Source: an uncultured candidatus Porisulfidus sp.
Lineage (GTDB): Bacteria; Pseudomonadota; Gammaproteobacteria; Poriferisulfidales; Oxydemutatoraceae
Direction of reading: 5' to 3'
DNA: 64,000 nucleotides
NCBI GenBank assembly: GCA_965215125.1
Contig: OZ244052.1
Coordinates: 1,312,001 to 1,376,000 of the forward strand
Translations under genes and position numbers: made by a program
The notes under the pieces: model-generated
Databases searched by the model: none
Seen by the model: the letters and a program-made list of their open reading frames with translations, nothing else
What the model was told of the DNA's origin: nothing
In this document: positions 1-64,000 of the stretch, piece by piece
Layout of the letters: each line of letters opens with the position of its first letter
How positions within the stretch are numbered: position 1 is the stretch's first letter

Positions 1-530
1 TGCAACCCTAAGTTCTCAAATTTCGCAATCATGGGAGTTATTTTTTCCGCCAGCTGGTCGGTATCCGACCAACTTTGATTTTTATGTTCCTCTTCCTCTT
101 CTTCGTCTTCTTCGTCATAGTAATCATCGTCGTTTTCGTCGTCTTTCTCATCCTCTTCGTCGTCATCACTATTGTCATTTTCCTCATCCGTTATGTCTTC
201 TACATCGTCGTAGTAATCGTCGTCGTCATCCGGCGACCAGTCGGGATTTACTAAAGTGGCATAATAATCGTAACCTTGTTCACCCTGTTCCGAGCGATCT
301 TCCTCCAAGATATCCGCAGCCACTTTCTCCAGCGACAAGGCAAGTAAAACAGCTTGTTCTTTCTCTAAAACACGAGTCATGCGAGCGGTATCCAAATTTT
401 GACCGTAGAGCAACCACGAGGCGGTTGCGGAAACCGAAGCCACTACAATCATCACGGTAATCAATGCGATACCCGAGTTTTTTTTATTACGGTCGGCAAG
501 GATCATATCTTGATACCGGTTATTGTTCAT
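1..530 (-). CDS. gspK: Type II secretion minor pseudopilin GspK, 5' part (runs off the window)
   Basis: Manually translated from ATG at 530 (alternative start 506): ...MILADRNKKNSG|IALITVMIVVASVSATASWLLY... This is a GspK-type prepilin N-terminus lacking Glu5. It follows gspJ and contains a long D/E tract. Confidence 0.85.
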   Translation of the reverse strand, partial: MNNNRYQDMILADRNKKNSGIALITVMIVVASVSATASWLLYGQNLDTARMTRVLEKEQAVLLALSLEKVAADILEEDRSEQGEQGYDYYATLVNPDWSPDDDDDYYDDVEDITDEENDNSDDDEEDEKDDENDDDYYDEEDEEEEEEHKNQSWSDTDQLAEKITPMIAKFENLGL

Positions 531-1191
531 CTGTCAACCGCCACGGATATTCCCCGAGCCCCGGAAAACGTCGAGTAAACGCCCGTTCGTTGTCGTTTTG
601 GTCTCTTAGCACAAGTTCTACTTCTATACCGGTGCCTTCGTCTCCTTCGTTGGTAGGTAACGATTCAAGGTAGGCGCGGCTATTTTGATCTTGTTCTCGT
701 ACCAAACTCCAATAGGGGCGCACATCGAAGGAAACAACGTCTTCCAACAAAATACTAACAATCGGTTGACTATCTTGTGCCCTATCTAGGACCGGCCACG
801 ACAAACGATAGAGCTTATCTTGTTGCTGACAATAAGCGACTCGGTGAAGTCCCGAGCGTATCAATCCTCCCGGTTCCAATCCGGCGCGGCTAAACGAAAC
901 CTCGCAAAAGTAACTATTGTCGCTGGTGTACTCGTTGCTGTCTTCTTGAAATGCCGGAAGACGTTCCTCGCCCAATGCCGGTAATATCGGGCGGCGCGTG
1001 ATATTCAAAAAGTCGTCTAAAAGCAATGTCATAACCAATTGAATGTCGTTCAGCTGGGCGGAGCGTTCCTCCGCCTTTTGTTGCACCATCATCGAAGTTT
1101 GCAAACCCTGAAAAGTCATCGCCGAGATGACCGCAAATATCGCCATAGCAATCAGTACTTCTATCAGAGTGAAGCCGACTGATTTAAGCAT
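520..1191 (-). CDS. gspJ: Type II secretion minor pseudopilin GspJ
   Basis: G|FTLIEVLIA prepilin motif; RVAY...LYRLSWPVLD GspJ motif; position in the gsp operon. Confidence 0.9.
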   Translation of the reverse strand: MLKSVGFTLIEVLIAMAIFAVISAMTFQGLQTSMMVQQKAEERSAQLNDIQLVMTLLLDDFLNITRRPILPALGEERLPAFQEDSNEYTSDNSYFCEVSFSRAGLEPGGLIRSGLHRVAYCQQQDKLYRLSWPVLDRAQDSQPIVSILLEDVVSFDVRPYWSLVREQDQNSRAYLESLPTNEGDEGTGIEVELVLRDQNDNERAFTRRFPGLGEYPWRLTDEQ

Positions 1192-1194
1192 TTT

Positions 1195-1653
1195 TTAGCA
1201 AGCGATGATACTCAAAGTCGCCGCTGGACGTACCTTGTCGGGATCGGCATTAGGCACATAGACTTCTACCGAGAACAGCGGTGGTATTTCAATCTCGTCG
1301 TCGCCGATTATAGAACTGTCGCTATCACCTACAATGCTGATGACTTCAACGCTTTGTAGCCAATTCCATTGTGCTCCTGCCTGTTCTTCGTAGCCTTCGG
1401 ATGAACCGACATTTTCGCATTGATCGCCGATATTCTGATTATTGTGTATGTTAATCAGTGTATTCCAAGCGACCAAATGTGCCATATAACGCTCGCGCAA
1501 GTGCGATTGGGCGGCGGAGTAATTGGAAAGCGCATCCAGCGATGCGCCCAGTGCAATTGCCAATACCACCACCGCAATCAATACCTCAATCAGAGTGAAA
1601 CCGAATTGGCGATGTTGCATCTTTCTGTTGTACGAGTAGTTTGTAGAGCGCAT
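1195..1653 (-). CDS. gspI: Type II secretion minor pseudopilin GspI (start may be 1620)
   Basis: G|FTLIEVLIAVVVLAIAL; A-x-W-x-A-like segment AHLVAWN; lies between gspH and gspJ. Confidence 0.85.
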   Translation of the reverse strand: MRSTNYSYNRKMQHRQFGFTLIEVLIAVVVLAIALGASLDALSNYSAAQSHLRERYMAHLVAWNTLINIHNNQNIGDQCENVGSSEGYEEQAGAQWNWLQSVEVISIVGDSDSSIIGDDEIEIPPLFSVEVYVPNADPDKVRPAATLSIIAC

Positions 1654-1663
1654 AAGATGTGAC

Positions 1664-2341
1664 TCATCGATAATCTTTTGCTTCGCCGAAACGTACGCGT
1701 CCGGTTGCCGTCCAACTTAAACTGAGATGTTTTTTTTCATCGAAGACTACGCGCATCGTTCCACTAGGTTCCCAAAGGCCGGTGGGATGAAATTGCACAA
1801 GCGGTCGCCATTGTGGTTTGTTTCGTTCATCGTCTTCATCTTCATATAGACTTAAATCGTCATCGTCCGGTTGTTCTTGTGCTCTGAGGTTCACATATTC
1901 GCTAACCGAACTAAACTCGCTACCTTCGGCATCTTGAAATAAGAGTTTCCAACCTGTTTGTAATGAAACTTTTATGTTATTGCAACCATTCGGAAAGCAC
2001 GATTTGCTACATTCCCAATCTCGCCGTTCTTCGTTTCTGCACAAAGGCTGTAAATAATGCGATTTCTCGTCCCATGCCACCGCATAACGACGACCACTGA
2101 GTATCGCTTCGTCGGCCATAGCGTTCATCATGCTTACCGTATTGCGCATTGCTTCTTGAACCCGTCCGCGATCACCCACCGATACAGACAAAATGCCCGC
2201 CCCGACGATAATAGAAACGATGAGTACTACGGTGAGCAGTTCTATTAACGTAAAACCTAATACGCTTGTGTGATGATGAGAGTGGTAGCTACTTCGTTTA
2301 TTGGTCGAGATTCCAGTTGCCAATATCTTTGTCAAAGTCAT
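1664..2341 (-). CDS. gspH: Type II secretion minor pseudopilin GspH (start uncertain, overlaps gspG 3' end)
   Basis: G|FTLIELLTVVLIVSII; DEAILSGR; VQFHPTG; follows gspG. Confidence 0.85.
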   Translation of the reverse strand: MTLTKILATGISTNKRSSYHSHHHTSVLGFTLIELLTVVLIVSIIVGAGILSVSVGDRGRVQEAMRNTVSMMNAMADEAILSGRRYAVAWDEKSHYLQPLCRNEERRDWECSKSCFPNGCNNIKVSLQTGWKLLFQDAEGSEFSSVSEYVNLRAQEQPDDDDLSLYEDEDDERNKPQWRPLVQFHPTGLWEPSGTMRVVFDEKKHLSLSWTATGRVRFGEAKDYR

Positions 2342-2705
2342 TGCCGCCTTCCCTGCCGTCTTTACCGTAACTGTAGATATCAAATTTGCCGGGATTACGG
2401 CCGCCGGGATTGCGATATTGATAGTCGTTATTCCATGGATCTTTCGGCACCTTATCTAAATAGCCCCCGGACGCGAGTTCGGATAAATCGGACGGATAAT
2501 CAAAATTATCCAAACGGTATAGATTAATCGCATTGACCAGAGTGCGTACATCTTGTTTGGCGCGTACCTGTCGTGCATGCTCCGGCCGTTCCATAATAGA
2601 CGGTACAACCAACGCCGCCAACACGCCGAGTATAACCACCACTACCATAATCTCTATTAAGGTGAAACCTGCTTGCTTTTTTCTACGCAATCTATATCTA
2701 TTCAT
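2298..2705 (-). CDS. gspG: Type II secretion major pseudopilin GspG
   Basis: QAG|FTLIEIMVVVVILG; YRLDNFDYP; PKDPWNNDYQY; SYGKDGREGG; DIGNW. Confidence 0.97.
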   Translation of the reverse strand: MNRYRLRRKKQAGFTLIEIMVVVVILGVLAALVVPSIMERPEHARQVRAKQDVRTLVNAINLYRLDNFDYPSDLSELASGGYLDKVPKDPWNNDYQYRNPGGRNPGKFDIYSYGKDGREGGNDFDKDIGNWNLDQ

Positions 2706-2711
2706 TTTTCC

Positions 2712-3911
2712 TCATATTAATTGATTCATTTGTATTATAGGCACTAATACCGCCATCACGATGAGTAGCACCACGCCACCCATCATTATAACCAACAACG
2801 GTTCGAATAGCTTTAGTCCGGTATCAATTACCGTCTTGAGTCGTTGGTCGTAGTAATCGGCTACTTTTAGGAGCATTTTGTCTAAAGCACCGCTTGATTC
2901 GCCACTACTTACCATGTGAATTAAAAAAGGTGGGAAACGATCGGCTTTGAGTAGTGCTTGGTGCAGGCTGTCGCCTTCTCGGACGCGATTTGCGACCTCG
3001 TCTAAATCGCTTTTGAGTGCTAGATTATCAACCCGTTCCGAGGCGATTTTCAAAGAGTCCAATGCCGGCACACCGCTACCCAGTAGCATCCCCAAACTGC
3101 GTGCCCATCCCGACACATTACCGACGACGAACCAATAACCCAAGCGCGGAACTTTGAGTAAAAAACCGTGCCATTTCTTCTTTTTTTCGGCATCGCGTAG
3201 CATCAGCAAAAAAATAACCAAGCTGCCGGTCAACAACACAAAAAGATAGAACCCGTAATTTTTCAACCAATCGCTGATTGCCAATAACGCGATCGTCAGC
3301 CCGGGTAATTCCTGATCCATTTGACCGAAAACTCGCGTGACCTGCGGGACCACATAAATAAGCAACAGGATAATCACGGTGATGGCAACGGTCATCATAA
3401 GCAACGGATAGATCAAAGCGGTCATCATGGACTGCTTTGCTTTGCCGCTGTGTTCTACATCGTCCGCCAATCGCTCTAGCACCTGTTCCAAGTGTCCGGT
3501 TTCCTCTCCCGCCGAGATCGTTGCAATATAGTCGGACGGGAAAATCGCCGGTGCTTTCTCTAAGGCATGCGCTAGCGATTGCCCCTCTGCGACTTGGCTT
3601 CTAATCGCGCTGACCAGTCGCTTAATCGTCACATTCTCGGCTTGTTCCGCCATCAACCTCAAACTTTGTTCAAGCGGCATGCCCGAACCGACTAAGGTTG
3701 CTAGTTGCCGCGTCAATAACATTAGATTATTGCCTTTGAACTTACTTTTGAATTGAAATAAGGAACGGCCTACACTCACCGGCGCGACTTCTATGGGCAT
3801 CAAACCCCTTTCACGCAACAGTTGACGAAGGTGTCGCTCCGAATCGGCTTCTAGTACATCCTTACGGATTTTTCCCGACTTGTCGTACGCTTTGTAGTTA
3901 TACGCTTGCAT
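2712..3911 (-). CDS. gspF: Type II secretion inner membrane protein GspF
   Basis: RQLATLVGSGMPL, AGEETGHL, GESSGALD and FEP motifs; probable start MQAYNYKA at 3911. Confidence 0.95.
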   Translation of the reverse strand: MQAYNYKAYDKSGKIRKDVLEADSERHLRQLLRERGLMPIEVAPVSVGRSLFQFKSKFKGNNLMLLTRQLATLVGSGMPLEQSLRLMAEQAENVTIKRLVSAIRSQVAEGQSLAHALEKAPAIFPSDYIATISAGEETGHLEQVLERLADDVEHSGKAKQSMMTALIYPLLMMTVAITVIILLLIYVVPQVTRVFGQMDQELPGLTIALLAISDWLKNYGFYLFVLLTGSLVIFLLMLRDAEKKKKWHGFLLKVPRLGYWFVVGNVSGWARSLGMLLGSGVPALDSLKIASERVDNLALKSDLDEVANRVREGDSLHQALLKADRFPPFLIHMVSSGESSGALDKMLLKVADYYDQRLKTVIDTGLKLFEPLLVIMMGGVVLLIVMAVLVPIIQMNQLI

Positions 3912-3975
3912 AATCGTAGTATATACTATCTGCCGTTGCAAGCGATGATTTATTACCTTTCCTGTGCAGAGCACA

Positions 3976-3990
3976 GCCTGACGGGGTGGT
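3976..3990 (+). repeat. Fragment of the dispersed REP-like element
   Basis: gcctgacggggtggt is identical to the 3' half of the full copies at 22254 and 32426. Confidence 0.6.
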
Positions 3991-4075
3991 CAACAAAAGC
4001 TACATCATCCGATTCTGATTTCTATCGTGTTATACTCGTGCCTCACGATTATCTATATCAATAAGGAGAAAAATT

Positions 4076-4426
4076 ATGGCAATGAAGTATCTTTCGGGTG
4101 CGCAAAATAAAGACATTAAATCATTGGGAATAGAAGGCATAAACGCTTTCTTGGAAGATGTTGTTTCCTCCAACAATGAGGAAGCACCGATTAGCGCAGG
4201 ATTTTTTAGAATGGAAGCCGGTAACCCACTGGAATACACCTATAGCTACGATGAATGTAAAATTATGCTTGAGGGTGAAATGACGATTACCGAAGTAGGA
4301 GGAGAGACGGTCTCCCTGAAGCCCGGCGATGTCGTTTATTTTGATGCCGGCACGAAGGTAGTTTTCTCGTCCGAGACCTCCGGCACTGCATTTTATGTGG
4401 GGCAGAGGAAGCAAGGTGTGCTATAG
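4076..4426 (+). CDS. EutQ/DUF861-like cupin protein
   Basis: AGFFRMEAG..LEYTYSYDECKIMLEGE...LKPGDVVYF cupin pattern; SD aaggag upstream. Confidence 0.8.
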   Translation: MAMKYLSGAQNKDIKSLGIEGINAFLEDVVSSNNEEAPISAGFFRMEAGNPLEYTYSYDECKIMLEGEMTITEVGGETVSLKPGDVVYFDAGTKVVFSSETSGTAFYVGQRKQGVL

Positions 4427-4460
4427 ATTTATGGCTATCAGCCGAGTCTAGCCGCCCATT

Positions 4461-4620
4461 TAACGAACAAAAACACCGACTTATGTTCTTTGCTTTCTAT
4501 TAACGCACAGGATGTTCGTTATTTTTTGCTAACGAACAAAAAAGACCATTTATGTTCTTTATATTAATGGAAAACAACAAATAGGCATTATAATCCTCTA
4601 AAATATGTTTATTAACGAAC
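4461..4620 (+). promoter_or_regulatory. Repeated TAACGAAC/TGTTC elements upstream of the Fic gene (putative operators)
   Basis: 31-bp imperfect direct repeat at 4461 and 4530; palindrome taacgcacaggatgttcgtta at 4501-4521; taacgaac at 4613. Confidence 0.4.
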
Positions 4621-4643
4621 GAATTATTGTATAAATATTCTTT

Positions 4644-5816
4644 ATGATGGGAAAAGCCGACAGAATAGGGCAAATGATTAAAGGTTCTGCCGTAGCAGGT
4701 GAAACCTATCAGGCTTATATACCTAATCCGTTGCCACCCAATCCACCCCTAAATTTAGACAATTTCCACAAAGTGATTGAGCAGGCTAGCAACACCTTGG
4801 GTAGGTTGGACGGTATGAGTGCACTTTTACCCGATATATCACTTTTTTTGAAGATGTGCGCGCGCAAAGAAGCAGTTTTATCATCACAGATTGAAGGAAC
4901 GCAGTCTTCGCTTTCCGACCTATTATCATCGGAAAGTTTGAAATTACAAGAAACCTCTGCTGATGATGTGGAAGAGGTGAAGTGTTACATAGCGGCGATG
5001 AATTACGGTTTAAGCAGACTGAAAGAAATACCTTTATCGTTGCGCTTAATCCGAGAGATACACGCAAGGCTCATGCATAATTCTAGAGGTAGGAATAAAC
5101 AACCCGGAGAGTTTCGAAAGTCGCAAAACTGGATTGGAGGAAGTAGCCCGAGTAAAGCAACTTATGTTCCACCACCGCCCGAACGGCTGATGGAATGTTT
5201 AGATTGCTTTGAGAAATTTTTGCACGACGAGAACATACAATTGCCTGTATTAGTTAAAGTCGCTCTGGTGCATGTCCAGTTTGAAAGCATCCATCCATTT
5301 TTAGACGGCAATGGGCGGCTAGGACGATTACTTATTACTTTCATGCTATGTGTGGAAGGCATGATCAAGGAACCGCTACTCTACCTAAGCCTATATTTTA
5401 AGACTTATCGCCAAGCGTATTACAATCATTTGCATGCTGTGCACGAAACCGGTGATTGGGAGGGGTGGATCAGATTTTTTCTAGAAGGTGTTATTGATAT
5501 AGCCAATCAGACAATGGAAGCGGCACAAAGTATCAGAAAGTTATTTAGTGATCACCGTAGGCTTATTGAGAGTTTGGAACAATCGGCGGCATCGGTTTCA
5601 ACTATTAGTACGATATATGCCGATCTGCAACGACACCCTATATCTAACACTGCGTCAATACGTAAAAATACAAGATTGTCACAACCTACTGTGACGCGTA
5701 GTCTCTCTGCATTAGAAAGACTCGGTATTATTAAGGAAATCACCGGCAAATCGCGCCACAAAGTATTTGTTTACAGTGTCTATTTAGACATACTGAACAA
5801 AGGCACAGAATTATGA
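4644..5816 (+). CDS. Fic-family AMPylase with N-terminal inhibitory motif and C-terminal HTH
   Basis: HPFLDGNGRLGR Fic motif; SSQIEG (S/T)xxxE(G/N) motif; C-terminal wHTH-like LSQPTVTRSLSALERLGII. Confidence 0.93.
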   Translation: MMGKADRIGQMIKGSAVAGETYQAYIPNPLPPNPPLNLDNFHKVIEQASNTLGRLDGMSALLPDISLFLKMCARKEAVLSSQIEGTQSSLSDLLSSESLKLQETSADDVEEVKCYIAAMNYGLSRLKEIPLSLRLIREIHARLMHNSRGRNKQPGEFRKSQNWIGGSSPSKATYVPPPPERLMECLDCFEKFLHDENIQLPVLVKVALVHVQFESIHPFLDGNGRLGRLLITFMLCVEGMIKEPLLYLSLYFKTYRQAYYNHLHAVHETGDWEGWIRFFLEGVIDIANQTMEAAQSIRKLFSDHRRLIESLEQSAASVSTISTIYADLQRHPISNTASIRKNTRLSQPTVTRSLSALERLGIIKEITGKSRHKVFVYSVYLDILNKGTEL

Positions 5817-5878
5817 CATCAAAGTTATTGCTGTTACCAAGTATCTTGCGCAATAGCTAAGTTCGGGGCAGTTCTAGA

Positions 5879-5977
5879 AATAATAAACCAACAGCAACAC
5901 CGAAAGCACGATGCCCATGACGATTATCAGTGTGGTGGTGGATACATCTCGTCCGTATACGGTGGCAACATTAAGAA
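5879..5977 (-). repeat. Duplicated, internally deleted 3' end of the last mrp gene
   Basis: 5879-5958 is identical to 9625-9704 (80 bp); 5957-5965 matches 9785-9793; 5964-5977 matches 9879-9892. Confidence 0.92.
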
Positions 5978-6963
5978 TAAGGTCAGTTGCTATCAAAAAG
6001 AGATTTTCTTAGTTCTTTATTGTATCGTTCCATTCTACTTAAAAGAGAAGGACAAAAATCTGCATTAACGCCTCGTTTTGCCATAACCGGTGCGCCGCCG
6101 GGGTTATGCCTATCTCTAAAATAAACTTTTGGATCATTATGGGTAAAGATCATTTGATCTTTTTTTATTTCCTTATGTTTATCTTTACGCAGATAAATTA
6201 AATTTCGAGAATCGTCTATTAACTTATATTCTTGTTGATTTCTGGCATAAAGTAATGGAACAATGTGGTGCAGTTCATAATTTTCCTGTTTTTTTATTTT
6301 ATGTTTCTTAAAATATCTACTTTTTGGTTCTTCGTTTCTTCTCATTGCAAATATACCGGATGCCTTTCCTGTGTTTAGGGAAAACCATTTATCATGAACT
6401 TGGAAATATATTGTCGTCTTAAATAAAGACATGAGTTGTTGGGTTTCGTTTCTCCAGTTGTGGTAATCTCTTTTGTCGGTTTTATTTCCTGAAAATCTTT
6501 TAGGGTTGCAATATTCTTTTATTAATCTTCGGGCATTATCTCGTTGATTTCGAGTAAGTGAACGCCAAGCATGCAACATTTCGATTTTCTCGATACCATT
6601 TAGTTCATGATCACTAAATATCAAAGTATATTCGTCAAAATAAAATTTATCTTTTCTATACTCGCTTAGCTCTATTGCCGAAACTAAATCAACTAAGGTA
6701 TTTTTTAGTAATTTTTCTAGTCCATCGGTAAATATTTTATATTTTTCAAATAGTCTCTTTTCCTTTATAAGCCTAATTCCTTCTGCCGAGAGTCGTGCAG
6801 TTGAGATTTTTTCCGATTACAAAATGGATCTAGCTCATCACCTTTTTGGCCAAATCTTTCGAGAAAACCGGCTCTAGAGAAGTCTACAAAAAGATTTTTC
6901 TTTAGTGGATTCGGTCCATTTAAGATTTTACTTGATTTCAAACGTTCATATATCTCATTAAAC

Positions 6964-8279
6964 GAGACTGTAATTTAAATTGTGTAAGTTCTAATTAAGA
7001 TAAACTAGGTGGCAACACCAAACTAATAAAGGAGAACTTATGAAAGATATAAAAAGCATCGGGAAAGAATTATCCCGTCATGTAAAGACCCAACAAGAGA
7101 TGACCGATATCATCGGTCAGTTGATTAAGTCAATGATGGAAGGCATACTCAATGCGGAGCTGGACGACCATCTCGGCTATGAGAAAAACGACAAAGCATC
7201 CAAGCGTAGAAAGAATACCCGCAACGGGCATAGTGCCAAGACCTTAAAGACCAATTATGGGGATATAACGATACAGACACCGCGAGATCGGGAGGCGTCG
7301 TTTGAACCGATGATTGTGCCGAAAGGGAAAACCCGTTTAGACGGATTTGAGGATACGATATTGGCACTCTATGCGCAAGGGATGACGGTGCGACAGATAC
7401 AAGAGTCGATTAAAGAGTTGTATCATGGTGCGGAGATTTCTACTGCGGTTATCTCGAATGTCACCGATGCGGTGATAGACGAGGTGCGGACTTGGCAGAG
7501 CCGAGTGTTAGAGTGCCTCTATGTGGTGATGTATCTGGATTGCATCGTCGTCAAAGTGCGAGAGCAAGGCCGTATCATTAACAAGTCGATCTATGTTGCA
7601 CTGGGCATAAAGCGCAGTGGACGCAAGGAATTACTCGGGTTGTGGATTGCCGAGACCGAAAGTGCTAAGTTCTGGTTAGCGATATTAACCGAGCTACAAA
7701 ATCGGGGTGTGAAAGATATCTTGATCTGTTGCATAGATGGTCTGAAGGGTTTCGCAGAGGCGATTGCCAGCGTCTATCCGCAGGCAAAAATACAACTGTG
7801 TCTAGTCCACATGATGAGAAACTCGCTACGCTATGTTGCGACTAAAGATAAGAAAGCAGTCTCGGCAGCGTTAAAGAAGATATACAATAGTCCTACGGCG
7901 CAGGCTGCCGAGCAGGCGTTAGATGAGTTTGCCGATTGCTGGTCGGCAAAATATCCGAGTGTTGAGCGGTCGTGGCGCAATAACTGGGACAACCTGATTA
8001 CGTTATTTGATTACCCGCCGGAGATTAGAAAAATTATCTATACAACGAATGCGATAGAAAGTCTCAATAGCGTGATTAGAAAATCCATCCGCAACCGGAA
8101 GATATTCCCGAGCGACCAATCGGCATTGAAAGTAGTTTATTTGGCAATCAAAAAAGCCTCTGCTCGCTGGACGCTGCCGATACGAAATTGGATACCGGCG
8201 ATGAACCGATTAGCTATTGAATACGAAGGTAGATTTGATATTGAGGAAAACGAAGTTACACAAAATAGTTAACAGGCTC
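6964..8279 (+). mobile_element. IS256-family insertion sequence, 1316 bp, with 8-bp target duplication
   Basis: Imperfect terminal IRs GAGACTGTAATTTAAATTGTGTAA / revcomp GAGCCTGTTAACTATTTTGTGTAA; TSD cattaaac at 6956-6963 and 8280-8287. Confidence 0.96.
7040..8272 (+). CDS. IS256-family DDE transposase
   Basis: RNGH..KTLKT..G, PRDR..SFEP, YLDC, CIDGLKG, QLCLVH, YTTNAIES motifs. Confidence 0.97.
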   Translation: MKDIKSIGKELSRHVKTQQEMTDIIGQLIKSMMEGILNAELDDHLGYEKNDKASKRRKNTRNGHSAKTLKTNYGDITIQTPRDREASFEPMIVPKGKTRLDGFEDTILALYAQGMTVRQIQESIKELYHGAEISTAVISNVTDAVIDEVRTWQSRVLECLYVVMYLDCIVVKVREQGRIINKSIYVALGIKRSGRKELLGLWIAETESAKFWLAILTELQNRGVKDILICCIDGLKGFAEAIASVYPQAKIQLCLVHMMRNSLRYVATKDKKAVSAALKKIYNSPTAQAAEQALDEFADCWSAKYPSVERSWRNNWDNLITLFDYPPEIRKIIYTTNAIESLNSVIRKSIRNRKIFPSDQSALKVVYLAIKKASARWTLPIRNWIPAMNRLAIEYEGRFDIEENEVTQNS

Positions 8280-8536
8280 CATTAAACTTGGGATGCTCTT
8301 TTCGCATCTCTTTTAATTTTTTCTCTTCTTTATTGCCAATATCTCCACTAGGAACACTAAAACTATTTTCCCCGACAACTTTGTATATTGTTTTTAGGAT
8401 ATTATCTAATTTATCAATATCGTATCTATTGTGTTGTGATAAATGTATGCCTCTGTAATCCTTTCTCTGAACACGACGGACGATATATTTTAGAAACTTA
8501 TTACCTTTTTCTATGTCTAGAATGTTTTGCAGTAAT

Positions 8537-9427
8537 TTATCCATACAATTCTATTACCTCTTCTTTTACGGAACCGTCCGAGAACAATATTATCTGTTGT
8601 ACCTTTAATGGTCTGACATCGGTATTTTTTTCTGTTGCAGGAATCTCTCCTTTTGTTGCGGATAGTCTTCTATTGGCTAGTTCAACGAATTCTTTGCAAT
8701 TATCGGCACACAAGAAATTCCTGTTTAATTTCTTTGCTGCAACTGCTGTCGTGCCGCTACCGACAAAGCAATCAAAAATTAGATCACCCTCTTTACTACT
8801 CGCTTTAATTATTCTTTCAATCATTTCTAACGGTTTCGGTGTTGCGTGTTCCATAGGTACGGTTTTGCCGTTAATTTTATTCTTATGGCGCTCGCTTGTT
8901 ATATGCCAAACATCGCCGCATAATTTACCTTTTTCATTAGGAAACCAACGCTCGCCGTTTTTTTTAAGAATACCCTTTTTTTGTGCGTGCGCTATTCGTT
9001 CGGTTGAATCATACTCAATTCTCACATCGTCCGCGTTAAAGGTCTTCGGGTTGTCTTTAGAAAAAAATAGGATTGTTTCTTGATTGGGTATGAATTTTTT
9101 TTTGGTATAACAAAAGCCGTCCCGTTTATCCCAGGTGAGCCAATTTTGGAAAATCATTCCCTTCTCTACAAGATGATTTAATATGAAAGCGGAGTGATAC
9201 GGCGTGTTAAAAATATAAATACTTGCTCCACTACTTAATTTCGGAATGAGTGCATCTATCCACTTAAAAGTGAAATTGAAAAATGCCTTTTCGTTATGAA
9301 AAGTGTCCCAATCACCCTTGTTGAGAAAATACGGTGGATCAATAATAGCTAGATCTATGGTGCTATCGTCTATATCTGATATAAAATCAAAACAGCCTTT
9401 TAGTATTATTTTATTTAAGTTCACCAT
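8537..9427 (-). CDS. beta-class N6-adenine DNA methyltransferase, M1.MboII-like
   Basis: IDPPY precedes FDCFVGSGTT (beta order); FQNWLTWDKRDG, QETILFFSK and HATPKP match M1.MboII as recalled. Confidence 0.92.
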   Translation of the reverse strand: MVNLNKIILKGCFDFISDIDDSTIDLAIIDPPYFLNKGDWDTFHNEKAFFNFTFKWIDALIPKLSSGASIYIFNTPYHSAFILNHLVEKGMIFQNWLTWDKRDGFCYTKKKFIPNQETILFFSKDNPKTFNADDVRIEYDSTERIAHAQKKGILKKNGERWFPNEKGKLCGDVWHITSERHKNKINGKTVPMEHATPKPLEMIERIIKASSKEGDLIFDCFVGSGTTAVAAKKLNRNFLCADNCKEFVELANRRLSATKGEIPATEKNTDVRPLKVQQIILFSDGSVKEEVIELYG

Positions 9428-9556
9428 GTTTTTCCGCTTGCTTTAATTTTGCGTTTATAATTTTTGAGTAGGTTTTTACCGTTTCATGTTTCTTGCATCA
9501 CCGAAGAAAATTTTATTTTCGAAAGTATCTAATGTGTTTCTTTTAGAGGCTGGCAT
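9411..9556 (-). pseudogene. Remnant of a second methyltransferase (M2) with a large internal deletion
   Basis: MPASKRNTLDTFENKIFFGDARNMK (MTase-like N-terminus) is joined out of frame at ATGAAA to ETVKTYSKIINAKLKQAEKHGELK* (MTase-like C-terminus overlapping the M1 start). Confidence 0.6.
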
Positions 9557-9607
9557 AAAGCGATTATAGCACCTGCCGGACACCCCAATTTACATGATTT
9601 TGCAGAT

Positions 9608-11287
9608 TTAGGTATATAGCTCCCAATAATAAACCAACAGCAACACCGAAAGCACGATGCCCATGACGATTATCAGTGTGGTGGTGGATACATCTCGTCC
9701 GTATGCATGGAGGTATTTCCCGCCTCTCTCCAGCGTGTATAGTCCTTGCTCGTGGATACGGCAATATAGTTTTTCTATACGCAAATACGGTGGTTTGAGA
9801 TAATGCCATAGGCATGTCGGCAGACGACGATACAGCCAATCAAGGTCTAGGGTGATGGTTTGTGTTCGTTTGAGCAACGGCAACATTAAGAAGAAGCCGA
9901 TTACGGCGAACAGTAATAGCTGGGATTGCGACACGACACGGACAAAGGTATACGGCTGATAGTCGACAGGGTAAGGGAGTAGTTGGTAGAACAGGTGAGG
10001 AAATATACCCACACCGATACACAGCACCGAGAAAAAAACCATTGCCGCTTTCATGTTGGTCGGCACTGCAATAACCGAATGAGGTTGTGGCTTGTTTTGA
10101 AAAAAAACGAACCATGGAAACATAATGCCGGCGTGCATAATCCCGGCCGAGGCAATCAGCAAGGCACTCCAAACCCAAGTCATTCCCGCTTCGAGCGCAG
10201 CGTCGCCGACCAGTGATTTTATAACGAAACCCGAAGTCAAAGGTACTGCCGAAATAGAGACCGCACCGATTAGCCCGCAGATCATCGTCAAACGCATGAC
10301 CCGATGCAGTCCGCCGAGATTGGAGCATTTTCTTTGTCCGGTTGCGTATAACACGCTACCTGCCGACATAAACAATAAAGCCTTATAGAGGATATGCACC
10401 GAGGCATGGGCAGCTGCGCCGTTGATTGCCATCTCGCTACCGATACCGGCACCTGCGACCATAAAGCCGACCTGATTGACGATACTATATGCAAGGATCC
10501 TGCGCATATCGTTTTCCAATAGTGCGTAGATGATGCCGTAGAAAATCATATACAATCCGATCGGAATCAAAATCGTCGTTCCGGCGAATACGACCAGCAA
10601 GGCGAAGACTGCCGATTTCGTCGTAAACGCCGATAGAAAGACACTACCGCTGATACTTCCTTCGGGATAGGCATCTGCAACCCAAGCCGACAGCGGTGGT
10701 GCGCCGGCGTTGATTAGGAAACCTATGAGTATCAACCACTCGTAAATGGACGATAAACCGAGCAAACGCAAACCGGCATCGCCGCTGTGTTCGATCAAAC
10801 CGACGATACCCCACAGTAAGAGCATGCCGGAAAATAAATGTATCAGGGCATAACGCATCGCCGCATTAAAAGAGGTCGCCGTACCGGTTGAGAACAGAAT
10901 CCAAGTTGAACCTATTGCCATAAGCTCCCAGAATATAAAGAATGTGATGAAGTCCCCGCAAAACACCAAGCCGATTGAGCTACCTGCGTACAGCTGTGCG
11001 GCGGATAATTCGGTGCGAGACGCTTGTTTCAATGCGAACCATAAGCCGCCTAAAGCCATCACTGCGAAGGTCGTTGCAAAGAGCAATCCCAAGCTACTTT
11101 TTTGGACGAGGATCAATTCATATCCCATCAACTCGACGACCACCGAGTCCTCGCCCAGCCATATCATTGCCAGACACAGCAGCGGTAGCAACAACAAAAT
11201 AATCCTGCTGCGCCCTCTTAAATAGTAGGCGAGAACGGCACCGCCGAACAAGATCAGCCCCGGCGACATTAACCAATCAACGCTCAT
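9608..11287 (-). CDS. mrpD: Mrp Na+/H+ antiporter subunit D/A-like
   Basis: Proton_antipo_M features FWELM, WVADAYPE, RRILAYSIVNQVG, HILYKALLFM. Confidence 0.9.
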   Translation of the reverse strand: MSVDWLMSPGLILFGGAVLAYYLRGRSRIILLLLPLLCLAMIWLGEDSVVVELMGYELILVQKSSLGLLFATTFAVMALGGLWFALKQASRTELSAAQLYAGSSIGLVFCGDFITFFIFWELMAIGSTWILFSTGTATSFNAAMRYALIHLFSGMLLLWGIVGLIEHSGDAGLRLLGLSSIYEWLILIGFLINAGAPPLSAWVADAYPEGSISGSVFLSAFTTKSAVFALLVVFAGTTILIPIGLYMIFYGIIYALLENDMRRILAYSIVNQVGFMVAGAGIGSEMAINGAAAHASVHILYKALLFMSAGSVLYATGQRKCSNLGGLHRVMRLTMICGLIGAVSISAVPLTSGFVIKSLVGDAALEAGMTWVWSALLIASAGIMHAGIMFPWFVFFQNKPQPHSVIAVPTNMKAAMVFFSVLCIGVGIFPHLFYQLLPYPVDYQPYTFVRVVSQSQLLLFAVIGFFLMLPLLKRTQTITLDLDWLYRRLPTCLWHYLKPPYLRIEKLYCRIHEQGLYTLERGGKYLHAYGRDVSTTTLIIVMGIVLSVLLLVYYWELYT

Positions 11288-11495
11288 AATGATTATCCTT
11301 TCGCTTTATTATTTTCCCGAGCATTAAGGCGGTTACGATTAATCCGATGCAAGCCAAAAAGCCGACCCCGGCATAAAACCCGGTTATTTGAGTGGCGTGT
11401 TCACCGAGCTGGAATTCCAACAGCAGTAGTAATCCGGCAAACAGCAATAAAATAGAGAGCAACCGACGCACGCTACGCGACCAATGTTCTTTCAT
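11277..11495 (-). CDS. Small 2-TM protein within the mrp operon
   Basis: Two hydrophobic helices; GFYAGVGF...KRKDNHYE; overlaps both neighbours. Confidence 0.75.
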   Translation of the reverse strand: MKEHWSRSVRRLLSILLLFAGLLLLLEFQLGEHATQITGFYAGVGFLACIGLIVTALMLGKIIKRKDNHYER

Positions 11496-12940
11496 AATAT
11501 GTTCCCGACTAAAGAGATAATGTTCCGGTTATAAAAGAATAGCAGTACGCAAATCAACACCGGAACAAGCATCGCAAATCGCATCACCAGCGGTGCCTCG
11601 CTGCCGCTTAGATTAACTCTAGACCTGAAAAATGCCCGATGAATAATCGGCAATAAGTAGGCGGCACTTAAAACACTACCGACGACGAAAACACCGATTG
11701 CGACATAGGTGTCGGAGGCAACGGCACCTTCCAATAAGAACCATTTACTGGTCAATCCTATCAGCGGCGGCATCCCGATAATGGAGAGGGCTGCCACCGT
11801 GAACAATCCCATCGTCCACGGCATCGTGCGCCCGATACCGTCGAGTTCTCGCACCTGACTATAACCGTTCGCCGTGTAAATCGCACCGGCACCGAAAAAC
11901 AAGGTGATTTTGGCAAAACCGTGGGCGACCAGATGTAGCGTGGCACCCAACAACGCAATAGGATGCAATATCGCAATGCCCAAAACGATATAAGAGAGCT
12001 GGCTGATCGTCGAGTAGGCCAACAGTTTCTTTAACTGCGCTTGCCGCATCGCAATAACCGATGCCGCCAAGACGGTGAAGCCGGCAAGATAAACAAACCA
12101 GTCGGCTCCTACCGCTGTTAGGGTATCTATCCCGAATGTATACACCACGAGTTTCATAATCGTAAATACACCCGCTTTGACGACTGCGACGGCATGGAGC
12201 AGAGCACTGACCGGCACCGGTGCCACCATCGCACTCGGCAACCAGCGATGCAACGGCATAATCGCAGCTTTAGACGCGCCCAAGACAACCAAAAGTAACA
12301 ACACGGTAATCTCCAAGTCGCTCGCATTACCTTGCATAATACCGCCTTTCTCAAAATCCAAGGTGCCGGTGTTGAAGCCGATCCAAATAATAGCGATTAG
12401 TAGAAATAGCGATGTGCCGACCAATGTCAGCAAATAAAGCCACCCGGCTTTTAGGGCTTCGGCACTACGGCTATGGACAACCAACGGGTAGGTACTGAAA
12501 CTCAATATCTCGTAGAATATAAAGAGCGTGAGTAAATTGTCGGCAAACGCAATGCCCAAGGCACTGCCTATCGCAAGGCTATAACACGCAAAGAAGTGCG
12601 TGGTACGTTTCAGCTTATTCCCGTACATATAGCTCATTGCGTACAGCGAACTCACCGGCCACAGTATGCAAACCAATCCGGCAAATATCAACCCCAAGGG
12701 TTCTGCCGAAAAAGCGATGCCGATATTACCGACGATATCCAACAACACAACATTTGAATCGATCATCGGCGTATAGTCCATTGCAAACAATATCAAAGCA
12801 AGCAAGGAAATAAACGGTGCGACGGTATTGATTGTATTGATCAGGTTTGGTTTTTTATAGCTCAATACAATCAACGCAGCTGCCGCAAACGGCACTGCAA
12901 GACACCACAACAAGGCTCCCGATGCCATTATTGCCTCCAC
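11492..12940 (-). CDS. mrpD: Mrp antiporter subunit D-family
   Basis: FYEILS, WLPSAMVAP, LHAVAVVKAG, KLLAYSTISQLSY. Confidence 0.9.
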   Translation of the reverse strand: MEAIMASGALLWCLAVPFAAAALIVLSYKKPNLINTINTVAPFISLLALILFAMDYTPMIDSNVVLLDIVGNIGIAFSAEPLGLIFAGLVCILWPVSSLYAMSYMYGNKLKRTTHFFACYSLAIGSALGIAFADNLLTLFIFYEILSFSTYPLVVHSRSAEALKAGWLYLLTLVGTSLFLLIAIIWIGFNTGTLDFEKGGIMQGNASDLEITVLLLLVVLGASKAAIMPLHRWLPSAMVAPVPVSALLHAVAVVKAGVFTIMKLVVYTFGIDTLTAVGADWFVYLAGFTVLAASVIAMRQAQLKKLLAYSTISQLSYIVLGIAILHPIALLGATLHLVAHGFAKITLFFGAGAIYTANGYSQVRELDGIGRTMPWTMGLFTVAALSIIGMPPLIGLTSKWFLLEGAVASDTYVAIGVFVVGSVLSAAYLLPIIHRAFFRSRVNLSGSEAPLVMRFAMLVPVLICVLLFFYNRNIISLVGNIL

Positions 12941-14388
12941 AGCTGATTACCGACCTGCAAGCAAATCTCGGTTAACCAAGTAGGCAGGATGCCGATATTG
13001 ATGATAATGAAAACCAGCGCATAGACGGCAATGTTCATGCTAAGCGGAGCCTCTTCGACGGCAACCGACGGCCCTTTTTCAAAATAAGCGGCTTCTATCA
13101 AACGCCAGACATAAACCAAGCCGAGCAAAGAACCTATCAGCACTACGATCACGATATGCCAAGCATCCGCCTCCAGAGCGGCAGCGATTAAATACCACTT
13201 GCTTATGAAGCCCGAGGTCAACGGGATGCCGATGAGTCCCAAACCGCCGATCACCAATGCCGCAGTAGTCAGCGGCATTTGCTTGGATATGCCGCGCAGG
13301 TCGGTGATTGTGCAGTCTCCCATACGATACACCACACTGCCCAACGCTAAAAACAGCATGCACTTTATAATTGCATGATTAAACAAATGTATCAATGCCG
13401 CACCGAGTCCGGCGGCACTCAGCAGCCCCATCGCAACGACGATATAACCCAGTTGTGCGATGCTCGAATAAGCCATCATTCTTTTGAGATGCTCTTGCCG
13501 GCAAGCGACGAACGAACCGAATAAAATAGAAAGGCTACCCAAAAGCAATAGGATGTTGCCTAAGTGAGCCGAGAACGTAGAGCCGCCGAACACATCAAAA
13601 TAAAAGCGGATTAACAGATAAAGCGAAACCTTGCTACTTATTCCGGAAAATAGCGCACTGATCGGCGACGGTGTGTGAGTATAAACACGAGGTAACCATA
13701 AATGCAAAGGGAAGATAGCACTTTTGAACAATAAACCGATGCCGATAAAGGCCAATGCTGCCAGCCCCGCCTTTGTGTCCAGCAATGCCGGTATACGCGT
13801 CGATAGGTCGCTTAGGTTTAGTGTGCCGCTCAACACATACAAATAGCCGATGCCCAGCAATAAAAATACCGCGCCCAGAGTGCCCAGCAACAGATATTGA
13901 TAAGCCGCATTCAAGTCATTCGGTTTGCCTTTGGCGGCAGTCAACCCGTAGCTGGCGAGCGATGCCATTTCCAAAAAGACATAGATATTGAACAAATCGT
14001 CGGATACGACAACACCCATAAAGCCGGCTTGCACTATGAACAGCGCACTATAGACGGGATACCGATGCCGTTCTGCAAGTTCTACGGCAAAACTCTCGGG
14101 AATGTACAAAAATACCGCCAGAAAGACGATGCTTAATAAGAAAGCCACCAGTGCGTTGAGCGTATCAACCTGATAAGCGATACCGAAGGGCGGTACCCAG
14201 CCGCCTAAATAATAGGGCATTTTTTCCGTATTGGGGATGTATGCCAGCATCCAATCACACGCTGCGAACAACAGAATGCCGACGACTAAAGACAAAATGT
14301 AGAGATGTTTAGGGTTGCGCAGCAATAAGCATAGCGGGGCGCAAAGCAACGGCAATGCAACGATCAACACAGGGATGTATATCAGCAT
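12928..14388 (-). CDS. mrpD: Mrp antiporter subunit D
   Basis: GGWVPPFGI, DLFNIYVFLE, FPLHLWLP, KRMMAYSSIAQLGY. Confidence 0.92.
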   Translation of the reverse strand: MLIYIPVLIVALPLLCAPLCLLLRNPKHLYILSLVVGILLFAACDWMLAYIPNTEKMPYYLGGWVPPFGIAYQVDTLNALVAFLLSIVFLAVFLYIPESFAVELAERHRYPVYSALFIVQAGFMGVVVSDDLFNIYVFLEMASLASYGLTAAKGKPNDLNAAYQYLLLGTLGAVFLLLGIGYLYVLSGTLNLSDLSTRIPALLDTKAGLAALAFIGIGLLFKSAIFPLHLWLPRVYTHTPSPISALFSGISSKVSLYLLIRFYFDVFGGSTFSAHLGNILLLLGSLSILFGSFVACRQEHLKRMMAYSSIAQLGYIVVAMGLLSAAGLGAALIHLFNHAIIKCMLFLALGSVVYRMGDCTITDLRGISKQMPLTTAALVIGGLGLIGIPLTSGFISKWYLIAAALEADAWHIVIVVLIGSLLGLVYVWRLIEAAYFEKGPSVAVEEAPLSMNIAVYALVFIIINIGILPTWLTEICLQVGNQLWRQ

Positions 14389-14408
14389 CGGGATTTAGTA
14401 AACGGCTC

Positions 14409-14774
14409 CTAATCGGAGGTGTAATTCTTTTCGGTCTCGGGTGATGCCGTTTGCGCCTCTGCCGAAGAAGATTTTTTTATTTTGATAATCAAGGCGAGCC
14501 CGACCGCAGTCATCGAAACATTGACAACGATTGCGGTGAGTATCAGCACATGGGGTAAGGGGTTTGCATAAATATCGTAGTAGGGAGACAATAGCGGTGC
14601 GGTACTACCGACGACCGTGCTTGCCGATATGAAAAAAATAAAAACGGAGGTTTGCAATATGCCGATGCCGATTAATTTTTTAATCAGATTATCGTAGGCT
14701 ATGGTGATATAAAGCCCGATTGCGAGGAGTGTTGCGATTAGCAAGTGCATATAAGGCTGAAAAGAAGCATCCAT
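14409..14774 (-). CDS. mrpC: Mrp antiporter subunit C
   Basis: NLIKKLIG, NPLPHVLILTAIVV. Confidence 0.93.
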   Translation of the reverse strand: MDASFQPYMHLLIATLLAIGLYITIAYDNLIKKLIGIGILQTSVFIFFISASTVVGSTAPLLSPYYDIYANPLPHVLILTAIVVNVSMTAVGLALIIKIKKSSSAEAQTASPETEKNYTSD

Positions 14775-14776
14775 AG

Positions 14777-15202
14777 CTATTTGTCGACCTCCTCCATCAA
14801 TAAGTAAAATATCAACATTACAACCCCGACTATGGTGATGCCGACCCCGAGTTCAATCAGTACGATACCTAGATGTTGTGCCGACAGCGGTTGCTCCAGT
14901 AGCACCGAATAGTCCAGGAACTGTCCACCCATCACCAAACCGGCAAAACCGACCAAAAGATAAAGGCTGAGCCCCAGGCTTGCCAATATCTGTGCGGTGC
15001 GTATAGAGATAACGCGCCGAGCTCTTTTCACCCCGTAGCTTAATGCGTAAAGCACCAAAGCGATTGCGAATATCACGCCGGCTTGAAAACCGCCACCCGG
15101 CCCGTATTCGCCGTGGAATTGCACATAAAGTGCGTAGAGCAATATCGTCGGCACCGAGGTATGTACGGTTTCCCGAATTATCGGATTTTTTCTAATGATC
15201 AT
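14777..15202 (-). CDS. mrpB: Mrp antiporter subunit B
   Basis: HGEYGPGGGFQAG motif. Confidence 0.93.
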   Translation of the reverse strand: MIIRKNPIIRETVHTSVPTILLYALYVQFHGEYGPGGGFQAGVIFAIALVLYALSYGVKRARRVISIRTAQILASLGLSLYLLVGFAGLVMGGQFLDYSVLLEQPLSAQHLGIVLIELGVGITIVGVVMLIFYLLMEEVDK

Positions 15203-15740
15203 CGCGTTTCCTGTTAACTACACGGCTACCCAATATAATCAATACACCGACACCGGCGGTGAAAATAACCGCGACCTCTCCCAGCGTATCCATGCCGCGA
15301 TAACTTGCCAATATGGAGGTCACCACATTCGGTATGCCGATATCGTGCATTGAATGTTCCAAATAATAGCGCGCGACATAAGCGTGCAGTGCCGCGTCTG
15401 CATCGCCCAATTCGGGTAAGTCGAGCATAGAGTAGTAGACCAAAGCACCGACGGCAAAAGACACGATGAGCGCAGGGATTTTCATCGCTACAACATAAAC
15501 CCGCTCCTCTCCTACGGCAGCGATTGCCTCTAAGAACAGTACGGTGCTGATACCGGCACCCACGGCAGCCTCGGTAAAAGCAACATCGGGCGCGTGTAAT
15601 ATCATATAAAGCGATGACGCCAGTAGACTCAAGATGCCGGCTAGGAAAGCGACCGAGAACAAATTTTTTGTGCGGGCAATAATAAAAGCGGTTAACACGA
15701 GTAGCAACAAGATCAACAAGAGGATATAGTCTTCTATCAT
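15192..15740 (-). CDS. DUF4040 / MrpA C-terminal-like subunit
   Basis: APDVAFTEAAVGAG, NVVTSILASYRGMDTLGE; start MIEDY overlaps the mrpG stop. Confidence 0.88.
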   Translation of the reverse strand: MIEDYILLLILLLLVLTAFIIARTKNLFSVAFLAGILSLLASSLYMILHAPDVAFTEAAVGAGISTVLFLEAIAAVGEERVYVVAMKIPALIVSFAVGALVYYSMLDLPELGDADAALHAYVARYYLEHSMHDIGIPNVVTSILASYRGMDTLGEVAVIFTAGVGVLIILGSRVVNRKRDDH

Positions 15741-16018
15741 TCCGCTCTCCCGGATTGGTGGATATTGAACAGTGCATGTATTGCAACGGGAGAGGTGATC
15801 ACTAGGAACAATATGATCAAAGCGAGTTTCAGCGAGACTATAGACCAACCGTATTGTAATATCACCGCGATGATAATCAGCGATGCACCGAATACATCCA
15901 CGAGGCTTGCGGCGTGTGATCGGGTTTCAAAGTTCGGCATGCGCAACATACCGATGGCACCGATGACTACGAGTATGCCGCCGGCTACGGCAAAACCCCA
16001 ACTTAATATCTCAATCAT
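15737..16018 (-). CDS. mrpG: Mrp antiporter subunit G
   Basis: GAIGMLRMPNFETRSHAAS...PVAIHAL. Confidence 0.92.
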   Translation of the reverse strand: MIEILSWGFAVAGGILVVIGAIGMLRMPNFETRSHAASLVDVFGASLIIIAVILQYGWSIVSLKLALIILFLVITSPVAIHALFNIHQSGRAE

Positions 16019-16310
16019 CGGGTGCCTTCTCGTGTTCGGTTTTGGAGAACGATAGCCAATCCCGCCCTTTCTTATCGAACAGCCGCAACAAAGTAACGAT
16101 GCTTACAAAATTGACCAGTGCGTACAACAATGCGATATCTATGAAATAATCGCGTCCCGACAATCCGCCGATGACGACAATCAATAATATAGTGATCGTG
16201 CCGAAAGTATTGATTGCAAGCACTTGGTCGAATATCTGCTGGGCAAGGGTAGCGTGCAGTAGAACCAGCAACATCGCAAATAGCAACAAGCCCGCCATCA
16301 CCTCAATCAT
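16011..16310 (-). CDS. mrpF: Mrp antiporter subunit F
   Basis: FDQVLAINTFGT...DIALLYALVNF. Confidence 0.9.
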   Translation of the reverse strand: MIEVMAGLLLFAMLLVLLHATLAQQIFDQVLAINTFGTITILLIVVIGGLSGRDYFIDIALLYALVNFVSIVTLLRLFDKKGRDWLSFSKTEHEKAPDD

Positions 16311-16785
16311 CGTGCTTTCCTTGTAGCCACCGTATTTTCTCCGTCATTTTGCCGTCGAGCAGATCACGGACATTCGCATCGCTTAACGCGTGTACATGTA
16401 TAAAGCCGTCTTCGATATCTGCACTAATCGTGCCGGGAGTAAGCGTGATGGAGTTTGCGTGTATTAGATGTAATAAGGGATGCTTACCGACGAGTTTTAC
16501 TTTTAGATATTGAGGCTTTATAGGTAGGCGTGGATGTATAATGCTATATGCGACTTGCAGATTGCTTAAAATTATTTGCCAAATTAGCCAAACGGCATAG
16601 ACGGGTAGCTTTAGATAGAGTGTCGGGCGATGTTCACCGGTACCTATGACGCGCATCCGCATCGATAAATAGATAACGAGTGCTACGCTTGCAATACCGA
16701 GTGCTATCGTTAATACACTATAGTATCCCGATAGTGTCAACCAAAAAATAAAGAGCAATATAGCAATTAGTAACTGTGCGCGCAT
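16303..16785 (-). CDS. mrpE: Mrp antiporter subunit E
   Basis: ANSITLTPGT, VHAL motifs. Confidence 0.93.
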   Translation of the reverse strand: MRAQLLIAILLFIFWLTLSGYYSVLTIALGIASVALVIYLSMRMRVIGTGEHRPTLYLKLPVYAVWLIWQIILSNLQVAYSIIHPRLPIKPQYLKVKLVGKHPLLHLIHANSITLTPGTISADIEDGFIHVHALSDANVRDLLDGKMTEKIRWLQGKHDD

Positions 16786-17090
16786 CGAATCTTTTAGTGT
16801 ATTATGGTTGATTTTCTATAATTAAGTTTATTCATTATCAACTAAGTATAAATTATTTACGGTAATCTTCTATATTTAAGTTTTGCACGATTGATAAATA
16901 TCGCAAACTATTATAGTCATAATATCTTCTACAACAGACGGTAGAAAAGGATTATATAAAATATACCGAACTACCTCCCCATTTCTAATTTATCTGCGTT
17001 AAAACGTGGTAGGCATAAGCGACGACTTTAGCCTATCGTGAGCAGATATTTCGTTGTCTGCTAAAATAACCGCTTTAACGAGTTTCTATT

Positions 17091-19931
17091 ATGTCATTTA
17101 TCATGTCCGACGACCGCCATCTACGAGCCCGCGTCAAGCTATTAGGCAGGATGCTGGGCGATGTTATTAAGGAAAATAACGATGTGCGTACATTCAACAC
17201 CATAGAAAAGTTGCGCAAGGAATTTATTGGCTTGAGCAAAAAGAAAAACGATAAAAAAGTCCAAAACCTTATTGCCGTAATTGACACCTTAGAACCGGAT
17301 ATGATCTTCACGATTATTCGGGCTTTTTCTACTTATTTTAATTTAGCGAATATCGCCGAGGAGATTAGTCAGTATAAAGGTGTTCACCGACGTCTATCAT
17401 CGGTCGACAAATCCAGCTTAGAGACCGGCATACCCATTGCGGTACTTGCATCACTTAAGGAAACAGGTATTAACGCTGCCGATGTACAGAAACTTTTTAA
17501 CAAACTAAAATATATACCTGTTTTTACCGCGCATCCGACCGAAGCGACGCGGCGCACGATTATGCAACTACAAAAGCGTATCTTTGAGATTGCCGAACAA
17601 ATGGAAAAGAACCTATATAGCAAGGAAGGAAAAGAAGAGAAAGAACATCTATTGCGCAAATTATTTAACGACATACGGGTTTTGTGGAAAACAGAAGAGG
17701 TTCGTCTGAGCAAGCCTAGTGTTGAATTAGAAGTTACCAACGGACTTTATTATTACAAAACCTCCCTATTCGAAACGGTCCCACGAGTATATAGAATGTT
17801 GGAAACCGCAGTTGCCGAAGTTTATTCGGGGGAGGAAATCATAATTCCTAGTTTCATCAATTTCGGTTCGTGGATCGGCGGCGATAGGGACGGTAACCCC
17901 TATGTAACACCGGCGGTGACTATACACACCGTGAAACTACAATCTATGTTAATACTTGAACATTACATAGATTGCGTCGAGCAACTTCTAGGTACTTTGA
18001 CGCACTCAATCAACCTAGTCGACCTTTCCGAGAATTTTATACTCGAGCAACGCAAGGACAAGGAAGAGGGTGTGGTAGCAAAAGCATATAAGGATACCGG
18101 ATATAACTTTGTTAAAGAACCTTATCGTTGTAAATTATCCGTCGTCCTTTACCGGTTACGATGTAAATTGCGATTGATTAAAGGCAAAAGCTCAAGTGCC
18201 GACGATAGAAAGTATGCGTACCGACACGAATACGAAATGCTTGACGATTTAAGGTCAATATCCGAATCCTTATTTCATCACGGTGATCGTATTATTGCCG
18301 AAGCCGAGTTGAAAGACTTAATCCGATTGGTTGAGACTTTCGGTTTTTATCTGGCACGTTTGGATGTTAGAGACGAATCCAAGCAACACGCAATGGCGAT
18401 AACCGAAATAGTAAAACAATGGGGGTGTTCCGACTATTTGTCAATGACTGCGGCACAAAAGGCGGATTATTTAAGCAAGAAAATAGACGAAGATACCGAA
18501 CCGAACATTAGTAAAAGTCGCTTGAGCGATGAAGCAAAACGTATTCTGGAAGTCTTTGAGTGTATGGTAAAAGTGCAGAACGAGATTAGCCCCGAAGCAA
18601 TCGGCAACTATGTCGTATCTATGACGCACAACGCCAGCGATGTATTGGAGGTGATCCTGTTAGCTAAAATGAACGGTTTAGTCGGGAAAAACTCGGATGG
18701 CGATTTTTATTGCAATATCAATGTTTCACCGTTGTTTGAAACGATAGACGACTTATCGCGAACCAAAGACATACTGGAGGATTTATTCGGCAATCCGGTC
18801 TACAACAAACTTTTACAAGTTTCAGATAGCTTACAGGAAATTATGTTAGGTTATTCCGACTCGTGTAAGGACGGCGGTATTCTTGCATCTAAATGGCAAC
18901 TATACCAAGCGCAAAAAAGCATCATCGGTTTGATGATTAAATATAGGATTACTTGCCGCTTGTTTCACGGACGCGGAGGCACTATCGGGCGCGGCGGCGG
19001 ACCGACTTATGAAGCAATTACCTCACAACCCCCCGGCACGGTGAACGGCCAAATTAAAATTACCGAGCAGGGCGAGGTGTTGTCTTATAAATATAACAAA
19101 CGGGAAGCTGCGGTTTATCATTTATCTACCGCAATCGCCGGATTAATCAATGCGAGTCAGCATCTAGCGAGATCACATTCCTTTGATCTTTCGTCCAGGC
19201 CTAGAGACGAGCAGGAACATCTGGAAATCATGTCTCGAATATGCGAATCGGGTGAGCGTTATTATCGTGATCTTATCGATAGTACCGAAGGTATAATGGA
19301 TTATTTTTACGAAGCGACACCGGTTGTTGAAATCGGGCAAATGAATATCGGGTCTCGCCCCACGCATCGTCGCACTGCCGATAGGTCGCGTCAATCTATA
19401 CGCGCAATACCTTGGGTATTCGGTTGGTCTTTATCTCGCCATACTCTTCCGGCTTGGTTCGGAATCGGTAGCGCACTGGAAGATTTTGTAGCAGGCCAAG
19501 CCAAGAATATGGAAAAACTAACAAGCCTATATAGAGAATGGCCTTTTTTCCATAGCTTGATGGAAAATGTGCAGATGGCATTGGCCAAAGCTAATATGGA
19601 TATTGCCGAGGAATATGCAAACCTATGTTCCGACCAAGAAAATGCTATGCGAATATTTAAGACTATTGAAGCCGAGTATCACAAAACGGTCGATCATGTA
19701 TTGCGAGTTAGTGGTTGTAGACAATTATTGGAACATCAACCTTCTCTGATGCTTTCGCTGCAAAGGCGAGAACCTTATATACGTCCTATTAATTACATAC
19801 AGATTATGTTGCTTAAAAAGTATCGCCGCACGCAACAGCACGCCGAAGCACACAGTGAGGAAAACGAATACCTAGAACTCGTACTGCGCTCCATCAGTGC
19901 AATCGCATCGGGTATGCGCAATACCGGCTAA
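17091..19931 (+). CDS. ppc: Phosphoenolpyruvate carboxylase
   Basis: VFTAHPTE, WIGGDRDGNP, QEIMLGYSDSCKDGG, FHGRGGTIGRGGGP, C-terminal MRNTG. Confidence 0.98.
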   Translation: MSFIMSDDRHLRARVKLLGRMLGDVIKENNDVRTFNTIEKLRKEFIGLSKKKNDKKVQNLIAVIDTLEPDMIFTIIRAFSTYFNLANIAEEISQYKGVHRRLSSVDKSSLETGIPIAVLASLKETGINAADVQKLFNKLKYIPVFTAHPTEATRRTIMQLQKRIFEIAEQMEKNLYSKEGKEEKEHLLRKLFNDIRVLWKTEEVRLSKPSVELEVTNGLYYYKTSLFETVPRVYRMLETAVAEVYSGEEIIIPSFINFGSWIGGDRDGNPYVTPAVTIHTVKLQSMLILEHYIDCVEQLLGTLTHSINLVDLSENFILEQRKDKEEGVVAKAYKDTGYNFVKEPYRCKLSVVLYRLRCKLRLIKGKSSSADDRKYAYRHEYEMLDDLRSISESLFHHGDRIIAEAELKDLIRLVETFGFYLARLDVRDESKQHAMAITEIVKQWGCSDYLSMTAAQKADYLSKKIDEDTEPNISKSRLSDEAKRILEVFECMVKVQNEISPEAIGNYVVSMTHNASDVLEVILLAKMNGLVGKNSDGDFYCNINVSPLFETIDDLSRTKDILEDLFGNPVYNKLLQVSDSLQEIMLGYSDSCKDGGILASKWQLYQAQKSIIGLMIKYRITCRLFHGRGGTIGRGGGPTYEAITSQPPGTVNGQIKITEQGEVLSYKYNKREAAVYHLSTAIAGLINASQHLARSHSFDLSSRPRDEQEHLEIMSRICESGERYYRDLIDSTEGIMDYFYEATPVVEIGQMNIGSRPTHRRTADRSRQSIRAIPWVFGWSLSRHTLPAWFGIGSALEDFVAGQAKNMEKLTSLYREWPFFHSLMENVQMALAKANMDIAEEYANLCSDQENAMRIFKTIEAEYHKTVDHVLRVSGCRQLLEHQPSLMLSLQRREPYIRPINYIQIMLLKKYRRTQQHAEAHSEENEYLELVLRSISAIASGMRNTG

Positions 19932-19943
19932 GTAAATGATATT

Positions 19944-20339
19944 TTAATCGGGCATTGCCGATAAATGCGGATATGTAATGTCGGAGTTGATTTTGATAAT
20001 CCGATTATCTTTGTCCAAGTAGACCAATATCGGCTTGTGTGTTTCCGCTTCGGCTTCGGATAAATGCGCGTAGGCGCATATAATAATTCGGTCGCCTACT
20101 ATGCCGCGATAAGCAGCGGCACCGTTTAGAGAAACTGTGCGACTACCGGCTTCCGCCTTAATCACATAAGTTGTAAAACGATCTCCGTTGCGCAGATTAT
20201 AAATTGCTATTTGTTGGTACTCGCGAATACCTGTAGTCGACATGAGTTCGGCATCCAAAGCACAAGAACCGTCGTATTCAACTTCGGTTTGTGTGACGCA
20301 AGCTCGGTGTAATTTACTTTGCAGAAAAGTTAATTCCAT
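19944..20339 (-). CDS. panD: Aspartate 1-decarboxylase
   Basis: SKLHRA, YDG|SC self-cleavage site, NGDRFTTY, LNGAAA; probable start MELTFL. Confidence 0.96.
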   Translation of the reverse strand: MELTFLQSKLHRACVTQTEVEYDGSCALDAELMSTTGIREYQQIAIYNLRNGDRFTTYVIKAEAGSRTVSLNGAAAYRGIVGDRIIICAYAHLSEAEAETHKPILVYLDKDNRIIKINSDITYPHLSAMPD

Positions 20340-20394
20340 ATTCGGGTACCCCATAAGTGCGTTTATTCTAACAGATAGTAGAATCTATAACCGG

Positions 20395-20468
20395 TAGCGG
20401 GGGCAGGATTTGAACCTGCGACCTTCGGGTTATGAGCCCGACGAGCTTCCAGACTGCTCCACCCCGCA
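20395..20468 (-). tRNA. tRNA-fMet (CAT)
   Basis: TGCGGGGTGGAGCAGTCTGGAAGCTCGTCGGGCTCATAACCCGAAGGTCGCAGGTTCAAATCCTGCCCCCGCTA; three G-C pairs in the anticodon stem and a 1:72 mismatch, both initiator features. Confidence 0.96.
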
Positions 20469-20504
20469 TCGGTAAATAGAAATGCATTCTATCATATAAT
20501 GTGG

Positions 20505-20530
20505 CATTCCCCTCGTGTGGAGGGGTGGTT
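20505..20530 (+). repeat. Collapsed REP-like copy after the lipA stop
   Basis: cattcccctcgtgtggaggggtggtt. Confidence 0.7.
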
Positions 20531-20538
20531 CGCAAATG

Positions 20539-21468
20539 TTATTGGCTTGCGTGATAGGAGGAGCGCACCAAAGGCCCGCTTTGCACCCGTTTGAAGCCCA
20601 TCGCATAACCTAATTCTTCTAAATCTTTGAATTCACTCGGGCTTAAATAGCGTTGCACCGGCCAATAGCCTGAACCGGGTTGCAGATACTGCCCTAATGT
20701 AAGATGGTCTACGCGATGAGCGATTAAATCATACATAACGGTTTTTATTTCGGACAAGTGCTCTCCGAGTCCGAGCATCAAACCCGACTTGGTCGGGATA
20801 TCGGGGAAGCGGATCTTATGTGTGCGCAATAGATTCAGAGAACCATCGTAATCGGCTCCGCGGCGCACATCCCTATAGAGGCGCGGCACCGTCTCTAAGT
20901 TATGGTTAAAAACATCGCAGGGTGCTTTGCTCAGTGCCGAGAGCGCGTGGTCTACGCGTCCTCTAAAATCGGGTACCAGTATTTCTATTTTGATATGTTT
21001 GACTTTTTGCCTGATTGTAGAGATGCAAGAGACGAAATGACTTGCACCGCGATCGTCAAGATCGTCTCTGTCTACCGAAGTGATGACGACATAATCTAAA
21101 TTTAAGTCGGCAATCAGTTGTGCTAGGCGATGAGGCTCTTCGGGATCGGGTGGCGAAGGACGACCATGTGCAACATCGCAAAACGCACATCGTCGGGTGC
21201 AAATATCTCCTAAGATCATGAATGTCGCCGTAGATTGTGCAAAACATTCAATGAGATTGGGGCACTTTGCTTCCTCACACACAGTATGCAGTTTTCGTTT
21301 TCTTATCAGGGTGCGCATCGCATCGATGCGCGGGTTATTGTGCAACTTGATGCGCAACCAGGACGGCTTTTGTTTGACAGCTTGCGGCTGGACGGAGGCG
21401 ATATAGCGAGCGGGTATTTTATCAATGCCGCGGCGATGGGTTTTCGGTTCAAGACGAGAAGGAATCAT
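20539..21468 (-). CDS. lipA: Lipoyl synthase
   Basis: [27 protein letters not shown]. Confidence 0.98.
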
Positions 21469-22112
21469 GGCTTTGATAGTTCACGATTTAACTCTTGTGC
21501 CAAGATGTCGGCTAATTGATAGCACACATCCGATATGTTTGCTCGAACACCATAATCCGATATTTGGGTCATTTTGATTCCTGCAAGCCCGCACGGAACG
21601 ATTGAGTCAAACGGCATTAAATCCATATCTACGTTGAGTGCGATCCCATGATAGCAACAGCCTTTATAGACGCATAAACCTAAGGAGGCAATTTTTGCTT
21701 TTGATACATACAGTCCCGGTGCACCACGAATACGCTCTGCTGTAATGCCGTAGCGCGCCAGCAAGATAATAACGGATTCTTCCAGTATGTTGATATAGGT
21801 TCTTAATGCGATACGCATGCGCCTTAAATCGAGCAGAGTATACAAGATTGCCTGACCGGGCCCGTGATAACTCGTCAACCCACCCCGATCGCTGTATACC
21901 ACAGGGATGGGATGATTACTCTTCATCGAATCCGATTTTGTTTGTCGCCGACCTTGGGTGTAGACAGGTTCGTGTTCCAATAACCAGAATTGATCGCAGC
22001 TTTGTGCATTGCGGTTATGCGTATACCGACGCATCTCTCGGTAAATAACGTTATATTCGCATCGCCCCCGATAGAGGTAATCAAAGTCTGGAGCATTATT
22101 AATAGTCATCAT
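21465..22112 (-). CDS. lipB: Lipoyl(octanoyl) transferase
   Basis: [40 protein letters not shown]. Confidence 0.97.
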
Positions 22113-22177
22113 TACATATTAAACTATTAAACGGGGTTTTGCTCCAAAATGTCTGCTGCTCACCCGTAGGAGGCGGT

Positions 22178-22445
22178 ATTCCTCTCCTGTGGAGGGATGT
22201 CAGCGAAACCTGCCGGGTGGTTGCGTTGTATCTGCATGAGTATAGTGCCGGTACATTCCCCTCCTCTGGAGGGGTGGCAGGCGTAGCCTGACGGGGTGGT
22301 TGTCAAATATGGAAACCATAATCGGGCGGCGCAAAGCGATTGGGTTCTTGCAAAACGGGACTTTTTCAACAGCCCTAGAAGTGTCTGCACAACGTTACGC
22401 CGATTGACCTACTGTCTCAATCGGCAGGTATTGCATTTTGTAATG
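22178..22445 (+). repeat. Cluster of REP-like elements plus the GCCGATTGA palindrome module
   Basis: Copies at 22178-22222 and 22254-22301 joined by a gtatctgca linker; inverted palindrome module at about 22398-22425. Confidence 0.85.
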
Positions 22446-22776
22446 TATGCATTATCCAATGGTTGGGGTTCCGCACAACAAATTTAAAGTATATTTAATC
22501 AATTTTTCAGTATAATGATGAACACTCAAGTAGATTTACAGTACCTAGGAAGTCGGAGGTGACACGCCGCAGACAACTTTGGCATTAAAGCCCGTATATC
22601 ATATTAGGTTTAAAGCACCAGAGTTTATGATATAAAACTTAGCGAGACCTCCGGCGTTTCTTATTGCCAAGATTCAATTTGCACTAGTGCAGTACTTACT
22701 CGTCGCAAAATAGGATACAATACACGCCATAGTAAGATTATTAAAGAAACTATATTAAAGAATTAGGAGAGATTGT

Positions 22777-22854
22777 ATGACTTTATATCGTGTAGTAGCA
22801 GCGGTTGTCGGCTTGGCTTTGATGATAGCTGCCTATCTTTTAGCACAGCAATAA
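22777..22854 (+). CDS. 25-aa single-TM small protein (not in the ORF track)
   Basis: MTLYRVVAAVVGLALMIAAYLLAQQ*, with AGGAGA 6 nt upstream of the ATG. Confidence 0.6.
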   Translation: MTLYRVVAAVVGLALMIAAYLLAQQ

Positions 22855-22884
22855 TTCTTACACTATTAAAGATAAAGCGAAGAC

Positions 22885-23529
22885 GTGCGGTTAATTATCA
22901 AACACCCACGGTGCTTGTTGCTATGTGTACTGCTGGTTCTGGTTAGGGCTGCGGGCGCAGAGTCCGTTGTCGTCTCGGAGCAGGCAACGGTTCAAAACGA
23001 CACTATGGAGGTGCTTTTCGTAGCTAAAGTACTCAGTGGTTCCCCCGAGTCTGCAATACTGGATGTAGAGACGCTAACGGACTGGGCTTTTTCTTATCAA
23101 AGTAGCTATCCCGAAGTAGCTATGTTGCAAGCAACGCCGCAAAGGGCGCAATACTACGACCCGAAGAAACGGTTACAGGAATGGTCGGCATCGCAAGAAA
23201 TCAAGCTCAAGAGTGAAAATCTAGAAGAGATACGCGCGCTAACGAGCGAGTTACTGGATAGGTTGGATCCGGTGAGGGTACAGTTTCTTTTATCCGAGAG
23301 GGAGCGTGCGAAGATAGAGAAGATATTGCTGGCTAAGGTTTTGCAACGCTATGAAGATAAATCCGCTGCGCTTTCGGTTAAGCCGCAACACTATATCAGA
23401 ATCACTGCAAACAATCTCGCAAATGATACCAGCAGTGCGTTATCCAAGACTCTTTTAGAGGCGAGGTCTCTGGATGTGAACTTCCAACCGGGGTTCAGCA
23501 TTATCAAAGTAGAACTGGTCGGTATCTAG
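22885..23529 (+). CDS. Exported protein, SIMPL/DUF541-like
   Basis: Signal peptide ending AAGA; V-x-NDTM, WSASQEIKLKS, VQFLLS and QPGFSIIKV resemble the SIMPL family. Confidence 0.55.
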   Translation: MRLIIKHPRCLLLCVLLVLVRAAGAESVVVSEQATVQNDTMEVLFVAKVLSGSPESAILDVETLTDWAFSYQSSYPEVAMLQATPQRAQYYDPKKRLQEWSASQEIKLKSENLEEIRALTSELLDRLDPVRVQFLLSERERAKIEKILLAKVLQRYEDKSAALSVKPQHYIRITANNLANDTSSALSKTLLEARSLDVNFQPGFSIIKVELVGI

Positions 23530-23613
23530 TTTTTTAACCGTTCATCGCTTATATAGGTCGTTTGGTACCGAATGTGTTGCCATACGCAACTGACCGATTA
23601 AACTTTAATCGCT

Positions 23614-24537
23614 ATGAAAGCGATAAAACGACAAATCTCAACACGTGGTTTCACATTAATAGAACTATTGCTGACATTGGCATTGGGTGCCTTTGTCGTT
23701 GCAACCTCCGTTGCGTTATATCAATACATCAAAGATGCCTACATAGACAGCGGCAAACGATTATTAACCACCGAGAGGCTGATTGTATCGCAGCGTATAT
23801 TTAAGGAAGCCTTAGCGGGTTCCATTGAAAGTTGCAACACCGCACCTGTCCGGTTGAGCTTGGTTAATAGTTCGCAAATTTGGCTGCAGGCGAGAAAATC
23901 GGCAGCGGAAGTTTACTCCGCTCATAGCACTATCGGGGACTTAAAAAAGATCGGCAATCAGATCGGCGAGCGCGAAGCCACCAGCGATGTATTGTTACTG
24001 AGTCCTGCGGTATTGCCTGCTACTCCGATTATGCTACACGATGTGGGAAACGATAAATTTGTCGTCCAAGACAGCATCGGTTTGACTCGCGGCGGACTGG
24101 CGGTTGTTTGTGATGAGAATGCCGCAATCATTTTTCAAGTGGCTTATACAACCGGTCGCCACATACATTATGCGGGTAGCGGTATTGCTCCCGGCAATTG
24201 TCCGAGTGCATTCACCTCCGAGCAATGCGGCGGCAATTATCGTTTTGATAAAAATGCGTTGTTGGCACACTACGCACCGTCGCTCTTTTATATTGCGCAC
24301 GGTCACGCAGGGTTGGCATTGTATCAACAAAAGCCGATTATTTTTCGTCAAAGTCATAATCGGCGTTTATCAATACGCGCTCGGGAGATTGTCTCGGGCA
24401 TTATACAACTGCAAGCTACAACGAACCGTACGGATGCCGGCCACGGCACCGGACTAGTTGTGCAGCTTACGGTTGCAGGCGATGCCAATACAAACCACCG
24501 GTATCATGAGAAACACCTGTATACCCTACCGCTTTAG
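23614..24537 (+). CDS. Type IV minor pilin, PilW-like
   Basis: RG|FTLIELLL; DVL, GGLAVVCD..A.IFQV, FYI and EIVSGI motifs. Confidence 0.75.
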   Translation: MKAIKRQISTRGFTLIELLLTLALGAFVVATSVALYQYIKDAYIDSGKRLLTTERLIVSQRIFKEALAGSIESCNTAPVRLSLVNSSQIWLQARKSAAEVYSAHSTIGDLKKIGNQIGEREATSDVLLLSPAVLPATPIMLHDVGNDKFVVQDSIGLTRGGLAVVCDENAAIIFQVAYTTGRHIHYAGSGIAPGNCPSAFTSEQCGGNYRFDKNALLAHYAPSLFYIAHGHAGLALYQQKPIIFRQSHNRRLSIRAREIVSGIIQLQATTNRTDAGHGTGLVVQLTVAGDANTNHRYHEKHLYTLPL

Positions 24538-25186
24538 GAGGCGAAACTGCGGCGCGATTTTGGTGCTGATGTTGGTGTTGGCAGGGCTGATCAGTTTGTT
24601 GGCAACGAGTAATCTCGAGCGTAGCAAATACCGCACCTTGCTCAATGATGCAATGGCAACCCGCGCGCAAGTTGACGATGTGTTGATGCACACCTTGCAA
24701 CACGGGCTTGTTCATATAAACGAGCGATTGAGAAGAGAAGATTTTAATGTTGCACAACGCGGTCTGTACGAAACCGTTATGCCCGAGCGATTGGAAAGCG
24801 ATTATCGCCGGTTTGCTCGTCCGGTGCCAAGCCCAATTTCAGGTATGGACACCGGCTATTGGATAGAACTATTTTCCGAAGGCTCTTTCATTCAAACTGC
24901 GCCAAGTAGATTCTATTTAAGTTGTAGTCTGTTGATCAGTACTTATGCACAAAGCTCCGATATGCCTACGTTATTTTCACAGGCACTGGTTGAGACTACG
25001 CTACCTACTTTAAGTGTGCCGACGACGGATACGAATGTAATCAAACTTGGCACCTTACCCGAGACCAAAGTTATTGCAACTAAAACCTTGTACAATGCCA
25101 GATACATATTGGACTCTTTAGAACCTAATCTTTCCACTAGGAAAAGTACTTTTCCTAGTGGAAAAATACCTCTTAAATCAAAGTAG
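24506..25186 (+). CDS. Type IV minor pilin, PilX-like
   Basis: CG|AILVLMLVLAGLISLLA (no Glu5); lies between PilW-like and PilE-like genes. Confidence 0.65.
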   Translation: MRNTCIPYRFRRRNCGAILVLMLVLAGLISLLATSNLERSKYRTLLNDAMATRAQVDDVLMHTLQHGLVHINERLRREDFNVAQRGLYETVMPERLESDYRRFARPVPSPISGMDTGYWIELFSEGSFIQTAPSRFYLSCSLLISTYAQSSDMPTLFSQALVETTLPTLSVPTTDTNVIKLGTLPETKVIATKTLYNARYILDSLEPNLSTRKSTFPSGKIPLKSK

Positions 25187-25191
25187 CCGAC

Positions 25192-25572
25192 ATGATGCAA
25201 AGAGGATTTACCTTATTAGAGCTCATCGTGGCAATTGCGATTTTCGGGCTGTTACTTACGATTGCACTGCCTAACTATCATCGTCACGGCGAGAAACTTG
25301 CAATTATCGATGCCAAACATAAGCTAGTGGAAATAATGCACTTAGAAAATAAATATTTTTCCGAACATGCCACCTATACCGTCGGTATCACATCGGACTT
25401 AGGTGTGGGAAGCTCCGCCTCCGACAGGGGCGATTATCAAATTGTTGCGAATGCCTGCGGTGTTGGAATACATCAATGTGTAGAACTCAAAGCCGTTGCA
25501 GTAAAGGGAGACAAGCCGGAGTTAGTGATAGATTCTTTAGGCAACAGACACCCGGAGGTATTATGGAAATAA
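25192..25572 (+). CDS. pilE: Type IV pilin, PilE-like
   Basis: QRG|FTLLELIVAIAIFGLL..IALPNY; EN.YF...TY; L.IDSLG. Confidence 0.8.
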   Translation: MMQRGFTLLELIVAIAIFGLLLTIALPNYHRHGEKLAIIDAKHKLVEIMHLENKYFSEHATYTVGITSDLGVGSSASDRGDYQIVANACGVGIHQCVELKAVAVKGDKPELVIDSLGNRHPEVLWK

Positions 25573-25629
25573 CGATAGATTGAACCGGAACCGCAATGTA
25601 ACCGACATATATAGGGGCAGAATAGAGCC

Positions 25630-25811
25630 GCCGATTGAGCCAGTAGGTCAATCAGCCATATAAAGTCGCCGATTGAGCCAGTAGGTCAATCAGCCATATA
25701 AAGTCGCCGATTGAGCCAGTAGGTCAATCAGCCATATAAAGTCGCCGATTGAGCCAGTAGGTCAATCAGCCATATAAAGTCGCCGATTGAGCCAGTAGGT
25801 CAATCAGCCAT
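25630..25811. repeat. 38-bp perfect tandem repeat, 4 full units plus 30 bp
   Basis: Unit gccgattgagccagtaggtcaatcagccatataaagtc starts at 25630, 25668, 25706, 25744 and 25782. Confidence 0.97.
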
Positions 25812-25824
25812 TATGACTCCGCCC

Positions 25825-26805
25825 TTAAACTGCGCGTTTTGTAACGAATCGGCTCAGCATAGCGAGTGAGTCTTTATAAGGAGACGGAGGTATCGATTCT
25901 AGACTTCGGTATGCTTGCTCGGCATAATGTCGCGCTTGATTTTGGACATAAGCGAGTGCCCCGATTGTCTCTAGTAATTCTCGTACTTGTGCAACAGCCT
26001 CGCCGTTGCACAAGGTTGATTCCAAAAACTTGATTTGAGAGGCATCTCCGTTTTCAAACGCATATATCAACGGTAGTGTGAGTTTCCCTTCGGCTAAATC
26101 TTGCCCCCAGTTTTTATCGGTATTTTGGTTATAGTCTATGAGATCGTCCACTAGTTGAAAAGCGAGCCCTAAATTTAATCCGTAAGAGGTCATTGCTTCT
26201 GCAATCTCAGGTTCCCGCTCGCTAAGCATCGCACCCGTTCGGCACGCCACTTTGAACAAAGTTGCCGTTTTGCGCGTGATGATTTCCATATAGATAGCCT
26301 CGCTAAGATCCCTGCGATTTAAGTTGATAAGTTGCTGCACTTCTCCTTCGGAAATCGTGTTGGTCGCATCCGAAATGTCTTTTGATATGGCGGCACAATT
26401 GATACCGTATAGAATCTGGAAAGCCCGAGAATAGAGAAAATCACCGACCAGCACGCTTGCACTATTACCCCATAGTGCTTTTACGGTTTTTTTACCGCGC
26501 CTGAGCGACGCATCGTCAACCACATCGTCATGTAGCAAAGTTGCGGTATGAATAAATTCAACGACGGTAGCTAATGCGATGTGGTCGTTTTTTTCCGAAC
26601 GATAACCGCTTGCCAATGCCGACAATAACACCAGTATCGGGCGTATTCGCTTACCTCCCGCACCGATGAGATGATTACTGAGCTCAATAATGTACGACAA
26701 ATTGGAGTCCAGTCGTCTTTCTATTAGTTGTTCTAGTTTGCTTAGTTCATTCGCAATCGGGGTAGTTATTTTCTCGGGTGTTTTCGTCATCGGTGTTCGT
26801 TTCAT
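25825..26805 (-). CDS. ispB: Octaprenyl/polyprenyl diphosphate synthase
   Basis: GGKRIRP, LLHDDVVD..RRG, FQLVDD, DLAEGKLTLP. Confidence 0.93.
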   Translation of the reverse strand: MKRTPMTKTPEKITTPIANELSKLEQLIERRLDSNLSYIIELSNHLIGAGGKRIRPILVLLSALASGYRSEKNDHIALATVVEFIHTATLLHDDVVDDASLRRGKKTVKALWGNSASVLVGDFLYSRAFQILYGINCAAISKDISDATNTISEGEVQQLINLNRRDLSEAIYMEIITRKTATLFKVACRTGAMLSEREPEIAEAMTSYGLNLGLAFQLVDDLIDYNQNTDKNWGQDLAEGKLTLPLIYAFENGDASQIKFLESTLCNGEAVAQVRELLETIGALAYVQNQARHYAEQAYRSLESIPPSPYKDSLAMLSRFVTKRAV

Positions 26806-26956
26806 TAAGTGTATCGGTTTTCAATAATGTCTAATACGCGGTGATTACTCTATCAAAATATTATTATAGCTTTATATTCTGTTTTTGATTTTCGGTGTAT
26901 AATCTGCCGCATAGTCAGACTGTCATACACAGAATTACTTTTAATCAAAATTAATA

Positions 26957-27688
26957 ATGTCGGATAATAATAAACGCCCGAGTGGACGAGCCTGTGACAG
27001 GTTACGTAACATTAGATTTGAGAGGCATTATACCCGCTATGGTGAAGGCTCGGTGTTGAGTTCTTTTGGTGATACTAAAGTGATATGCACTGTGAGCATA
27101 GATGACAAAGTACCCAAGTTTCTTAAAGGCAAAAATCAAGGATGGTTGACGGCAGAATATAGCATGCTACCGCGAGCGACCGACGAGCGCAATACCCGCG
27201 AATCCATCAATGGAAAGTTAAAGGGGCGTACTCATGAGATACAAAGAATGATCGGACGTTCGCTCCGTGCATGTCTGAATATGAAGGCCTTTGGCGAACG
27301 TACAATTTTAATAGATTGCGATGTTATACAAGCCGACGGTGGCACGCGTACGGCAGCTATCTGCGGTGCTTATGTTGCACTATGCGATGCGATCGCGTAT
27401 ATGTTGAAACATCGGAAAATAACCGAAAACCCTATACATAGTATGGTTGCTGCGGTCTCCGTGGGGATCTATAAAGGCCTGAAAGTATTAGACCTTGATT
27501 ACAGAGAGGATGCCAACGCCGAGACCGATATGAATTTGGTGATGAACGAAGCAGGTCATTTTATAGAGATACAAGGTACTGCCGAAGGACATGCGCTACG
27601 CCTCGATGAACTGCACGAACTATTAGATCTGGGGCAGTCGGGTATACAAAAGATACTTGAATTACAAAAACACAGCCTTTCGTCATAA
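26957..27688 (+). CDS. rph: Ribonuclease PH
   Basis: [37 protein letters not shown]. Confidence 0.98.
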
Positions 27689-27689
27689 G

Positions 27690-28283
27690 ATGCAAACTCT
27701 CATCGTTGCAAGTGCTAATTCTTACAAGCTCCGAGAATTAACGGCTATTTTATGGGAACTTGATGTGGCGTTGCAATCTCAATCCCAACTGGGGGTTACG
27801 CCCGTAGAAGAGAACGGCATGAGTTTTTTAGAGAATTCTTTAATAAAAGCCCGCCATGCCAGTAAGGCAACCGGTTTACCGGCATTGGCCGACGACTCGG
27901 GCTTAGTTGTAGATATTCTCGACGGTGCGCCGGGCATCTATTCTGCGCGCTACGCCGGTCGTAATGCAAGTGATGAGGACAATCTTAAACAACTGTTGGA
28001 ATCGCTATCCGTACACGAAGGCGAGCAATTTAGCGCGCATTTTCATTGTGCGGCGAGCTACGTACGTAGCCCGCAAGATCCTATTCCCATTGTTGCCGAG
28101 GCAAACTGGCACGGATGTATCATTGCCGAACCTAAGGGAAGCAATGGTTTTGGGTATGATCCGGTGTTCTATGTTCCCGAATTAAAAAGCACGGTTGCAG
28201 AGTTGTCGGAAGCGACTAAAAATAGGTTTAGCCACAGAGCAAAGGCCTTTAAGAAATTATGTACCAAAATGCAACGATTGTAA
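27690..28283 (+). CDS. rdgB: dITP/XTP pyrophosphatase
   Basis: LADDSGL, GAPGIYSARY, GFGYDP, SHRAKA. Confidence 0.97.
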   Translation: MQTLIVASANSYKLRELTAILWELDVALQSQSQLGVTPVEENGMSFLENSLIKARHASKATGLPALADDSGLVVDILDGAPGIYSARYAGRNASDEDNLKQLLESLSVHEGEQFSAHFHCAASYVRSPQDPIPIVAEANWHGCIIAEPKGSNGFGYDPVFYVPELKSTVAELSEATKNRFSHRAKAFKKLCTKMQRL

Positions 28284-29437
28284 GGCAAACAGCACAATAT
28301 CGTCTGCCGCCTTTATCGTTATACATACATTTACCTTGGTGCGTGTCCAAATGTCCTTATTGCGACTTTAATTCTCATACAACATCGAAGCCCCTTAACC
28401 AAAAGGGATATACCGATGCACTGATTGCCGACTTGGAATGTGATTTACCGTATGTGCAGAACCGCATTTTGAATAGTGTGTTCATAGGCGGTGGCACACC
28501 GACTTTGTTCGACGCCGACACGATAGCATGGTTGCTTCAGTGTATAAAAGCTCGTATTAATTTCGGGACACGATGTGAAATCACCATAGAAGCCAATCCG
28601 GAAAGTGCCGACTTGTTAAAGTTAAAAAAGCTAAGAAAGGCGGGGATCAATAGAATCTCAATTGGTATGCAAAGCCTGAATGACCGTTTGCTTGAACGCA
28701 TAGGGCGCGCCCATAATGCAGAACGCGCCTTGCATGCCTATGAAAATGCTCGTCTGGCAGGTTTTTCAAATATCAATTGCGATTTGATGTTCGGTTTGCC
28801 CGAGCAAACCGAAGAGCAGGCCATGTCCGATCTGACGCGCGTTATGGAACTTCAACCCGAGCATATTTCGTGGTACCAGATGACTATTGAACCGAATACG
28901 TTCTTTTATACCCATAGACCTCGACTGCCCGATGACGATAATATTTGGCAGTTGCAGTCGGCAGGGATACAACTACTTCAAGAGCATGGTTATAAGCGTT
29001 ATGAAGTATCGGCGTATAGCCGTTCAAGACCCTGTCAACATAACTTAAACTATTGGCAATTCGGTGATTATTTAGGCATTGGTGCAGGTGCCCACGGTAA
29101 GCTCACACTGGCAACCGAGAATAAAATTGTGCGCACCCGCAAACACAGATTGCCCGAGCGATATATGGAAAAAGCTATGGACGAGGGAAACTGCGTGGAG
29201 ACTCGCCGACTAAAAGCATCCGAGACCAGCTTTGAGTTTTTACTGAACGCATTAAGGCTAACCGACGGTTTCGCCAAGGAGCTATTTAGCCGAACCGGGC
29301 AGTCCGATACCATATTAGAGGAGAAACTTGCTCCTTTTATAGATAAAAGGTGGATTATATCCGACGAACGGTATCTAAAACCAAGTTCGTACGGCATACG
29401 ATTTTTGAATGAAATCCTAGAGTATTGCTTGCCCTAA
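28259..29437 (+). CDS. hemW: Radical SAM heme chaperone HemW
   Basis: LYIHLPWCVSKCPYCDFNS, GGGTP, HNLNYW; follows rdgB. Confidence 0.96.
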   Translation: MYQNATIVRQTAQYRLPPLSLYIHLPWCVSKCPYCDFNSHTTSKPLNQKGYTDALIADLECDLPYVQNRILNSVFIGGGTPTLFDADTIAWLLQCIKARINFGTRCEITIEANPESADLLKLKKLRKAGINRISIGMQSLNDRLLERIGRAHNAERALHAYENARLAGFSNINCDLMFGLPEQTEEQAMSDLTRVMELQPEHISWYQMTIEPNTFFYTHRPRLPDDDNIWQLQSAGIQLLQEHGYKRYEVSAYSRSRPCQHNLNYWQFGDYLGIGAGAHGKLTLATENKIVRTRKHRLPERYMEKAMDEGNCVETRRLKASETSFEFLLNALRLTDGFAKELFSRTGQSDTILEEKLAPFIDKRWIISDERYLKPSSYGIRFLNEILEYCLP

Positions 29438-29456
29438 CGATAACGAGGCATATTGT

Positions 29457-29649
29457 TTATACACAGATTGTTGAATTACCGAGGTGGATTATGGTATCTC
29501 TTAGAATATAACGATATATTTAAGGTTATAGAATTTATTATGGTAAAACAATAACTTAAATGATTTTCTGATAAGAGTAAAGTAATTGCTTAAGTAAAAC
29601 AATATATTTTATACAACTACCTGATAAGATTTCCACAGAGTTATCCACA
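29457..29649. other. AT-rich intergenic stretch with DnaA boxes and an IHF-like site
   Basis: TTATACACA at 29457, ATTTCCACA at 29629, TTATCCACA at 29641; AAACAATAACTTA at 29546. Confidence 0.45.
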
Positions 29650-29723
29650 CCCTTATTCAAGGTAATATATTCGCCTTCTGCCACCCAATTACGCAAACCA
29701 CTCGGCGATATCGGATATCAAAA

Positions 29724-29759
29724 ATAATACTTGCGTAAAATACTAAAGTATTATATGAT
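29724..29759 (+). promoter_or_regulatory. isc promoter overlapped by an IscR type-1-like operator
   Basis: -35 TTGCGT (29731), 17-bp spacer, -10 TATGAT (29754); palindromic ATAATACTT-N13-AAGTATTAT. Confidence 0.75.
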
Positions 29760-29791
29760 GTACCGCTTAAAGCTAAAAATGTGGAGGATTT

Positions 29792-30274
29792 ATGCGCTTA
29801 ACTAATAAAGGTCGCTATGCAGTGACGGCAATAGCCGATCTCGCTATTCACGGTAGCCGGATGCCGGTATCGTTGGCGGATATTTCAATCCGCCAAGATA
29901 TTCCTATATCTTATTTGGGACAATTATTCATGCCGTTGCGCGAGCGCGGTTTGGTGAAAAGCCAGCGTGGTCCTAACGGTGGTTATCGCTTGGCAAAAGA
30001 GAGTTCGGAGATTTCTATTGCCGATGTAATCAATGCGGTCGATGAAAAAATTAATACGGTGCGTTGCGGTGGCCGGACTAATTGTCAGAAGAACCAACAA
30101 TGTCTAACGCACACCTTATGGGAGGAAATGGAAAACCGAATAAAAGATTTGTTTGCGGAGATTTATATCTCCGATATCGTTTCAAACGATAAAGTGATGG
30201 AGATTTCCGCTAGACAAGATGCCTATCTAGCGAGGCAACAAGAGAATTTCTCGTTCAAAGTAGCGAGAGCATGA
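29792..30274 (+). CDS. iscR: Fe-S cluster assembly regulator IscR
   Basis: [13 protein letters not shown]; RGPNGGY; C-x5-C-x5-C-x2-H. Confidence 0.97.
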
Positions 30275-30290
30275 TTACAAGGAGAGTATT

Positions 30291-31514
30291 ATGAAAGATG
30301 TCAAATTACCTATTTATTTAGATTATAGTTCTACGACACCGGTTGACGAGCGCGTTGCGGAGAAAATGATGCAGTGTCTGACCCCGAGCGGAGCTTTCGG
30401 CAATCCGGCATCGCGTAGCCACACTTTCGGCTGGCAAGCGGAGAAAATGGTGGAACGCGCCCGAGAACAAGTAGCCGAAATGGTTAATGCAGACCCACGC
30501 GAGATCGTTTGGACTAGTGGTGCGACCGAGTCGGACAACCTTGCCATTAAAGGTGCTGCGCACTTCTATGTCAAAAAGGGAAAACACATCATCACCGTCA
30601 AGACCGAACATAAAGCGGTGCTGGATACCTGCAGACAGCTGGAGAAAGAAGGCTATGAACTGAGCTATCTAGACCCCAAACCCGACGGCTTGCTGGATTT
30701 AGACGAATTAGCGCATGCCATACGCAACGACACCATATTGATTTCGGTGATGCATGTCAACAACGAAATCGGTGTCATACAGGACATTCAAAAGATCGGC
30801 GAACTGGCGCGTGAAAAAGGCATTATTTTTCATGTGGATGCTGCGCAAAGTCCCGGCAAAGTACCTATAGACTTGCAATCCTTAAAGGTGGACTTGATGA
30901 GCTTTTCGGCACATAAGATATACGGTCCCAAAGGCATAGGTGCGCTGTATGTGCGGCGTAAGCCTAGAGTGCGGGTAGAGTCGCAAATGCACGGCGGCGG
31001 TCACGAACGCGGCATGCGTTCGGGCACTTTATCCACCCACCAAATAGTCGGCATGGGTGAAGCGTTTGACATCGCCCGGCAGGAGATGGACGACGAACGC
31101 GACCGCATTCTTTCTTTACGCCAGCGGCTGTGGGACGGCATCAAGACTATGGATGAAGTCTATTGCAACGGCGATATAGAACACCGTGTTGCCGGCAACT
31201 TGAATGTTAGTTTTAACTTCGTGGAAGGAGAATCATTGATTATGGCACTGAAAAACATTGCCGTATCTAGCGGTTCTGCTTGCACTTCGGCATCTTTAGA
31301 GCCGAGTTATGTGTTGCGTGCGTTAGGACGCAACGACGAGCTAGCTCATAGCTCGATTCGTTTCACGGTGGGTCGTTATACGACTGCCGATGAGATTGAC
31401 TATACGATAGAACTCGTTAGAAATTCTGTCGAAAAGTTACGCGAGCTTTCACCTTTATGGGAAATGCACCAAGACGGCATAGACCTAGACAAGGTGGAAT
31501 GGGCAGTACATTAA
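30291..31514 (+). CDS. iscS: Cysteine desulfurase IscS
   Basis: [29 protein letters not shown]. Confidence 0.99.
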
Positions 31515-31535
31515 TTAAAGACGTGGAGGATTACA

Positions 31536-31922
31536 ATGTCTTATGGAGAAAAAGTCTTAGACCATTACGAGAACCCTCGCAATGTGGGTAGCTTGGATAA
31601 AAGCGACCCGCAAGTAGGCACGGGAATGGTCGGTGCGCCGGCTTGTGGCGATGTGATGAAGCTGCAAATCAAAGTCAACGACAAAGGCGTTATACAAGAT
31701 GCCAAGTTCAAGACTTATGGTTGCGGTTCGGCGATTGCATCGTCCAGTTTGCTAACCGAGAAAGTGATAGGCAAGACGCTTGATGAAGCACAGCAAATCA
31801 AGAATACCGAAATAGTCGAGGAACTATCGCTACCTCCGGTGAAGATACATTGCTCGGTTTTAGCCGAGGATGCAATCAAAGCGGCACTGAACGACTATCA
31901 TAGCAAAAAAGCCAAAGCCTAA
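31536..31922 (+). CDS. iscU: Fe-S scaffold IscU
   Basis: HYENPRNVG, APACGD, YGCGSA, LPPVKIHC. Confidence 0.99.
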   Translation: MSYGEKVLDHYENPRNVGSLDKSDPQVGTGMVGAPACGDVMKLQIKVNDKGVIQDAKFKTYGCGSAIASSSLLTEKVIGKTLDEAQQIKNTEIVEELSLPPVKIHCSVLAEDAIKAALNDYHSKKAKA

Positions 31923-31928
31923 GGCTTG

Positions 31929-32252
31929 ATGTCTATTACGCTGACCACTGCGGCGAAAAGCCACATAGGGCGTTTTTTACAAAAGCGCGGCAAAGGATTG
32001 GGCGTCCGCTTGGGTGTCAAAACCACCGGCTGTTCGGGCTTGGCTTATGTGATTGAATATGTCGATGAGGTGAGTGTCGACGACACGGTGTTTGAAGATA
32101 AAGGCATCAAAGTAATCGTTGATGCCAAAAGCCTGGTCTACCTTGACGGCACCGAACTTGATTTCGTCAAAGAAGGATTGAACGAGGGCTTTAAGTTCAC
32201 AAATCCCAATGAAAAAAATCGTTGCGGGTGCGGAGAAAGTTTCTCTATTTGA
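31929..32252 (+). CDS. iscA: A-type Fe-S carrier IscA
   Basis: TGCSG, CGCGESF. Confidence 0.98.
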
Positions 32253-32264
32253 GCATCACTCTGT

Positions 32265-32579
32265 CATTCCCCTCCTGTGGAGGGGTGGCAGGCGTAATAG
32301 AATCGCCGATTGAGCCAGTAGGTCAATCGGCGTCACATTGTGCAGAATCTTGATACATAGTACAAAATGTAAAGCCTTTCCATGGGGTAGTTGCAACCGT
32401 GTCTGCACAGTGCATAGTATCGGACCATTCCCCTCCTGTGGAAGGGTGGCAGGCAAAGCCTGACGGGGTGGTTGCGACCGTGTCTGCACAATGCATAGTA
32501 TCGGACCATTCCCCTCCTTGTAGGGGCGGACTTATATGTCCGCCCGTAAGGGTGGCAGGCTCCGCCTGACGGGGTGGTT
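32265..32579 (+). repeat. Composite REP-like array between iscA and hscB
   Basis: Core copies at 32265 (with ~90-bp cassette), 32427 and 32507 (with nested GTAG palindrome); near-identical linkers gttgc(a/g)accgtgtctgcaca(g/a)tgcatagtatcggac. Confidence 0.92.
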
Positions 32580-32621
32580 CACAGCCGCAGTCTGCCATGA
32601 ATGTATGCAACCCAACCACCG

Positions 32622-33155
32622 ATGGACTCCGACAGACACCAACAAAATTATTTTGAATTGTTCGGCATAAAACCGACATTTCGTATTGACGAACAAACAA
32701 TAGAAAAAACCTATTTACAGATGCAAGCACTATTCCACCCCGACCGCTTCGCAACGGCAAGCGCACAAGAGCGGCGCATCGCCGCACAAAAATCCGCCTA
32801 TTTAAACGAAGCTCGCGATGTGCTGTTGGATGCTTGCGACCGCGCCGACTATCTATTGAAACTAGAAGGTTGCGCGGTCAACCCGGATGCCTCAATGTCG
32901 GATAACGATTTTTTAATGGAGCAGATGGAATATAGAGAACGCCTGGAAGAAGCGGCAACGCAACAATCGAGCGAACCGGCGGTTGCTTTATGCGCCGAGA
33001 TTGAATGTCAAAGTACCCGAATAGATGAAGATTTTGAACAAGCCTACGACACGGCAATGTTTGATACCGCACAATCTCTGCTCGCCCGAATGCGATTTAT
33101 GAAAAAACTGAAAGCCGAAGCCAAAGCAATTATCGCTTCTAAAGAGAGTCTCTGA
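32622..33155 (+). CDS. hscB: Co-chaperone HscB
   Basis: NYFELF, J-domain HPD, RADYLL, FLMEQME. Confidence 0.97.
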
Positions 33156-35038
33156 TGTCTTTGTTGCAGATTACCGAACCGGGGCAATCGGATGCACAAC
33201 ACAAACAGTCGGTATGTGTTGCCGGTATAGATTTAGGTACTACGAACTCATTGATTGCCGTCGTAGAAGCAGAGAAACCTCGCGTCCTGAACGATGCGCA
33301 GCAGCGAGCGCATCTTCCGTCGGCAGTGCATTACCGTGCCGATGCCCCGCCCCTGGTGGGCTTTGATGCCCTTGCCAAATCCGAACAAGCCCCGCTGGAC
33401 ACCTTGGTCTCTATCAAACGATTGATGGGGCGAGGTGCCGACCAAATCGATGCCATGAAGGAGACTTTCGGTTATCGCTTTATAACCGAAGACTCCAAAG
33501 TGCCGAAGATTAGAACCGCCGCCGGAGACAAGAGTGCCGTAGAAGTCTCTGCCGACATATTAAAGACACTGAGCCTGCGTGCCGAACAAGCCTTGGACAA
33601 ACCTTTAGAAGGCGTGGTGATTACGGTGCCGGCATATTTCGACGATGCGCAAAGACAAGCGACCAAAGATGCCGCAACGCTGGCCGGCTTGAAAGTCTAC
33701 CGATTATTGAACGAACCGACTGCCGCCGCAGTCGCTTACGGCTTGGATCGCATTGCAGAGGAAGAGACGATTTTGGTTTATGACTTAGGCGGTGGAACCT
33801 TTGATTTATCGGTTCTCAAAATGGAACGAGGCATATTAAGAGTATTGGCTACCGGTGGCGACACGCTGTTGGGAGGAGATGACTTTGACCTGCTGATAGC
33901 GCAACACTTCATACAACAATCATCGGTCCCCATAAAACCGGAATCCGAACTGATGCGTAGCCTACTCAACGAGGCACGCAGAGCCAAGCACATACTCAGC
34001 GCACAGCGCGAATATAACGGCACCCTAGAGATTGCCGATTTAGACCCATGGAAAGTTTCTTTAACGCAACCCGAATTAGACGAGCTGATAACACCGGCGG
34101 TTGATAAAACTTTGTCTATATGCAAGAAAGTATTGGATGATGCCGGCATCGGCACAAAGCAAATACATAACATCGTTTTGGTGGGAGGGTCTACTCGTAT
34201 TCCACTAGTGCGCCGCCGTATTCAACAAGCGATAGGCATCGAACCTTTGATCGGCATAGACCCCGATCAGGTCGTTGCGTTGGGCGCAGCGATACAAGCC
34301 GAAGTGTTGGCAGGCAATATGCAAACCGACGATAAATTATTGTTATTGGATGTGGTGCCGTTGTCCTTAGGCATCGAAACTATGGGCGGGCTTGTAGAGA
34401 GAATCATTCCCAGAAACAGCGTGATACCTACCTCCAGAGTGCAGGAGTTCACAACCTATAAGGATGGTCAAACCGGTATGGTGATACATGTGGTGCAAGG
34501 TGAACGAGAATTGATTGCCGATTGCCGCTCACTGGCACGCTTTGAATTAAAAGGCATCACACCCAGAGTTGCGGGGGCATCCAAAGTGCGTGTGACTTTT
34601 ACCGTGGATGCAGACGGTCTGCTATCGGTCTCGGCGGTTGATGCCGAGAGCGGCGCACAAGCGTGCGTAGAAGTGAAACCATCCTACGGCTTGTCCGATA
34701 CCGATATAGAACAGATGATTAGAACATCGGCACAACACGCCGCAGAAGATGTTGCCGCACGCGCACTCAAGGAAAAACAAGTGGAAAGCAGACGCGTGCT
34801 CGATGCCCTCGCATCGGCACTGGACGAAGACCGCGCCCTATTGTCCGACGAAGCAGAAGAACAAAACATACTCAAAGCACGCAATACACTACGGCACGAA
34901 TTGGATCACGGCGATGCCGACCAAATAGACAAAGCACTAAAGGACTTGGAAGCTAGTAGCGAAGCATTTATCGCTCGCCGTATGAATGCCACCATACGCA
35001 AAACCCTGCAAGGCAAATCGGCAGCAGAGTTTAACTGA
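33155..35038 (+). CDS. hscA: Fe-S chaperone HscA
   Basis: [40 protein letters not shown]. Confidence 0.98.
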
Positions 35039-35061
35039 TGTAAAAAATACAGAGTATCGTA

Positions 35062-35400
35062 ATGCCTAAAATCACTTTTTTACCCCACGAAAAACTATGC
35101 CCCGAAGGCAAAATAGTAGAAGTGGATAGCGGCACCAGTATCTGCGATGCGGCACTGAAAAACGACATAGAACTAGAACATGCCTGCGAGAAATCATGCG
35201 CCTGCACAACCTGCCATGTGTATATACGCGAAGGTTCCGACGCACTCGACGAACCCACCGAAAACGAAGAAGACTATCTCGACAAAGCCTGGGGACTAGA
35301 CCCCGACTCACGGCTTAGCTGCCAAGCCATCGTAAAAGACCAAGACCTAGTCGTCGAAATACCCAAATACACCATCAATCTGGTATCCGAACAACACTAA
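35062..35400 (+). CDS. fdx: ISC 2Fe-2S ferredoxin
   Basis: HACEKSCACTTCH, SRLSCQ. Confidence 0.98.
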   Translation: MPKITFLPHEKLCPEGKIVEVDSGTSICDAALKNDIELEHACEKSCACTTCHVYIREGSDALDEPTENEEDYLDKAWGLDPDSRLSCQAIVKDQDLVVEIPKYTINLVSEQH

Positions 35401-35565
35401 TATTTCTCTTTTTTGGAGAGGTGGCAGGCTTCGCCTGAAGGGGTAATTGTGTTGAGTTTGCACGGGAAATCCTGCACTTTGAAAAATTTATTAGTATGAT
35501 TATAATAATTAATTAGATATATTAAGCAAATATTACTAAAATGTTTTTTAGTTTAACTACAGTAA

Positions 35566-37758
<2,193 letters not shown>

Positions 37759-37862
37759 TCCTAGTCTGCCAATCCAGAATAAAACCGCCGTTTGTTGTCG
37801 TTGCAACAAACGGCGCAATACTGCCGAAACCACAGCATAAACCACATGTGTAGAGGTGAACT

Positions 37863-37907
37863 ATTCCCCTCCTCTGGAGGGGTGACAGGCGCAATGGAAC
37901 CGCCGAT
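37863..37907 (+). repeat. Truncated composite REP-like copy
   Basis: attcccctcctctggaggggtgacaggcgcaatggaaccgccgatt. Confidence 0.75.
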
Positions 37908-37941
37908 TATCGCCGAGTACCCCCCACTTGAGCAGAGTGCG

Positions 37942-38619
37942 TTAAACCATAAAAGCAATCAGCGCAGCACCCATAATGCCAAGCAAAGTAAAACCGAGGA
38001 GCATTATCCCCCCTAGAACCAACGGTAGCTTCCAGTTAACAGTTTGTTTGAGATCTTTCACCGTTGATACTAACGCTTGCAGTGTCCGCATCATTTCGGT
38101 TTGTGACATATATTCGCGTTCCAATGCGATTTTGATATCCTCCGGCGAAAGTTTATCTCGCCCTTGGTACGGGCATTCATAGAGTGTGGATGACGGATGA
38201 TGAAGGCGATGAAACTCAACTGTCAAAAATCTATCCTTGTGCGGCACGATGATTGGTTTACTAGATAAATTGGTTAATCCGATAATTAACCGCCCTTCAA
38301 AGCCGGGGTCAACTTGAGGTCCGACCGTGGCGATCAGACCTTTACGTGCGTAAGAACTAGTTAATCCAAAACGGGCTGTATGTTGCAAGTCCAGTGTCAG
38401 TTTTTCGTGTGTGAGCATAATAACAAAATCCCCCGGCGTGATTTCTATAAAGCCCGTTTTGGTTAAATCTAATACTTCCTTTTTAGCTGAACTGGCTGCT
38501 TGATCACCAACTCGCAGATCGTAAGATGCCGGCTGTAGTAGCTCTTCAGAAAAAGGTTCTATCACTATGGACGAACTGTTTTTACATGTATTAAGTATGT
38601 CTTCGTTGGAGAGAATCAT
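37942..38619 (-). CDS. dCTP deaminase/dUTPase-fold protein with C-terminal helix and TM anchor
   Basis: MILSNEDI..IEPF..LQPASYDLRVG, SSYARKGL, VDPGFEG; about 25 hydrophobic residues at the C-terminus. Confidence 0.85.
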   Translation of the reverse strand: MILSNEDILNTCKNSSSIVIEPFSEELLQPASYDLRVGDQAASSAKKEVLDLTKTGFIEITPGDFVIMLTHEKLTLDLQHTARFGLTSSYARKGLIATVGPQVDPGFEGRLIIGLTNLSSKPIIVPHKDRFLTVEFHRLHHPSSTLYECPYQGRDKLSPEDIKIALEREYMSQTEMMRTLQALVSTVKDLKQTVNWKLPLVLGGIMLLGFTLLGIMGAALIAFMV

Positions 38620-38781
38620 ACAATACCCATATACCTGTGTTTAATTAATTGGTTTTCAATGTTCACGGATTATAGCACATGCGATCCTTTGCTTTGTAAA
38701 AAGCTGTTTTATCGGGACAAGATGTTTTTAGTATAAAAATTGAAGTGCGAGTATTTGCGATGCGAAGCGGTTGGGTTGATC

Positions 38782-38909
38782 CATTCCCTTTCTATGGAGA
38801 GGTGGCAGGCGCAATAGAACCGCCGATTAAGCCAGTAGGTTAATCGGCGTAACGTTTTGCAGAATCTTAGTACATATTGCAAAATGTAAAGCCTTTCCAT
38901 GGGGTGGTT
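38782..38909 (+). repeat. Composite REP-like element with ~90-bp cassette
   Basis: Collinear with 32265-32392 and with the reverse complement of 62276-62403. Confidence 0.9.
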
Positions 38910-39117
38910 TTATCAACCGCCACGCGCCCCGGACATATGTAAACCGGCACGTCGCTTTTGCACCAACTCAACCACCCTGCGCCTCAATATTTCCTAGCTA
39001 CTGCCTCTTTATTCGTTCCTTGATTACAGTTCTCTGGCACTGCTAAAATTAGGGTTGTATGACACCGCCTGAATATGTTGCATAATAACCCTTTTAATCA
39101 TTTATAAATCTACGGCG

Positions 39118-40674
39118 ATGGCAAAAAGCGATACAAAAAAAATTGAAAATATAGAGGCGCAATTATTCAAAGTAGCCGATAAGCTACGCAAAAACATTGA
39201 TGCGGCGGAATACAAGCACATAGTACTCGGCTTGATATTTCTCAGATACATATCGGATTCTTTCGAGGCACAACATCGCGAATTAAACCGCAAATTAAAA
39301 GAAACCAAAGTAGAATTTCCACCCGACCCCGAAGATCCCGATGAATACGCGTCTAGGAATACCTTTTGGGTTCCTGAAGAGGCTCGCTGGTCGTACTTGC
39401 AAGATCGTGCCAAGCTATCGAGTATCGGCAAGGATTTAGACTCGGCAATGGAAAAGATAGAAAAAGAGAGTCCCAACCTCAAGGGTATTTTGCCTAAGGT
39501 CTATGCAAAACCGAACCTTGACAGAGCCACCCTAGGCGGTCTGATTGATTTAATCAGCGATATTGCTCTAGGTGAAGCAGCGCAGCAGTCAAGGGATATT
39601 CTAGGCAAAGTCTATGAGTATTTTTTGGGAGAGTTTGCTTTAGCGGAAGGCAAAAAGGGCGGTCAATTCTATACGCCTAAATCAATTGTGAAGCTCTTGG
39701 TTGAGATGATAGAACCTTATCACGGCAGAGTTTTTGACCCTTGCTGTGGTAGCGGCGGTATGTTTGTGATGAGCGAAAAATTTGTTGAAGAGCATAGTGG
39801 GCTAATCAAAGACATCTCTATTTACGGACAAGAGAGTAATCAAACAACCTATAGATTATGCCGAATGAATCTGGCAATTCGGAACATTGACGGTTCACAG
39901 GTGCAATGGAACAACGAAGGTTCATTTTTGAAAGATGCACACCCCGATTTGAAAGCCGACTTTATACTTGCCAATCCACCGTTTAACGATAGCGACTGGA
40001 GCGGCGACCTACTACAAGACGACCCGCGTTGGAAATACGGCACGCCGCCGGCGAGCAACGCTAACTTTGCATGGGTGCAACACTTCTTATATCACCTAAG
40101 CCCTAAAGGTGTGGCAGGCTTTGTTTTGTCCAAAGGCTCGCTAACTTCTAAAACTTCCGGCGAGGATGTTATCCGAAAAAACTTAATCGACGGCAGTTTT
40201 GTAGACTGCATCGTCAACCTGCCGACAAAATTATTCCTCAACACACAGATTCCCGCGTGCCTCTGGTTCATATCCAACAAACGATACGGCTTTAACGGCG
40301 ACAGAAGTCGTAGTGGAGAAATGCTATTTATTGACGCACGGCACTTGGGACATTTAATAAACAGACGTACCCGAGAATTTTCCGATGAAGACATCGGCAA
40401 GGTTTCCGACACCTACCACCAATGGAGAAAGACAGACGGTCAATACAAAGATGTTCCGGGTTTTTGTGCATCGGTAGCGATTGAGAGAGTAAAAGAATTG
40501 GATTATGTGCTCAGCCCGGGACGTTATGTAGGCACCGTAGAAATAGAGGACGACCATGACTTTGCCGAGCGTTTTGCAGAACTAAAAGCAGAGTTTGAAA
40601 CACAGGTGAGAGCAGAGGCTGGATTGAGCAAACGGATTTTAGAAAACTTAAACAAAATTGAATATGAGAAATAA
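39118..40674 (+). CDS. hsdM: Type I R-M methyltransferase subunit
   Basis: EYKHIVLGLIFLRYISD, GQFYTP, DPCCGSGG, NPPF. Confidence 0.97.
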   Translation: MAKSDTKKIENIEAQLFKVADKLRKNIDAAEYKHIVLGLIFLRYISDSFEAQHRELNRKLKETKVEFPPDPEDPDEYASRNTFWVPEEARWSYLQDRAKLSSIGKDLDSAMEKIEKESPNLKGILPKVYAKPNLDRATLGGLIDLISDIALGEAAQQSRDILGKVYEYFLGEFALAEGKKGGQFYTPKSIVKLLVEMIEPYHGRVFDPCCGSGGMFVMSEKFVEEHSGLIKDISIYGQESNQTTYRLCRMNLAIRNIDGSQVQWNNEGSFLKDAHPDLKADFILANPPFNDSDWSGDLLQDDPRWKYGTPPASNANFAWVQHFLYHLSPKGVAGFVLSKGSLTSKTSGEDVIRKNLIDGSFVDCIVNLPTKLFLNTQIPACLWFISNKRYGFNGDRSRSGEMLFIDARHLGHLINRRTREFSDEDIGKVSDTYHQWRKTDGQYKDVPGFCASVAIERVKELDYVLSPGRYVGTVEIEDDHDFAERFAELKAEFETQVRAEAGLSKRILENLNKIEYEK

Positions 40675-40698
40675 ACCGAAACCGTCAAGAGGGAACTC

Positions 40699-41106
40699 AT
40701 GGATAATGATTTGAGATGGAAACAACGTTTTCAAAATTTTGAAAAATCTTTTGAGGCTTTGCAGAGACGGATAAATCAATACGAGCAATATCCTAACGAC
40801 GAGGGTTCTCAAATGGCATTGTTATCATCTTTTATAATCATGTATGAACTCAGCTGGAAAGTACTCAAAGATTATTTACAAAACGAAGGTGTAGATGTGA
40901 ACAATAGTCCTAGAAATGTATTCAGAAATGCATTTCAAAACGAGCTGATATTCAAAATAGAGCCATGGATGGAGTCAATTGTCATAAGAAATGAAACGGT
41001 TCATACCTATCATGAGGATATTTTGCGAGAAGTCATTCAGTTTATTACCGAGACCTTTTATCCTATTGTTCGGGATCTGTATTTTCAACTGAAAAAAGAA
41101 CTATGA
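40699..41106 (+). CDS. HEPN toxin (HI0074 / nucleotidyltransferase substrate-binding family)
   Basis: RWKQRFQNF, YELSWKVLKDYL, SPR, RNETVHTY (R-x4-H-x-Y). Confidence 0.9.
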   Translation: MDNDLRWKQRFQNFEKSFEALQRRINQYEQYPNDEGSQMALLSSFIIMYELSWKVLKDYLQNEGVDVNNSPRNVFRNAFQNELIFKIEPWMESIVIRNETVHTYHEDILREVIQFITETFYPIVRDLYFQLKKEL

Positions 41107-42578
41107 AATACGGTTTGTCCGAAGAACAACTGGCAGAGATCTGTAATATCATTGGTTCATATCCCCAAATAGAAGCAGCGGTTATTTACGGTTCACGGGC
41201 TGACGGTGCTTATAAAGAAGCCTCGGATGTAGATATTGCTATCAAAGGAGGAAAAACCAACGAATCCCTTGCCGCAAAACTAAAATTCCATTTAGAGGAA
41301 GAAACCTACCTGCCTTTCTTTTTTGATGTCATCGCCTACAATGCCATCACCTCCACCGAACTAAAAAATCAAATCAAGGTTAAAGGCAAAACAATCTATC
41401 GGAGGGGGTGGCGTGAAGTTAAATTGGGAGATGTTGTAGAAATAATAGGCGGAGGAACACCCAGTACCAAAGAACCTAAATATTGGAATGGTGATATTCC
41501 TTGGTTAACACCCAGAGATTTATCTGATTTTAAGTGTAGATATATAGCTAAAGGTGAGAGAAATATATCCAAATTAGGATTACAAAATTCAAATGCAAAA
41601 TTACTTCCCGTAGGAGCGGTGCTTTTAACTACTAGAGCACCAGTTGGTTACTTGGCAATTGCTAGAGATGAGATTGCTGTCAATCAGGGATTTAAGGGAT
41701 TAATTGCAAACAGACATATTGATAATTTACTTTTATATTATCTGTTGAAACACAATGTTGATTATCTTAAAGCACATTCAAGTGGAACAACTTTTGGTGA
41801 GTTATCTAAAGCCTCCTTAACATCTATACCATTTTACATTCCCTCTCTTCCCGAACAAAAAGCCATTGCCGAAGTTTTGAGTAGCCTTGACGACAAAATA
41901 GATCTTTTACACCGACAAAACAAAACTCTTGAGAATATGGCACAAATCCTATTCCAAAAATGGTTTATTGAAGACGCAGACGATACATGGGAAGAGAAAC
42001 CTTTGGCTGATTTACTAGATTTTCTAGAAGGTCCAGGCATCCGTAATTGGCAATACACAGAAAAAGGGACACGCTTTATAAATATCAGATTAATACAAGA
42101 TGGCGAAATAGATGTTAAAAAATCAAACTTCATATCTGACGAAGAGGCAAATGGTAAATATAAACATTTTTCACTACAGGAAAGAGATATGGTTGTTTCT
42201 ACTTCTGGTACTTTAGGAAAAGTAGCAATCGTTCGTTCTTATCACTTGCCCTTGATGCTCAATACAAGCGTGATTAGATTTAGACCTAAAGACGGCATAA
42301 ACTATTCGTTCATGTACCAATACTTACAATCAAAGGAATTTAAGAATGAACTGGAAAGCCTAGGAAGTGGTAGCGTCCAGAAAAATTTTGGTCCAACTCA
42401 TTTGAAAATGATGAAGATGAGAATTCCTCCAGAAAGAGCTTTGAATGACTTCAGAAATCATGTTGATGACCTGTATTCAAAATTATTACAGAACTATTCT
42501 CACATTTATGAAATTGAGACCATTAAAAATACGCTTGCACCCAAATTAATGAGTGGTAAAGCGAGAGTAGTAAAATAA
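41103..42578 (+). CDS. hsdS: MNT nucleotidyltransferase fused to Type I specificity subunit HsdS
   Basis: aa 1-100 carry GS-x10-DVD and PFFFDV; then WREVKLGDV, TRD1, the EQKAIAEVLSSLDDKID spacer, TRD2 and PKLMSGKARV, all in one frame. Confidence 0.93.
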   Translation: MKYGLSEEQLAEICNIIGSYPQIEAAVIYGSRADGAYKEASDVDIAIKGGKTNESLAAKLKFHLEEETYLPFFFDVIAYNAITSTELKNQIKVKGKTIYRRGWREVKLGDVVEIIGGGTPSTKEPKYWNGDIPWLTPRDLSDFKCRYIAKGERNISKLGLQNSNAKLLPVGAVLLTTRAPVGYLAIARDEIAVNQGFKGLIANRHIDNLLLYYLLKHNVDYLKAHSSGTTFGELSKASLTSIPFYIPSLPEQKAIAEVLSSLDDKIDLLHRQNKTLENMAQILFQKWFIEDADDTWEEKPLADLLDFLEGPGIRNWQYTEKGTRFINIRLIQDGEIDVKKSNFISDEEANGKYKHFSLQERDMVVSTSGTLGKVAIVRSYHLPLMLNTSVIRFRPKDGINYSFMYQYLQSKEFKNELESLGSGSVQKNFGPTHLKMMKMRIPPERALNDFRNHVDDLYSKLLQNYSHIYEIETIKNTLAPKLMSGKARVVK

Positions 42579-42659
42579 TTCGTATAATATCTTGATGAAG
42601 TTTAGAGGTTATGAAAGGAATAAAATAAATCACGGTAAAACACATATTATTAAAGAACA

Positions 42660-44057
42660 ATGTCAGAAGAAATCATTCTAAAATCTCGTGAAGATAGAGA
42701 ATTCATTACTCTTACAAAAACCAAAGATAACAAATACATTTCAAAGTCTAGTCATGACCATCCGTGGGCTAGAGGTGAAATTGATAATGCCGTTTTGAGA
42801 TCTCGTATTGAACCCTGGTTAACGGCACTATTTCAATCTGAACATTTTTCTTTGTTGGTAGGTGCTGGATTGACTGAAGCAGTGCTTGGTTTGGCGCAAT
42901 CTGATGACAAACCTAAGATGCCGACACCACGGTTTAGTGAGTTTTCAGAACAGATTAACGATGCCTCAAAGGTTTCTGATGCAAACAATTTAACTACTAC
43001 CGATATTGAATTACAACTTCAAGTAGCCAACGAACTACTTATAGGATTAAAACATTTGCATCAGAGAAACGAGAATAACGAACAAATTTCTACGCTAGAA
43101 AACGAAATTACAGAGTTTCTCAAAGAATTTTCGGAATACATTTTGGAACTAGAAAATAAAATAGTAGAAGCTAAAAATAGGAAACAAGCTTTTAATTATT
43201 TAGTCAACTTCCTAACTAGTTTTGCTAGCCGTTCCGGCCCTAGAGACCGATTACAAATTTTCACCACAAATTACGACCGGGTTATTGAGATAGGTGCGGA
43301 AGTGGCAGGATTACGCTTACTTGACCGTTTTGTAGGCAGTGTTTCTCCTATTTTTAGGTCTTCAAGATTGAATGTTGATATGCACTACAATCCGCCCGGT
43401 ATACGGGGAGAACCTCGCTATTTAGAAGGTGTTATCCACTTCACTAAATTGCATGGTTCTATTGATTGGAAGCAGTTAAATAAAGATATTCGTCGGATAG
43501 GTTTGCCGTTTGGTGCAAAAAGCCTTGATCCCTATTTAGAAAACTCTAACAAATTAATGATCTATCCGAACGCCGCCAAAGATAAAGCAACAGTCGTTTA
43601 TCCTTATGTAGAAATGTTTAGAGATTTCGCTGCTTCTATATGTAGGCCGAACAATACATTGGTTACATACGGTTATAGTTATAACGATGACCATATCAAC
43701 CGAATAATAGAGGATATGCTTACTATACCGTCCACTCATTTAGTCATTATTTCGTATGGTAATAAAGATAAAAAGATTAAAAGCATGTATAAAGAGATTG
43801 GCAGACCAGCTCAAATCACACTTCTCATAGGGAAGGATTTAGCTGGATTAAAACCACTGGTGGATAATTATCTGCCTAAAGCGGCGATTGACCGTATTAC
43901 TTCTCGCATGGTGGATTTACTCAAATCGCGTTTAGAAACCGAAAGTAATTCTGAAATCGAAACTGCAAAGTTTATCAAAGAGACACCCGAGCCTAATTTA
44001 GATCGCAATGAAAGCGAAACATCAAATACTATAAATGACGACGACCTCGATTTTTGA
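42660..44057 (+). CDS. SIR2-like NADase of a Sir2-HerA defence system
   Basis: LLVGAG, FTTNYD, KLHGSIDW, GYSYNDDHIN; overlaps the herA start. Confidence 0.9.
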   Translation: MSEEIILKSREDREFITLTKTKDNKYISKSSHDHPWARGEIDNAVLRSRIEPWLTALFQSEHFSLLVGAGLTEAVLGLAQSDDKPKMPTPRFSEFSEQINDASKVSDANNLTTTDIELQLQVANELLIGLKHLHQRNENNEQISTLENEITEFLKEFSEYILELENKIVEAKNRKQAFNYLVNFLTSFASRSGPRDRLQIFTTNYDRVIEIGAEVAGLRLLDRFVGSVSPIFRSSRLNVDMHYNPPGIRGEPRYLEGVIHFTKLHGSIDWKQLNKDIRRIGLPFGAKSLDPYLENSNKLMIYPNAAKDKATVVYPYVEMFRDFAASICRPNNTLVTYGYSYNDDHINRIIEDMLTIPSTHLVIISYGNKDKKIKSMYKEIGRPAQITLLIGKDLAGLKPLVDNYLPKAAIDRITSRMVDLLKSRLETESNSEIETAKFIKETPEPNLDRNESETSNTINDDDLDF

Positions 44058-46239
44058 ACAATTAGAATCTTTATGCATTGGGACGGTAGAGTTTGTATCC
44101 CCAGATGAAATAAAAGTCTCCTTAAACCTAGAAGCTCCCGAATCACTAGCCTTAAATGCAGAAAATCCTATAACTTTTCCTAAAATTAACAACTATTTGC
44201 TTATTCCCAACAATGAGGGATATTTAGTCGGACAAATAGAATGGTTAGCAAGTGAACGAGTACCCTATACAAAACGCAAGGATATACAAAAGGATTCTGG
44301 ATTGGTTGACCTGCCGTATCCTTCAAGAAAAATGAGCCTTAATCCTGTTGGGATACTAAACGAGATAAGAGGCGAGGCAGATAAAGAGAAAAAGGATTTT
44401 GAATTTAAGCGTGGCGTTAATGTATTTCCATCGGTGGGAGATAATGTTTTACTTCCTACGCAAGAGCAACTTCATGCAATTATAGTATCGGGAGAAGATA
44501 AACAAGTAAGTATTGGCATTAGCCCACTTGTAGATGGTGCTGAAGTATGCGTTAATCCAGATCGTTTATTTGGTCGACACCTCGCTGTTTTAGGCAATAC
44601 AGGAAGTGGCAAATCCTGTTCTGTAGCAGGACTTATCCGCTGGTCATTGGAAGCAGTTTCCAAAAAGGAGAAAAAACCGAATGCTCGTTTTATCGTGTTA
44701 GATCCAAACGGAGAATATTCCAAAGCCTTTGGATCCGATAATAGCAATGATTCTGTAGTTAAAGCACGAATATTTCAGGCGGAACCGAATGGCAAAAATA
44801 AAAAATTACAAGTACCTCTTTGGTTTTTGAATAGTTCCGAATGGGCTGCTTTTGCTCAAGCTAGTGAAAAAATGCAAAAGCCTACACTTGTGGATGCACT
44901 TAGTAATGTGAGGAGTGGACGCACGGAGTTCACTAGGAATAAAGGTCATGAGATGAGAAATTTTCTTAGAACAATTGTTACAATTATCCATGCAGCAAAA
45001 AATTCTGGCGATCCCTGGGGGAAGTTTCCTAAACCTAAAGGCTTCCTTGAGAAGATAAAGAAATGGAATGAGGGAGGGTTAGAAGAAGATGGTGTATTTT
45101 CAGAGAATCAAAAGAAAGCAATGCATATGCTAAAAGAATATATTGATGGGCTTGTGGAAGAGCGTCCTATAGAAAAAAGTACTAATTATGATTTTAAAAA
45201 ACATCAAATAGACTGTCTCTTAGAATTAGCCCAGCAGGCTTATTATGCTTTTGGTGGTAAAGACGAAGATCTCTTAGCAATAGGTGCGGATATCCCAAAG
45301 CCATTTTTCAAAGAATCATTTATTAGAAGTGTTGAGGCAAGTGCGGAAATGTTAAAAGCAGTTGAATATGTAGAACCTTTGCTTATGCGTATTCGTGCCA
45401 TGCTAGGCGACCAAAGAATGAAATCAATTATGGATGACTCTGGTAGTAAAATTACACTTGCTCAATGGCTAAAAGATTATATTGGTGGAGATGAAAATGA
45501 AAGTAACATAACAATCATTGATTTGTCATTAATTCCTGCTGATGTAATCCATATTATTACTGCTGTTATTGCGAGGATGGTTTTTGAAGCCTTGCAACGT
45601 TATAGAAAAATTCATACCGAGAAGAAAACTTTACCGGTGGTTATGGTTATGGAAGAAGCCCATACATTCGTGAAACGCTATAAAGACGATATTGAAAATA
45701 GAGGCTCAGCTACTATTTGCTGTCAAATATTTGAAAAAATTGCCCGAGAAGGTCGTAAATTTGGATTAGGGTTAGTTATTTCATCACAACGTCCTTCTGA
45801 GTTGTCTCCTACTGTTCTTTCTCAATGCAATACGTTTTTACTCCATCGTATTAGCAACGACAGAGATCAAGATCTAGTAAAGCGATTCATTCCCGAAAGT
45901 CAAAAAGGAGTACTTAGAGAACTACCCGTACTTCCTTCGCAACAAGCAATTTTAATGGGTTGGGCTTCTGAACTTCCTTTGCTGGTAAAAATGCACTATT
46001 TGCCGGAAGAACAGCAACCACAATCGGATGATCCAGATCTTTGGAAAGTTTGGACTCGAGAAAATGACAGAAAAGTAGACTGGGACGAAATCGCTGATGA
46101 TTGGGTCAAGCCGGAAGAGGAAACCAATTATGAGGCAGAAAGCACCAATCAAACAGAAAATTTTGATGAAAAGAAAATTGATTCTGAGACAGACAGTACT
46201 AATCAAATAAAAAGTCCTGATGATGACATCCCATTTTAA
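44035..46239 (+). CDS. herA: HerA/DUF87 ATPase of a Sir2-HerA defence system
   Basis: HLAVLGNTGSGKS, DPNGEY, EEAH, REGRKFG..SQRPSE. Confidence 0.92.
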   Translation: MTTTSIFEQLESLCIGTVEFVSPDEIKVSLNLEAPESLALNAENPITFPKINNYLLIPNNEGYLVGQIEWLASERVPYTKRKDIQKDSGLVDLPYPSRKMSLNPVGILNEIRGEADKEKKDFEFKRGVNVFPSVGDNVLLPTQEQLHAIIVSGEDKQVSIGISPLVDGAEVCVNPDRLFGRHLAVLGNTGSGKSCSVAGLIRWSLEAVSKKEKKPNARFIVLDPNGEYSKAFGSDNSNDSVVKARIFQAEPNGKNKKLQVPLWFLNSSEWAAFAQASEKMQKPTLVDALSNVRSGRTEFTRNKGHEMRNFLRTIVTIIHAAKNSGDPWGKFPKPKGFLEKIKKWNEGGLEEDGVFSENQKKAMHMLKEYIDGLVEERPIEKSTNYDFKKHQIDCLLELAQQAYYAFGGKDEDLLAIGADIPKPFFKESFIRSVEASAEMLKAVEYVEPLLMRIRAMLGDQRMKSIMDDSGSKITLAQWLKDYIGGDENESNITIIDLSLIPADVIHIITAVIARMVFEALQRYRKIHTEKKTLPVVMVMEEAHTFVKRYKDDIENRGSATICCQIFEKIAREGRKFGLGLVISSQRPSELSPTVLSQCNTFLLHRISNDRDQDLVKRFIPESQKGVLRELPVLPSQQAILMGWASELPLLVKMHYLPEEQQPQSDDPDLWKVWTRENDRKVDWDEIADDWVKPEEETNYEAESTNQTENFDEKKIDSETDSTNQIKSPDDDIPF

Positions 46240-46314
46240 GGCAACATAATTGTTCAGCGTTAACAGAATGATTTTTTTACGAAAGCAAACGATTTCAAAC
46301 GCCAAGCGATAAAT

Positions 46315-46376
46315 CATGCTTTCCCTCTACGAATCCGGAACTGATGAACGGTGAGGCACGGGTAAAACAGCCTTAA
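46315..46376 (+). pseudogene. Chimeric scar: hsdR 5' start fused to a second hsdS 3' end
   Basis: 46315-46337 is identical to 49448-49470 (23 bp); from the shared CCG it reads PELMNGEARVKQP*, versus PKLMSGKARVVK* in the intact HsdS. Confidence 0.8.
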
Positions 46377-46516
46377 TGCCGGATAAGAAAACACCTACAA
46401 AATAAGGTGTAAATTTATCTTATCAAAGTGTCGTTTAATCTATAATGTGCTTTTACCTATTGCTTTTAGCACCGAATATAATTTCAATACTCCGGAAGTT
46501 TTTAATATACAGAAAA

Positions 46517-47410
46517 ATGGATGACAAGGGAAAATATCTAGCCAGAATACTCTTTAAGCTAAAAATACACGAAACCGAAGGAAAATCTTTTGAAGATTTA
46601 TTTGCTCACATTATGAACTATTCAGAACCGGATTTTCAAAGGATAAAACCATGGGGCAGTATTGGTGATCGCAAAAATGATGGTTATATTCCTTCACAAG
46701 GAATATATTTTCAGGTCTATGCTCCGGAAGACATACGCAAATCTCTCGGTAATGCAATTAAGAAGCTGGAATCCGATTTTGCCGGTCTTTTAGAAAAGTG
46801 GAAAGAAATCAAAGCATATTATTTTGTTATCAACGATAAATATCATGGAGTGCCGGCACATCTTTTACAAGCCATACAAAAAATTGCCAATGATCATGAG
46901 ATAAAAGCAGAGGTTTGGGGTGTTAATAAACTGGAGGATTTAGTCTTCTCTTCTTTAGATGATGACCAAATATTAAGTATTACCGGTTCATTTCCTAATC
47001 CTGAAGAAATACACTTAGACTATTCTGTTTTAGACGAAGTGATAACACATCTGATGAAAATAGATATTAGCGACATTCAGGATGGTGACATTAAATATCC
47101 GAATTGGGGTGAGAAGATCGAATTTAATGGTTTATCGGAGGCAGTGAAAAGATACTTGGAGCAGGGTTTTTTACATGTTGCCGAACTGGATGAATGTCTT
47201 GACAACAATAGTAATTTTTTTGCGGAACAGGTCAAGGATCGGGTCAGAGAAATTTATATCAATAAAGCCAGAGAGTTTTCGGGAGACAAATTATTTATGA
47301 AAATAATGAATACTATTAGTCATAGGCAGGAACAACTATTCCAATTTGCAGCGATTATAATAATGGCTAAGTATTTTGAAATTTGTGATATTTTTAAGAA
47401 GCCTGAATGA
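46517..47410 (+). CDS. lmuA: Lamassu/ABC-three-component effector: restriction-endonuclease-fold domain plus CTD
   Basis: FEDLF...GDRKNDG...FQVYAP nuclease-like motif; C-terminal YFEICDIF; probable start MDDKGK. Confidence 0.78.
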   Translation: MDDKGKYLARILFKLKIHETEGKSFEDLFAHIMNYSEPDFQRIKPWGSIGDRKNDGYIPSQGIYFQVYAPEDIRKSLGNAIKKLESDFAGLLEKWKEIKAYYFVINDKYHGVPAHLLQAIQKIANDHEIKAEVWGVNKLEDLVFSSLDDDQILSITGSFPNPEEIHLDYSVLDEVITHLMKIDISDIQDGDIKYPNWGEKIEFNGLSEAVKRYLEQGFLHVAELDECLDNNSNFFAEQVKDRVREIYINKAREFSGDKLFMKIMNTISHRQEQLFQFAAIIIMAKYFEICDIFKKPE

Positions 47411-47649
47411 TATTACCTACAAAAAATATTAATTTTTCCAAGTCCCTATTAGGGTTCGGTTCCTATGTGTTGTCACTGCTTGATAGTTCCCAAAGTATTG
47501 ATGATTTATGGCAACAATATCGCAAGGACTATAAGAAGAAGAGATATCCGGGAAAACATACCTTTGATAATTTGATTATGACATTGATTTTTTTATATGT
47601 TGCAGGTTGTATTCTTGAACAGGACGGGCTTATAAAAAGATGCGTTTAA
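47407..47649 (+). CDS. lmuC: ABC-three-component middle component
   Basis: 80 aa; MILPTK..SLL..G, IDDLW, LIFLY..G; overlaps both neighbours. Confidence 0.78.
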   Translation: MILPTKNINFSKSLLGFGSYVLSLLDSSQSIDDLWQQYRKDYKKKRYPGKHTFDNLIMTLIFLYVAGCILEQDGLIKRCV

Positions 47650-49379
47650 TTTCAATATCGGCAAACCAAGATAGCTTCAAAAAAATAGACTTTAATCCAT
47701 CGGGTGCTAGCTTTATTATTGCCGAACAGAAAGACCCCGGCCAGAGCGATAAAAAGAAAACCTACAATGGTGTCGGTAAATCTCTTTTAGTTGCGTTAAT
47801 TGATTTTTGCCTGGGAGCCGGTGCGAGTAGTGGCATCACTAAAACATTAAGTTCGTGTGATGACTTAAAAGATTGGAAGTTTACCTTGAAGATAAGTATA
47901 AAGGGTAAGCCCTACATTATTACAAGATCGGTTGATAATCATAAATCAATTGAGTTGAACGATGAAACTTTGAAACTGACAGAATTTCACCAACGAATGC
48001 AAGAGCTATGTTTTGATATAGAGGAAGGTTTCAAGTTCTTGACTTTTCGTTCTTTGTTACCGTTTTTCCTGAGACCGTCAAAAACTTCATATACAAATTA
48101 TGATAAACCTCAGGCATCTTACACACCGTATCAAAAACTACTTTACAACGCTTTTTTATTAGGCTTGGATGTCTTTTTAGCCGATAAGAAAAAAGTACTA
48201 AAAGACGATTTAACGACACGAAGAAATAGCTTACGAAACACAGAAAAGGATCCCATCATAAGAGGATTTTTCGGTCACAATCAAAATGTGAGTGATGATT
48301 ATCTATTACTTCTTAGGGATATAGAGGAAAAAATTAAAAAATTGGAGGAAGATCTAAAAAATTACAGGGTTGCCAAGGATTATTATCAGCGTCAGGAAGA
48401 AGCGGATCAGTTGAAAAAATTGATTGATGAGAAGCAAAAACAAATCTATCTACATAAAAGTACCATAAAGCGGATCGATCAGAGTTTACGGTTTGAAGTT
48501 GATATAGATCAAAAGGACATTAAAAAGATATACGAGGAATCTAAAAAGGTATTTCAAGTTGAAGTAAAAAAGAGGTTATCGGATTTAGAAAAATTTTATA
48601 CGGATTTGAAGACTAATCGTACAAAAAGATTAGCGGAGCAAAAACGGTCAATTATGAACGAGTTAGAAAAGTTAGAAGAAGAGGCGGCAAAATTACAAGC
48701 ACAATTTGACGAAACCTTAGCATTTCTCGGGTCACATCGCGCATTGGATGTTTTTGTTGAAACAAACAAACAATTAAGTGAGCTAAAACAAAAAAAAGAA
48801 AAGTTGGTTTCTTATCAAGAATTTCAGAAAAAATACAAAAGAGAAATAGAAAAATTAAAACAAAGTTTAAGGGACGAAAACGGCAAAACAACCGAATACT
48901 TGGAAATAAACGAATCTTTTTTAGAATCTATTAATAACGATTTTAGGACTTTGGCAAAGAAATTTTACCCCGATGAACTAGCCGGTATCACGATTGTCAA
49001 TAACGAAGGGGAAAATCAAATTAGATATAACATAGAAGCAAAAATACAATCGGATTCTTCCGATGGAATTAATAGTGTCAAATTGTTTTGTTATGACTTA
49101 TGTGTGCTATTCGGTGCTAACAATCATCATATAGATTTTATTTTTCATGACAGCAGGTTATTCAGCGATATTGATGAAACACATTGTGAGGTGTTGTTTG
49201 ATATTGTTCGCGATAAATTTAAGGATAAGCAATATATAGCGAGTATTAATCAGAAGGACTTAATAACCTTAGCTGAACCGGTTCAGGCTTTTATAAGACA
49301 AAACACGGTTTGTAAACTAAACGATGAATCCGAAGAAGGTAAGTTATTAGGTAGGCGGGTAGAATTGGAATACGACTAG
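47640..49379 (+). CDS. lmuB: SMC-like ABC ATPase (DUF2326-type)
   Basis: Walker A NGVGKS, long coiled coil, SSDG signature, FIFHDS, QYIASIN. Confidence 0.85.
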   Translation: MRLISISANQDSFKKIDFNPSGASFIIAEQKDPGQSDKKKTYNGVGKSLLVALIDFCLGAGASSGITKTLSSCDDLKDWKFTLKISIKGKPYIITRSVDNHKSIELNDETLKLTEFHQRMQELCFDIEEGFKFLTFRSLLPFFLRPSKTSYTNYDKPQASYTPYQKLLYNAFLLGLDVFLADKKKVLKDDLTTRRNSLRNTEKDPIIRGFFGHNQNVSDDYLLLLRDIEEKIKKLEEDLKNYRVAKDYYQRQEEADQLKKLIDEKQKQIYLHKSTIKRIDQSLRFEVDIDQKDIKKIYEESKKVFQVEVKKRLSDLEKFYTDLKTNRTKRLAEQKRSIMNELEKLEEEAAKLQAQFDETLAFLGSHRALDVFVETNKQLSELKQKKEKLVSYQEFQKKYKREIEKLKQSLRDENGKTTEYLEINESFLESINNDFRTLAKKFYPDELAGITIVNNEGENQIRYNIEAKIQSDSSDGINSVKLFCYDLCVLFGANNHHIDFIFHDSRLFSDIDETHCEVLFDIVRDKFKDKQYIASINQKDLITLAEPVQAFIRQNTVCKLNDESEEGKLLGRRVELEYD

Positions 49380-49448
49380 TGTCGTAGTTTGTTCTCTATC
49401 GGTATATGTTTGCCCTAAATACAGCCTCAATCTTCACAATCAACCCCC

Positions 49449-52400
49449 ATGCTTTCCCTCTACGAATCCGAAGTTGAAGAGTGGGTGATAGAGCTTCTGC
49501 AGGAGCAGGGGTATAGCTATCTTTCACCGGAGGAGCAGGAGCGGGCGCGTGGTGGTTTTTCGGAGGTTGTTTTCCGAGAGCATCTAAAGGATGCCGTCAC
49601 TCGCCTTAATCCCGATATTCCCGAAGATGAGCAGGAATATGCGCTACGAGAAGTTTTAGGATTATCCAGTCAGAGTATGATTGAAAACAACGAGACTTTT
49701 CATCGGTACTTGATCGAAGGTTTCTCGTTGGAATACCAAAGAGAAGGCGACACGGTCGGTGGTAAGGTGATGTTGGTTGATTTTGAAAACCCGATGAACA
49801 ACGATCTCATCGTTTGCAATCAGTATACCGTCGTAGGGAATAAAAATAAGACAAAGATACGCCCCGATGTGGTTTTATTAATCAACGGTTTACCTTTGGT
49901 TGTGATTGAACTCAAAAACCCTACCGATGAGAAGGCCACGGTTAAAAAAGCATATACTCAGTTACAGAATTATAAAAAGGCTGCGCCGAGTTTGTTTTAC
50001 TACAACGGGGTTTTGGTTGCGTCGGACGGTCTGGATGCTAGAGCGGGTTCGCTCACGGCGGGCATGGATCGTTTTATGGCATGGAAAACCGTTGACGGTG
50101 TCAGGGAGGATAAAAGCACGACACCACAGGTAGAGACGCTTATTAAAGGGATGCTTCGTCCCGATGTGCTGCTTAACCTTATAAAGCAGTTTACGGTTTT
50201 TGAAAAATCGCAAGCCGAAACCAGCAAAAAAATTGCTGCATACCATCAGTATTACGCAGTGTGCAAGGCAGTGGAGTCAACCATTCGGGCAACTGCGACA
50301 GGAGTTTCCGAAGCAGAGAAGGAAGCACCTGAGGACTCCGATTTGCCGATGGTTAACAGTCAACCGGCGGGTGATAGAAAAGTCGGTGTTGTTTGGCACA
50401 CGCAAGGCAGCGGCAAATCGCTTTCTATGGTTTTTTATGCCGGCAAGTTGATGGGAGATGCGCGTATGAAGAATCCGACCTTGCTCGTGCTTACCGATAG
50501 AAATGATCTTGACGACCAGTTGTTCGGGGCATTTGCGGCGAGTCGGCAATTACTAATAGAAGAACCGGTGCAAGCGCAATCTCGCGATCACTTAAAAAAA
50601 CTTTTGCAAACACAAGGCGGTGGCATCGTTTTTACAACGATTCAAAAATTTTCTCCCGAAGAGGATAGAGAGCAATTCGAGTTACTTTCGGGGCGTGAAA
50701 ACATCGTTGTTATTGCCGATGAGGCGCATCGCTCTCAATACGGCTTCAAAGCGATAACCGGCATAAAAGATAATCGGGTATCTATACGCTATGGTTTTGC
50801 TAAGTATCTGCGGGATGCCTTACCGAACGCCTCTTTTATCGGTTTTACCGGCACACCGATTGAGAGAGCGGACATTTCAACACGGGCAATTTTCGGTAAT
50901 TACATTGACATTTATGATATTCAACAATCGGTGGAAGATGGGGCAACTATTCCCATTTACTATGCATCGCGTCTAGCGCATGTGCATCTGAAGCCGGAGG
51001 AAATGCAAAAGCTGGATGATGAGGTTGAACAGATTACCGAAGATCAGGAGTTCACCGCTACGGAGAAAGCGAAGGCAAAATGGGCGCAAATGGAAGCGAT
51101 CGTAGGTAATGAGGAACGGCTGAAAGTAGTTGCACAAGACATCGTTGAGCATTTTGAGGAACGACAAAAAGCACTTGAAGGCAAAGGCATCATTGTTGCA
51201 ATGAGCCGGCGTATTGCCGTTGCGCTATACGACATGATTACTAAGTTTCGTCCGGATTGGCACGATACCGATCTTGAGAAGGGGCAGATAAAGGTCATTA
51301 TGACTTCTAATTCAAGCGACCCGTCAAGTTATCAGCCGCATCGTACAACCAAGAGGCAAAAGAAAGAATTGGGGGATCGGTTTAAGGATCCCACGGATTC
51401 TTTGAAGCTGGTTATCGTGCGAGATATGTGGTTGACCGGTTTTGATGCACCGTCTTTACATACGATGTATATAGACAAACCGATGCGTGGGCATAATCTT
51501 ATGCAGGCGATTGCGCGCGTCAACAGGGTCTATAAAAATAAACCCGGCGGACTTGTGGTGGATTACATCGGAATTGCTCACGACTTAAAGCAGGCACTTG
51601 CGATTTATACGAATAGTGGTGGGCGAGGGCAACCGGCATTGGAACAGGAAACCGCAATTGCAACGATGATAGAAAAATACGAAATCGTTGTGCAGTTGTT
51701 CAATGGTTTTGACTACAAGCGATACTTCGCTGCCGATACTGGAGAAAAACTGACCATCATTTTGGAGGCACAGGAGCATATACTCAATTTGGACGATGGC
51801 AAGAAAAGGTATATAGAACAACTCTCGGTACTAGCCAAAACATTTGCGCTTTCGGTGCCTAGCGACGAGGCAGCGAAAATCAGAGATGAGCTAGGCTTTT
51901 TTGAAGCGGTGAAAGCTAGACTAATAAAACTAGAATCGTCGGATAACGGGAAAAGCGATGCCGAAATAGAAACAGCAATTAAACAAATCGTTGATAAAGC
52001 GATTATGACCGACGAGGTTATCGACATTTTTGATGCAGCGGGAATCAAGAAGCCCGACATTTCTATTCTCTCCGACGAGTTTCTGGAGGAAGTGCGAGGC
52101 ATGCAACATAAAAATCTAGCCATAGAACTTTTGAAAAAAATTCTTAACGATGAAATCAAAGCCAGGATTAAAAAGAATTTTATTCAAGGTAGGAAACTTT
52201 CGGAGATGTTGGATGCTGTGATTAAGCGGTATCGGAATAATTTGTTAACCACGGCACAAGTCATTGAAGAGCTTGTAAGCCTTGCCAAAGAGATAACAGA
52301 TGCCGATAAACGAGGTGAGAGATATGGGCTTTCGCAAGAGGAATTGGCGTTTTATGATGCGCTTGCCGATAATGACAGTGCAAAAAGGGTGCTGGGAGAT

Positions 52401-52619
52401 GACACACTGCGAGATATTGCAAGAATTTTGGTTGAAAAGGTGAAGAAGGGAGCTACTATTGATTGGACTATTAGAGAAAGCGTGCAAGCGGGGCTTCGTG
52501 TTGCCGTGAAAGGCGTGCTGCGTAAATACGGTTATCCGCCCGACAAACAAGAGACTGCAACACAAAATGTTTTGAAGCAAGCAGAGAGTTTTGCCGACGA
52601 ATGGGCTTCCGATCTGTAG
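49449..52619 (+). CDS. hsdR: Type I R-M restriction subunit
   Basis: RPD..LINGLPL..IELK nuclease motif, HTQGSGKS, DEAH, FTGTP, LTGFDAP, QAIARVNR. Confidence 0.98.
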   Translation: MLSLYESEVEEWVIELLQEQGYSYLSPEEQERARGGFSEVVFREHLKDAVTRLNPDIPEDEQEYALREVLGLSSQSMIENNETFHRYLIEGFSLEYQREGDTVGGKVMLVDFENPMNNDLIVCNQYTVVGNKNKTKIRPDVVLLINGLPLVVIELKNPTDEKATVKKAYTQLQNYKKAAPSLFYYNGVLVASDGLDARAGSLTAGMDRFMAWKTVDGVREDKSTTPQVETLIKGMLRPDVLLNLIKQFTVFEKSQAETSKKIAAYHQYYAVCKAVESTIRATATGVSEAEKEAPEDSDLPMVNSQPAGDRKVGVVWHTQGSGKSLSMVFYAGKLMGDARMKNPTLLVLTDRNDLDDQLFGAFAASRQLLIEEPVQAQSRDHLKKLLQTQGGGIVFTTIQKFSPEEDREQFELLSGRENIVVIADEAHRSQYGFKAITGIKDNRVSIRYGFAKYLRDALPNASFIGFTGTPIERADISTRAIFGNYIDIYDIQQSVEDGATIPIYYASRLAHVHLKPEEMQKLDDEVEQITEDQEFTATEKAKAKWAQMEAIVGNEERLKVVAQDIVEHFEERQKALEGKGIIVAMSRRIAVALYDMITKFRPDWHDTDLEKGQIKVIMTSNSSDPSSYQPHRTTKRQKKELGDRFKDPTDSLKLVIVRDMWLTGFDAPSLHTMYIDKPMRGHNLMQAIARVNRVYKNKPGGLVVDYIGIAHDLKQALAIYTNSGGRGQPALEQETAIATMIEKYEIVVQLFNGFDYKRYFAADTGEKLTIILEAQEHILNLDDGKKRYIEQLSVLAKTFALSVPSDEAAKIRDELGFFEAVKARLIKLESSDNGKSDAEIETAIKQIVDKAIMTDEVIDIFDAAGIKKPDISILSDEFLEEVRGMQHKNLAIELLKKILNDEIKARIKKNFIQGRKLSEMLDAVIKRYRNNLLTTAQVIEELVSLAKEITDADKRGERYGLSQEELAFYDALADNDSAKRVLGDDTLRDIARILVEKVKKGATIDWTIRESVQAGLRVAVKGVLRKYGYPPDKQETATQNVLKQAESFADEWASDL

Positions 52620-52660
52620 TCTATTTATCGCGGCTCTCGTTGCATAACTTCAAGAGGAGG

Positions 52661-54187
52661 TTATTCAGAGGTATACAAGATATTGTTATTCTCTAGATAT
52701 TCCAAAAACTCTACAATGGTTTTGGGAGAAATGAGCAGATTATCTGTTTGTTTCAGGAAGTTAATCTGGCGTATAGTGTCCTTAAAAATACTGGGTGCAA
52801 CAAAGTAACACATTGATTTTTCTACTTTCGTGTCAAACTTTTCTAAGTGTCTAGCAATCGGCCACACTTCCGCCATAGTTTGGGTTCTCCCCTCGGACAT
52901 TGTTACCTCAATTAAGACTCCGTTTACATCTTCAAAGCATTCAATGTCCCCGGTGTCCCTGGAGCCTTTTGCGGTTGATGTCGGTATACCTTCATCATCA
53001 ATAGGATAATTTGGTATTACTTGTATATTCGGGAATTTTGATTTCACTGCCAATGCCGTCAAAAACTCAAACCGTATTGGACCTGATAGATATTTCAAAG
53101 TTTCATGTTTCGTTAATTTTCTACTTGATAGTATTAGCATTTCTTTTTTGATTGTCTCCCAAGTATGTATATCAACCCACTTTTTCAAGAATTCATCGCG
53201 CTCGGAAGCTGAAACAGTTTTTGGTTTAGACGAAATTAAGTTTTTATCGATAGTGGAGATATACTCAAAATAACTTTCTTCTGTATCGTATTTTTTATAC
53301 TCGGAATAGTTTTTCAGAATATAATTTATTTTTACTTGCTCGTTTTTGTTGATATCGATAAACCTTCCTCCACCGCGCAAAGAGATAAGGCCGGTTAATC
53401 GCATTTTTCGGATAAACTCGTCGGGATAATCTACTATGATAGATTTATCGTTCCGTCTAATATCTCTGCCTTCCATGATTTCATTCCGACAAATTCTCAT
53501 AATTATTTCCCTGCTCGGAGAATATCGAAAGTCTTGCCGTAATCTTTTAATTCTCCGATATAACGTCTCTGCATCGTTATTTTTCCAATAAATTACCAGT
53601 GGTAATTCTAGTTTTGAAATGCCCGCGCCATTGTATTCATCGTCGGCGTTTAATTTAGTGATTACTCGGAGCAATAAGACCAAAGGTACATTTTCATTCA
53701 ATACCCTCCGAAAAGGACTATTTGCTTGGTATTTCACAAAAGCATTCAAGAAAGCCTGTTGCTCAAATTCAGGATATTTGTTGTCAACAAGTTTTAATCC
53801 TACCTTTGAGAATCTTATTTTCTTTCCGGTTCGGTAAAATACAAATCCTAGTTCTTTAGAAAATTTGAACCAAGTATCAAAACGAGATGGCCAGCCTTTA
53901 CTAAACCCTGCTTCTTTATGATTTTGCGGATTGTCTCGTAGTATCTTTTTAACTTCTTTATCGGACAGAGGGTTATTTTCTCTCATTTTTTGTTTTATAT
54001 TTTGGGGTAATCTAATCGGTTGGTATAAACCAATTCTGATAATTTCCCCGACAATTTCTTCTGCTAATTTGTCGTCAAGAATTTTTCCGTTATAGTCCTT
54101 TAAGACATTGAGAAAGTCTTTCAATCGCTCGGGGCTTCTAATCGTTGTTGTGAACAATAATGGTTTGTATTCGGCTTGTCTCGGCAT
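52661..54187 (-). CDS. AlwI-family Type IIS restriction endonuclease
   Basis: FTTTIRSPER, RKMRLTGLI, DDEGIPTSTA..GDIEC...IEVT...PIARHL...FVAPSI. Confidence 0.85.
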   Translation of the reverse strand: MPRQAEYKPLLFTTTIRSPERLKDFLNVLKDYNGKILDDKLAEEIVGEIIRIGLYQPIRLPQNIKQKMRENNPLSDKEVKKILRDNPQNHKEAGFSKGWPSRFDTWFKFSKELGFVFYRTGKKIRFSKVGLKLVDNKYPEFEQQAFLNAFVKYQANSPFRRVLNENVPLVLLLRVITKLNADDEYNGAGISKLELPLVIYWKNNDAETLYRRIKRLRQDFRYSPSREIIMRICRNEIMEGRDIRRNDKSIIVDYPDEFIRKMRLTGLISLRGGGRFIDINKNEQVKINYILKNYSEYKKYDTEESYFEYISTIDKNLISSKPKTVSASERDEFLKKWVDIHTWETIKKEMLILSSRKLTKHETLKYLSGPIRFEFLTALAVKSKFPNIQVIPNYPIDDEGIPTSTAKGSRDTGDIECFEDVNGVLIEVTMSEGRTQTMAEVWPIARHLEKFDTKVEKSMCYFVAPSIFKDTIRQINFLKQTDNLLISPKTIVEFLEYLENNNILYTSE

Positions 54188-54191
54188 AATT

Positions 54192-55097
54192 TCAATAGTT
54201 GGTAATCAAGACTTCTTTAATTTTTTTCCGGGTATTGTTGTGATAGTTGATGTAATTGCTTTGAATATCATGGACTTGGTATTTTTTCATCCATTCAATC
54301 AGTAAATCATTTTTTCTTCCGTTGTAATGAGTAATATTTGACAAAGCAAATTTAATGCTCTTTCTATTTAATGTATCAATTAAATCAAGCAAGTTTTTTT
54401 CTTCTTTTGAGTTCCATAACTTATTGTATTCGCTTGAAGCGATAAGGTAAGGAGGGTCAAGGTAGACGAAGTCATTTTTGGTAAATTCTTTTTTCTCAAA
54501 AAATCGCCTAAAGTCTTTAGTCGAGAACTGTATTTTTTTATTTTTTACAAAATCAAAATAATTATTAAGTGCTTTTACAACATTTTTATTAAAATCGACA
54601 TTTCCAACAGGCAAATTGAATGAACCACCGCCATTGAAACGTAACATCCTATTAAATCCGTATATCAATAGCACATACAAAATAAGAGGATCATTTTTTC
54701 GATTTTTGTTCACATCGTTTTTTAATTTTTCATATCCTTCTTTGTTGAATTTAGAATAATAAGTCTTCTTAAACTCTTTTTTTAGAGCATCGGGCACAAT
54801 ATCTTTTTTGTAGGAATGAGATAATTTGTATTTGAAGACGATTTTTTCAACTTTGTCAAAAAACTTTCCCGTATTTTCTGCATTCGAAATTAAGTATTCA
54901 TGAATATTAACAAGGTGTTTATTTATATCATTCAAAAAATACTTCTTTGCGTTGATATTCAGGAAAACCGTACCACCACCAACAAATAATTCATAAAAGT
55001 TTTCTATTTTCTCGGGAAACAAATTTAGCAGTTGTTCCATTAGCCGATATTTATCCCCGACATAAAAGAGAGGTGATCTATTTATTTTCTGTTCCAT
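54192..55097 (-). CDS. Dam/D12-class N6-adenine methyltransferase (second strand)
   Basis: SPLFYVGDK, ELFVGGG, FNLPVG, YLDPPY, EVLITNY. Confidence 0.93.
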   Translation of the reverse strand: MEQKINRSPLFYVGDKYRLMEQLLNLFPEKIENFYELFVGGGTVFLNINAKKYFLNDINKHLVNIHEYLISNAENTGKFFDKVEKIVFKYKLSHSYKKDIVPDALKKEFKKTYYSKFNKEGYEKLKNDVNKNRKNDPLILYVLLIYGFNRMLRFNGGGSFNLPVGNVDFNKNVVKALNNYFDFVKNKKIQFSTKDFRRFFEKKEFTKNDFVYLDPPYLIASSEYNKLWNSKEEKNLLDLIDTLNRKSIKFALSNITHYNGRKNDLLIEWMKKYQVHDIQSNYINYHNNTRKKIKEVLITNY

Positions 55098-56901
55098 GAG
55101 CAGTTTTGGTTACAAACAGATATTCTTTGTGATTATCGAAATTGGTATTTCCGGCGTTAAAATGTCGGTAATCTTTTTCAAACACTTTTGTTTTCCCTTT
55201 CTTGTTCAGAATATTTTTAATTTCTTCGAGCATAATTTTATTTTGCGATGAATTACTCTTGGGGTTGTAAGTGCTGTTATAGGAAACAATTAAATATTTT
55301 GCATTTATGTCATTTATCAATTCTGCAAACTTATCTTTCGCATTTACGCGGCAATAATCACTCATGTTTTCCGGGGTTGGTTTCAAGGCTACGCCGTGTA
55401 ACTTTGGCTTGTCCCATTTTGTAAGTGTCTCAAGTATATGATAAAACCTGCTATATTGTCGGGAGTTATAGGGAGGGTCGATATAGACAATGTCTGTTTT
55501 AATTTTTTTTGCAAGTAGATTTGCATCTTCGCGAAAAATTGAAACCGCCTTGACTTTGATGGGTTCTATCGGGCGCATGAAAAAATTGTCCTCAATAGAT
55601 TTCTTTTTGAAGTATGCATCGTAATGTCCGACTGTATTTGCAATTTTATCGGTGGAATAAAGCAAAGATGACATAAGCATATTATATTCTCGCTTTGTTA
55701 GGTTGTTTCTATTCTCTTCAATGTTCTCGCGAATAAACCCGATAATCTTCGCCGAATTTTTTGAGAAATATTTTCCGCCGAAATTTAGAGAAAAATAATT
55801 TTCATCTAAATCTTCTCCATTAATATTATTATAATCTTTAACAATGGAATTTATTTTTTTGCGATCCCAGTCTCCGTTTCCCAAGAATGCTTTGTATATT
55901 GTTTGATTTGAAAAAAGGAAATCGTTCAGGGTAATTTTGTCGAAATGTTTACCGGCAACTGCGGCAACCACACCGGTTCCGGCAAAAATATCCGTGAATG
56001 ATTTTCCTTCACATTCTTTATCAAGGATAGAAAAAATCCATTTTATTAGTTTGTGTTTGTTCCCGATATATCGCCGGTTGTGTAATTGGAAATAATTTTC
56101 GTTAATTTTCGGAATGTGAAAATAAGTTTCTTGAATTTTCTCTGCGCTAATTCCGTAAGCTGGTTTCTCAATCTCCAACAAGTCAAAAAGTGTTCCTTGG
56201 ATTCCGTCCGCTAGATAATCTAGATCTTTGTTTTGTTTTTTTAGTTTTTCATAAAAACTATAATCTCCTTTTTTGGAAATAATCATAAAATCAACAACGG
56301 GAATCGCCATTATTTCTCCTGCTTTTGTGATTTTCTTAGCCATTTCAATATCTCTCTTGCTTGGGGTTGAATCACCGGACGGATGATTATGAACAAGAAT
56401 AACGCTTGCAGCGTTGAGTTTTATGGCCGGATAAAAAATTTCTCTCGGATGAAACAATGTTTTATCAGAGAGCCCTATACTTACCACTTCCTTTTTTAAT
56501 AAAACATTTCTTGCATCAAGATATAAGCAAATAAGGTGTTCTTTTTTTTTGCTTCGTAAATCATAAGTCAGAGAGCCGACATCTTGAGAATTTTTGATAA
56601 CAATTTCGCTCGTTTCGTTTTCCCCATAAAATCTTTTGACTAGTGAAATTGCTGCCGCAATTTGTAGTGCTTTCGCTTCTCCAATTCCTGCAGTCTTTTT
56701 CAAATCATCAACGGTAATACTTAAAAAATCTTTGCTGAATTTTTTGATAATTTGTTGCGCAAGTTGCTGAACATTCTTTCCCTTGATTCCACTCCCGAGT
56801 AAAATTGCTAAAAGATCACTTTTTGAAAGTGCGTCCGCTCCCTTTTTGAGAAACTTCTCGCGTGGTCTGTCAATTTTTGGGATATCTTTGATCTTTGCCA
56901 T
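55078..56901 (-). CDS. RadC (HhH + JAB) fused to a D12-class N6-adenine methyltransferase
   Basis: aa 1-220: RPREK..G..AL...LLAILLGSG, GIGEAKA, HPREIF, HNHPSG..PS..D; then RRYIGNK, DIFAGTG, YIDPPYN. Confidence 0.92.
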   Translation of the reverse strand: MAKIKDIPKIDRPREKFLKKGADALSKSDLLAILLGSGIKGKNVQQLAQQIIKKFSKDFLSITVDDLKKTAGIGEAKALQIAAAISLVKRFYGENETSEIVIKNSQDVGSLTYDLRSKKKEHLICLYLDARNVLLKKEVVSIGLSDKTLFHPREIFYPAIKLNAASVILVHNHPSGDSTPSKRDIEMAKKITKAGEIMAIPVVDFMIISKKGDYSFYEKLKKQNKDLDYLADGIQGTLFDLLEIEKPAYGISAEKIQETYFHIPKINENYFQLHNRRYIGNKHKLIKWIFSILDKECEGKSFTDIFAGTGVVAAVAGKHFDKITLNDFLFSNQTIYKAFLGNGDWDRKKINSIVKDYNNINGEDLDENYFSLNFGGKYFSKNSAKIIGFIRENIEENRNNLTKREYNMLMSSLLYSTDKIANTVGHYDAYFKKKSIEDNFFMRPIEPIKVKAVSIFREDANLLAKKIKTDIVYIDPPYNSRQYSRFYHILETLTKWDKPKLHGVALKPTPENMSDYCRVNAKDKFAELINDINAKYLIVSYNSTYNPKSNSSQNKIMLEEIKNILNKKGKTKVFEKDYRHFNAGNTNFDNHKEYLFVTKTAHGTENK

Positions 56902-57151
56902 ATTTAACTCTATTCAATTCTCAGTGGAAATTTCTTGGTGTCCCTCCGAAAGCAAACATTTTTCTGTAAATTTTAATAGATTCTTCAAAATTTATTTAGC
57001 ATATATAGTCAAGTAAAGAATGTCTGCGTTGACTATTATATCAAGCCTTAATCTCTTAGGTATTGTCCACTACGAAATGCAAAATCTACCCAAGCGGTGG
57101 TACAATCGGCATAGCATCGTACCGAATTATCATAGACACAAGGAGAACATT

Positions 57152-57352
57152 ATGGCACTAAAGTGGACGGACAGTCGTGAGATTGCGATTGCTTTGGACG
57201 AGGCGCATCCGGATGTCGATCCGCAAGGAGTGCGTTTTACCGATTTATATCAATGGGTCTGCGAGCTTGAAGACTTTGCCGACGATCCTAAACATTCGGG
57301 TGAGAGGATTCTAGAGGCGATTCAAATGGCGTGGATAGAGGAAAAAGACTAG
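57152..57352 (+). CDS. iscX: Fe-S assembly protein IscX
   Basis: [27 protein letters not shown]...[12 protein letters not shown]; SD aaggag upstream. Confidence 0.97.
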
Positions 57353-57364
57353 AGGAGAACAACG

Positions 57365-57796
57365 ATGGCAATAGAGAGAACTTTGTCTATTATCAAACCC
57401 GATGCGGTTGCGGCAAATCATATCGGCGAGATTTACGCTCGCTTCGAGGCGGCGGGCATACGGATTGTGGCGGCGAGGATGATGCAGTTGTCCGAGTTGC
57501 AGGCGATGGGGTTTTATGCGGTTCATAAGGCGCGTCCGTTTTTCAAGGATTTGGTGAAATTTATGACATCCGGTCCGGTTATGGTGCAGGTGTTGGAGGG
57601 CGAGAATGTTATTGCACGCAACCGCGAGCTGATGGGCGCGACGAATCCGCAGGAGGCGGCTGACGGCACTATTCGAAAGGACTTTGCGAGCAGTATCGAT
57701 CAAAATGCGGTGCACGGCTCCGATGCGCCCGAGACCGCGCAAACCGAGATTGCTTTCTTTTTTAATGAAGCGGAGATATGCAAGCGGACTTTTTGA
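57365..57796 (+). CDS. ndk: Nucleoside diphosphate kinase
   Basis: [19 protein letters not shown]. Confidence 0.99.
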
Positions 57797-58905
57797 GTAA
57801 TAAGATTGCTACTCGCACACTGATAAACCCGTTGGCATTAAGCCGCAAAGAACTAGCCGACTTATGCTCGGCTTTGGGTGAAAAGGCGGTGCATGCAAAA
57901 TCGGTAATCAAATATATACACCGTTTTGGGGTATGCGATTATAACCGGATGCACGATCTTAAAGCGACCCTGCGCAACAAGCTTGCCCGAGTGTCGGCTT
58001 GGGATTTTCCGACGATCGTCAGAGAGCAACGCGCGCCCGACGGCACCTATAAATGGTTGCTTAGACTAAAAGACATGAACTTGGTAGAGACTGTATTAAT
58101 TCCCGAGCAGCGGAGAAACACGCTGTGTATTTCTACCCAAGTTGGATGCGCACTAAACTGTGCTTTTTGTGCGACTGCGCGTCAAGGCTTTGAGCGCAAC
58201 CTAGACTGCGGTGAGATTGTTGCCCAGTTATGGCTGGTTAATCGTCGTTTGCGTGCGGTGGATGAAGCCGAGGTTAGCAATGTGGTGTTTATGGGAATGG
58301 GCGAGCCGTTATTGAATTTCGATGCGGTTATTCGCGCCGCATCTTTGATGACTGACGACCTTGCGTACGGTATTCCGGCGCGCAGAGTCACCGTAAGCAC
58401 ATCGGGTTATGTCCCCGGCATCCTGCGCTTGAAGGCGGTGCCGAATGTTGCGCTCACGGTTTCTCTGCACGCACCTACCGACTCATTGCGCGACCGTCTA
58501 GTGCCTATAAACCGCAAGTATTCGATTGCGGTTTTGATGGATGCGGTGCGTCAATTTTTGGATGCTCGCCGGTCAAACACCGGCTTAACTTTCGGTTATG
58601 TCATGCTCAAAGATGTCAACGATACCGTGTCGTGTGCGGTGGCACTTGCCCGATTGATTGAGGGAATTCCCGCTAAAGTCAATTTAATCCCGTTCAACGA
58701 TTTTACGCAAAGTGGTTTTTCGTGTTCAAATGCCGAGACACTCGCTCGTTTTCGCAGTGTCTTATATGAATATGGTATTGTGACTACCCTGCGCCGCTCG
58801 CGTGGTTCGGATATATCGGCTGCCTGCGGACAACTAAGCGCATTGTGTAAAAATAACAACCTGAGCGACGATGTGAACACCGGTCGGCGGATTTATGTGG
58901 GATAA
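57778..58905 (+). CDS. rlmN: 23S rRNA/tRNA m2A methyltransferase RlmN
   Basis: [31 protein letters not shown]. Confidence 0.97.
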
Positions 58906-58937
58906 TGCTTAATTAAACATAGACCTGACACAACGAT

Positions 58938-60122
58938 ATGGACGAAGAACATATAGACGAACCGAAAAAGCCCGGACAATATCTAGCTTACGAGCGAGAG
59001 AAAAAAGGCTTTACGGTTGAAGATATTGCCGAGAAATTACGCTTGTCTCCGCGCATCATTCATGCGCTGGAAGAAGAGATACACGACAAATTACCCGAGT
59101 TGGTTTATGTGCGCGGTTATATACGGGCGTATTGTCGGTTGTTGCGTATAGACCCGGTTCCCGTGCTTGATATGTACACCGCTAATCTACCTCAAGAGAC
59201 AGACCAGTTACTTGAAGACTTGTCGTCGAGTTCTCCGCTCAACGAACGACAGCAGAAATATATAATATTTTGGGGAAGCGTCATCGTAGCATTTATATTT
59301 TTGGCATTGGTTATCGGTTGGTGGCAAGAGAATCGACCGACAACCTACCCTGTAAGTGAATCCTCGGTTTCGCAAGAGGAGGCAGCACCCGCCTTCGTGG
59401 GTGAACCTTCGGTCTTGCAAGAGGAGGCAGCCCCCGCCTTCGTGGGCGAACCTTCGGTCTTGCAAGAGGAGACAGCACCCGCCTTCGTGGGCGGGCCTTC
59501 GGTTTCGCAAGAGGAGACAGCACCCGCCGCCGTGGGCGAGCCTTCGGTTTCGCAAGAGGAGACAGCATCCGCCGCCGTGGGCGGGCCTTCGGTTTCGCAA
59601 GAGGAGACAGCATCCGCCGCCGTGGGCGGGCCTTCGGTTTCGCAAGAGGAGACAGCATCCGCCGCCGTAGGCGAGCCTTCGGTCTCGCAGGAGGATGTCG
59701 CTGAGCAATCGGAGATTCCCGATATTCCACCGCAGCAAGAAGCGGCACAATCTCCCTCCGATATGGAAGCTATCAATGTATCGGATGATGAGGTACGATC
59801 TACCGTGCTTGAGACCGAAGCGGACACCGAAGTAAATAGCCAACGACTCGATGCAATTGACGATGCGTCGCAACCGGTGACATTGGTTGTTATGTCTACC
59901 GGTGAAAGCTGGGCGCGTGTGAGAGACGGGGGAGGCGATATTTTTATCCATAGGATTTTACCCACGGGATACAATAAGATTTTTATGGTCAACTTACCGC
60001 TGAAATTTGAATTGGGCAATGCCAACCAAGTGAGTATTATGATTGACGGCAAAGACTATGATATTTCATCGTATATTAAACCTAATAAGGTAGCTAATTT
60101 TGAGGTAACCGAACTACCCTAG
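58938..60122 (+). CDS. rodZ: Cell-shape protein RodZ (HTH, TM, repeat linker, DUF4115)
   Basis: VYVRGYIRAYC HTH, single TM, ESWARVRDG..LGNA. Confidence 0.92.
   Translation: MDEEHIDEPKKPGQYLAYEREKKGFTVEDIAEKLRLSPRIIHALEEEIHDKLPELVYVRGYIRAYCRLLRIDPVPVLDMYTANLPQETDQLLEDLSSSSPLNERQQKYIIFWGSVIVAFIFLALVIGWWQENRPTTYPVSESSVSQEEAAPAFVGEPSVLQEEAAPAFVGEPSVLQEETAPAFVGGPSVSQEETAPAAVGEPSVSQEETASAAVGGPSVSQEETASAAVGGPSVSQEETASAAVGEPSVSQEDVAEQSEIPDIPPQQEAAQSPSDMEAINVSDDEVRSTVLETEADTEVNSQRLDAIDDASQPVTLVVMSTGESWARVRDGGGDIFIHRILPTGYNKIFMVNLPLKFELGNANQVSIMIDGKDYDISSYIKPNKVANFEVTELP
59356..59695 (+). repeat. 45-bp (15-aa) intragenic tandem repeat, about 7.5 units
   Basis: tcggt(t/c) anchors at 59364, 59409 ... 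59679; unit PSVSQEETAxAxVG(E/G). Confidence 0.95.
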
Positions 60123-60130
60123 AGACCGGC

Positions 60131-61405
60131 GTGGCAATTTTAATAAAATCTATTCGCGGCATGCACGATGCTTTAGCTGCGCAGAGTATGTTATTCCGAA
60201 CGATAGAGATGTGTAGTATCGAGATACTGCGTTCTTTCGGGTATGCGGAAATACGGTTACCAATGCTTGAAAAAACCGAGCTTTATGCGCGCTCTATAGG
60301 CGATCACACCGACATCGTTACTAAAGAGATGTACACCTTTGAGGATCGTAACGGCGACTCGTTGACATTGCGGCCGGAAGGCACCGCAGGTTGCGTGCGC
60401 GCCGCACTGGAACACGGTTTGGTTTCTACACAACAACGGTTGTGGTACGCAGGTCCGTTCTTCCGCCACGAGCGTCCGCAAAAGGGACGTCTCAGACAAT
60501 TCCATCAGGTCGGAGCGGAAACCTTTATGATGGAAGGTCCCGATATAGATTGCGAGTTGATTGCAATTTGCAGTCGGATATTTGACGAACTGGAAGTTGG
60601 TAATTTATGCCTAAAGATTAATTCCTTAGGCGAATCGGAGGCTAGACAAAGCTATGTCAAGGCATTGGTAGAATGGCTTGAACCTCGCAACGATCGGCTC
60701 GACGACGATTCGCGCAAACGGTTGAAAGTGAATCCTCTGCGTATACTCGATAGTAAAAATACGGATACGCAAAAATTGCTGGAGGATGCGCCACAATTAT
60801 CCGAGTATATAGACGATAGTTCTCGCCTGCATTTAGAGAGGCTGAAATCAATGCTGGAAGACAAAAATATAACTTATCAACACGATCCCTTTTTAGTTCG
60901 CGGTCTAGACTATTATAATAAGACGGTGTTTGAGTGGGTTGTCCCGGAAGATGTCGGACAAAACACCGTTTGTGCAGGGGGGCGTTATGACGGTCTCGTC
61001 GCTTTGTTGGGCGGCAAGCAAACACCTGCGGCAGGTTTTGCTTTGGGAATAGAGCGTCTTGCGTTGTTACTGGAAGATCGGCACGATGACGAATTCCTCG
61101 ATGCTGATATTTATATGGTTGCAGTGGGCGAGGAAGCCGAACGTAAGGCACACCTTTTGTCGGATAGAATACGTGATCTTTTGCCTACCGAGCTGGTGCT
61201 TATAGATAATTGCGGTGGTGGCAGTTTTAAGACACAGCTCAAGCGGGCGGACAAGTCGGGTGCTAGCGTTGCGATCATTTTAGGAGAGGACGAAGTAAGC
61301 ACAGGAACCGTTGCGATTAAAGATTTAAGAGGAGAAGCGGAACAAGCAAAATGCAAAGAAAGCGAGTTATTTTATTTTATTCAAAGGCATTTTCCTCTTA
61401 AATAG
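60131..61405 (+). CDS. hisS: Histidine--tRNA ligase
   Basis: LRPEGTA, FRHERPQKGRLRQFHQ, VRGLDYY, GGRYDGL. Confidence 0.99.
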   Translation: MAILIKSIRGMHDALAAQSMLFRTIEMCSIEILRSFGYAEIRLPMLEKTELYARSIGDHTDIVTKEMYTFEDRNGDSLTLRPEGTAGCVRAALEHGLVSTQQRLWYAGPFFRHERPQKGRLRQFHQVGAETFMMEGPDIDCELIAICSRIFDELEVGNLCLKINSLGESEARQSYVKALVEWLEPRNDRLDDDSRKRLKVNPLRILDSKNTDTQKLLEDAPQLSEYIDDSSRLHLERLKSMLEDKNITYQHDPFLVRGLDYYNKTVFEWVVPEDVGQNTVCAGGRYDGLVALLGGKQTPAAGFALGIERLALLLEDRHDDEFLDADIYMVAVGEEAERKAHLLSDRIRDLLPTELVLIDNCGGGSFKTQLKRADKSGASVAIILGEDEVSTGTVAIKDLRGEAEQAKCKESELFYFIQRHFPLK

Positions 61406-61444
61406 ACGATTTATTAAACTGATTTTATTGATAGAGATTAAAAC

Positions 61445-62194
61445 ATGGCAAAAAAGAAACAAGCAAGGCAATCCGATGGAATACAGAGGACATCGGCCAG
61501 AACACCGAAAACGCCGAGAGTTCAATCGGGAGACGAAAGCAAGGAGATGCTTTCGGAGTGGTGGCACGATAACGGCAAGTATTTTATTGCCGGTGCCGTA
61601 CTGGGCATCATGGCTATCGTTGGTTGGAAAGGTTGGGACTACTATACCGAAACCCGAGAGACCGAAGCGGCAACGCATTATGAGGAAATGCTCGATTATA
61701 TCGCATTAGAGGACGCGCAAGATGCAACGCAAATCCTGAGTACACTTCGTGATGAATATGCTAAGACTGCATACACCGTTTTTGCTTCGCTCGCAATGGC
61801 AAAATTCAAAGTTGAGCAAGGACAGCTGGAAGAGGCGGCAACGGACCTAAGATGGGTTGCGGAGAATGCACCATACGAAGAACTCAGATCGTTGGCGTGG
61901 GTTCGTTTGGCGCGTGTATTGATGGAATTAGAGCAGATCGATGAAGCCCGAGAAATTGTCGTCAACTACATTTTCCCGCGTGGTATAGAAGAACTGGCAT
62001 CGGAAGTCCACGGCGATTATTTAGCCCGTCAAGGTAATTATGAACAAGCTCAAGATGCCTATCAAAGAGCCGTCTCTACTTCTATGGTTGATGATTACAA
62101 TTTTATTATGATGAAGATAGAAGAGATCGGCGGCACCTTAGAACCGCCCGAGGACGAAGACGAACAGGGCGGAGACGACGAAGACGAAGGATAA
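61445..62194 (+). CDS. yfgM: YfgM-family TPR membrane protein
   Basis: EWWHDNG, TM, RLARV, GD...G...A..AY; lies between hisS and bamB. Confidence 0.9.
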   Translation: MAKKKQARQSDGIQRTSARTPKTPRVQSGDESKEMLSEWWHDNGKYFIAGAVLGIMAIVGWKGWDYYTETRETEAATHYEEMLDYIALEDAQDATQILSTLRDEYAKTAYTVFASLAMAKFKVEQGQLEEAATDLRWVAENAPYEELRSLAWVRLARVLMELEQIDEAREIVVNYIFPRGIEELASEVHGDYLARQGNYEQAQDAYQRAVSTSMVDDYNFIMMKIEEIGGTLEPPEDEDEQGGDDEDEG

Positions 62195-62260
62195 CGATAC
62201 TATGGCATTGTTTGTGAAACCACATGGTTTCTATGGATCAAATGGATGAATGTATAAGTC

Positions 62261-62438
62261 GTGCAGATACGACACAACCACCCTATGGAAAGGCTTTACA
62301 TTTTGTACTATGTACTAAAATTTCGCACAATGTTACGCCGATTGACCTACTGGCTCAATCGGCGGTTCTATTGCGCCTACCACCCCTCCACAGGAGGGGA
62401 ATGTACCGACACCATATTCGTGCAGACACGGCGCAATT
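62261..62438 (-). repeat. Composite REP-like element with cassette and flanking linkers
   Basis: 62276-62403 is the reverse complement of the 32265 and 38782 elements; gtgcaga linkers lie on both sides. Confidence 0.9.
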
Positions 62439-62441
62439 ATA

Positions 62442-63623
62442 GTGTTTTCCCATCCAATTACGATACCCACCGCAAGTGTCCTCATCGCATGCATTTCGCT
62501 ATTATTGAGTGCTTGTTCTACTATCACCGATGCGCTAATGGGAAAGGAAGATCGTTATTTAGATGATGTTCCGTCTTTTCTCGTCGTGGATACCTTGTGG
62601 TCGGCATCCGCAGTAGGCAGTTTTGAGGACGACTATCTATTTTTCACTCCACTATTGGAAGGAGAGCGCATTTATGTTTGTGGACCGAGCGGTAAACTTG
62701 TAGCATTTGATGTGAACGGCGGCAAGCGTGTCTGGAGCGCGACCGTGCAGGAGGAATTGGTTGCCGGTGTCGGCGGTGGCGAAGGTATATTGCTAATCGG
62801 TACGAACAAAGGCGAAGTCATAGCCGTTGCCGAAGACTCTAAGGAGATATTATGGCGGCGCGGTTTGGGAAGCAGAGCTTTGGTGATTTCCGAGAATTAT
62901 AAAAACACCGTAATTGTGCGTACCGAAGACAACACGACTTTTGCTTTTCGTAGCGATGACGGCAAGCCGCTTTGGCGACGCAAAGACCCACCCCCACCGC
63001 TAACGATTAAAGGTGCAAGTATTCCGGTGTTCTACGAAGATGCAACCTTCCTAGGTTTGGACGACGGACAGATATTGGTACTTGCACTGGAGGACGGCAA
63101 GGTGTTGAATCAAATCAAGCTCGGTGTGAGTTCGGGTGAGTCCGATTTGGATCGTATCGTTGATGTAGACGGTCGTATGCTGATATACGACGATATTTTC
63201 TTCGCCGCGGCTTATCAAGGACGTACGATTGCTTTAGATCTCAAGCGTAATAGATTGTTGTGGTTGGCAGATGCGCCCTCGCATGTGGGACTCGATGTAG
63301 GACGCAGGGGTGTTTATGCGACCACACCGGAAAACCAAGTCGTAGCGCACGATCGTCAAACCGGTGAAAGGCTATGGTCTAATACCCGATTGCTGGATAC
63401 GGAATTGAGTGCGCCGCTGTCGGTAGGTGCGCTGGTTGCAGTCGGAAGTGATCGTGGCGATATTTACTGGTTATCACACAAAAGCGGGAAAGTGTTGGAT
63501 ATAACCGATATTGGTGGTTCACCGATTGTATCGCTGGCATCTTTTGCGAATGGAAAACTAATTGCTTTTGACAAAAGCGGTGATTTGACCGCACTCGATA
63601 TAAAAGGCTATCGCAAAAACTAA
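62442..63623 (+). CDS. bamB: Outer membrane assembly lipoprotein BamB
   Basis: Lipobox LSAC, PQQ-like beta-propeller repeats, DRIVDVD, AYQG. Confidence 0.92.
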   Translation: MFSHPITIPTASVLIACISLLLSACSTITDALMGKEDRYLDDVPSFLVVDTLWSASAVGSFEDDYLFFTPLLEGERIYVCGPSGKLVAFDVNGGKRVWSATVQEELVAGVGGGEGILLIGTNKGEVIAVAEDSKEILWRRGLGSRALVISENYKNTVIVRTEDNTTFAFRSDDGKPLWRRKDPPPPLTIKGASIPVFYEDATFLGLDDGQILVLALEDGKVLNQIKLGVSSGESDLDRIVDVDGRMLIYDDIFFAAAYQGRTIALDLKRNRLLWLADAPSHVGLDVGRRGVYATTPENQVVAHDRQTGERLWSNTRLLDTELSAPLSVGALVAVGSDRGDIYWLSHKSGKVLDITDIGGSPIVSLASFANGKLIAFDKSGDLTALDIKGYRKN

Positions 63624-63632
63624 AAGTGTGCG

Positions 63633-64000
63633 ATGAAAAAATTAGCTCTGGTAGGACGCCCCAATGTGGGCAAGTCGTCTTTATTTAATGCGCTATCTCA
63701 TAAACGCGACGCGATTGTAGCAGCCAGTCCCGGGCTGACTAGAGACCGTCAGTACGGTGTGGTAGAACACGAAGGTTGTAGTTGCATCATCATAGACACC
63801 GGTGGTCTTGCCGCCGAGAACGAGATGGATCAGCTGATTGCGGCACAAACGCAGAATGCTATAGCCGAAGCCGATGCCGTTGCATTGATTGTCGATGCCT
63901 CACAGGGTTTAACGCCGTCGGATCAATCCTTGGCAACTCAGATGCGTAAAACGAGCAAAGGCTTATGGTTGGTTGTCAATAAAATAGACAAGCAAAGCGA
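63633..64000 (+). CDS. der: Ribosome biogenesis GTPase Der, 5' part
   Basis: Manual translation MKKLALVGRPNVGKSSLFNAL...PGLTRDR...IDTGG...VVNKID. Confidence 0.96.
   Translation, partial: MKKLALVGRPNVGKSSLFNALSHKRDAIVAASPGLTRDRQYGVVEHEGCSCIIIDTGGLAAENEMDQLIAAQTQNAIAEADAVALIVDASQGLTPSDQSLATQMRKTSKGLWLVVNKIDKQS

Follow-up and report, generated by a model that had tools for sequence, protein, structure and literature searches.

The 64,000-nucleotide stretch of DNA analysed here (the window) contains a Type I restriction-modification (R-M) operon with an embedded type VII-like HEPN/MNT pair. With slightly more confidence than doubt, we read the N-terminal 102 residues of the specificity subunit HsdS as the antitoxin of this pair, a coupling that would most likely give addiction to the operon and a second-line growth arrest. 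The MNT-HsdS fusion on which this reading is built is real, recurrent and apparently undescribed. The idea that toxin genes in restriction operons link immunity to suicide is an old one. To our knowledge, PrrC, which relies on non-covalent binding, is almost the sole worked example of such coupling. A putative HEPN-disarming enzyme within the specificity subunit, present in dozens of clusters and in a wide range of phyla, would offer a simple genetic handle on it. The embedded toxin-antitoxin pair is easily overlooked in surveys of defence systems and toxin-antitoxin loci because the fused proteins are named in databases just 'restriction endonuclease subunit S'.

Both operon partners of HsdS, hsdM and hsdR, are present in the window according to Pfam and PADLOC, and an RNase-type HEPN gene is embedded between them (Table 1). 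An earlier note on this DNA had described a HEPN gene with an R-x4-H-x-Y motif (RNETVHTY) between hsdM and the HsdS domains, overlapping by ATGA an ORF in which an MNT (GS-x10-DVD) continues in frame, with neither a stop nor an ATG at the junction, into a two-TRD HsdS; the sequence and Pfam bear out each of these points. A second, free-standing HEPN-MNT pair occurs elsewhere in the genome (C1:856974-857661) and might supply antitoxin in trans.

Table 1. Features of the Type I operon and of the MNT::HsdS fusion, in window positions
Feature	Position	Strand	Evidence
hsdM, Type I methyltransferase subunit, 518 aa	39118..40674	+	PF02384 N6_Mtase 1.3e-106; PF12161 HsdM_N 5.3e-26; PADLOC MTase_I 5.1e-182
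HEPN gene, 135 aa, HI0074 / NTase_sub_bind subfamily, putative type VII toxin	40699..41106	+	PF08780, TIGR01987 and 8xdj_A matches
HEPN codons S43-S44-F45-I46; S43 and I46 at L. pneumophila Mg2+-ligand positions Q44 and E47	40825..40836	+	alignments
R-x4-H-x-Y motif RNETVHTY (R97, H102, Y104), within VIRNETVHTY	40987..41010	+	sequence
ATGA, HEPN stop overlapping start of fusion ORF	41103..41106	+	sequence; translational coupling
Fusion ORF MNT::HsdS, 491 aa, starts MKYGLS	41103..42578	+	sequence; PF18765 + PF01420
MNT domain, residues 1-102, without C-terminal alpha-4 helix	41103..41408	+	PF18765 3.4e-14; AF2 model; Foldseek
Catalytic motif G30 S31 ... D42 V43 D44	41190..41234	+	sequence; invariant among fusions
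Junction R100 R101 G102 / W103, KGKTIYRRG/WREVKLGDV	41400..41411	+	sequence
Complete HsdS	41409..42578	+	PF01420; 1yf2_A; AF2 helices
TRD1	41409-41846	+	HsdS part of fusion
Central conserved helix	41847-41972	+	HsdS part of fusion
TRD2	41973-42431	+	HsdS part of fusion
C-terminal conserved helix	42432-42554	+	HsdS part of fusion
SIR2-HerA defence pair between hsdS and hsdR; cargo, outside fusion	42660..46239	+	PADLOC SIR2 8.1e-149, HerA 8.4e-242; Pfam SIR2_2, DUF87
ABC-3C-like three-gene system (CTD10 protein, MC6 middle component, DUF2326 ATPase), also embedded	46445..49379	+	Pfam CTD10 6.9e-11, DUF2326 8.5e-27; MC6 9e-15; PADLOC PDC-M68A/B
hsdR, Type I restriction/translocase subunit, 1056 aa, last of operon	49449..52619	+	HSDR_N, SWI2_SNF2, T1R_D3-like, T1RH-like_C; PADLOC REase_I E 0

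The MNT motif is carried by YGSRADGAYKEASDVDIAIKG (G30 S31, ten residues, D42 V43 D44), and the Pfam domain Polbeta (PF18765) spans residues 12-101 of the fusion at 3.4e-14. In the AF2 model this part consists of helices 7-18, 54-66 and 85-94 separated by strands, and no MNT helix lies past residue 100. Its closest fold matches in Foldseek are the MNT antitoxin 8xeo_B (TMt 0.93, rmsd 1.4 A) and HI0073 (1no5, TMt 0.78). Residues G30, S31, R32, S41, D42 and D44 are invariant among 21 fusions, 74 representative sequences and 27 DNA-verified fusions, the last of which also share a third invariant aspartate, D75.

Across the junction the 491-aa ORF has no stop, and after M1 the next Met is that of ENMAQ in the central helix. 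The sole in-frame alternative start nearby is a TTG (L108, 41424-41426). An internal start that would yield a separate HsdS is unlikely, because no in-frame ATG or GTG is available and this lone TTG sits poorly spaced, 18 nt past a GGAGG, in the conserved KLGDV. Judged from its sequence, the GGAGG, which falls in the junction codons CGG AGG GGG, may be a relic ribosome-binding site. W103 is invariant among fusions, and unfused HsdS of the same family mostly begin M-x-x-W. The AF2 model of the whole fusion has a mean pLDDT of 93.3 and a pTM of 0.83 with no low-confidence linker; pLDDT stays at 91-92 over residues 91-110, which span the junction.

The remainder of the protein resembles an ordinary HsdS such as that of M. 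jannaschii (1YF2) in its two TRDs, two conserved helices and flanking hsdM and hsdR, but its N-terminus bears a complete additional enzyme domain. PF01420 Methylase_S matches in two stretches (3.9e-51), with two matches also in the genome scan, and the similarity to 1yf2_A reaches 7.2e-63 by sequence and 7.2e-29 by fold. The model has the central and C-terminal conserved helices at 249-290 and 444-484, and the fold matches include 1yf2, 7vs4 and 2y7c. Apart from this fusion, the genome scan yielded no two-TRD HsdS. A minor variant in sequencing run X2 has 41443-41847 swapped for 343 other letters, a replacement of TRD1. Among congeners the MNT part is 84-98% identical, while the HsdS part is 54-60% identical in two of three and 88% in the third; TRDs thus turn over beside a constant MNT domain.

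The fusion is not a product of assembly or sequencing error, nor a one-off read-through in this genome; to that reading we attach a negligible probability, and the comparisons refute it. The same uninterrupted frame is present in three of the four other genomes of the genus, and a contig of run X6, from another study and about 96% identical, reads through 40600-41999 and has no insertion or deletion at the junction, so the presence of the fusion in relatives and in an independent contig is confirmed. Run X1 matches perfectly, but the window may have been derived from it, and X1 was therefore excluded from the independent support. Only X6 and X1 bridge the junction: no contig of run X2 or X5 extends across it with 31 letters on each side, and the contigs break at 41399-41443, at the start of the TRD1 variants. 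The occurrence of the fusion in 33 distinct loci and at least 58 representative clusters likewise argues against an artefact.

A search across taxa for MNT plus Methylase_S proteins, as suggested in the earlier note, shows that the architecture recurs. Each of the 33 distinct fused loci examined has a PF08780-type HEPN gene immediately upstream; these loci represent more than ten phyla and comprise the window, 26 loci from genome contigs and six from sampled genomes. R-x4-H-x-Y is kept in 30 of these 33 HEPNs (24 of 26 from genome contigs, five of six from sampled genomes, and the window). PF18765 and PF01420 occur together in 21 of the best 120 HsdS relatives. Among the nearest 150 MNT representatives, which stand for clusters at 50% identity, 74 exceed 140 aa and 58 of the 74 match Methylase_S, giving a fused count of at least 58 of 150; the first representative of stand-alone size ranks 47th.

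Genome contigs carried an intact fusion at 26 of 51 loci, a count biased to fusions because the patterns of the scan came from a single fused 135-aa query and reached close relatives only. With the window included, Polbeta and Methylase_S were found in 27/27 fused ORFs and PF08780 in 27/27 upstream ORFs. On these contigs hsdM precedes the fusion in 25 of 26 cases, an hsdR homologue follows in 21 of 26, and a 4-nt ATGA-type overlap is present in 23 of 26. The sampled-genome fusions (L006, L016, L021, L024, L025 and L094) each have a HEPN gene upstream, and fused forms were found with two different HsdM families. In two genome samples not chosen by fusion, with the window genome counted once, the MNT is fused to HsdS in 11 genomes and adjacent but separate in two (L007 and the decayed L028). 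The MNT part has matches in 88 plasmid records and one phage record of the collections searched; no match covers at least 80% of the 135-aa query, and no fused form occurs among them. The earlier note knew of no characterised system with this architecture, and we found none in the literature searched; that literature contains no description of an MNT-HsdS fusion either, with the proviso that the additional files of PMC3710099, which hold domain architectures, could mention one.

A single clade of all fused MNTs is rejected by the AU test (p 4.9e-55), which points to several fusion or fission events. In a tree of 69 rows with DNA-verified states, the well-supported branches alone are compatible with one origin; this tree has about 100 columns and long branches (L021_fus being the longest), and some of its labels are doubtful, since the 'solo' L075 is cut by a contig end and the 'fused' L050 and L071 are truncated or frameshifted. 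The solo pairs L014, L070, L073 and L074 nest within the main fused clade, which implies either occasional loss of the fusion or departure of the pair from the R-M context. Decay was observed as HEPNs without the motif (L048, L064), a HEPN of 69 aa (L054), the absence of HEPN (L061) and a frameshift (L071). Sister MNTs are found in opposite states, fused and unfused, at L006 and L007 and again at L024 and L026, and L006 keeps an in-frame Met (MVVKW) at its junction. We also considered P0136, an MNT joined to the C-terminal domain of HsdR, as a second tethering route and rejected it; it is a decay product, because a deletion has joined the start of hsdS to the end of hsdR.

These sister pairs and the residual Met of L006 are what would be seen if a HEPN-MNT cassette had entered the hsdM-hsdS slot and the stop of MNT had simply been lost, leaving two halves that act independently and an R-M complex without influence on the toxin. 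We regard such a neutral, tolerated fusion as possible but, on balance, doubtful. It would cost HsdS nothing, since unfused HsdS start only about three residues ahead of the conserved W, and an MNT without alpha-4 is active as a monomer whose C-terminus is free, according to the accessible text of PMC11586414. One Type I family accounts for most of the fused clade, so transfer of the operon as a whole could explain much of the spread. However, the fused state outnumbers the separate one in the samples not chosen by fusion (11 genomes against two), the AU test points to repeated events, and the architecture persists over more than ten phyla, its catalytic residues invariant as the TRDs turn over. 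Even if the halves were independent, the supply of antitoxin would still be tied to the expression of hsdS, because the operon has no other MNT.

The HEPN protein matches PF08780 NTase_sub_bind (5.6e-31) and PF01934 HepT-like (1.4e-6), and it scores above the cut-off of the HI0074 family TIGR01987 (69.3 bits vs 55.8). In contrast, the HepT_toxin and MntA_antitoxin equivalogs (NF047751 and NF047752) are missed, with 24 and 41.2 bits vs 60. By these profile scores the pair belongs to the HI0073/HI0074 subfamily, related to but outside the HepT/MntA equivalogs whose mechanism the earlier note had cited. The nearest solved relative is the HEPN toxin of Legionella pneumophila, 8xdj_A (E 6.1e-19, 118 residues ungapped), whose R98, H103 and Y105 align with R97, H102 and Y104; Y105 is the AMPylated tyrosine. 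These three residues are at least 90% conserved across 27 fusion-linked HEPNs, and R72 is the counterpart in the alignment of R73, a key MNT-contact residue.

The L. pneumophila type VII module (8XDJ, 8XEH, 8XEO) has the same PF08780/HI0074 HEPN, the same HEPN-then-MNT order, the same RX4HXY acceptor Tyr and MNT-contact Arg, and an MNT that likewise lacks alpha-4. As described in the accessible part of PMC11586414, one MNT monomer sits on a HEPN tetramer and poly-AMPylates Y105, and the C-terminus of MNT is free because the alpha-4 helix is absent. Neutralisation of HEPN by AMPylation of the RX4HXY tyrosine, which the earlier note had invoked, thus holds for the closest characterised homologue. 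Unlike the MNT domain of the window, which is the N-terminal part of HsdS, the L. pneumophila MNT is a free protein of 108 aa, and that accessible part mentions no R-M context.

A further difference concerns the Mg2+ ligands Q44 and E47 of L. pneumophila, which are replaced by S43 and I46 in the window HEPN. Of 26 other fusion-linked HEPNs, 19 have both Q and E; S/I is shared by two of three congener loci, while L043 and run X6 have K/E. The L. pneumophila mutants Q44A and E47A are nontoxic but R98A and H103A remain toxic (PMC11586414, accessible text). Since S43 and I46 replace residues essential for RNase activity and toxicity in that homologue, the toxin of the window may be weakened. The motif that the earlier note called intact stands, but intactness of the toxin does not follow from it: an unbroken R-x4-H-x-Y is no proof of an intact toxin, and toxin integrity at this locus is doubtful. 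A predicted complex of the fusion with two HEPN copies scored 0.02 against a mark of 0.32, a value that weighs neither for nor against binding.

Loss of the Mg-site residues would also suit a two-subunit nucleotidyltransferase exapted for another task, with HEPN as the substrate-binding partner and an R-M subunit, DNA ends or a phage protein as the target. The Pfam and NCBIfam family name 'nucleotidyltransferase substrate binding protein' reflects this older view, and PMC3710099, in its accessible part, describes HEPN domains domesticated as regulatory partners of nucleotidyltransferases. Nevertheless, we hold this to be very improbable: 30 of 33 partners retain the acceptor Tyr along with the full R-x4-H-x-Y, 19 of 26 have Q as well as E at the Mg site, and the nearest characterised pair is a toxin-antitoxin module in the accessible text of PMC11586414.

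Under the favoured reading, an R-M operon whose HsdS carries the antitoxin, HEPN and MNT::HsdS would be translated as a coupled pair via the ATGA overlap. By analogy with the characterised homologues, we infer that HEPN is a toxic RNase held in check by AMPylation of its Tyr and that its AMPylating antitoxin is produced solely as a domain of HsdS. The MNT domain, acting as a monomer like the alpha-4-less L. pneumophila protein, would keep the HEPN oligomer inactive by ATP-dependent AMPylation of its Tyr104. The same MNT::HsdS polypeptide would join HsdM and HsdR as the specificity subunit, placing one antitoxin domain in each restriction/methylation complex. Neutralisation of new HEPN would then need continued synthesis and integrity of the HsdS polypeptide. 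The likeliest pay-offs would be addiction to the R-M operon and a second-line growth arrest if expression of hsdS or the S subunit itself fails. A suicide module may thus be hard-wired to the restriction complex, because the fusion recurs in many unrelated bacteria.

Two stronger versions of this coupling deserve mention. In the first, the Type I complex would be the keeper of a suicide RNase: AMPylation would proceed only while HsdS is made and correctly assembled, jamming of the M2S core by phage DNA mimics or peptides, or loss of HsdS, would let fresh HEPN stop translation, and this covalent, PrrC/EcoprrI-like coupling would have arisen several times. We think it rather unlikely. In the second, the guarded restriction complex of the earlier note, which we consider distinctly improbable, MNT activity would depend on the state of M2S or R2M2S, and phage anti-restriction proteins (Ocr/Ard/Stp-type, such as DNA mimics or Stp-like peptides) or degradation of HsdS would halt AMPylation so that fresh HEPN cleaves RNA and aborts the infection, in analogy to PrrC and EcoprrI. 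The antitoxin is indeed covalently tied to a subunit targeted by DNA mimics, the modelled junction without a low-confidence linker could let the halves influence each other, the operon is a stack of defence systems, and there is a precedent for a Type I enzyme that keeps an RNase latent (PMC3710099, PMC3506569, accessible parts). Against such guarding, HEPN once AMPylated would stay inactive, and its release would need new synthesis or de-AMPylation because the modification is covalent; moreover, the window HEPN lacks two residues without which the L. pneumophila HEPN is not toxic.

That precedent, PrrC, is also an HEPN-superfamily RNase encoded inside an hsdMSR operon, the Type IC system EcoprrI, which keeps it latent and harmless (accessible parts of PMC3710099, PMC3506569 and, for the operon, 10.1101/2024.01.29.577857). 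However, PrrC is a large ABC-ATPase-HEPN protein held non-covalently with no antitoxin enzyme, whereas here a 135-aa single-domain HEPN without an ATPase (Pfam) faces a modifying enzyme covalently fused to HsdS. The HepT/MntA pair of Shewanella oneidensis (SO_3166/SO_3165) and the HEPN/MNT pair of Aphanizomenon flos-aquae share with the window an RX4HXY HEPN and a GSx10DxD nucleotidyltransferase, and their toxins are neutralised by (oligo)AMPylation of Tyr (PMC11586414, accessible text). In contrast to the window, the MNTs of the HepT/MntA type dock on HEPN by a C-terminal alpha-4 helix, in place of which HsdS is found here, and MNT is usually the first gene (PMC3710099, accessible part) whereas HEPN is first here. 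The Haemophilus influenzae pair HI0073/HI0074 (1NO5, 1JOG) belongs to the same subfamily (TIGR01987 above cut-off; 1no5 TMt 0.78; 1jog_A E 4.4e-4) but consists of two separate small proteins.

Downstream of the fusion, the operon resembles Type I operons with embedded defence genes described in the accessible part of 10.1101/2024.01.29.577857, in that cargo lies between hsdS and hsdR. Several defence systems are stacked in this one operon of the window according to Pfam and PADLOC.

The fusion ORF lies within a 14-kb operon encoded entirely on the forward strand, with a GC content of 0.33-0.43 compared with about 0.50 in its flanks (see table). The stop codon of the HEPN gene, encoding a putative toxin, overlaps the start of the fusion ORF as ATGA. 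The N-terminal MNT antitoxin domain (residues 1-102) is a complete nucleotidyltransferase with an intact catalytic motif (G30 S31, ten residues, D42 V43 D44), and at KGKTIYRRG/WREVKLGDV it runs into an equally complete HsdS half (residues 103-491), uninterrupted by a stop and with practically no linker. Since unfused HsdS proteins of the same family most commonly begin with M-x-x-W, the join falls exactly where an ordinary HsdS would begin, and neither partner is missing anything. No in-frame ATG or GTG was found near the junction in the window sequence, the sole alternative start being a TTG inside KLGDV. A GGAGG in the junction codons CGG AGG GGG, just before the conserved W103, could be what is left of a former hsdS ribosome-binding site that is now read as codons. 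No two-TRD HsdS other than the fusion was found in its own genome, where a weaker single Methylase_S match lies at 664 kb. Another HEPN-MNT pair, free-standing and belonging to the same Pfam families, is located outside the window.

Features of the MNT::HsdS operon, its surroundings and related loci (window positions unless a locus or genome is named)
Feature	Position	Strand	Remarks
dCTP-deaminase-like protein	37942-38619	-	PF22769 4.4e-22
hsdM	39118-40674	+	
HEPN gene, 135 aa	40699-41106	+	PF08780 5.6e-31; HI0074 NCBIfam model above cut-off; RNETVHTY
Fusion ORF, 491 aa	41103-42578	+	PF18765 at residues 12-101, then two Methylase_S domains
GGAGG at the junction	41401-41405		
SIR2-HerA anti-phage pair	42660-46239	+	between hsdS and hsdR; PADLOC 8.1e-149 and 8.4e-242
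ABC-3C-like trio (CTD10 protein, 80-aa MC6 middle component, DUF2326 ATPase)	46445-49379	+	inside the Type I operon; PADLOC candidate PDC-M68
hsdR	49449-52619	+	
Type II-like R-M system	52661-56901	-	AlwI-family endonuclease; D12 adenine methyltransferase; second D12 methyltransferase with N-terminal RadC-like JAB domain
Second HEPN-MNT pair, own genome	G000:C1:856974-857661		
MNT-HsdS-TIR-STAND ORF, 1355 aa	L094:3539-7606	-	
MNT-methyltransferase fusion	L015:1351-3027	+	

The in-frame MNT-HsdS fusion seen in the earlier note was borne out as genuine by congeners, an independent assembly, HsdS relatives and MNT relatives. An uninterrupted fused frame follows hsdM and HEPN in three of the four other genomes of the genus, while in the fourth (95% complete) the HEPN-MNT pair stands alone and HsdS is encoded separately. 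A contig from sequencing run X6 (another study, about 96% identical) spans 40600-41999 and crosses the junction without an indel; the contig from run X1 is identical to the window but may be its source. Contigs from runs X2 and X5 end just past the junction, where TRD1 variants start. In a minor X2 variant, with a depth of about 11 vs about 311-415 for main-allele contigs at that place, 41443-41847 is swapped for 343 unrelated letters and the MNT part and central helix are unchanged. Polbeta and Methylase_S occurred together in 21 of the best 120 HsdS relatives. When the MNT domain alone was searched against 1.84 billion cluster representatives, 2294 matches were obtained; among the best 150 of these, 74 were longer than 140 aa, all with Polbeta (74/74) and 58 with Methylase_S, and the first stand-alone-size protein of the match list appeared at rank 47. 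The source databases name the fused proteins just 'restriction endonuclease subunit S'. We consider an artefact exceedingly improbable.

The earlier note also asked whether a HEPN gene lies consistently upstream of MNT and Methylase_S architectures, and it was present in 33/33 distinct fused loci (3 of the 26 from genome_contigs being congeners already seen), with R-x4-H-x-Y in 30 of the 33 upstream HEPNs. Altogether 51 loci were confirmed in genome_contigs, 26 of them with an intact fusion, a count biased towards fusions because the scan patterns came from a fused query. The record titles name Gammaproteobacteria, Elusimicrobia, Leptonemataceae, Desulfobacteraceae, Peptococcaceae, Brocadiaceae, Bacteroidota, Chloroflexota, Nitrospirota, Bdellovibrionales, Melioribacteraceae and others. 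For the 26 fused loci and the window, Polbeta and Methylase_S were matched in all 27 fused ORFs, and PF08780 in all 27 ORFs upstream of them. Among the 26, hsdM precedes the fusion in 25 (the exception, L057, being cut by the contig end), a homologue of hsdR lies downstream in 21, and the 4-nt overlap between HEPN and fusion is retained in 23. The 25 loci without an intact fusion comprise thirteen HEPN-MNT pairs that stand alone, no R-M gene being seen within 7 kb of them, two with MNT-then-HEPN order, three matching in the HsdS N-terminal part only (L086, L090 and L093; query residues 101-135), three weak or partial cases (L087 and L089, restricted to query residues 1-44 or 1-42, and L088, with an MNT ORF but no HEPN seen), and four that are truncated or decayed (L050; L061, with no HEPN; L071, with a frameshift; and L075, at a contig end).

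Two genome samples chosen independently of the fusion (41 relatives and 400 genomes of the class) contained six more fusions (L006, L016, L021, L024, L025 and L094), each with HEPN upstream, and their MNTs are distant (29-37% identity over aligned N-termini). In these samples MNT is fused to HsdS in 11 genomes, the window's own counted once, and adjacent but separate in two (L007 and the decayed L028). Five loci (L049, L053, L063, L021 and L094) have a tandem hsdM - HEPN - MNT - HEPN - MNT::HsdS order. Because an unfused pair there precedes the fused one, gene order suggests that the gap between hsdM and hsdS is a repeated landing site for HEPN-MNT cassettes.

We conclude that the MNT-HsdS join has been made or undone on several occasions, how many being uncertain. 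A FastTree phylogeny of 243 MNT domains required 25 changes between fused and solo states under strict labels, of which well-supported branches force at least six. A 69-row tree with states verified in DNA, from which two long-branch rows (L063_o12 and L040_m) had been removed, required 11 changes, strongly supported branches alone forcing no more than one; in it L075 was scored solo though cut by a contig end, and L050 and L071 were scored fused though truncated or frameshifted. The AU test rejected the best tree grouping all fused rows (lnL difference 179.7, p 4.9e-55). The MNT alignment has only about 100 columns, and L021_fus is on a long branch. The partner genes lend independent support to repeated joining or breaking: the main fused clade is linked to one Type I family, L006, L007 and L025 adjoin HsdM proteins merely 23-25% identical to that of the window, and the sister MNTs of L006 and L007 represent the fused and split states, with a Met retained at the L006 join.

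Several features point to the retention of both activities. G30, S31, R32, S41, D42 and D44 of MNT are invariant in sets of 21, 74 and 27 sequences, as is D75 in the set of 27. Among the 27 HEPN partners of fusions, conservation of R97, H102 and Y104 is 90% or higher. Between congeners the MNT domain is 84-98% identical, and the HsdS part 54-60% in two of the three and 88% in the third. Such TRD turnover, seen between congeners and in the X2 swap within a population, is what a functional specificity subunit normally shows. That the join is tolerated and functionally neutral is conceivable but rather unlikely in our judgement.

An AlphaFold2 model of the fusion (75-row alignment) had a mean pLDDT of 93.3 and a pTM of 0.83. 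The model's own confidence over residues 91-110 was 91-92, so no low-confidence linker appears at the junction. The MNT part resembles the Legionella pneumophila MNT antitoxin (8xeo_B, TMt 0.93, rmsd 1.4 A; 8xeh_E, 0.90) and HI0073 (TMt 0.78), and the remainder matches HsdS structures by fold and by sequence. The L. pneumophila MNT, as described in the consulted text of PMC11586414, is without alpha-4; a single monomer uses helix alpha-2 and the loop after it to bind a HEPN tetramer, and it poly-AMPylates Y105 of the HEPN. Since the model has no helix past the last MNT strand, the window's MNT is of the alpha-4-less kind; by analogy, a monomeric MNT with a free C-terminus is of a sort that could bear a protein such as HsdS at that end. 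Among solved structures, the L. pneumophila HEPN is also the one that best matches the window's HEPN (E 6.1e-19), in which R72 is kept and aligns with R73, the key MNT-contact residue. The same text reports that R98A and H103A mutants of L. pneumophila HEPN are still toxic, and that Q44A and E47A, at Mg2+ ligands, abolish RNase activity and toxicity. In an ungapped alignment the window's HEPN has S43 and I46 at the Q44 and E47 positions, and because these replace ligands essential in L. pneumophila the toxin of this genus may be weakened. The pair is also S/I in congener loci L044 and L045 and K/E in L043 and run X6; Q and E are both retained in 19 of the 26 other fusion-linked HEPNs, those of the L058 and L059 type being examples, and taken together the family seems to be active.

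We favour, with moderate confidence, a type VII-like HEPN/MNT pair in which the antitoxin occurs solely within HsdS as the likeliest reading of an architecture, recurrence and conservation that were all directly observed. HEPN would be AMPylated on Tyr104 so long as the S subunit is produced, which would make its neutralisation depend on hsdS being expressed and intact, and would place one antitoxin domain in each R-M complex. Operon stabilisation and back-up growth arrest are plausible pay-offs. We infer both the AMPylation and the toxicity of HEPN from homologues. The guard model of the earlier note, in which anti-restriction proteins or loss of HsdS free the RNase, seems doubtful to us, and an exapted two-subunit nucleotidyltransferase acting on another substrate very improbable.

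None of the parts of such a system is new: HsdS of Type I enzymes, HEPN-MNT pairs of the HI0073/HI0074 type, and Type I operons that harbour defence genes, of which PrrC/EcoprrI is the worked example. The consulted text of PMC3710099 describes clustering of HEPN-T genes with R-M operons and occasional fusions of HEPN-M proteins to MNT, REase or methylase domains. The new element is the covalent union of antitoxin with HsdS; the full-text literature search, the supplementary domain lists of PMC3710099 aside, returned no description of an MNT-HsdS fusion.

Several related architectures were also noted. In L094, from a genome (G005) of the same family as the window's organism, a single ORF combines MNT, HsdS (Methylase_S), TIR and STAND NTPase and is preceded by HEPN, MNT, HEPN and hsdM, the proximal HEPN being without a strict R-x4-H-x-Y. 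Either HsdS is fused at both ends to defence domains, or hsdS has lost the stop codon that separated it from a TIR-STAND gene. The L015 locus of genome G109 joins an N6_N4 DNA methyltransferase to a close MNT relative (58% identity) whose motifs are degenerate (DS for GS, DVT for DVD); no HEPN gene lies upstream, and the MNT part looks like a dead domain retained on another modification enzyme. The 324-aa metagenome protein P0136, in which MNT and a 45-aa spacer are followed by the ~50 N-terminal residues of HsdS and then by the last 122 of HsdR, is a deletion remnant of an MNT::HsdS-type operon. The Type II-like R-M system adjoining the operon is AT-rich (GC 0.30-0.34). Just upstream of the operon, the dCTP-deaminase-like protein had no PADLOC match, and its C-terminal ~30 residues are strongly hydrophobic.

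Follow-up and report, generated by a model that had tools for sequence, protein, structure and literature searches.

A hybrid hsdR-hsdS junction between two defence cassettes of a type I restriction-modification operon points to cassette stacking by recombination

The window analysed here, a stretch of 64,000 nucleotides from an uncultured candidatus Porisulfidus sp., carries a type I restriction-modification operon in which two defence cassettes are placed between hsdS and hsdR and a short hybrid of hsdR and hsdS sequence, referred to below as the scar, is found between the cassettes. The features of the operon are given below in window coordinates; L001, L002 and L003 are related loci used for comparison.

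39118..40674, + strand: hsdM, type I methyltransferase subunit (Pfam N6_Mtase, E 1e-106; HsdM_N)
40699..41106, + strand: HepT-like gene (NTase_sub_bind) within the hsdM-hsdS interval (Pfam PF08780, E 6e-31; NCBIfam HI0074 family, above cut-off)
41103..42578, + strand: hsdS with an N-terminal MNT nucleotidyltransferase fusion, MNT::HsdS (Pfam Polbeta at residues 12-101, Methylase_S from residue 102)
42562..42659, + strand: left boundary of cassette 1, the last hsdS codons travelling with the cargo, and spacer (window/L002 alignment)
42660..44057, + strand: SIR2 gene of the SIR2-HerA pair, cassette 1 (PADLOC SIR2, E 8e-149; Pfam SIR2_2)
44035..46239, + strand: HerA gene of the SIR2-HerA pair, cassette 1 (PADLOC HerA, E 8e-242; Pfam DUF87)
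46293..46314, + strand: short stretch like the 3' end of the OLD-family cargo gene of L002, an L002-type hsdR-upstream context (18 of 22 bases identical to the stretch directly 5' of the L002 hsdR ATG)
46315..46337, + strand: hsdR head remnant, one upstream base, ATG and 19 bases, i.e., 7 codons and 1 base (23/23 identity with 49448-49470; also in L001)
46335..46376, + strand: hsdS' tail remnant, with an overlap to the head remnant at the junction (unbroken DNA homology with the 3' end of the intact L003 hsdS; its peptide fits the family C-terminal motif)
46377..46444, + strand: native spacer from hsdS' to the three-gene cassette, brought in with cassette 2 (aligned with L003 6932-7014 and L001 6926-6993)
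46445..47410, + strand: gene A of cassette 2, effector-like, ABC-3C CTD10 domain, PDC-M68A (Pfam CTD10, E 7e-11; PADLOC PDC-M68A, E 9e-12, and LmuA, E 4e-4)
47407..47649, + strand: ABC-3C middle component MC6 (Pfam MC6, E 9e-15)
47640..49379, + strand: gene B, ABC/SMC-like ATPase, DUF2326, PDC-M68B (PADLOC PDC-M68B, E 7e-82, and LmuB, E 2e-8; Pfam DUF2326)
49380..49448, + strand: native hsdR leader, containing aatcttcacaatcaac, conserved 5' of hsdR in the window, L001 and L003
49449..52619, + strand: hsdR, intact, 1056 aa (Pfam HSDR_N, SWI2_SNF2 and T1RH-like_C; NCBIfam TIGR00348)

The hsdR product has the N-terminal nuclease region, the SF2 motor and the C-terminal domain of a type I HsdR; TIGR00348 matches it with 625 bits (cut-off 284.55) and Pfam T1R_D3-like is also matched. 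A type I HsdM and an HsdS with two target recognition domains (TRDs) are recognized by N6_Mtase, HsdM_N and Methylase_S, the last in two stretches, while the NCBIfam model TIGR00497 reaches 191.7 bits, under its cut-off of 242.75. The hsdM gene is 96% identical at the DNA level to that of L001 and 88% to that of L002. The genes inserted between hsdS and hsdR are non-hsd genes of the same strand with defence domains and without mobility genes, as is typical of cargo embedded in type I operons. In a scan of 38600-52800 the numbers of promoters and terminators were at or below the shuffle level (36 vs 37.8 and 7 vs 11.3, respectively), a megablast search of 39000-53000 against E. coli genomes returned no match, and the Neisseria-type uptake motif, which would hint at competence, has 0 matches in the window.

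Judging by the adjacency of a SIR2-family and a HerA-family gene, the first cassette is a predicted SIR2-HerA system; the NCBIfam anti-phage models match its two products under their cut-offs (129.5 vs 500 for SIR2 and 235.3 vs 850 for HerA). The initial annotation had placed this pair together with a "Lamassu-type" triad inside the hsd operon. Pfam and PADLOC agree with the placement of both cassettes, but the name given to the second one is loose: the PDC-M68A and PDC-M68B models match best, and the Lamassu models LmuB (E 2e-8) and LmuA (E 4e-4) match weakly. Lamassu belongs within ABC-3C, and on these profile matches PDC-M68 (ABC-3C, Lamassu-like) is the most fitting name for the three-gene cassette. 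NCBIfam has no family for any of the three proteins, and a PDB sequence search with the 579 aa gene B ATPase gave no match at E 0.01. The three-gene cassette shares 92-96% amino acid identity with that of L001; gene A is 93% identical to its L001 counterpart and 77% to that of L003, and MC6 is 96-97.5% identical to both.

The 23-mer CATGCTTTCCCTCTACGAATCCG has exactly two copies in the window, one at 46315-46337, between the cassettes, and the other at 49448-49470, at the start of hsdR; the duplication of the hsdR start reported in the initial annotation is real. None of 100 dinucleotide-preserving shuffles contained the 23-mer, even with up to 3 mismatches tolerated, and in a repeat search of the window the pair grew to 33 bases, 29 of them identical. 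The frame opened by the ATG of the scar (46316-46318) translates as MLSLYESGTDER followed by a stop, and the frame from the CCG at 46335 translates as PELMNGEARVKQP followed by a stop. The similarity of the latter peptide to HsdS C-termini of the slot set, which the annotation had relied upon, is weak when the peptide is taken alone (75% over 12 residues, E 0.014; the family consensus, n=39, is RDTLLPKLMSGEVRV), but it is secure at the level of DNA, where window positions 46334-52619 form a single block of ~6.3 kb with L003 positions 6886-13171 at 86.6% identity, which on the L003 side begins inside an intact hsdS ending in LLPKLINGEARLKQQL and a stop. These alignments support the view that the scar is a real junction in which the 5' head of an hsdR was joined to a 3' tail from another hsdS allele. 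For the L002-like stretch that borders it on the left, blastn pairs window positions 46296-46351 with L002 positions 9981-10036.

The switch to the C-terminus of another hsdS allele thus stands, as shown by the DNA block shared with the L003 hsdS, but the microhomology at which it happened was probably TCCGAA rather than the shared CCG proposed initially. The L003 hsdS has the sequence cttcTTCCGAAactgat, and gaaTCCGAAgttgaa is present in each of the four hsdR heads; TCCGAA is reconstructed from these two sources, the window itself sharing just TCCG. The base that follows CCG is G in the window, C in L001 and A in both presumed parents, and this odd base could be a sign of independent junction events. 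That the repeat is a product of chance or of misassembly and has no history at all is hardly credible. The relatives are all metagenome-assembled genomes and assemblers can be misled by short repeats, but the 23-mer is absent from the shuffles, the tail half of the scar has a genuine hsdS end as its homologue, the same junction is present in the independent assembly L001 (a 2.37 Mb chromosome record), and comparable remnants occur in 8 further loci.

The three relatives carry different combinations of cargo. In L003, the three-gene cassette is the sole cargo and directly follows the intact hsdS, and in L002 the sole cargo is an OLD-family nuclease gene. L001 has the same scar and the same three-gene cassette, and its upstream cargo is PDC-S21/DUF4917, not SIR2-HerA. 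The single-cargo alleles and similar scars that the initial annotation suggested looking for therefore exist, the latter also as 10 further remnants in 8 loci, and the two cassettes of the window do not always travel as one block.

HsdR of the window is 96% identical to that of L001, and DNA homology between the two loci is absent only across 42000-46313, coming back at 46314, the first base of the scar. Within hsdS, homology to L001 ends at 41999 and homology to L002 reaches 42561: TRD1 is common to the window and L001, and from TRD2 to the tail the gene is of the L002 type. L002 shares the hsdS allele of the window and also agrees with it at 18 of the 22 bases immediately before the scar. 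The window and L002 part directly after the AATGAGTGGTAAAG motif, and in both allele pairs the cargo-linked sequence starts within the hsdS tail. These comparisons show that the stack predates the split of the window and L001, that the upstream position was re-swapped after the split along with TRD2 of hsdS, leaving SIR2-HerA in the window and PDC-S21 in L001, and that the right edge of this later swap lies exactly at the scar. It counts against this history that the swap would need a right-hand crossover within just 23-26 identical bases.

The context to the left of the scar also differs, as the scar is preceded by the usual, native-type hsdR leader in L001 and by the L002-type context in the window. 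An identical junction in two left contexts would be expected if a circle made of the hsdS' tail, the three-gene cassette, the hsdR leader and the hsdR head, closed at TCCGAA, had integrated through short homology at the hsdR head of different recipients. This route appears quite improbable to us: integration in the window would depend on just 23 bases of homology, to our knowledge no circle or excision function has been described for such cassettes, and the ~96% identity of the window and L001 on either side of the swapped block fits shared descent followed by one later swap.

A survey of related loci indicates that the arrangement is found throughout the family. The hsdS-hsdR interval is occupied in 38 of the 39 loci in which both genes were located, and the cargoes represent varied defence types (Kiwa, Hachiman, Shedu, SMODS, GmrSD, RhuM, SIR2-HerA and others). 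Neither the 95 slot open reading frames (E <= 1e-5) nor the cargo of the window itself contain recombinase or transposase domains, which is in line with the earlier proposal of an integrase-free slot that both swaps and accumulates cargo. At the cargo boundaries, 12 position bins with at least 30 bits, read as 10 distinct hsdR-head or hsdS-tail remnants, were found in 8 loci, which come from other phyla; all 10 are on the + strand, and the 107.7 kb of slots that contain them compare with 155 kb of control flanks containing 0. The threshold of 30 bits leaves out L008, L013 and L035 (E 0.009-0.043) and an hsdS-tail match in L044 (E 0.001). Two loci, L017 and L028, have three cargoes each with two remnants between them; hsdS ends and hsdR starts were placed automatically throughout the survey, and the hsdS end of L028 looks wrong. 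The hsdR-head remnants (8 in 6 loci) are each nearer to the hsdR head of another locus than to that of their own, so the resident and the incoming hsdR heads must have differed. Local duplication of the target-site type was rejected for the same reason, i.e., because the head remnants of distant loci differ from their own heads.

We propose, with a probability of about 0.6, that the hsdS-hsdR interval is a recombination-driven slot for defence cassettes, and that the window contains a stack of two of them whose junction arose when single-cargo alleles were joined additively in one exchange. The left limit of a cassette would lie inside the last ~10 codons of hsdS, just past the conserved PKLM(S/N)G codons, and the right limit in the first codons of hsdR, so that the stack would consist of SIR2-HerA followed by the PDC-M68 (ABC-3C, Lamassu-like) three-gene cassette. 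The 62 bases at 46315-46376 would be what was left when the two alleles combined: the head of one hsdR may have been joined at TCCGAA to the L003-type hsdS tail that preceded the three-gene cassette. In this single event, the exchange would have been completed at one end through ordinary homologous recombination within the long, conserved hsd genes and at the other through a short illegitimate join of the kind known from homology-facilitated illegitimate recombination. Which of the two cassettes was the newcomer cannot be told from the sequence.

Alternatively, as the initial annotation had it, the junction may have formed in two steps, from a tandem of hsdS-[SIR2-HerA]-hsdR and hsdM-hsdS'-[three-gene cassette]-hsdR through a microhomology deletion that took out hsdR sequence starting at codon 8, together with hsdM' and the greater part of hsdS'. 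This route gives exactly the junction seen, and microhomology deletions are common, but we consider it unlikely. Not a single tandem was seen: in 30 loci whose flank measures 5 kb or more, no HsdM or HsdS match lies downstream of hsdR, and no HsdR match lies upstream of hsdM. The remnants are short heads (7 to ~100 codons) or short tails (at most ~30 codons) without hsdM pieces, which makes random deletions in tandems a poor fit, and the route takes two events where one is enough. The tandem-operon ancestor is thus left without support, and one exchange, homologous on one side and joined at TCCGAA on the other, gives the same sequence and fits better. The one-step mechanism is inferred: a tandem that later underwent deletion, or a circular cassette that integrated, would account for the final sequence just as well.

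Such an additive exchange resembles homology-facilitated illegitimate recombination, where a long homologous anchor and a join of 3-10 bp add foreign DNA, and which has been described from naturally transformable bacteria (de Vries and Wackernagel 2002, cited in PMC6382021). The window junction has long hsd homology on either side and a 6 bp microhomology, TCCGAA, which is reconstructed from relatives, is present in the L003 hsdS tail and in all hsdR heads, and extends to 29/33. Unlike in the documented cases, the process here is deduced from end products in uncultured genomes. The ordered, same-strand, promoterless-looking cassettes, which can be added or swapped at a fixed genomic position, are also reminiscent of integron cassette arrays. 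In contrast to integrons, with their IntI, attI and attC, neither the slot nor the adjacent sequence has an integrase domain, attC-like elements are absent, the cassettes are bounded by hsdS and hsdR coding ends, and the joints follow no regular length, with heads from 7 to ~100 codons. Finally, the window shares with HsdS TRD shuffling the replacement of TRD2 by recombination in conserved hsdS regions, the window and L001 having TRD1 in common and differing from 42000 on. Unlike in plain TRD shuffling, the swapped block continues through the downstream cargo to the scar, and hence specificity and cargo change together.

Type I operons with embedded defence systems were described by Payne et al. 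under the term "guilt-by-embedding" (bioRxiv 10.1101/2024.01.29.577857), examples being PrrC in EcoprrI, TgvAB in VPI-2 of V. cholerae and DarTG2 in EPEC; PDC-M68 and PDC-S21 are candidates defined by that survey. The hsdS-hsdR site was also termed a "potential recombination hotspot" (PMC12255303). Both the presence of defence genes within type I systems and the idea of a slot are therefore already in print, and the window conforms to them in having same-strand defence cargo between hsd genes, mostly between hsdS and hsdR. The preprint offers the idea of a "genomic sink" alone and leaves the route of acquisition open: the words "recombination" and "remnant" are absent from its main text, and its outline and Discussion contain no mechanism of gain. 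Here, in contrast, physical junctions are seen, with limits in the hsdS tail and the hsdR head and with remnants between stacked cargoes. Within the reach of our literature search, both the scars and the stacking are new.

How defence islands gain and shuffle systems when no mobile-element machinery takes part is an open question. In the junctions there is physical evidence for one such route, in which recombination takes place at the conserved coding ends of the hsdS and hsdR genes and which can add cassettes and not just replace them. The remnants make this route testable, since they can be searched for genome-wide and used to order acquisitions in time, and there is a practical rule as well: the ends of hsdS and hsdR mark the limits of cassettes and may thus lead to new candidate defence genes inside type I operons. 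More tentatively, it is possible that the hsdS tail and the hsdR head serve across phyla as the two docking ends of an integrase-free array of defence cassettes, in which the remnant of each additive event stays usable as a docking end. If this is true, the arrays could grow to three or more cassettes, and single inner positions could be swapped later.

The hsd operon of the window lies downstream of katG, and all of its genes are, like katG, on the forward strand. The G+C content of the cargo region is 32-39%, versus 44-50% for hsdM and hsdR. The gene order is as follows.

Genes of the hsd operon and its embedded cassettes (window positions)
39118-40674, + strand: hsdM
40699-41106, + strand: HepT-like gene
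41103-42578, + strand: ORF encoding HsdS with a fused MNT nucleotidyltransferase domain
42660-44057, + strand: SIR2 (strong PADLOC match, E 8e-149)
44035-46239, + strand: HerA (strong PADLOC match, E 8e-242)
HerA to three-gene cassette: spacer of 205 bases
46445-47410, 47407-47649 and 47640-49379, + strand: three-gene cassette (PADLOC, Pfam)
49449-52619, + strand: hsdR

The best PADLOC match of the three-gene cassette is the candidate system PDC-M68 (A, E 9e-12; B, E 7e-82), LmuA and LmuB match it weakly (PADLOC, E 4e-4 and 2e-8), and Pfam assigns it to ABC-3C systems (CTD10, MC6, DUF2326). In view of these matches, "Lamassu-like" would be a fair term for a likeness that falls short of established Lamassu membership. 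The MNT domain (Polbeta, MntA-like) is fused in frame to the N-terminus of HsdS, and the same fusion is present in L001, L002, L003, L014, L043, L044, L046, L047 and L048, related loci from Gammaproteobacteria, Bdellovibrionales and Paludibacter; there is no intervening stop in 10/10 loci checked, and most of them also have a HepT-like gene immediately before the fusion. The arrangement resembles a toxin-antitoxin pair in which the specificity subunit has absorbed the antitoxin partner.

The two cassettes are separated by a 62-base scar (46315-46376). Its first part, the 23-mer 46315-46337, is identical to 49448-49470, i.e., to the first 22 bases of hsdR and the base before them; the window has no further copy, and 100 shuffles gave none even at three mismatches. 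The frame opening at CCG (46335) translates as PELMNGEARVKQP*. The initial annotation had thus placed and read the scar correctly. It had also assigned the second half to the C-terminus of a different hsdS; the tail peptide alone matches HsdS C-termini weakly (E 0.014; consensus over 39 related loci, RDTLLPKLMSGEVRV), and the DNA agrees with the assignment. In the close relative L003, the same spacer, the same three-gene cassette and hsdR come straight after an intact hsdS ending ...LLPKLINGEARLKQQL*. A single alignment block (86.6% identity) joins window 46334-52619 to L003 6886-13171, which makes the tail piece the homologue of a genuine hsdS 3' end. When the four hsdS 3' ends are aligned, each allele pair diverges within the last ~10 codons, just past the PKLM(S/N)G codons; the right limit of the cassette is the hsdR start.

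A genome scan with HsdR gave 61 loci, including three close relatives, whose HsdR is 96% (L001, residues 1-890) and 87% (L002 and L003 each) identical to that of the window. The single-cargo alleles predicted by the initial annotation were found: L003 carries the three-gene cassette alone, and L002 a single OLD-family gene (AAA_15 + OLD TOPRIM; PADLOC Old, E 7e-33) and nothing more. In L001, a PDC-S21/DUF4917 gene is followed by the same scar, with more of the hsdR leader kept (aatcttcacaatcaac), and the three-gene cassette. The cassettes do not, therefore, always travel as one block in relatives, since L001, L002 and L003 differ. DNA alignment of the window with L001 gives 96% identity over 38775-41999 and 95.6% over 46314-52094, and detects no homology in between (42000-46313). 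As L001 has both scar and three-gene cassette, with ~96% identity on either side of the unrelated segment, these elements predate the window/L001 split; afterwards, a block that starts in hsdS TRD2 and includes the upstream cargo was exchanged, with its right limit exactly at the scar. The window hsdS is the L002 allele (88% DNA identity up to position 42561), and to the left of the scar ATG 18/22 bases match the 3' end of the L002 OLD gene, which in L002 abuts hsdR. At the level of sequence, these comparisons demonstrate a stacked form that was inherited and later partly swapped.

The hsdR of L001 is broken by ~1.9 kb (about 12646-14538) with two ORFs on the minus strand, one of which matches HTH and, weakly, rve (integrase core); the coding sequence picks up again at 14530 with HsdR residues 867-1056. 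The interruption looks like an insertion sequence, and the restriction subunit is therefore probably dead.

The scar junction falls at TCCGAA, a hexamer common to the L003 hsdS tail and all four hsdR heads, and matches extend past it (29/33). The base after the junction CCG is G in the window (46338) and C in L001 (6887); it is A in L003 hsdS and all four hsdR heads, i.e., in both presumed parents. The two scars thus carry different changes at the crossover base, and elsewhere in the 62 bases one position differs. As judged from sequence, the scar joins an hsdR head to the tail of another hsdS. The join was probably made by a single exchange between two single-cargo alleles: on one side the long hsd genes would have recombined by homology, and on the other the ends would have met at a microhomology. 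Two readings of the event fit: the resident allele had another cargo and gained the three-gene cassette downstream of it, or it had the three-gene cassette and gained a cargo upstream. Homology-facilitated illegitimate recombination, as outlined in PMC6382021, has the same pattern. The initial annotation had instead proposed a tandem of two full hsd operons followed by deletion. Although this route yields the same product, it needs two events, finds no support in the 30 loci with enough flank, and no remnant contains hsdM pieces; it is unsupported. Integration of a circular cassette is a possible but less likely origin of the scar.

The slots (hsdS-hsdR intervals) were searched with the HsdR head and HsdS tail of every locus at a threshold of 30 bits. 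The 12 position bins at or above it, in 107.7 kb of slots, are read as 10 distinct remnants in eight loci (L004, L012, L017 and L028 with two each, L037, L038, L048 and L055), all on the + strand and at cargo boundaries; 155 kb of control flanks gave 0. L017 and L028 each hold three cargoes with two hsdR-head remnants between them. The sole cargo of L024 is the middle cargo of L028, and the first cargo of L037 is the one abutting hsdR in L048. Each of the eight hsdR-head remnants resembles the hsdR head of a different locus more closely than that of its own, and local duplication is therefore ruled out as their origin (8/8). In L038, 127 bases separate the remnant (9805-9861) from the real hsdR downstream, an interval lacking any ORF of at least 70 aa, and no second cargo follows; the second cargo of a stack may have been lost here, or may be very small. 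L055 (8966-9096) has an hsdS-tail remnant directly followed by an hsdR-head remnant, resembling an empty-operon junction, with a 138 aa ORF on one side and a Bro-N gene on the other. This order, opposite to that of the window scar, suggests that cargoes were added on either side of an originally empty junction.

The slot exceeds 700 bases in 38/39 loci for which positions of both hsdS and hsdR were obtained, and is empty only in L014; gene ends in this survey were assigned automatically, and the hsdS end of L028 is apparently wrong. Among 95 slot ORFs, Pfam detected diverse kinds of defence gene, namely KwaB, HamA + helicase, SduA, SMODS, GmrSD, RhuM, reverse transcriptase, DUF4917 and others, and no recombinase or transposase domains at E <= 1e-5. 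The L040 slot holds SIR2 + HerA, 27% identical to the window pair. The hsdM-hsdS interval, too, is often filled (0.5 to 4.2 kb gaps in many loci, e.g., L030, L035, L026 and L021), and is a second slot of the same operons, occupied by HepT + MNT in the window.

The region directly downstream of hsdR is another variable position. The window has there (52661-56901, - strand) a type II system with an AlwI-like endonuclease; its two methyltransferases are Dam-like, and one carries a fused RadC/JAB domain. A KAP-family P-loop NTPase, absent from the window, is inserted directly downstream of hsdR in L002 (13184-15457) and L003 (13184-15463), in the latter between hsdR and the AlwI-like gene. Upstream, between katG and hsdM, lies a dCTP deaminase gene (37942-38619, - strand; TIGR02274, 97.8 bits versus a cut-off of 92.8) with no PADLOC match and no homologous DNA at this position in L001 and L002; a housekeeping dcd is one possibility, a further variable insert adjoining the operon another.

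The embedding of defence genes in type I systems is known already. In the accessible text of Payne et al. (bioRxiv 10.1101/2024.01.29.577857), embedded defence genes are described as frequent in RM type I, BREX, DISARM and Hma systems, and PDC candidates were derived from them; the origin of embedding is left open there, and the words "recombination" and "remnant" do not appear in that main text. PMC12255303 locates DarTG2 in the hsdS-hsdR interval, a site it terms a potential recombination hotspot, and 10.1101/2024.04.04.588119 reports that TgvAB lies within a type I cluster of V. cholerae and refers to RloF of Campylobacter. Our search, covering open literature and the main texts of preprints, found no report of pieces of an hsdR head or hsdS tail left between embedded cargoes. 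As far as checked, nothing earlier describes the scars or the limits of the cassettes, or gives evidence that such stacks grow by addition. The findings support the view of the initial annotation that the hsdS-hsdR junction is a slot in which defence cassettes can stack, and extend it to a family with members in several phyla.
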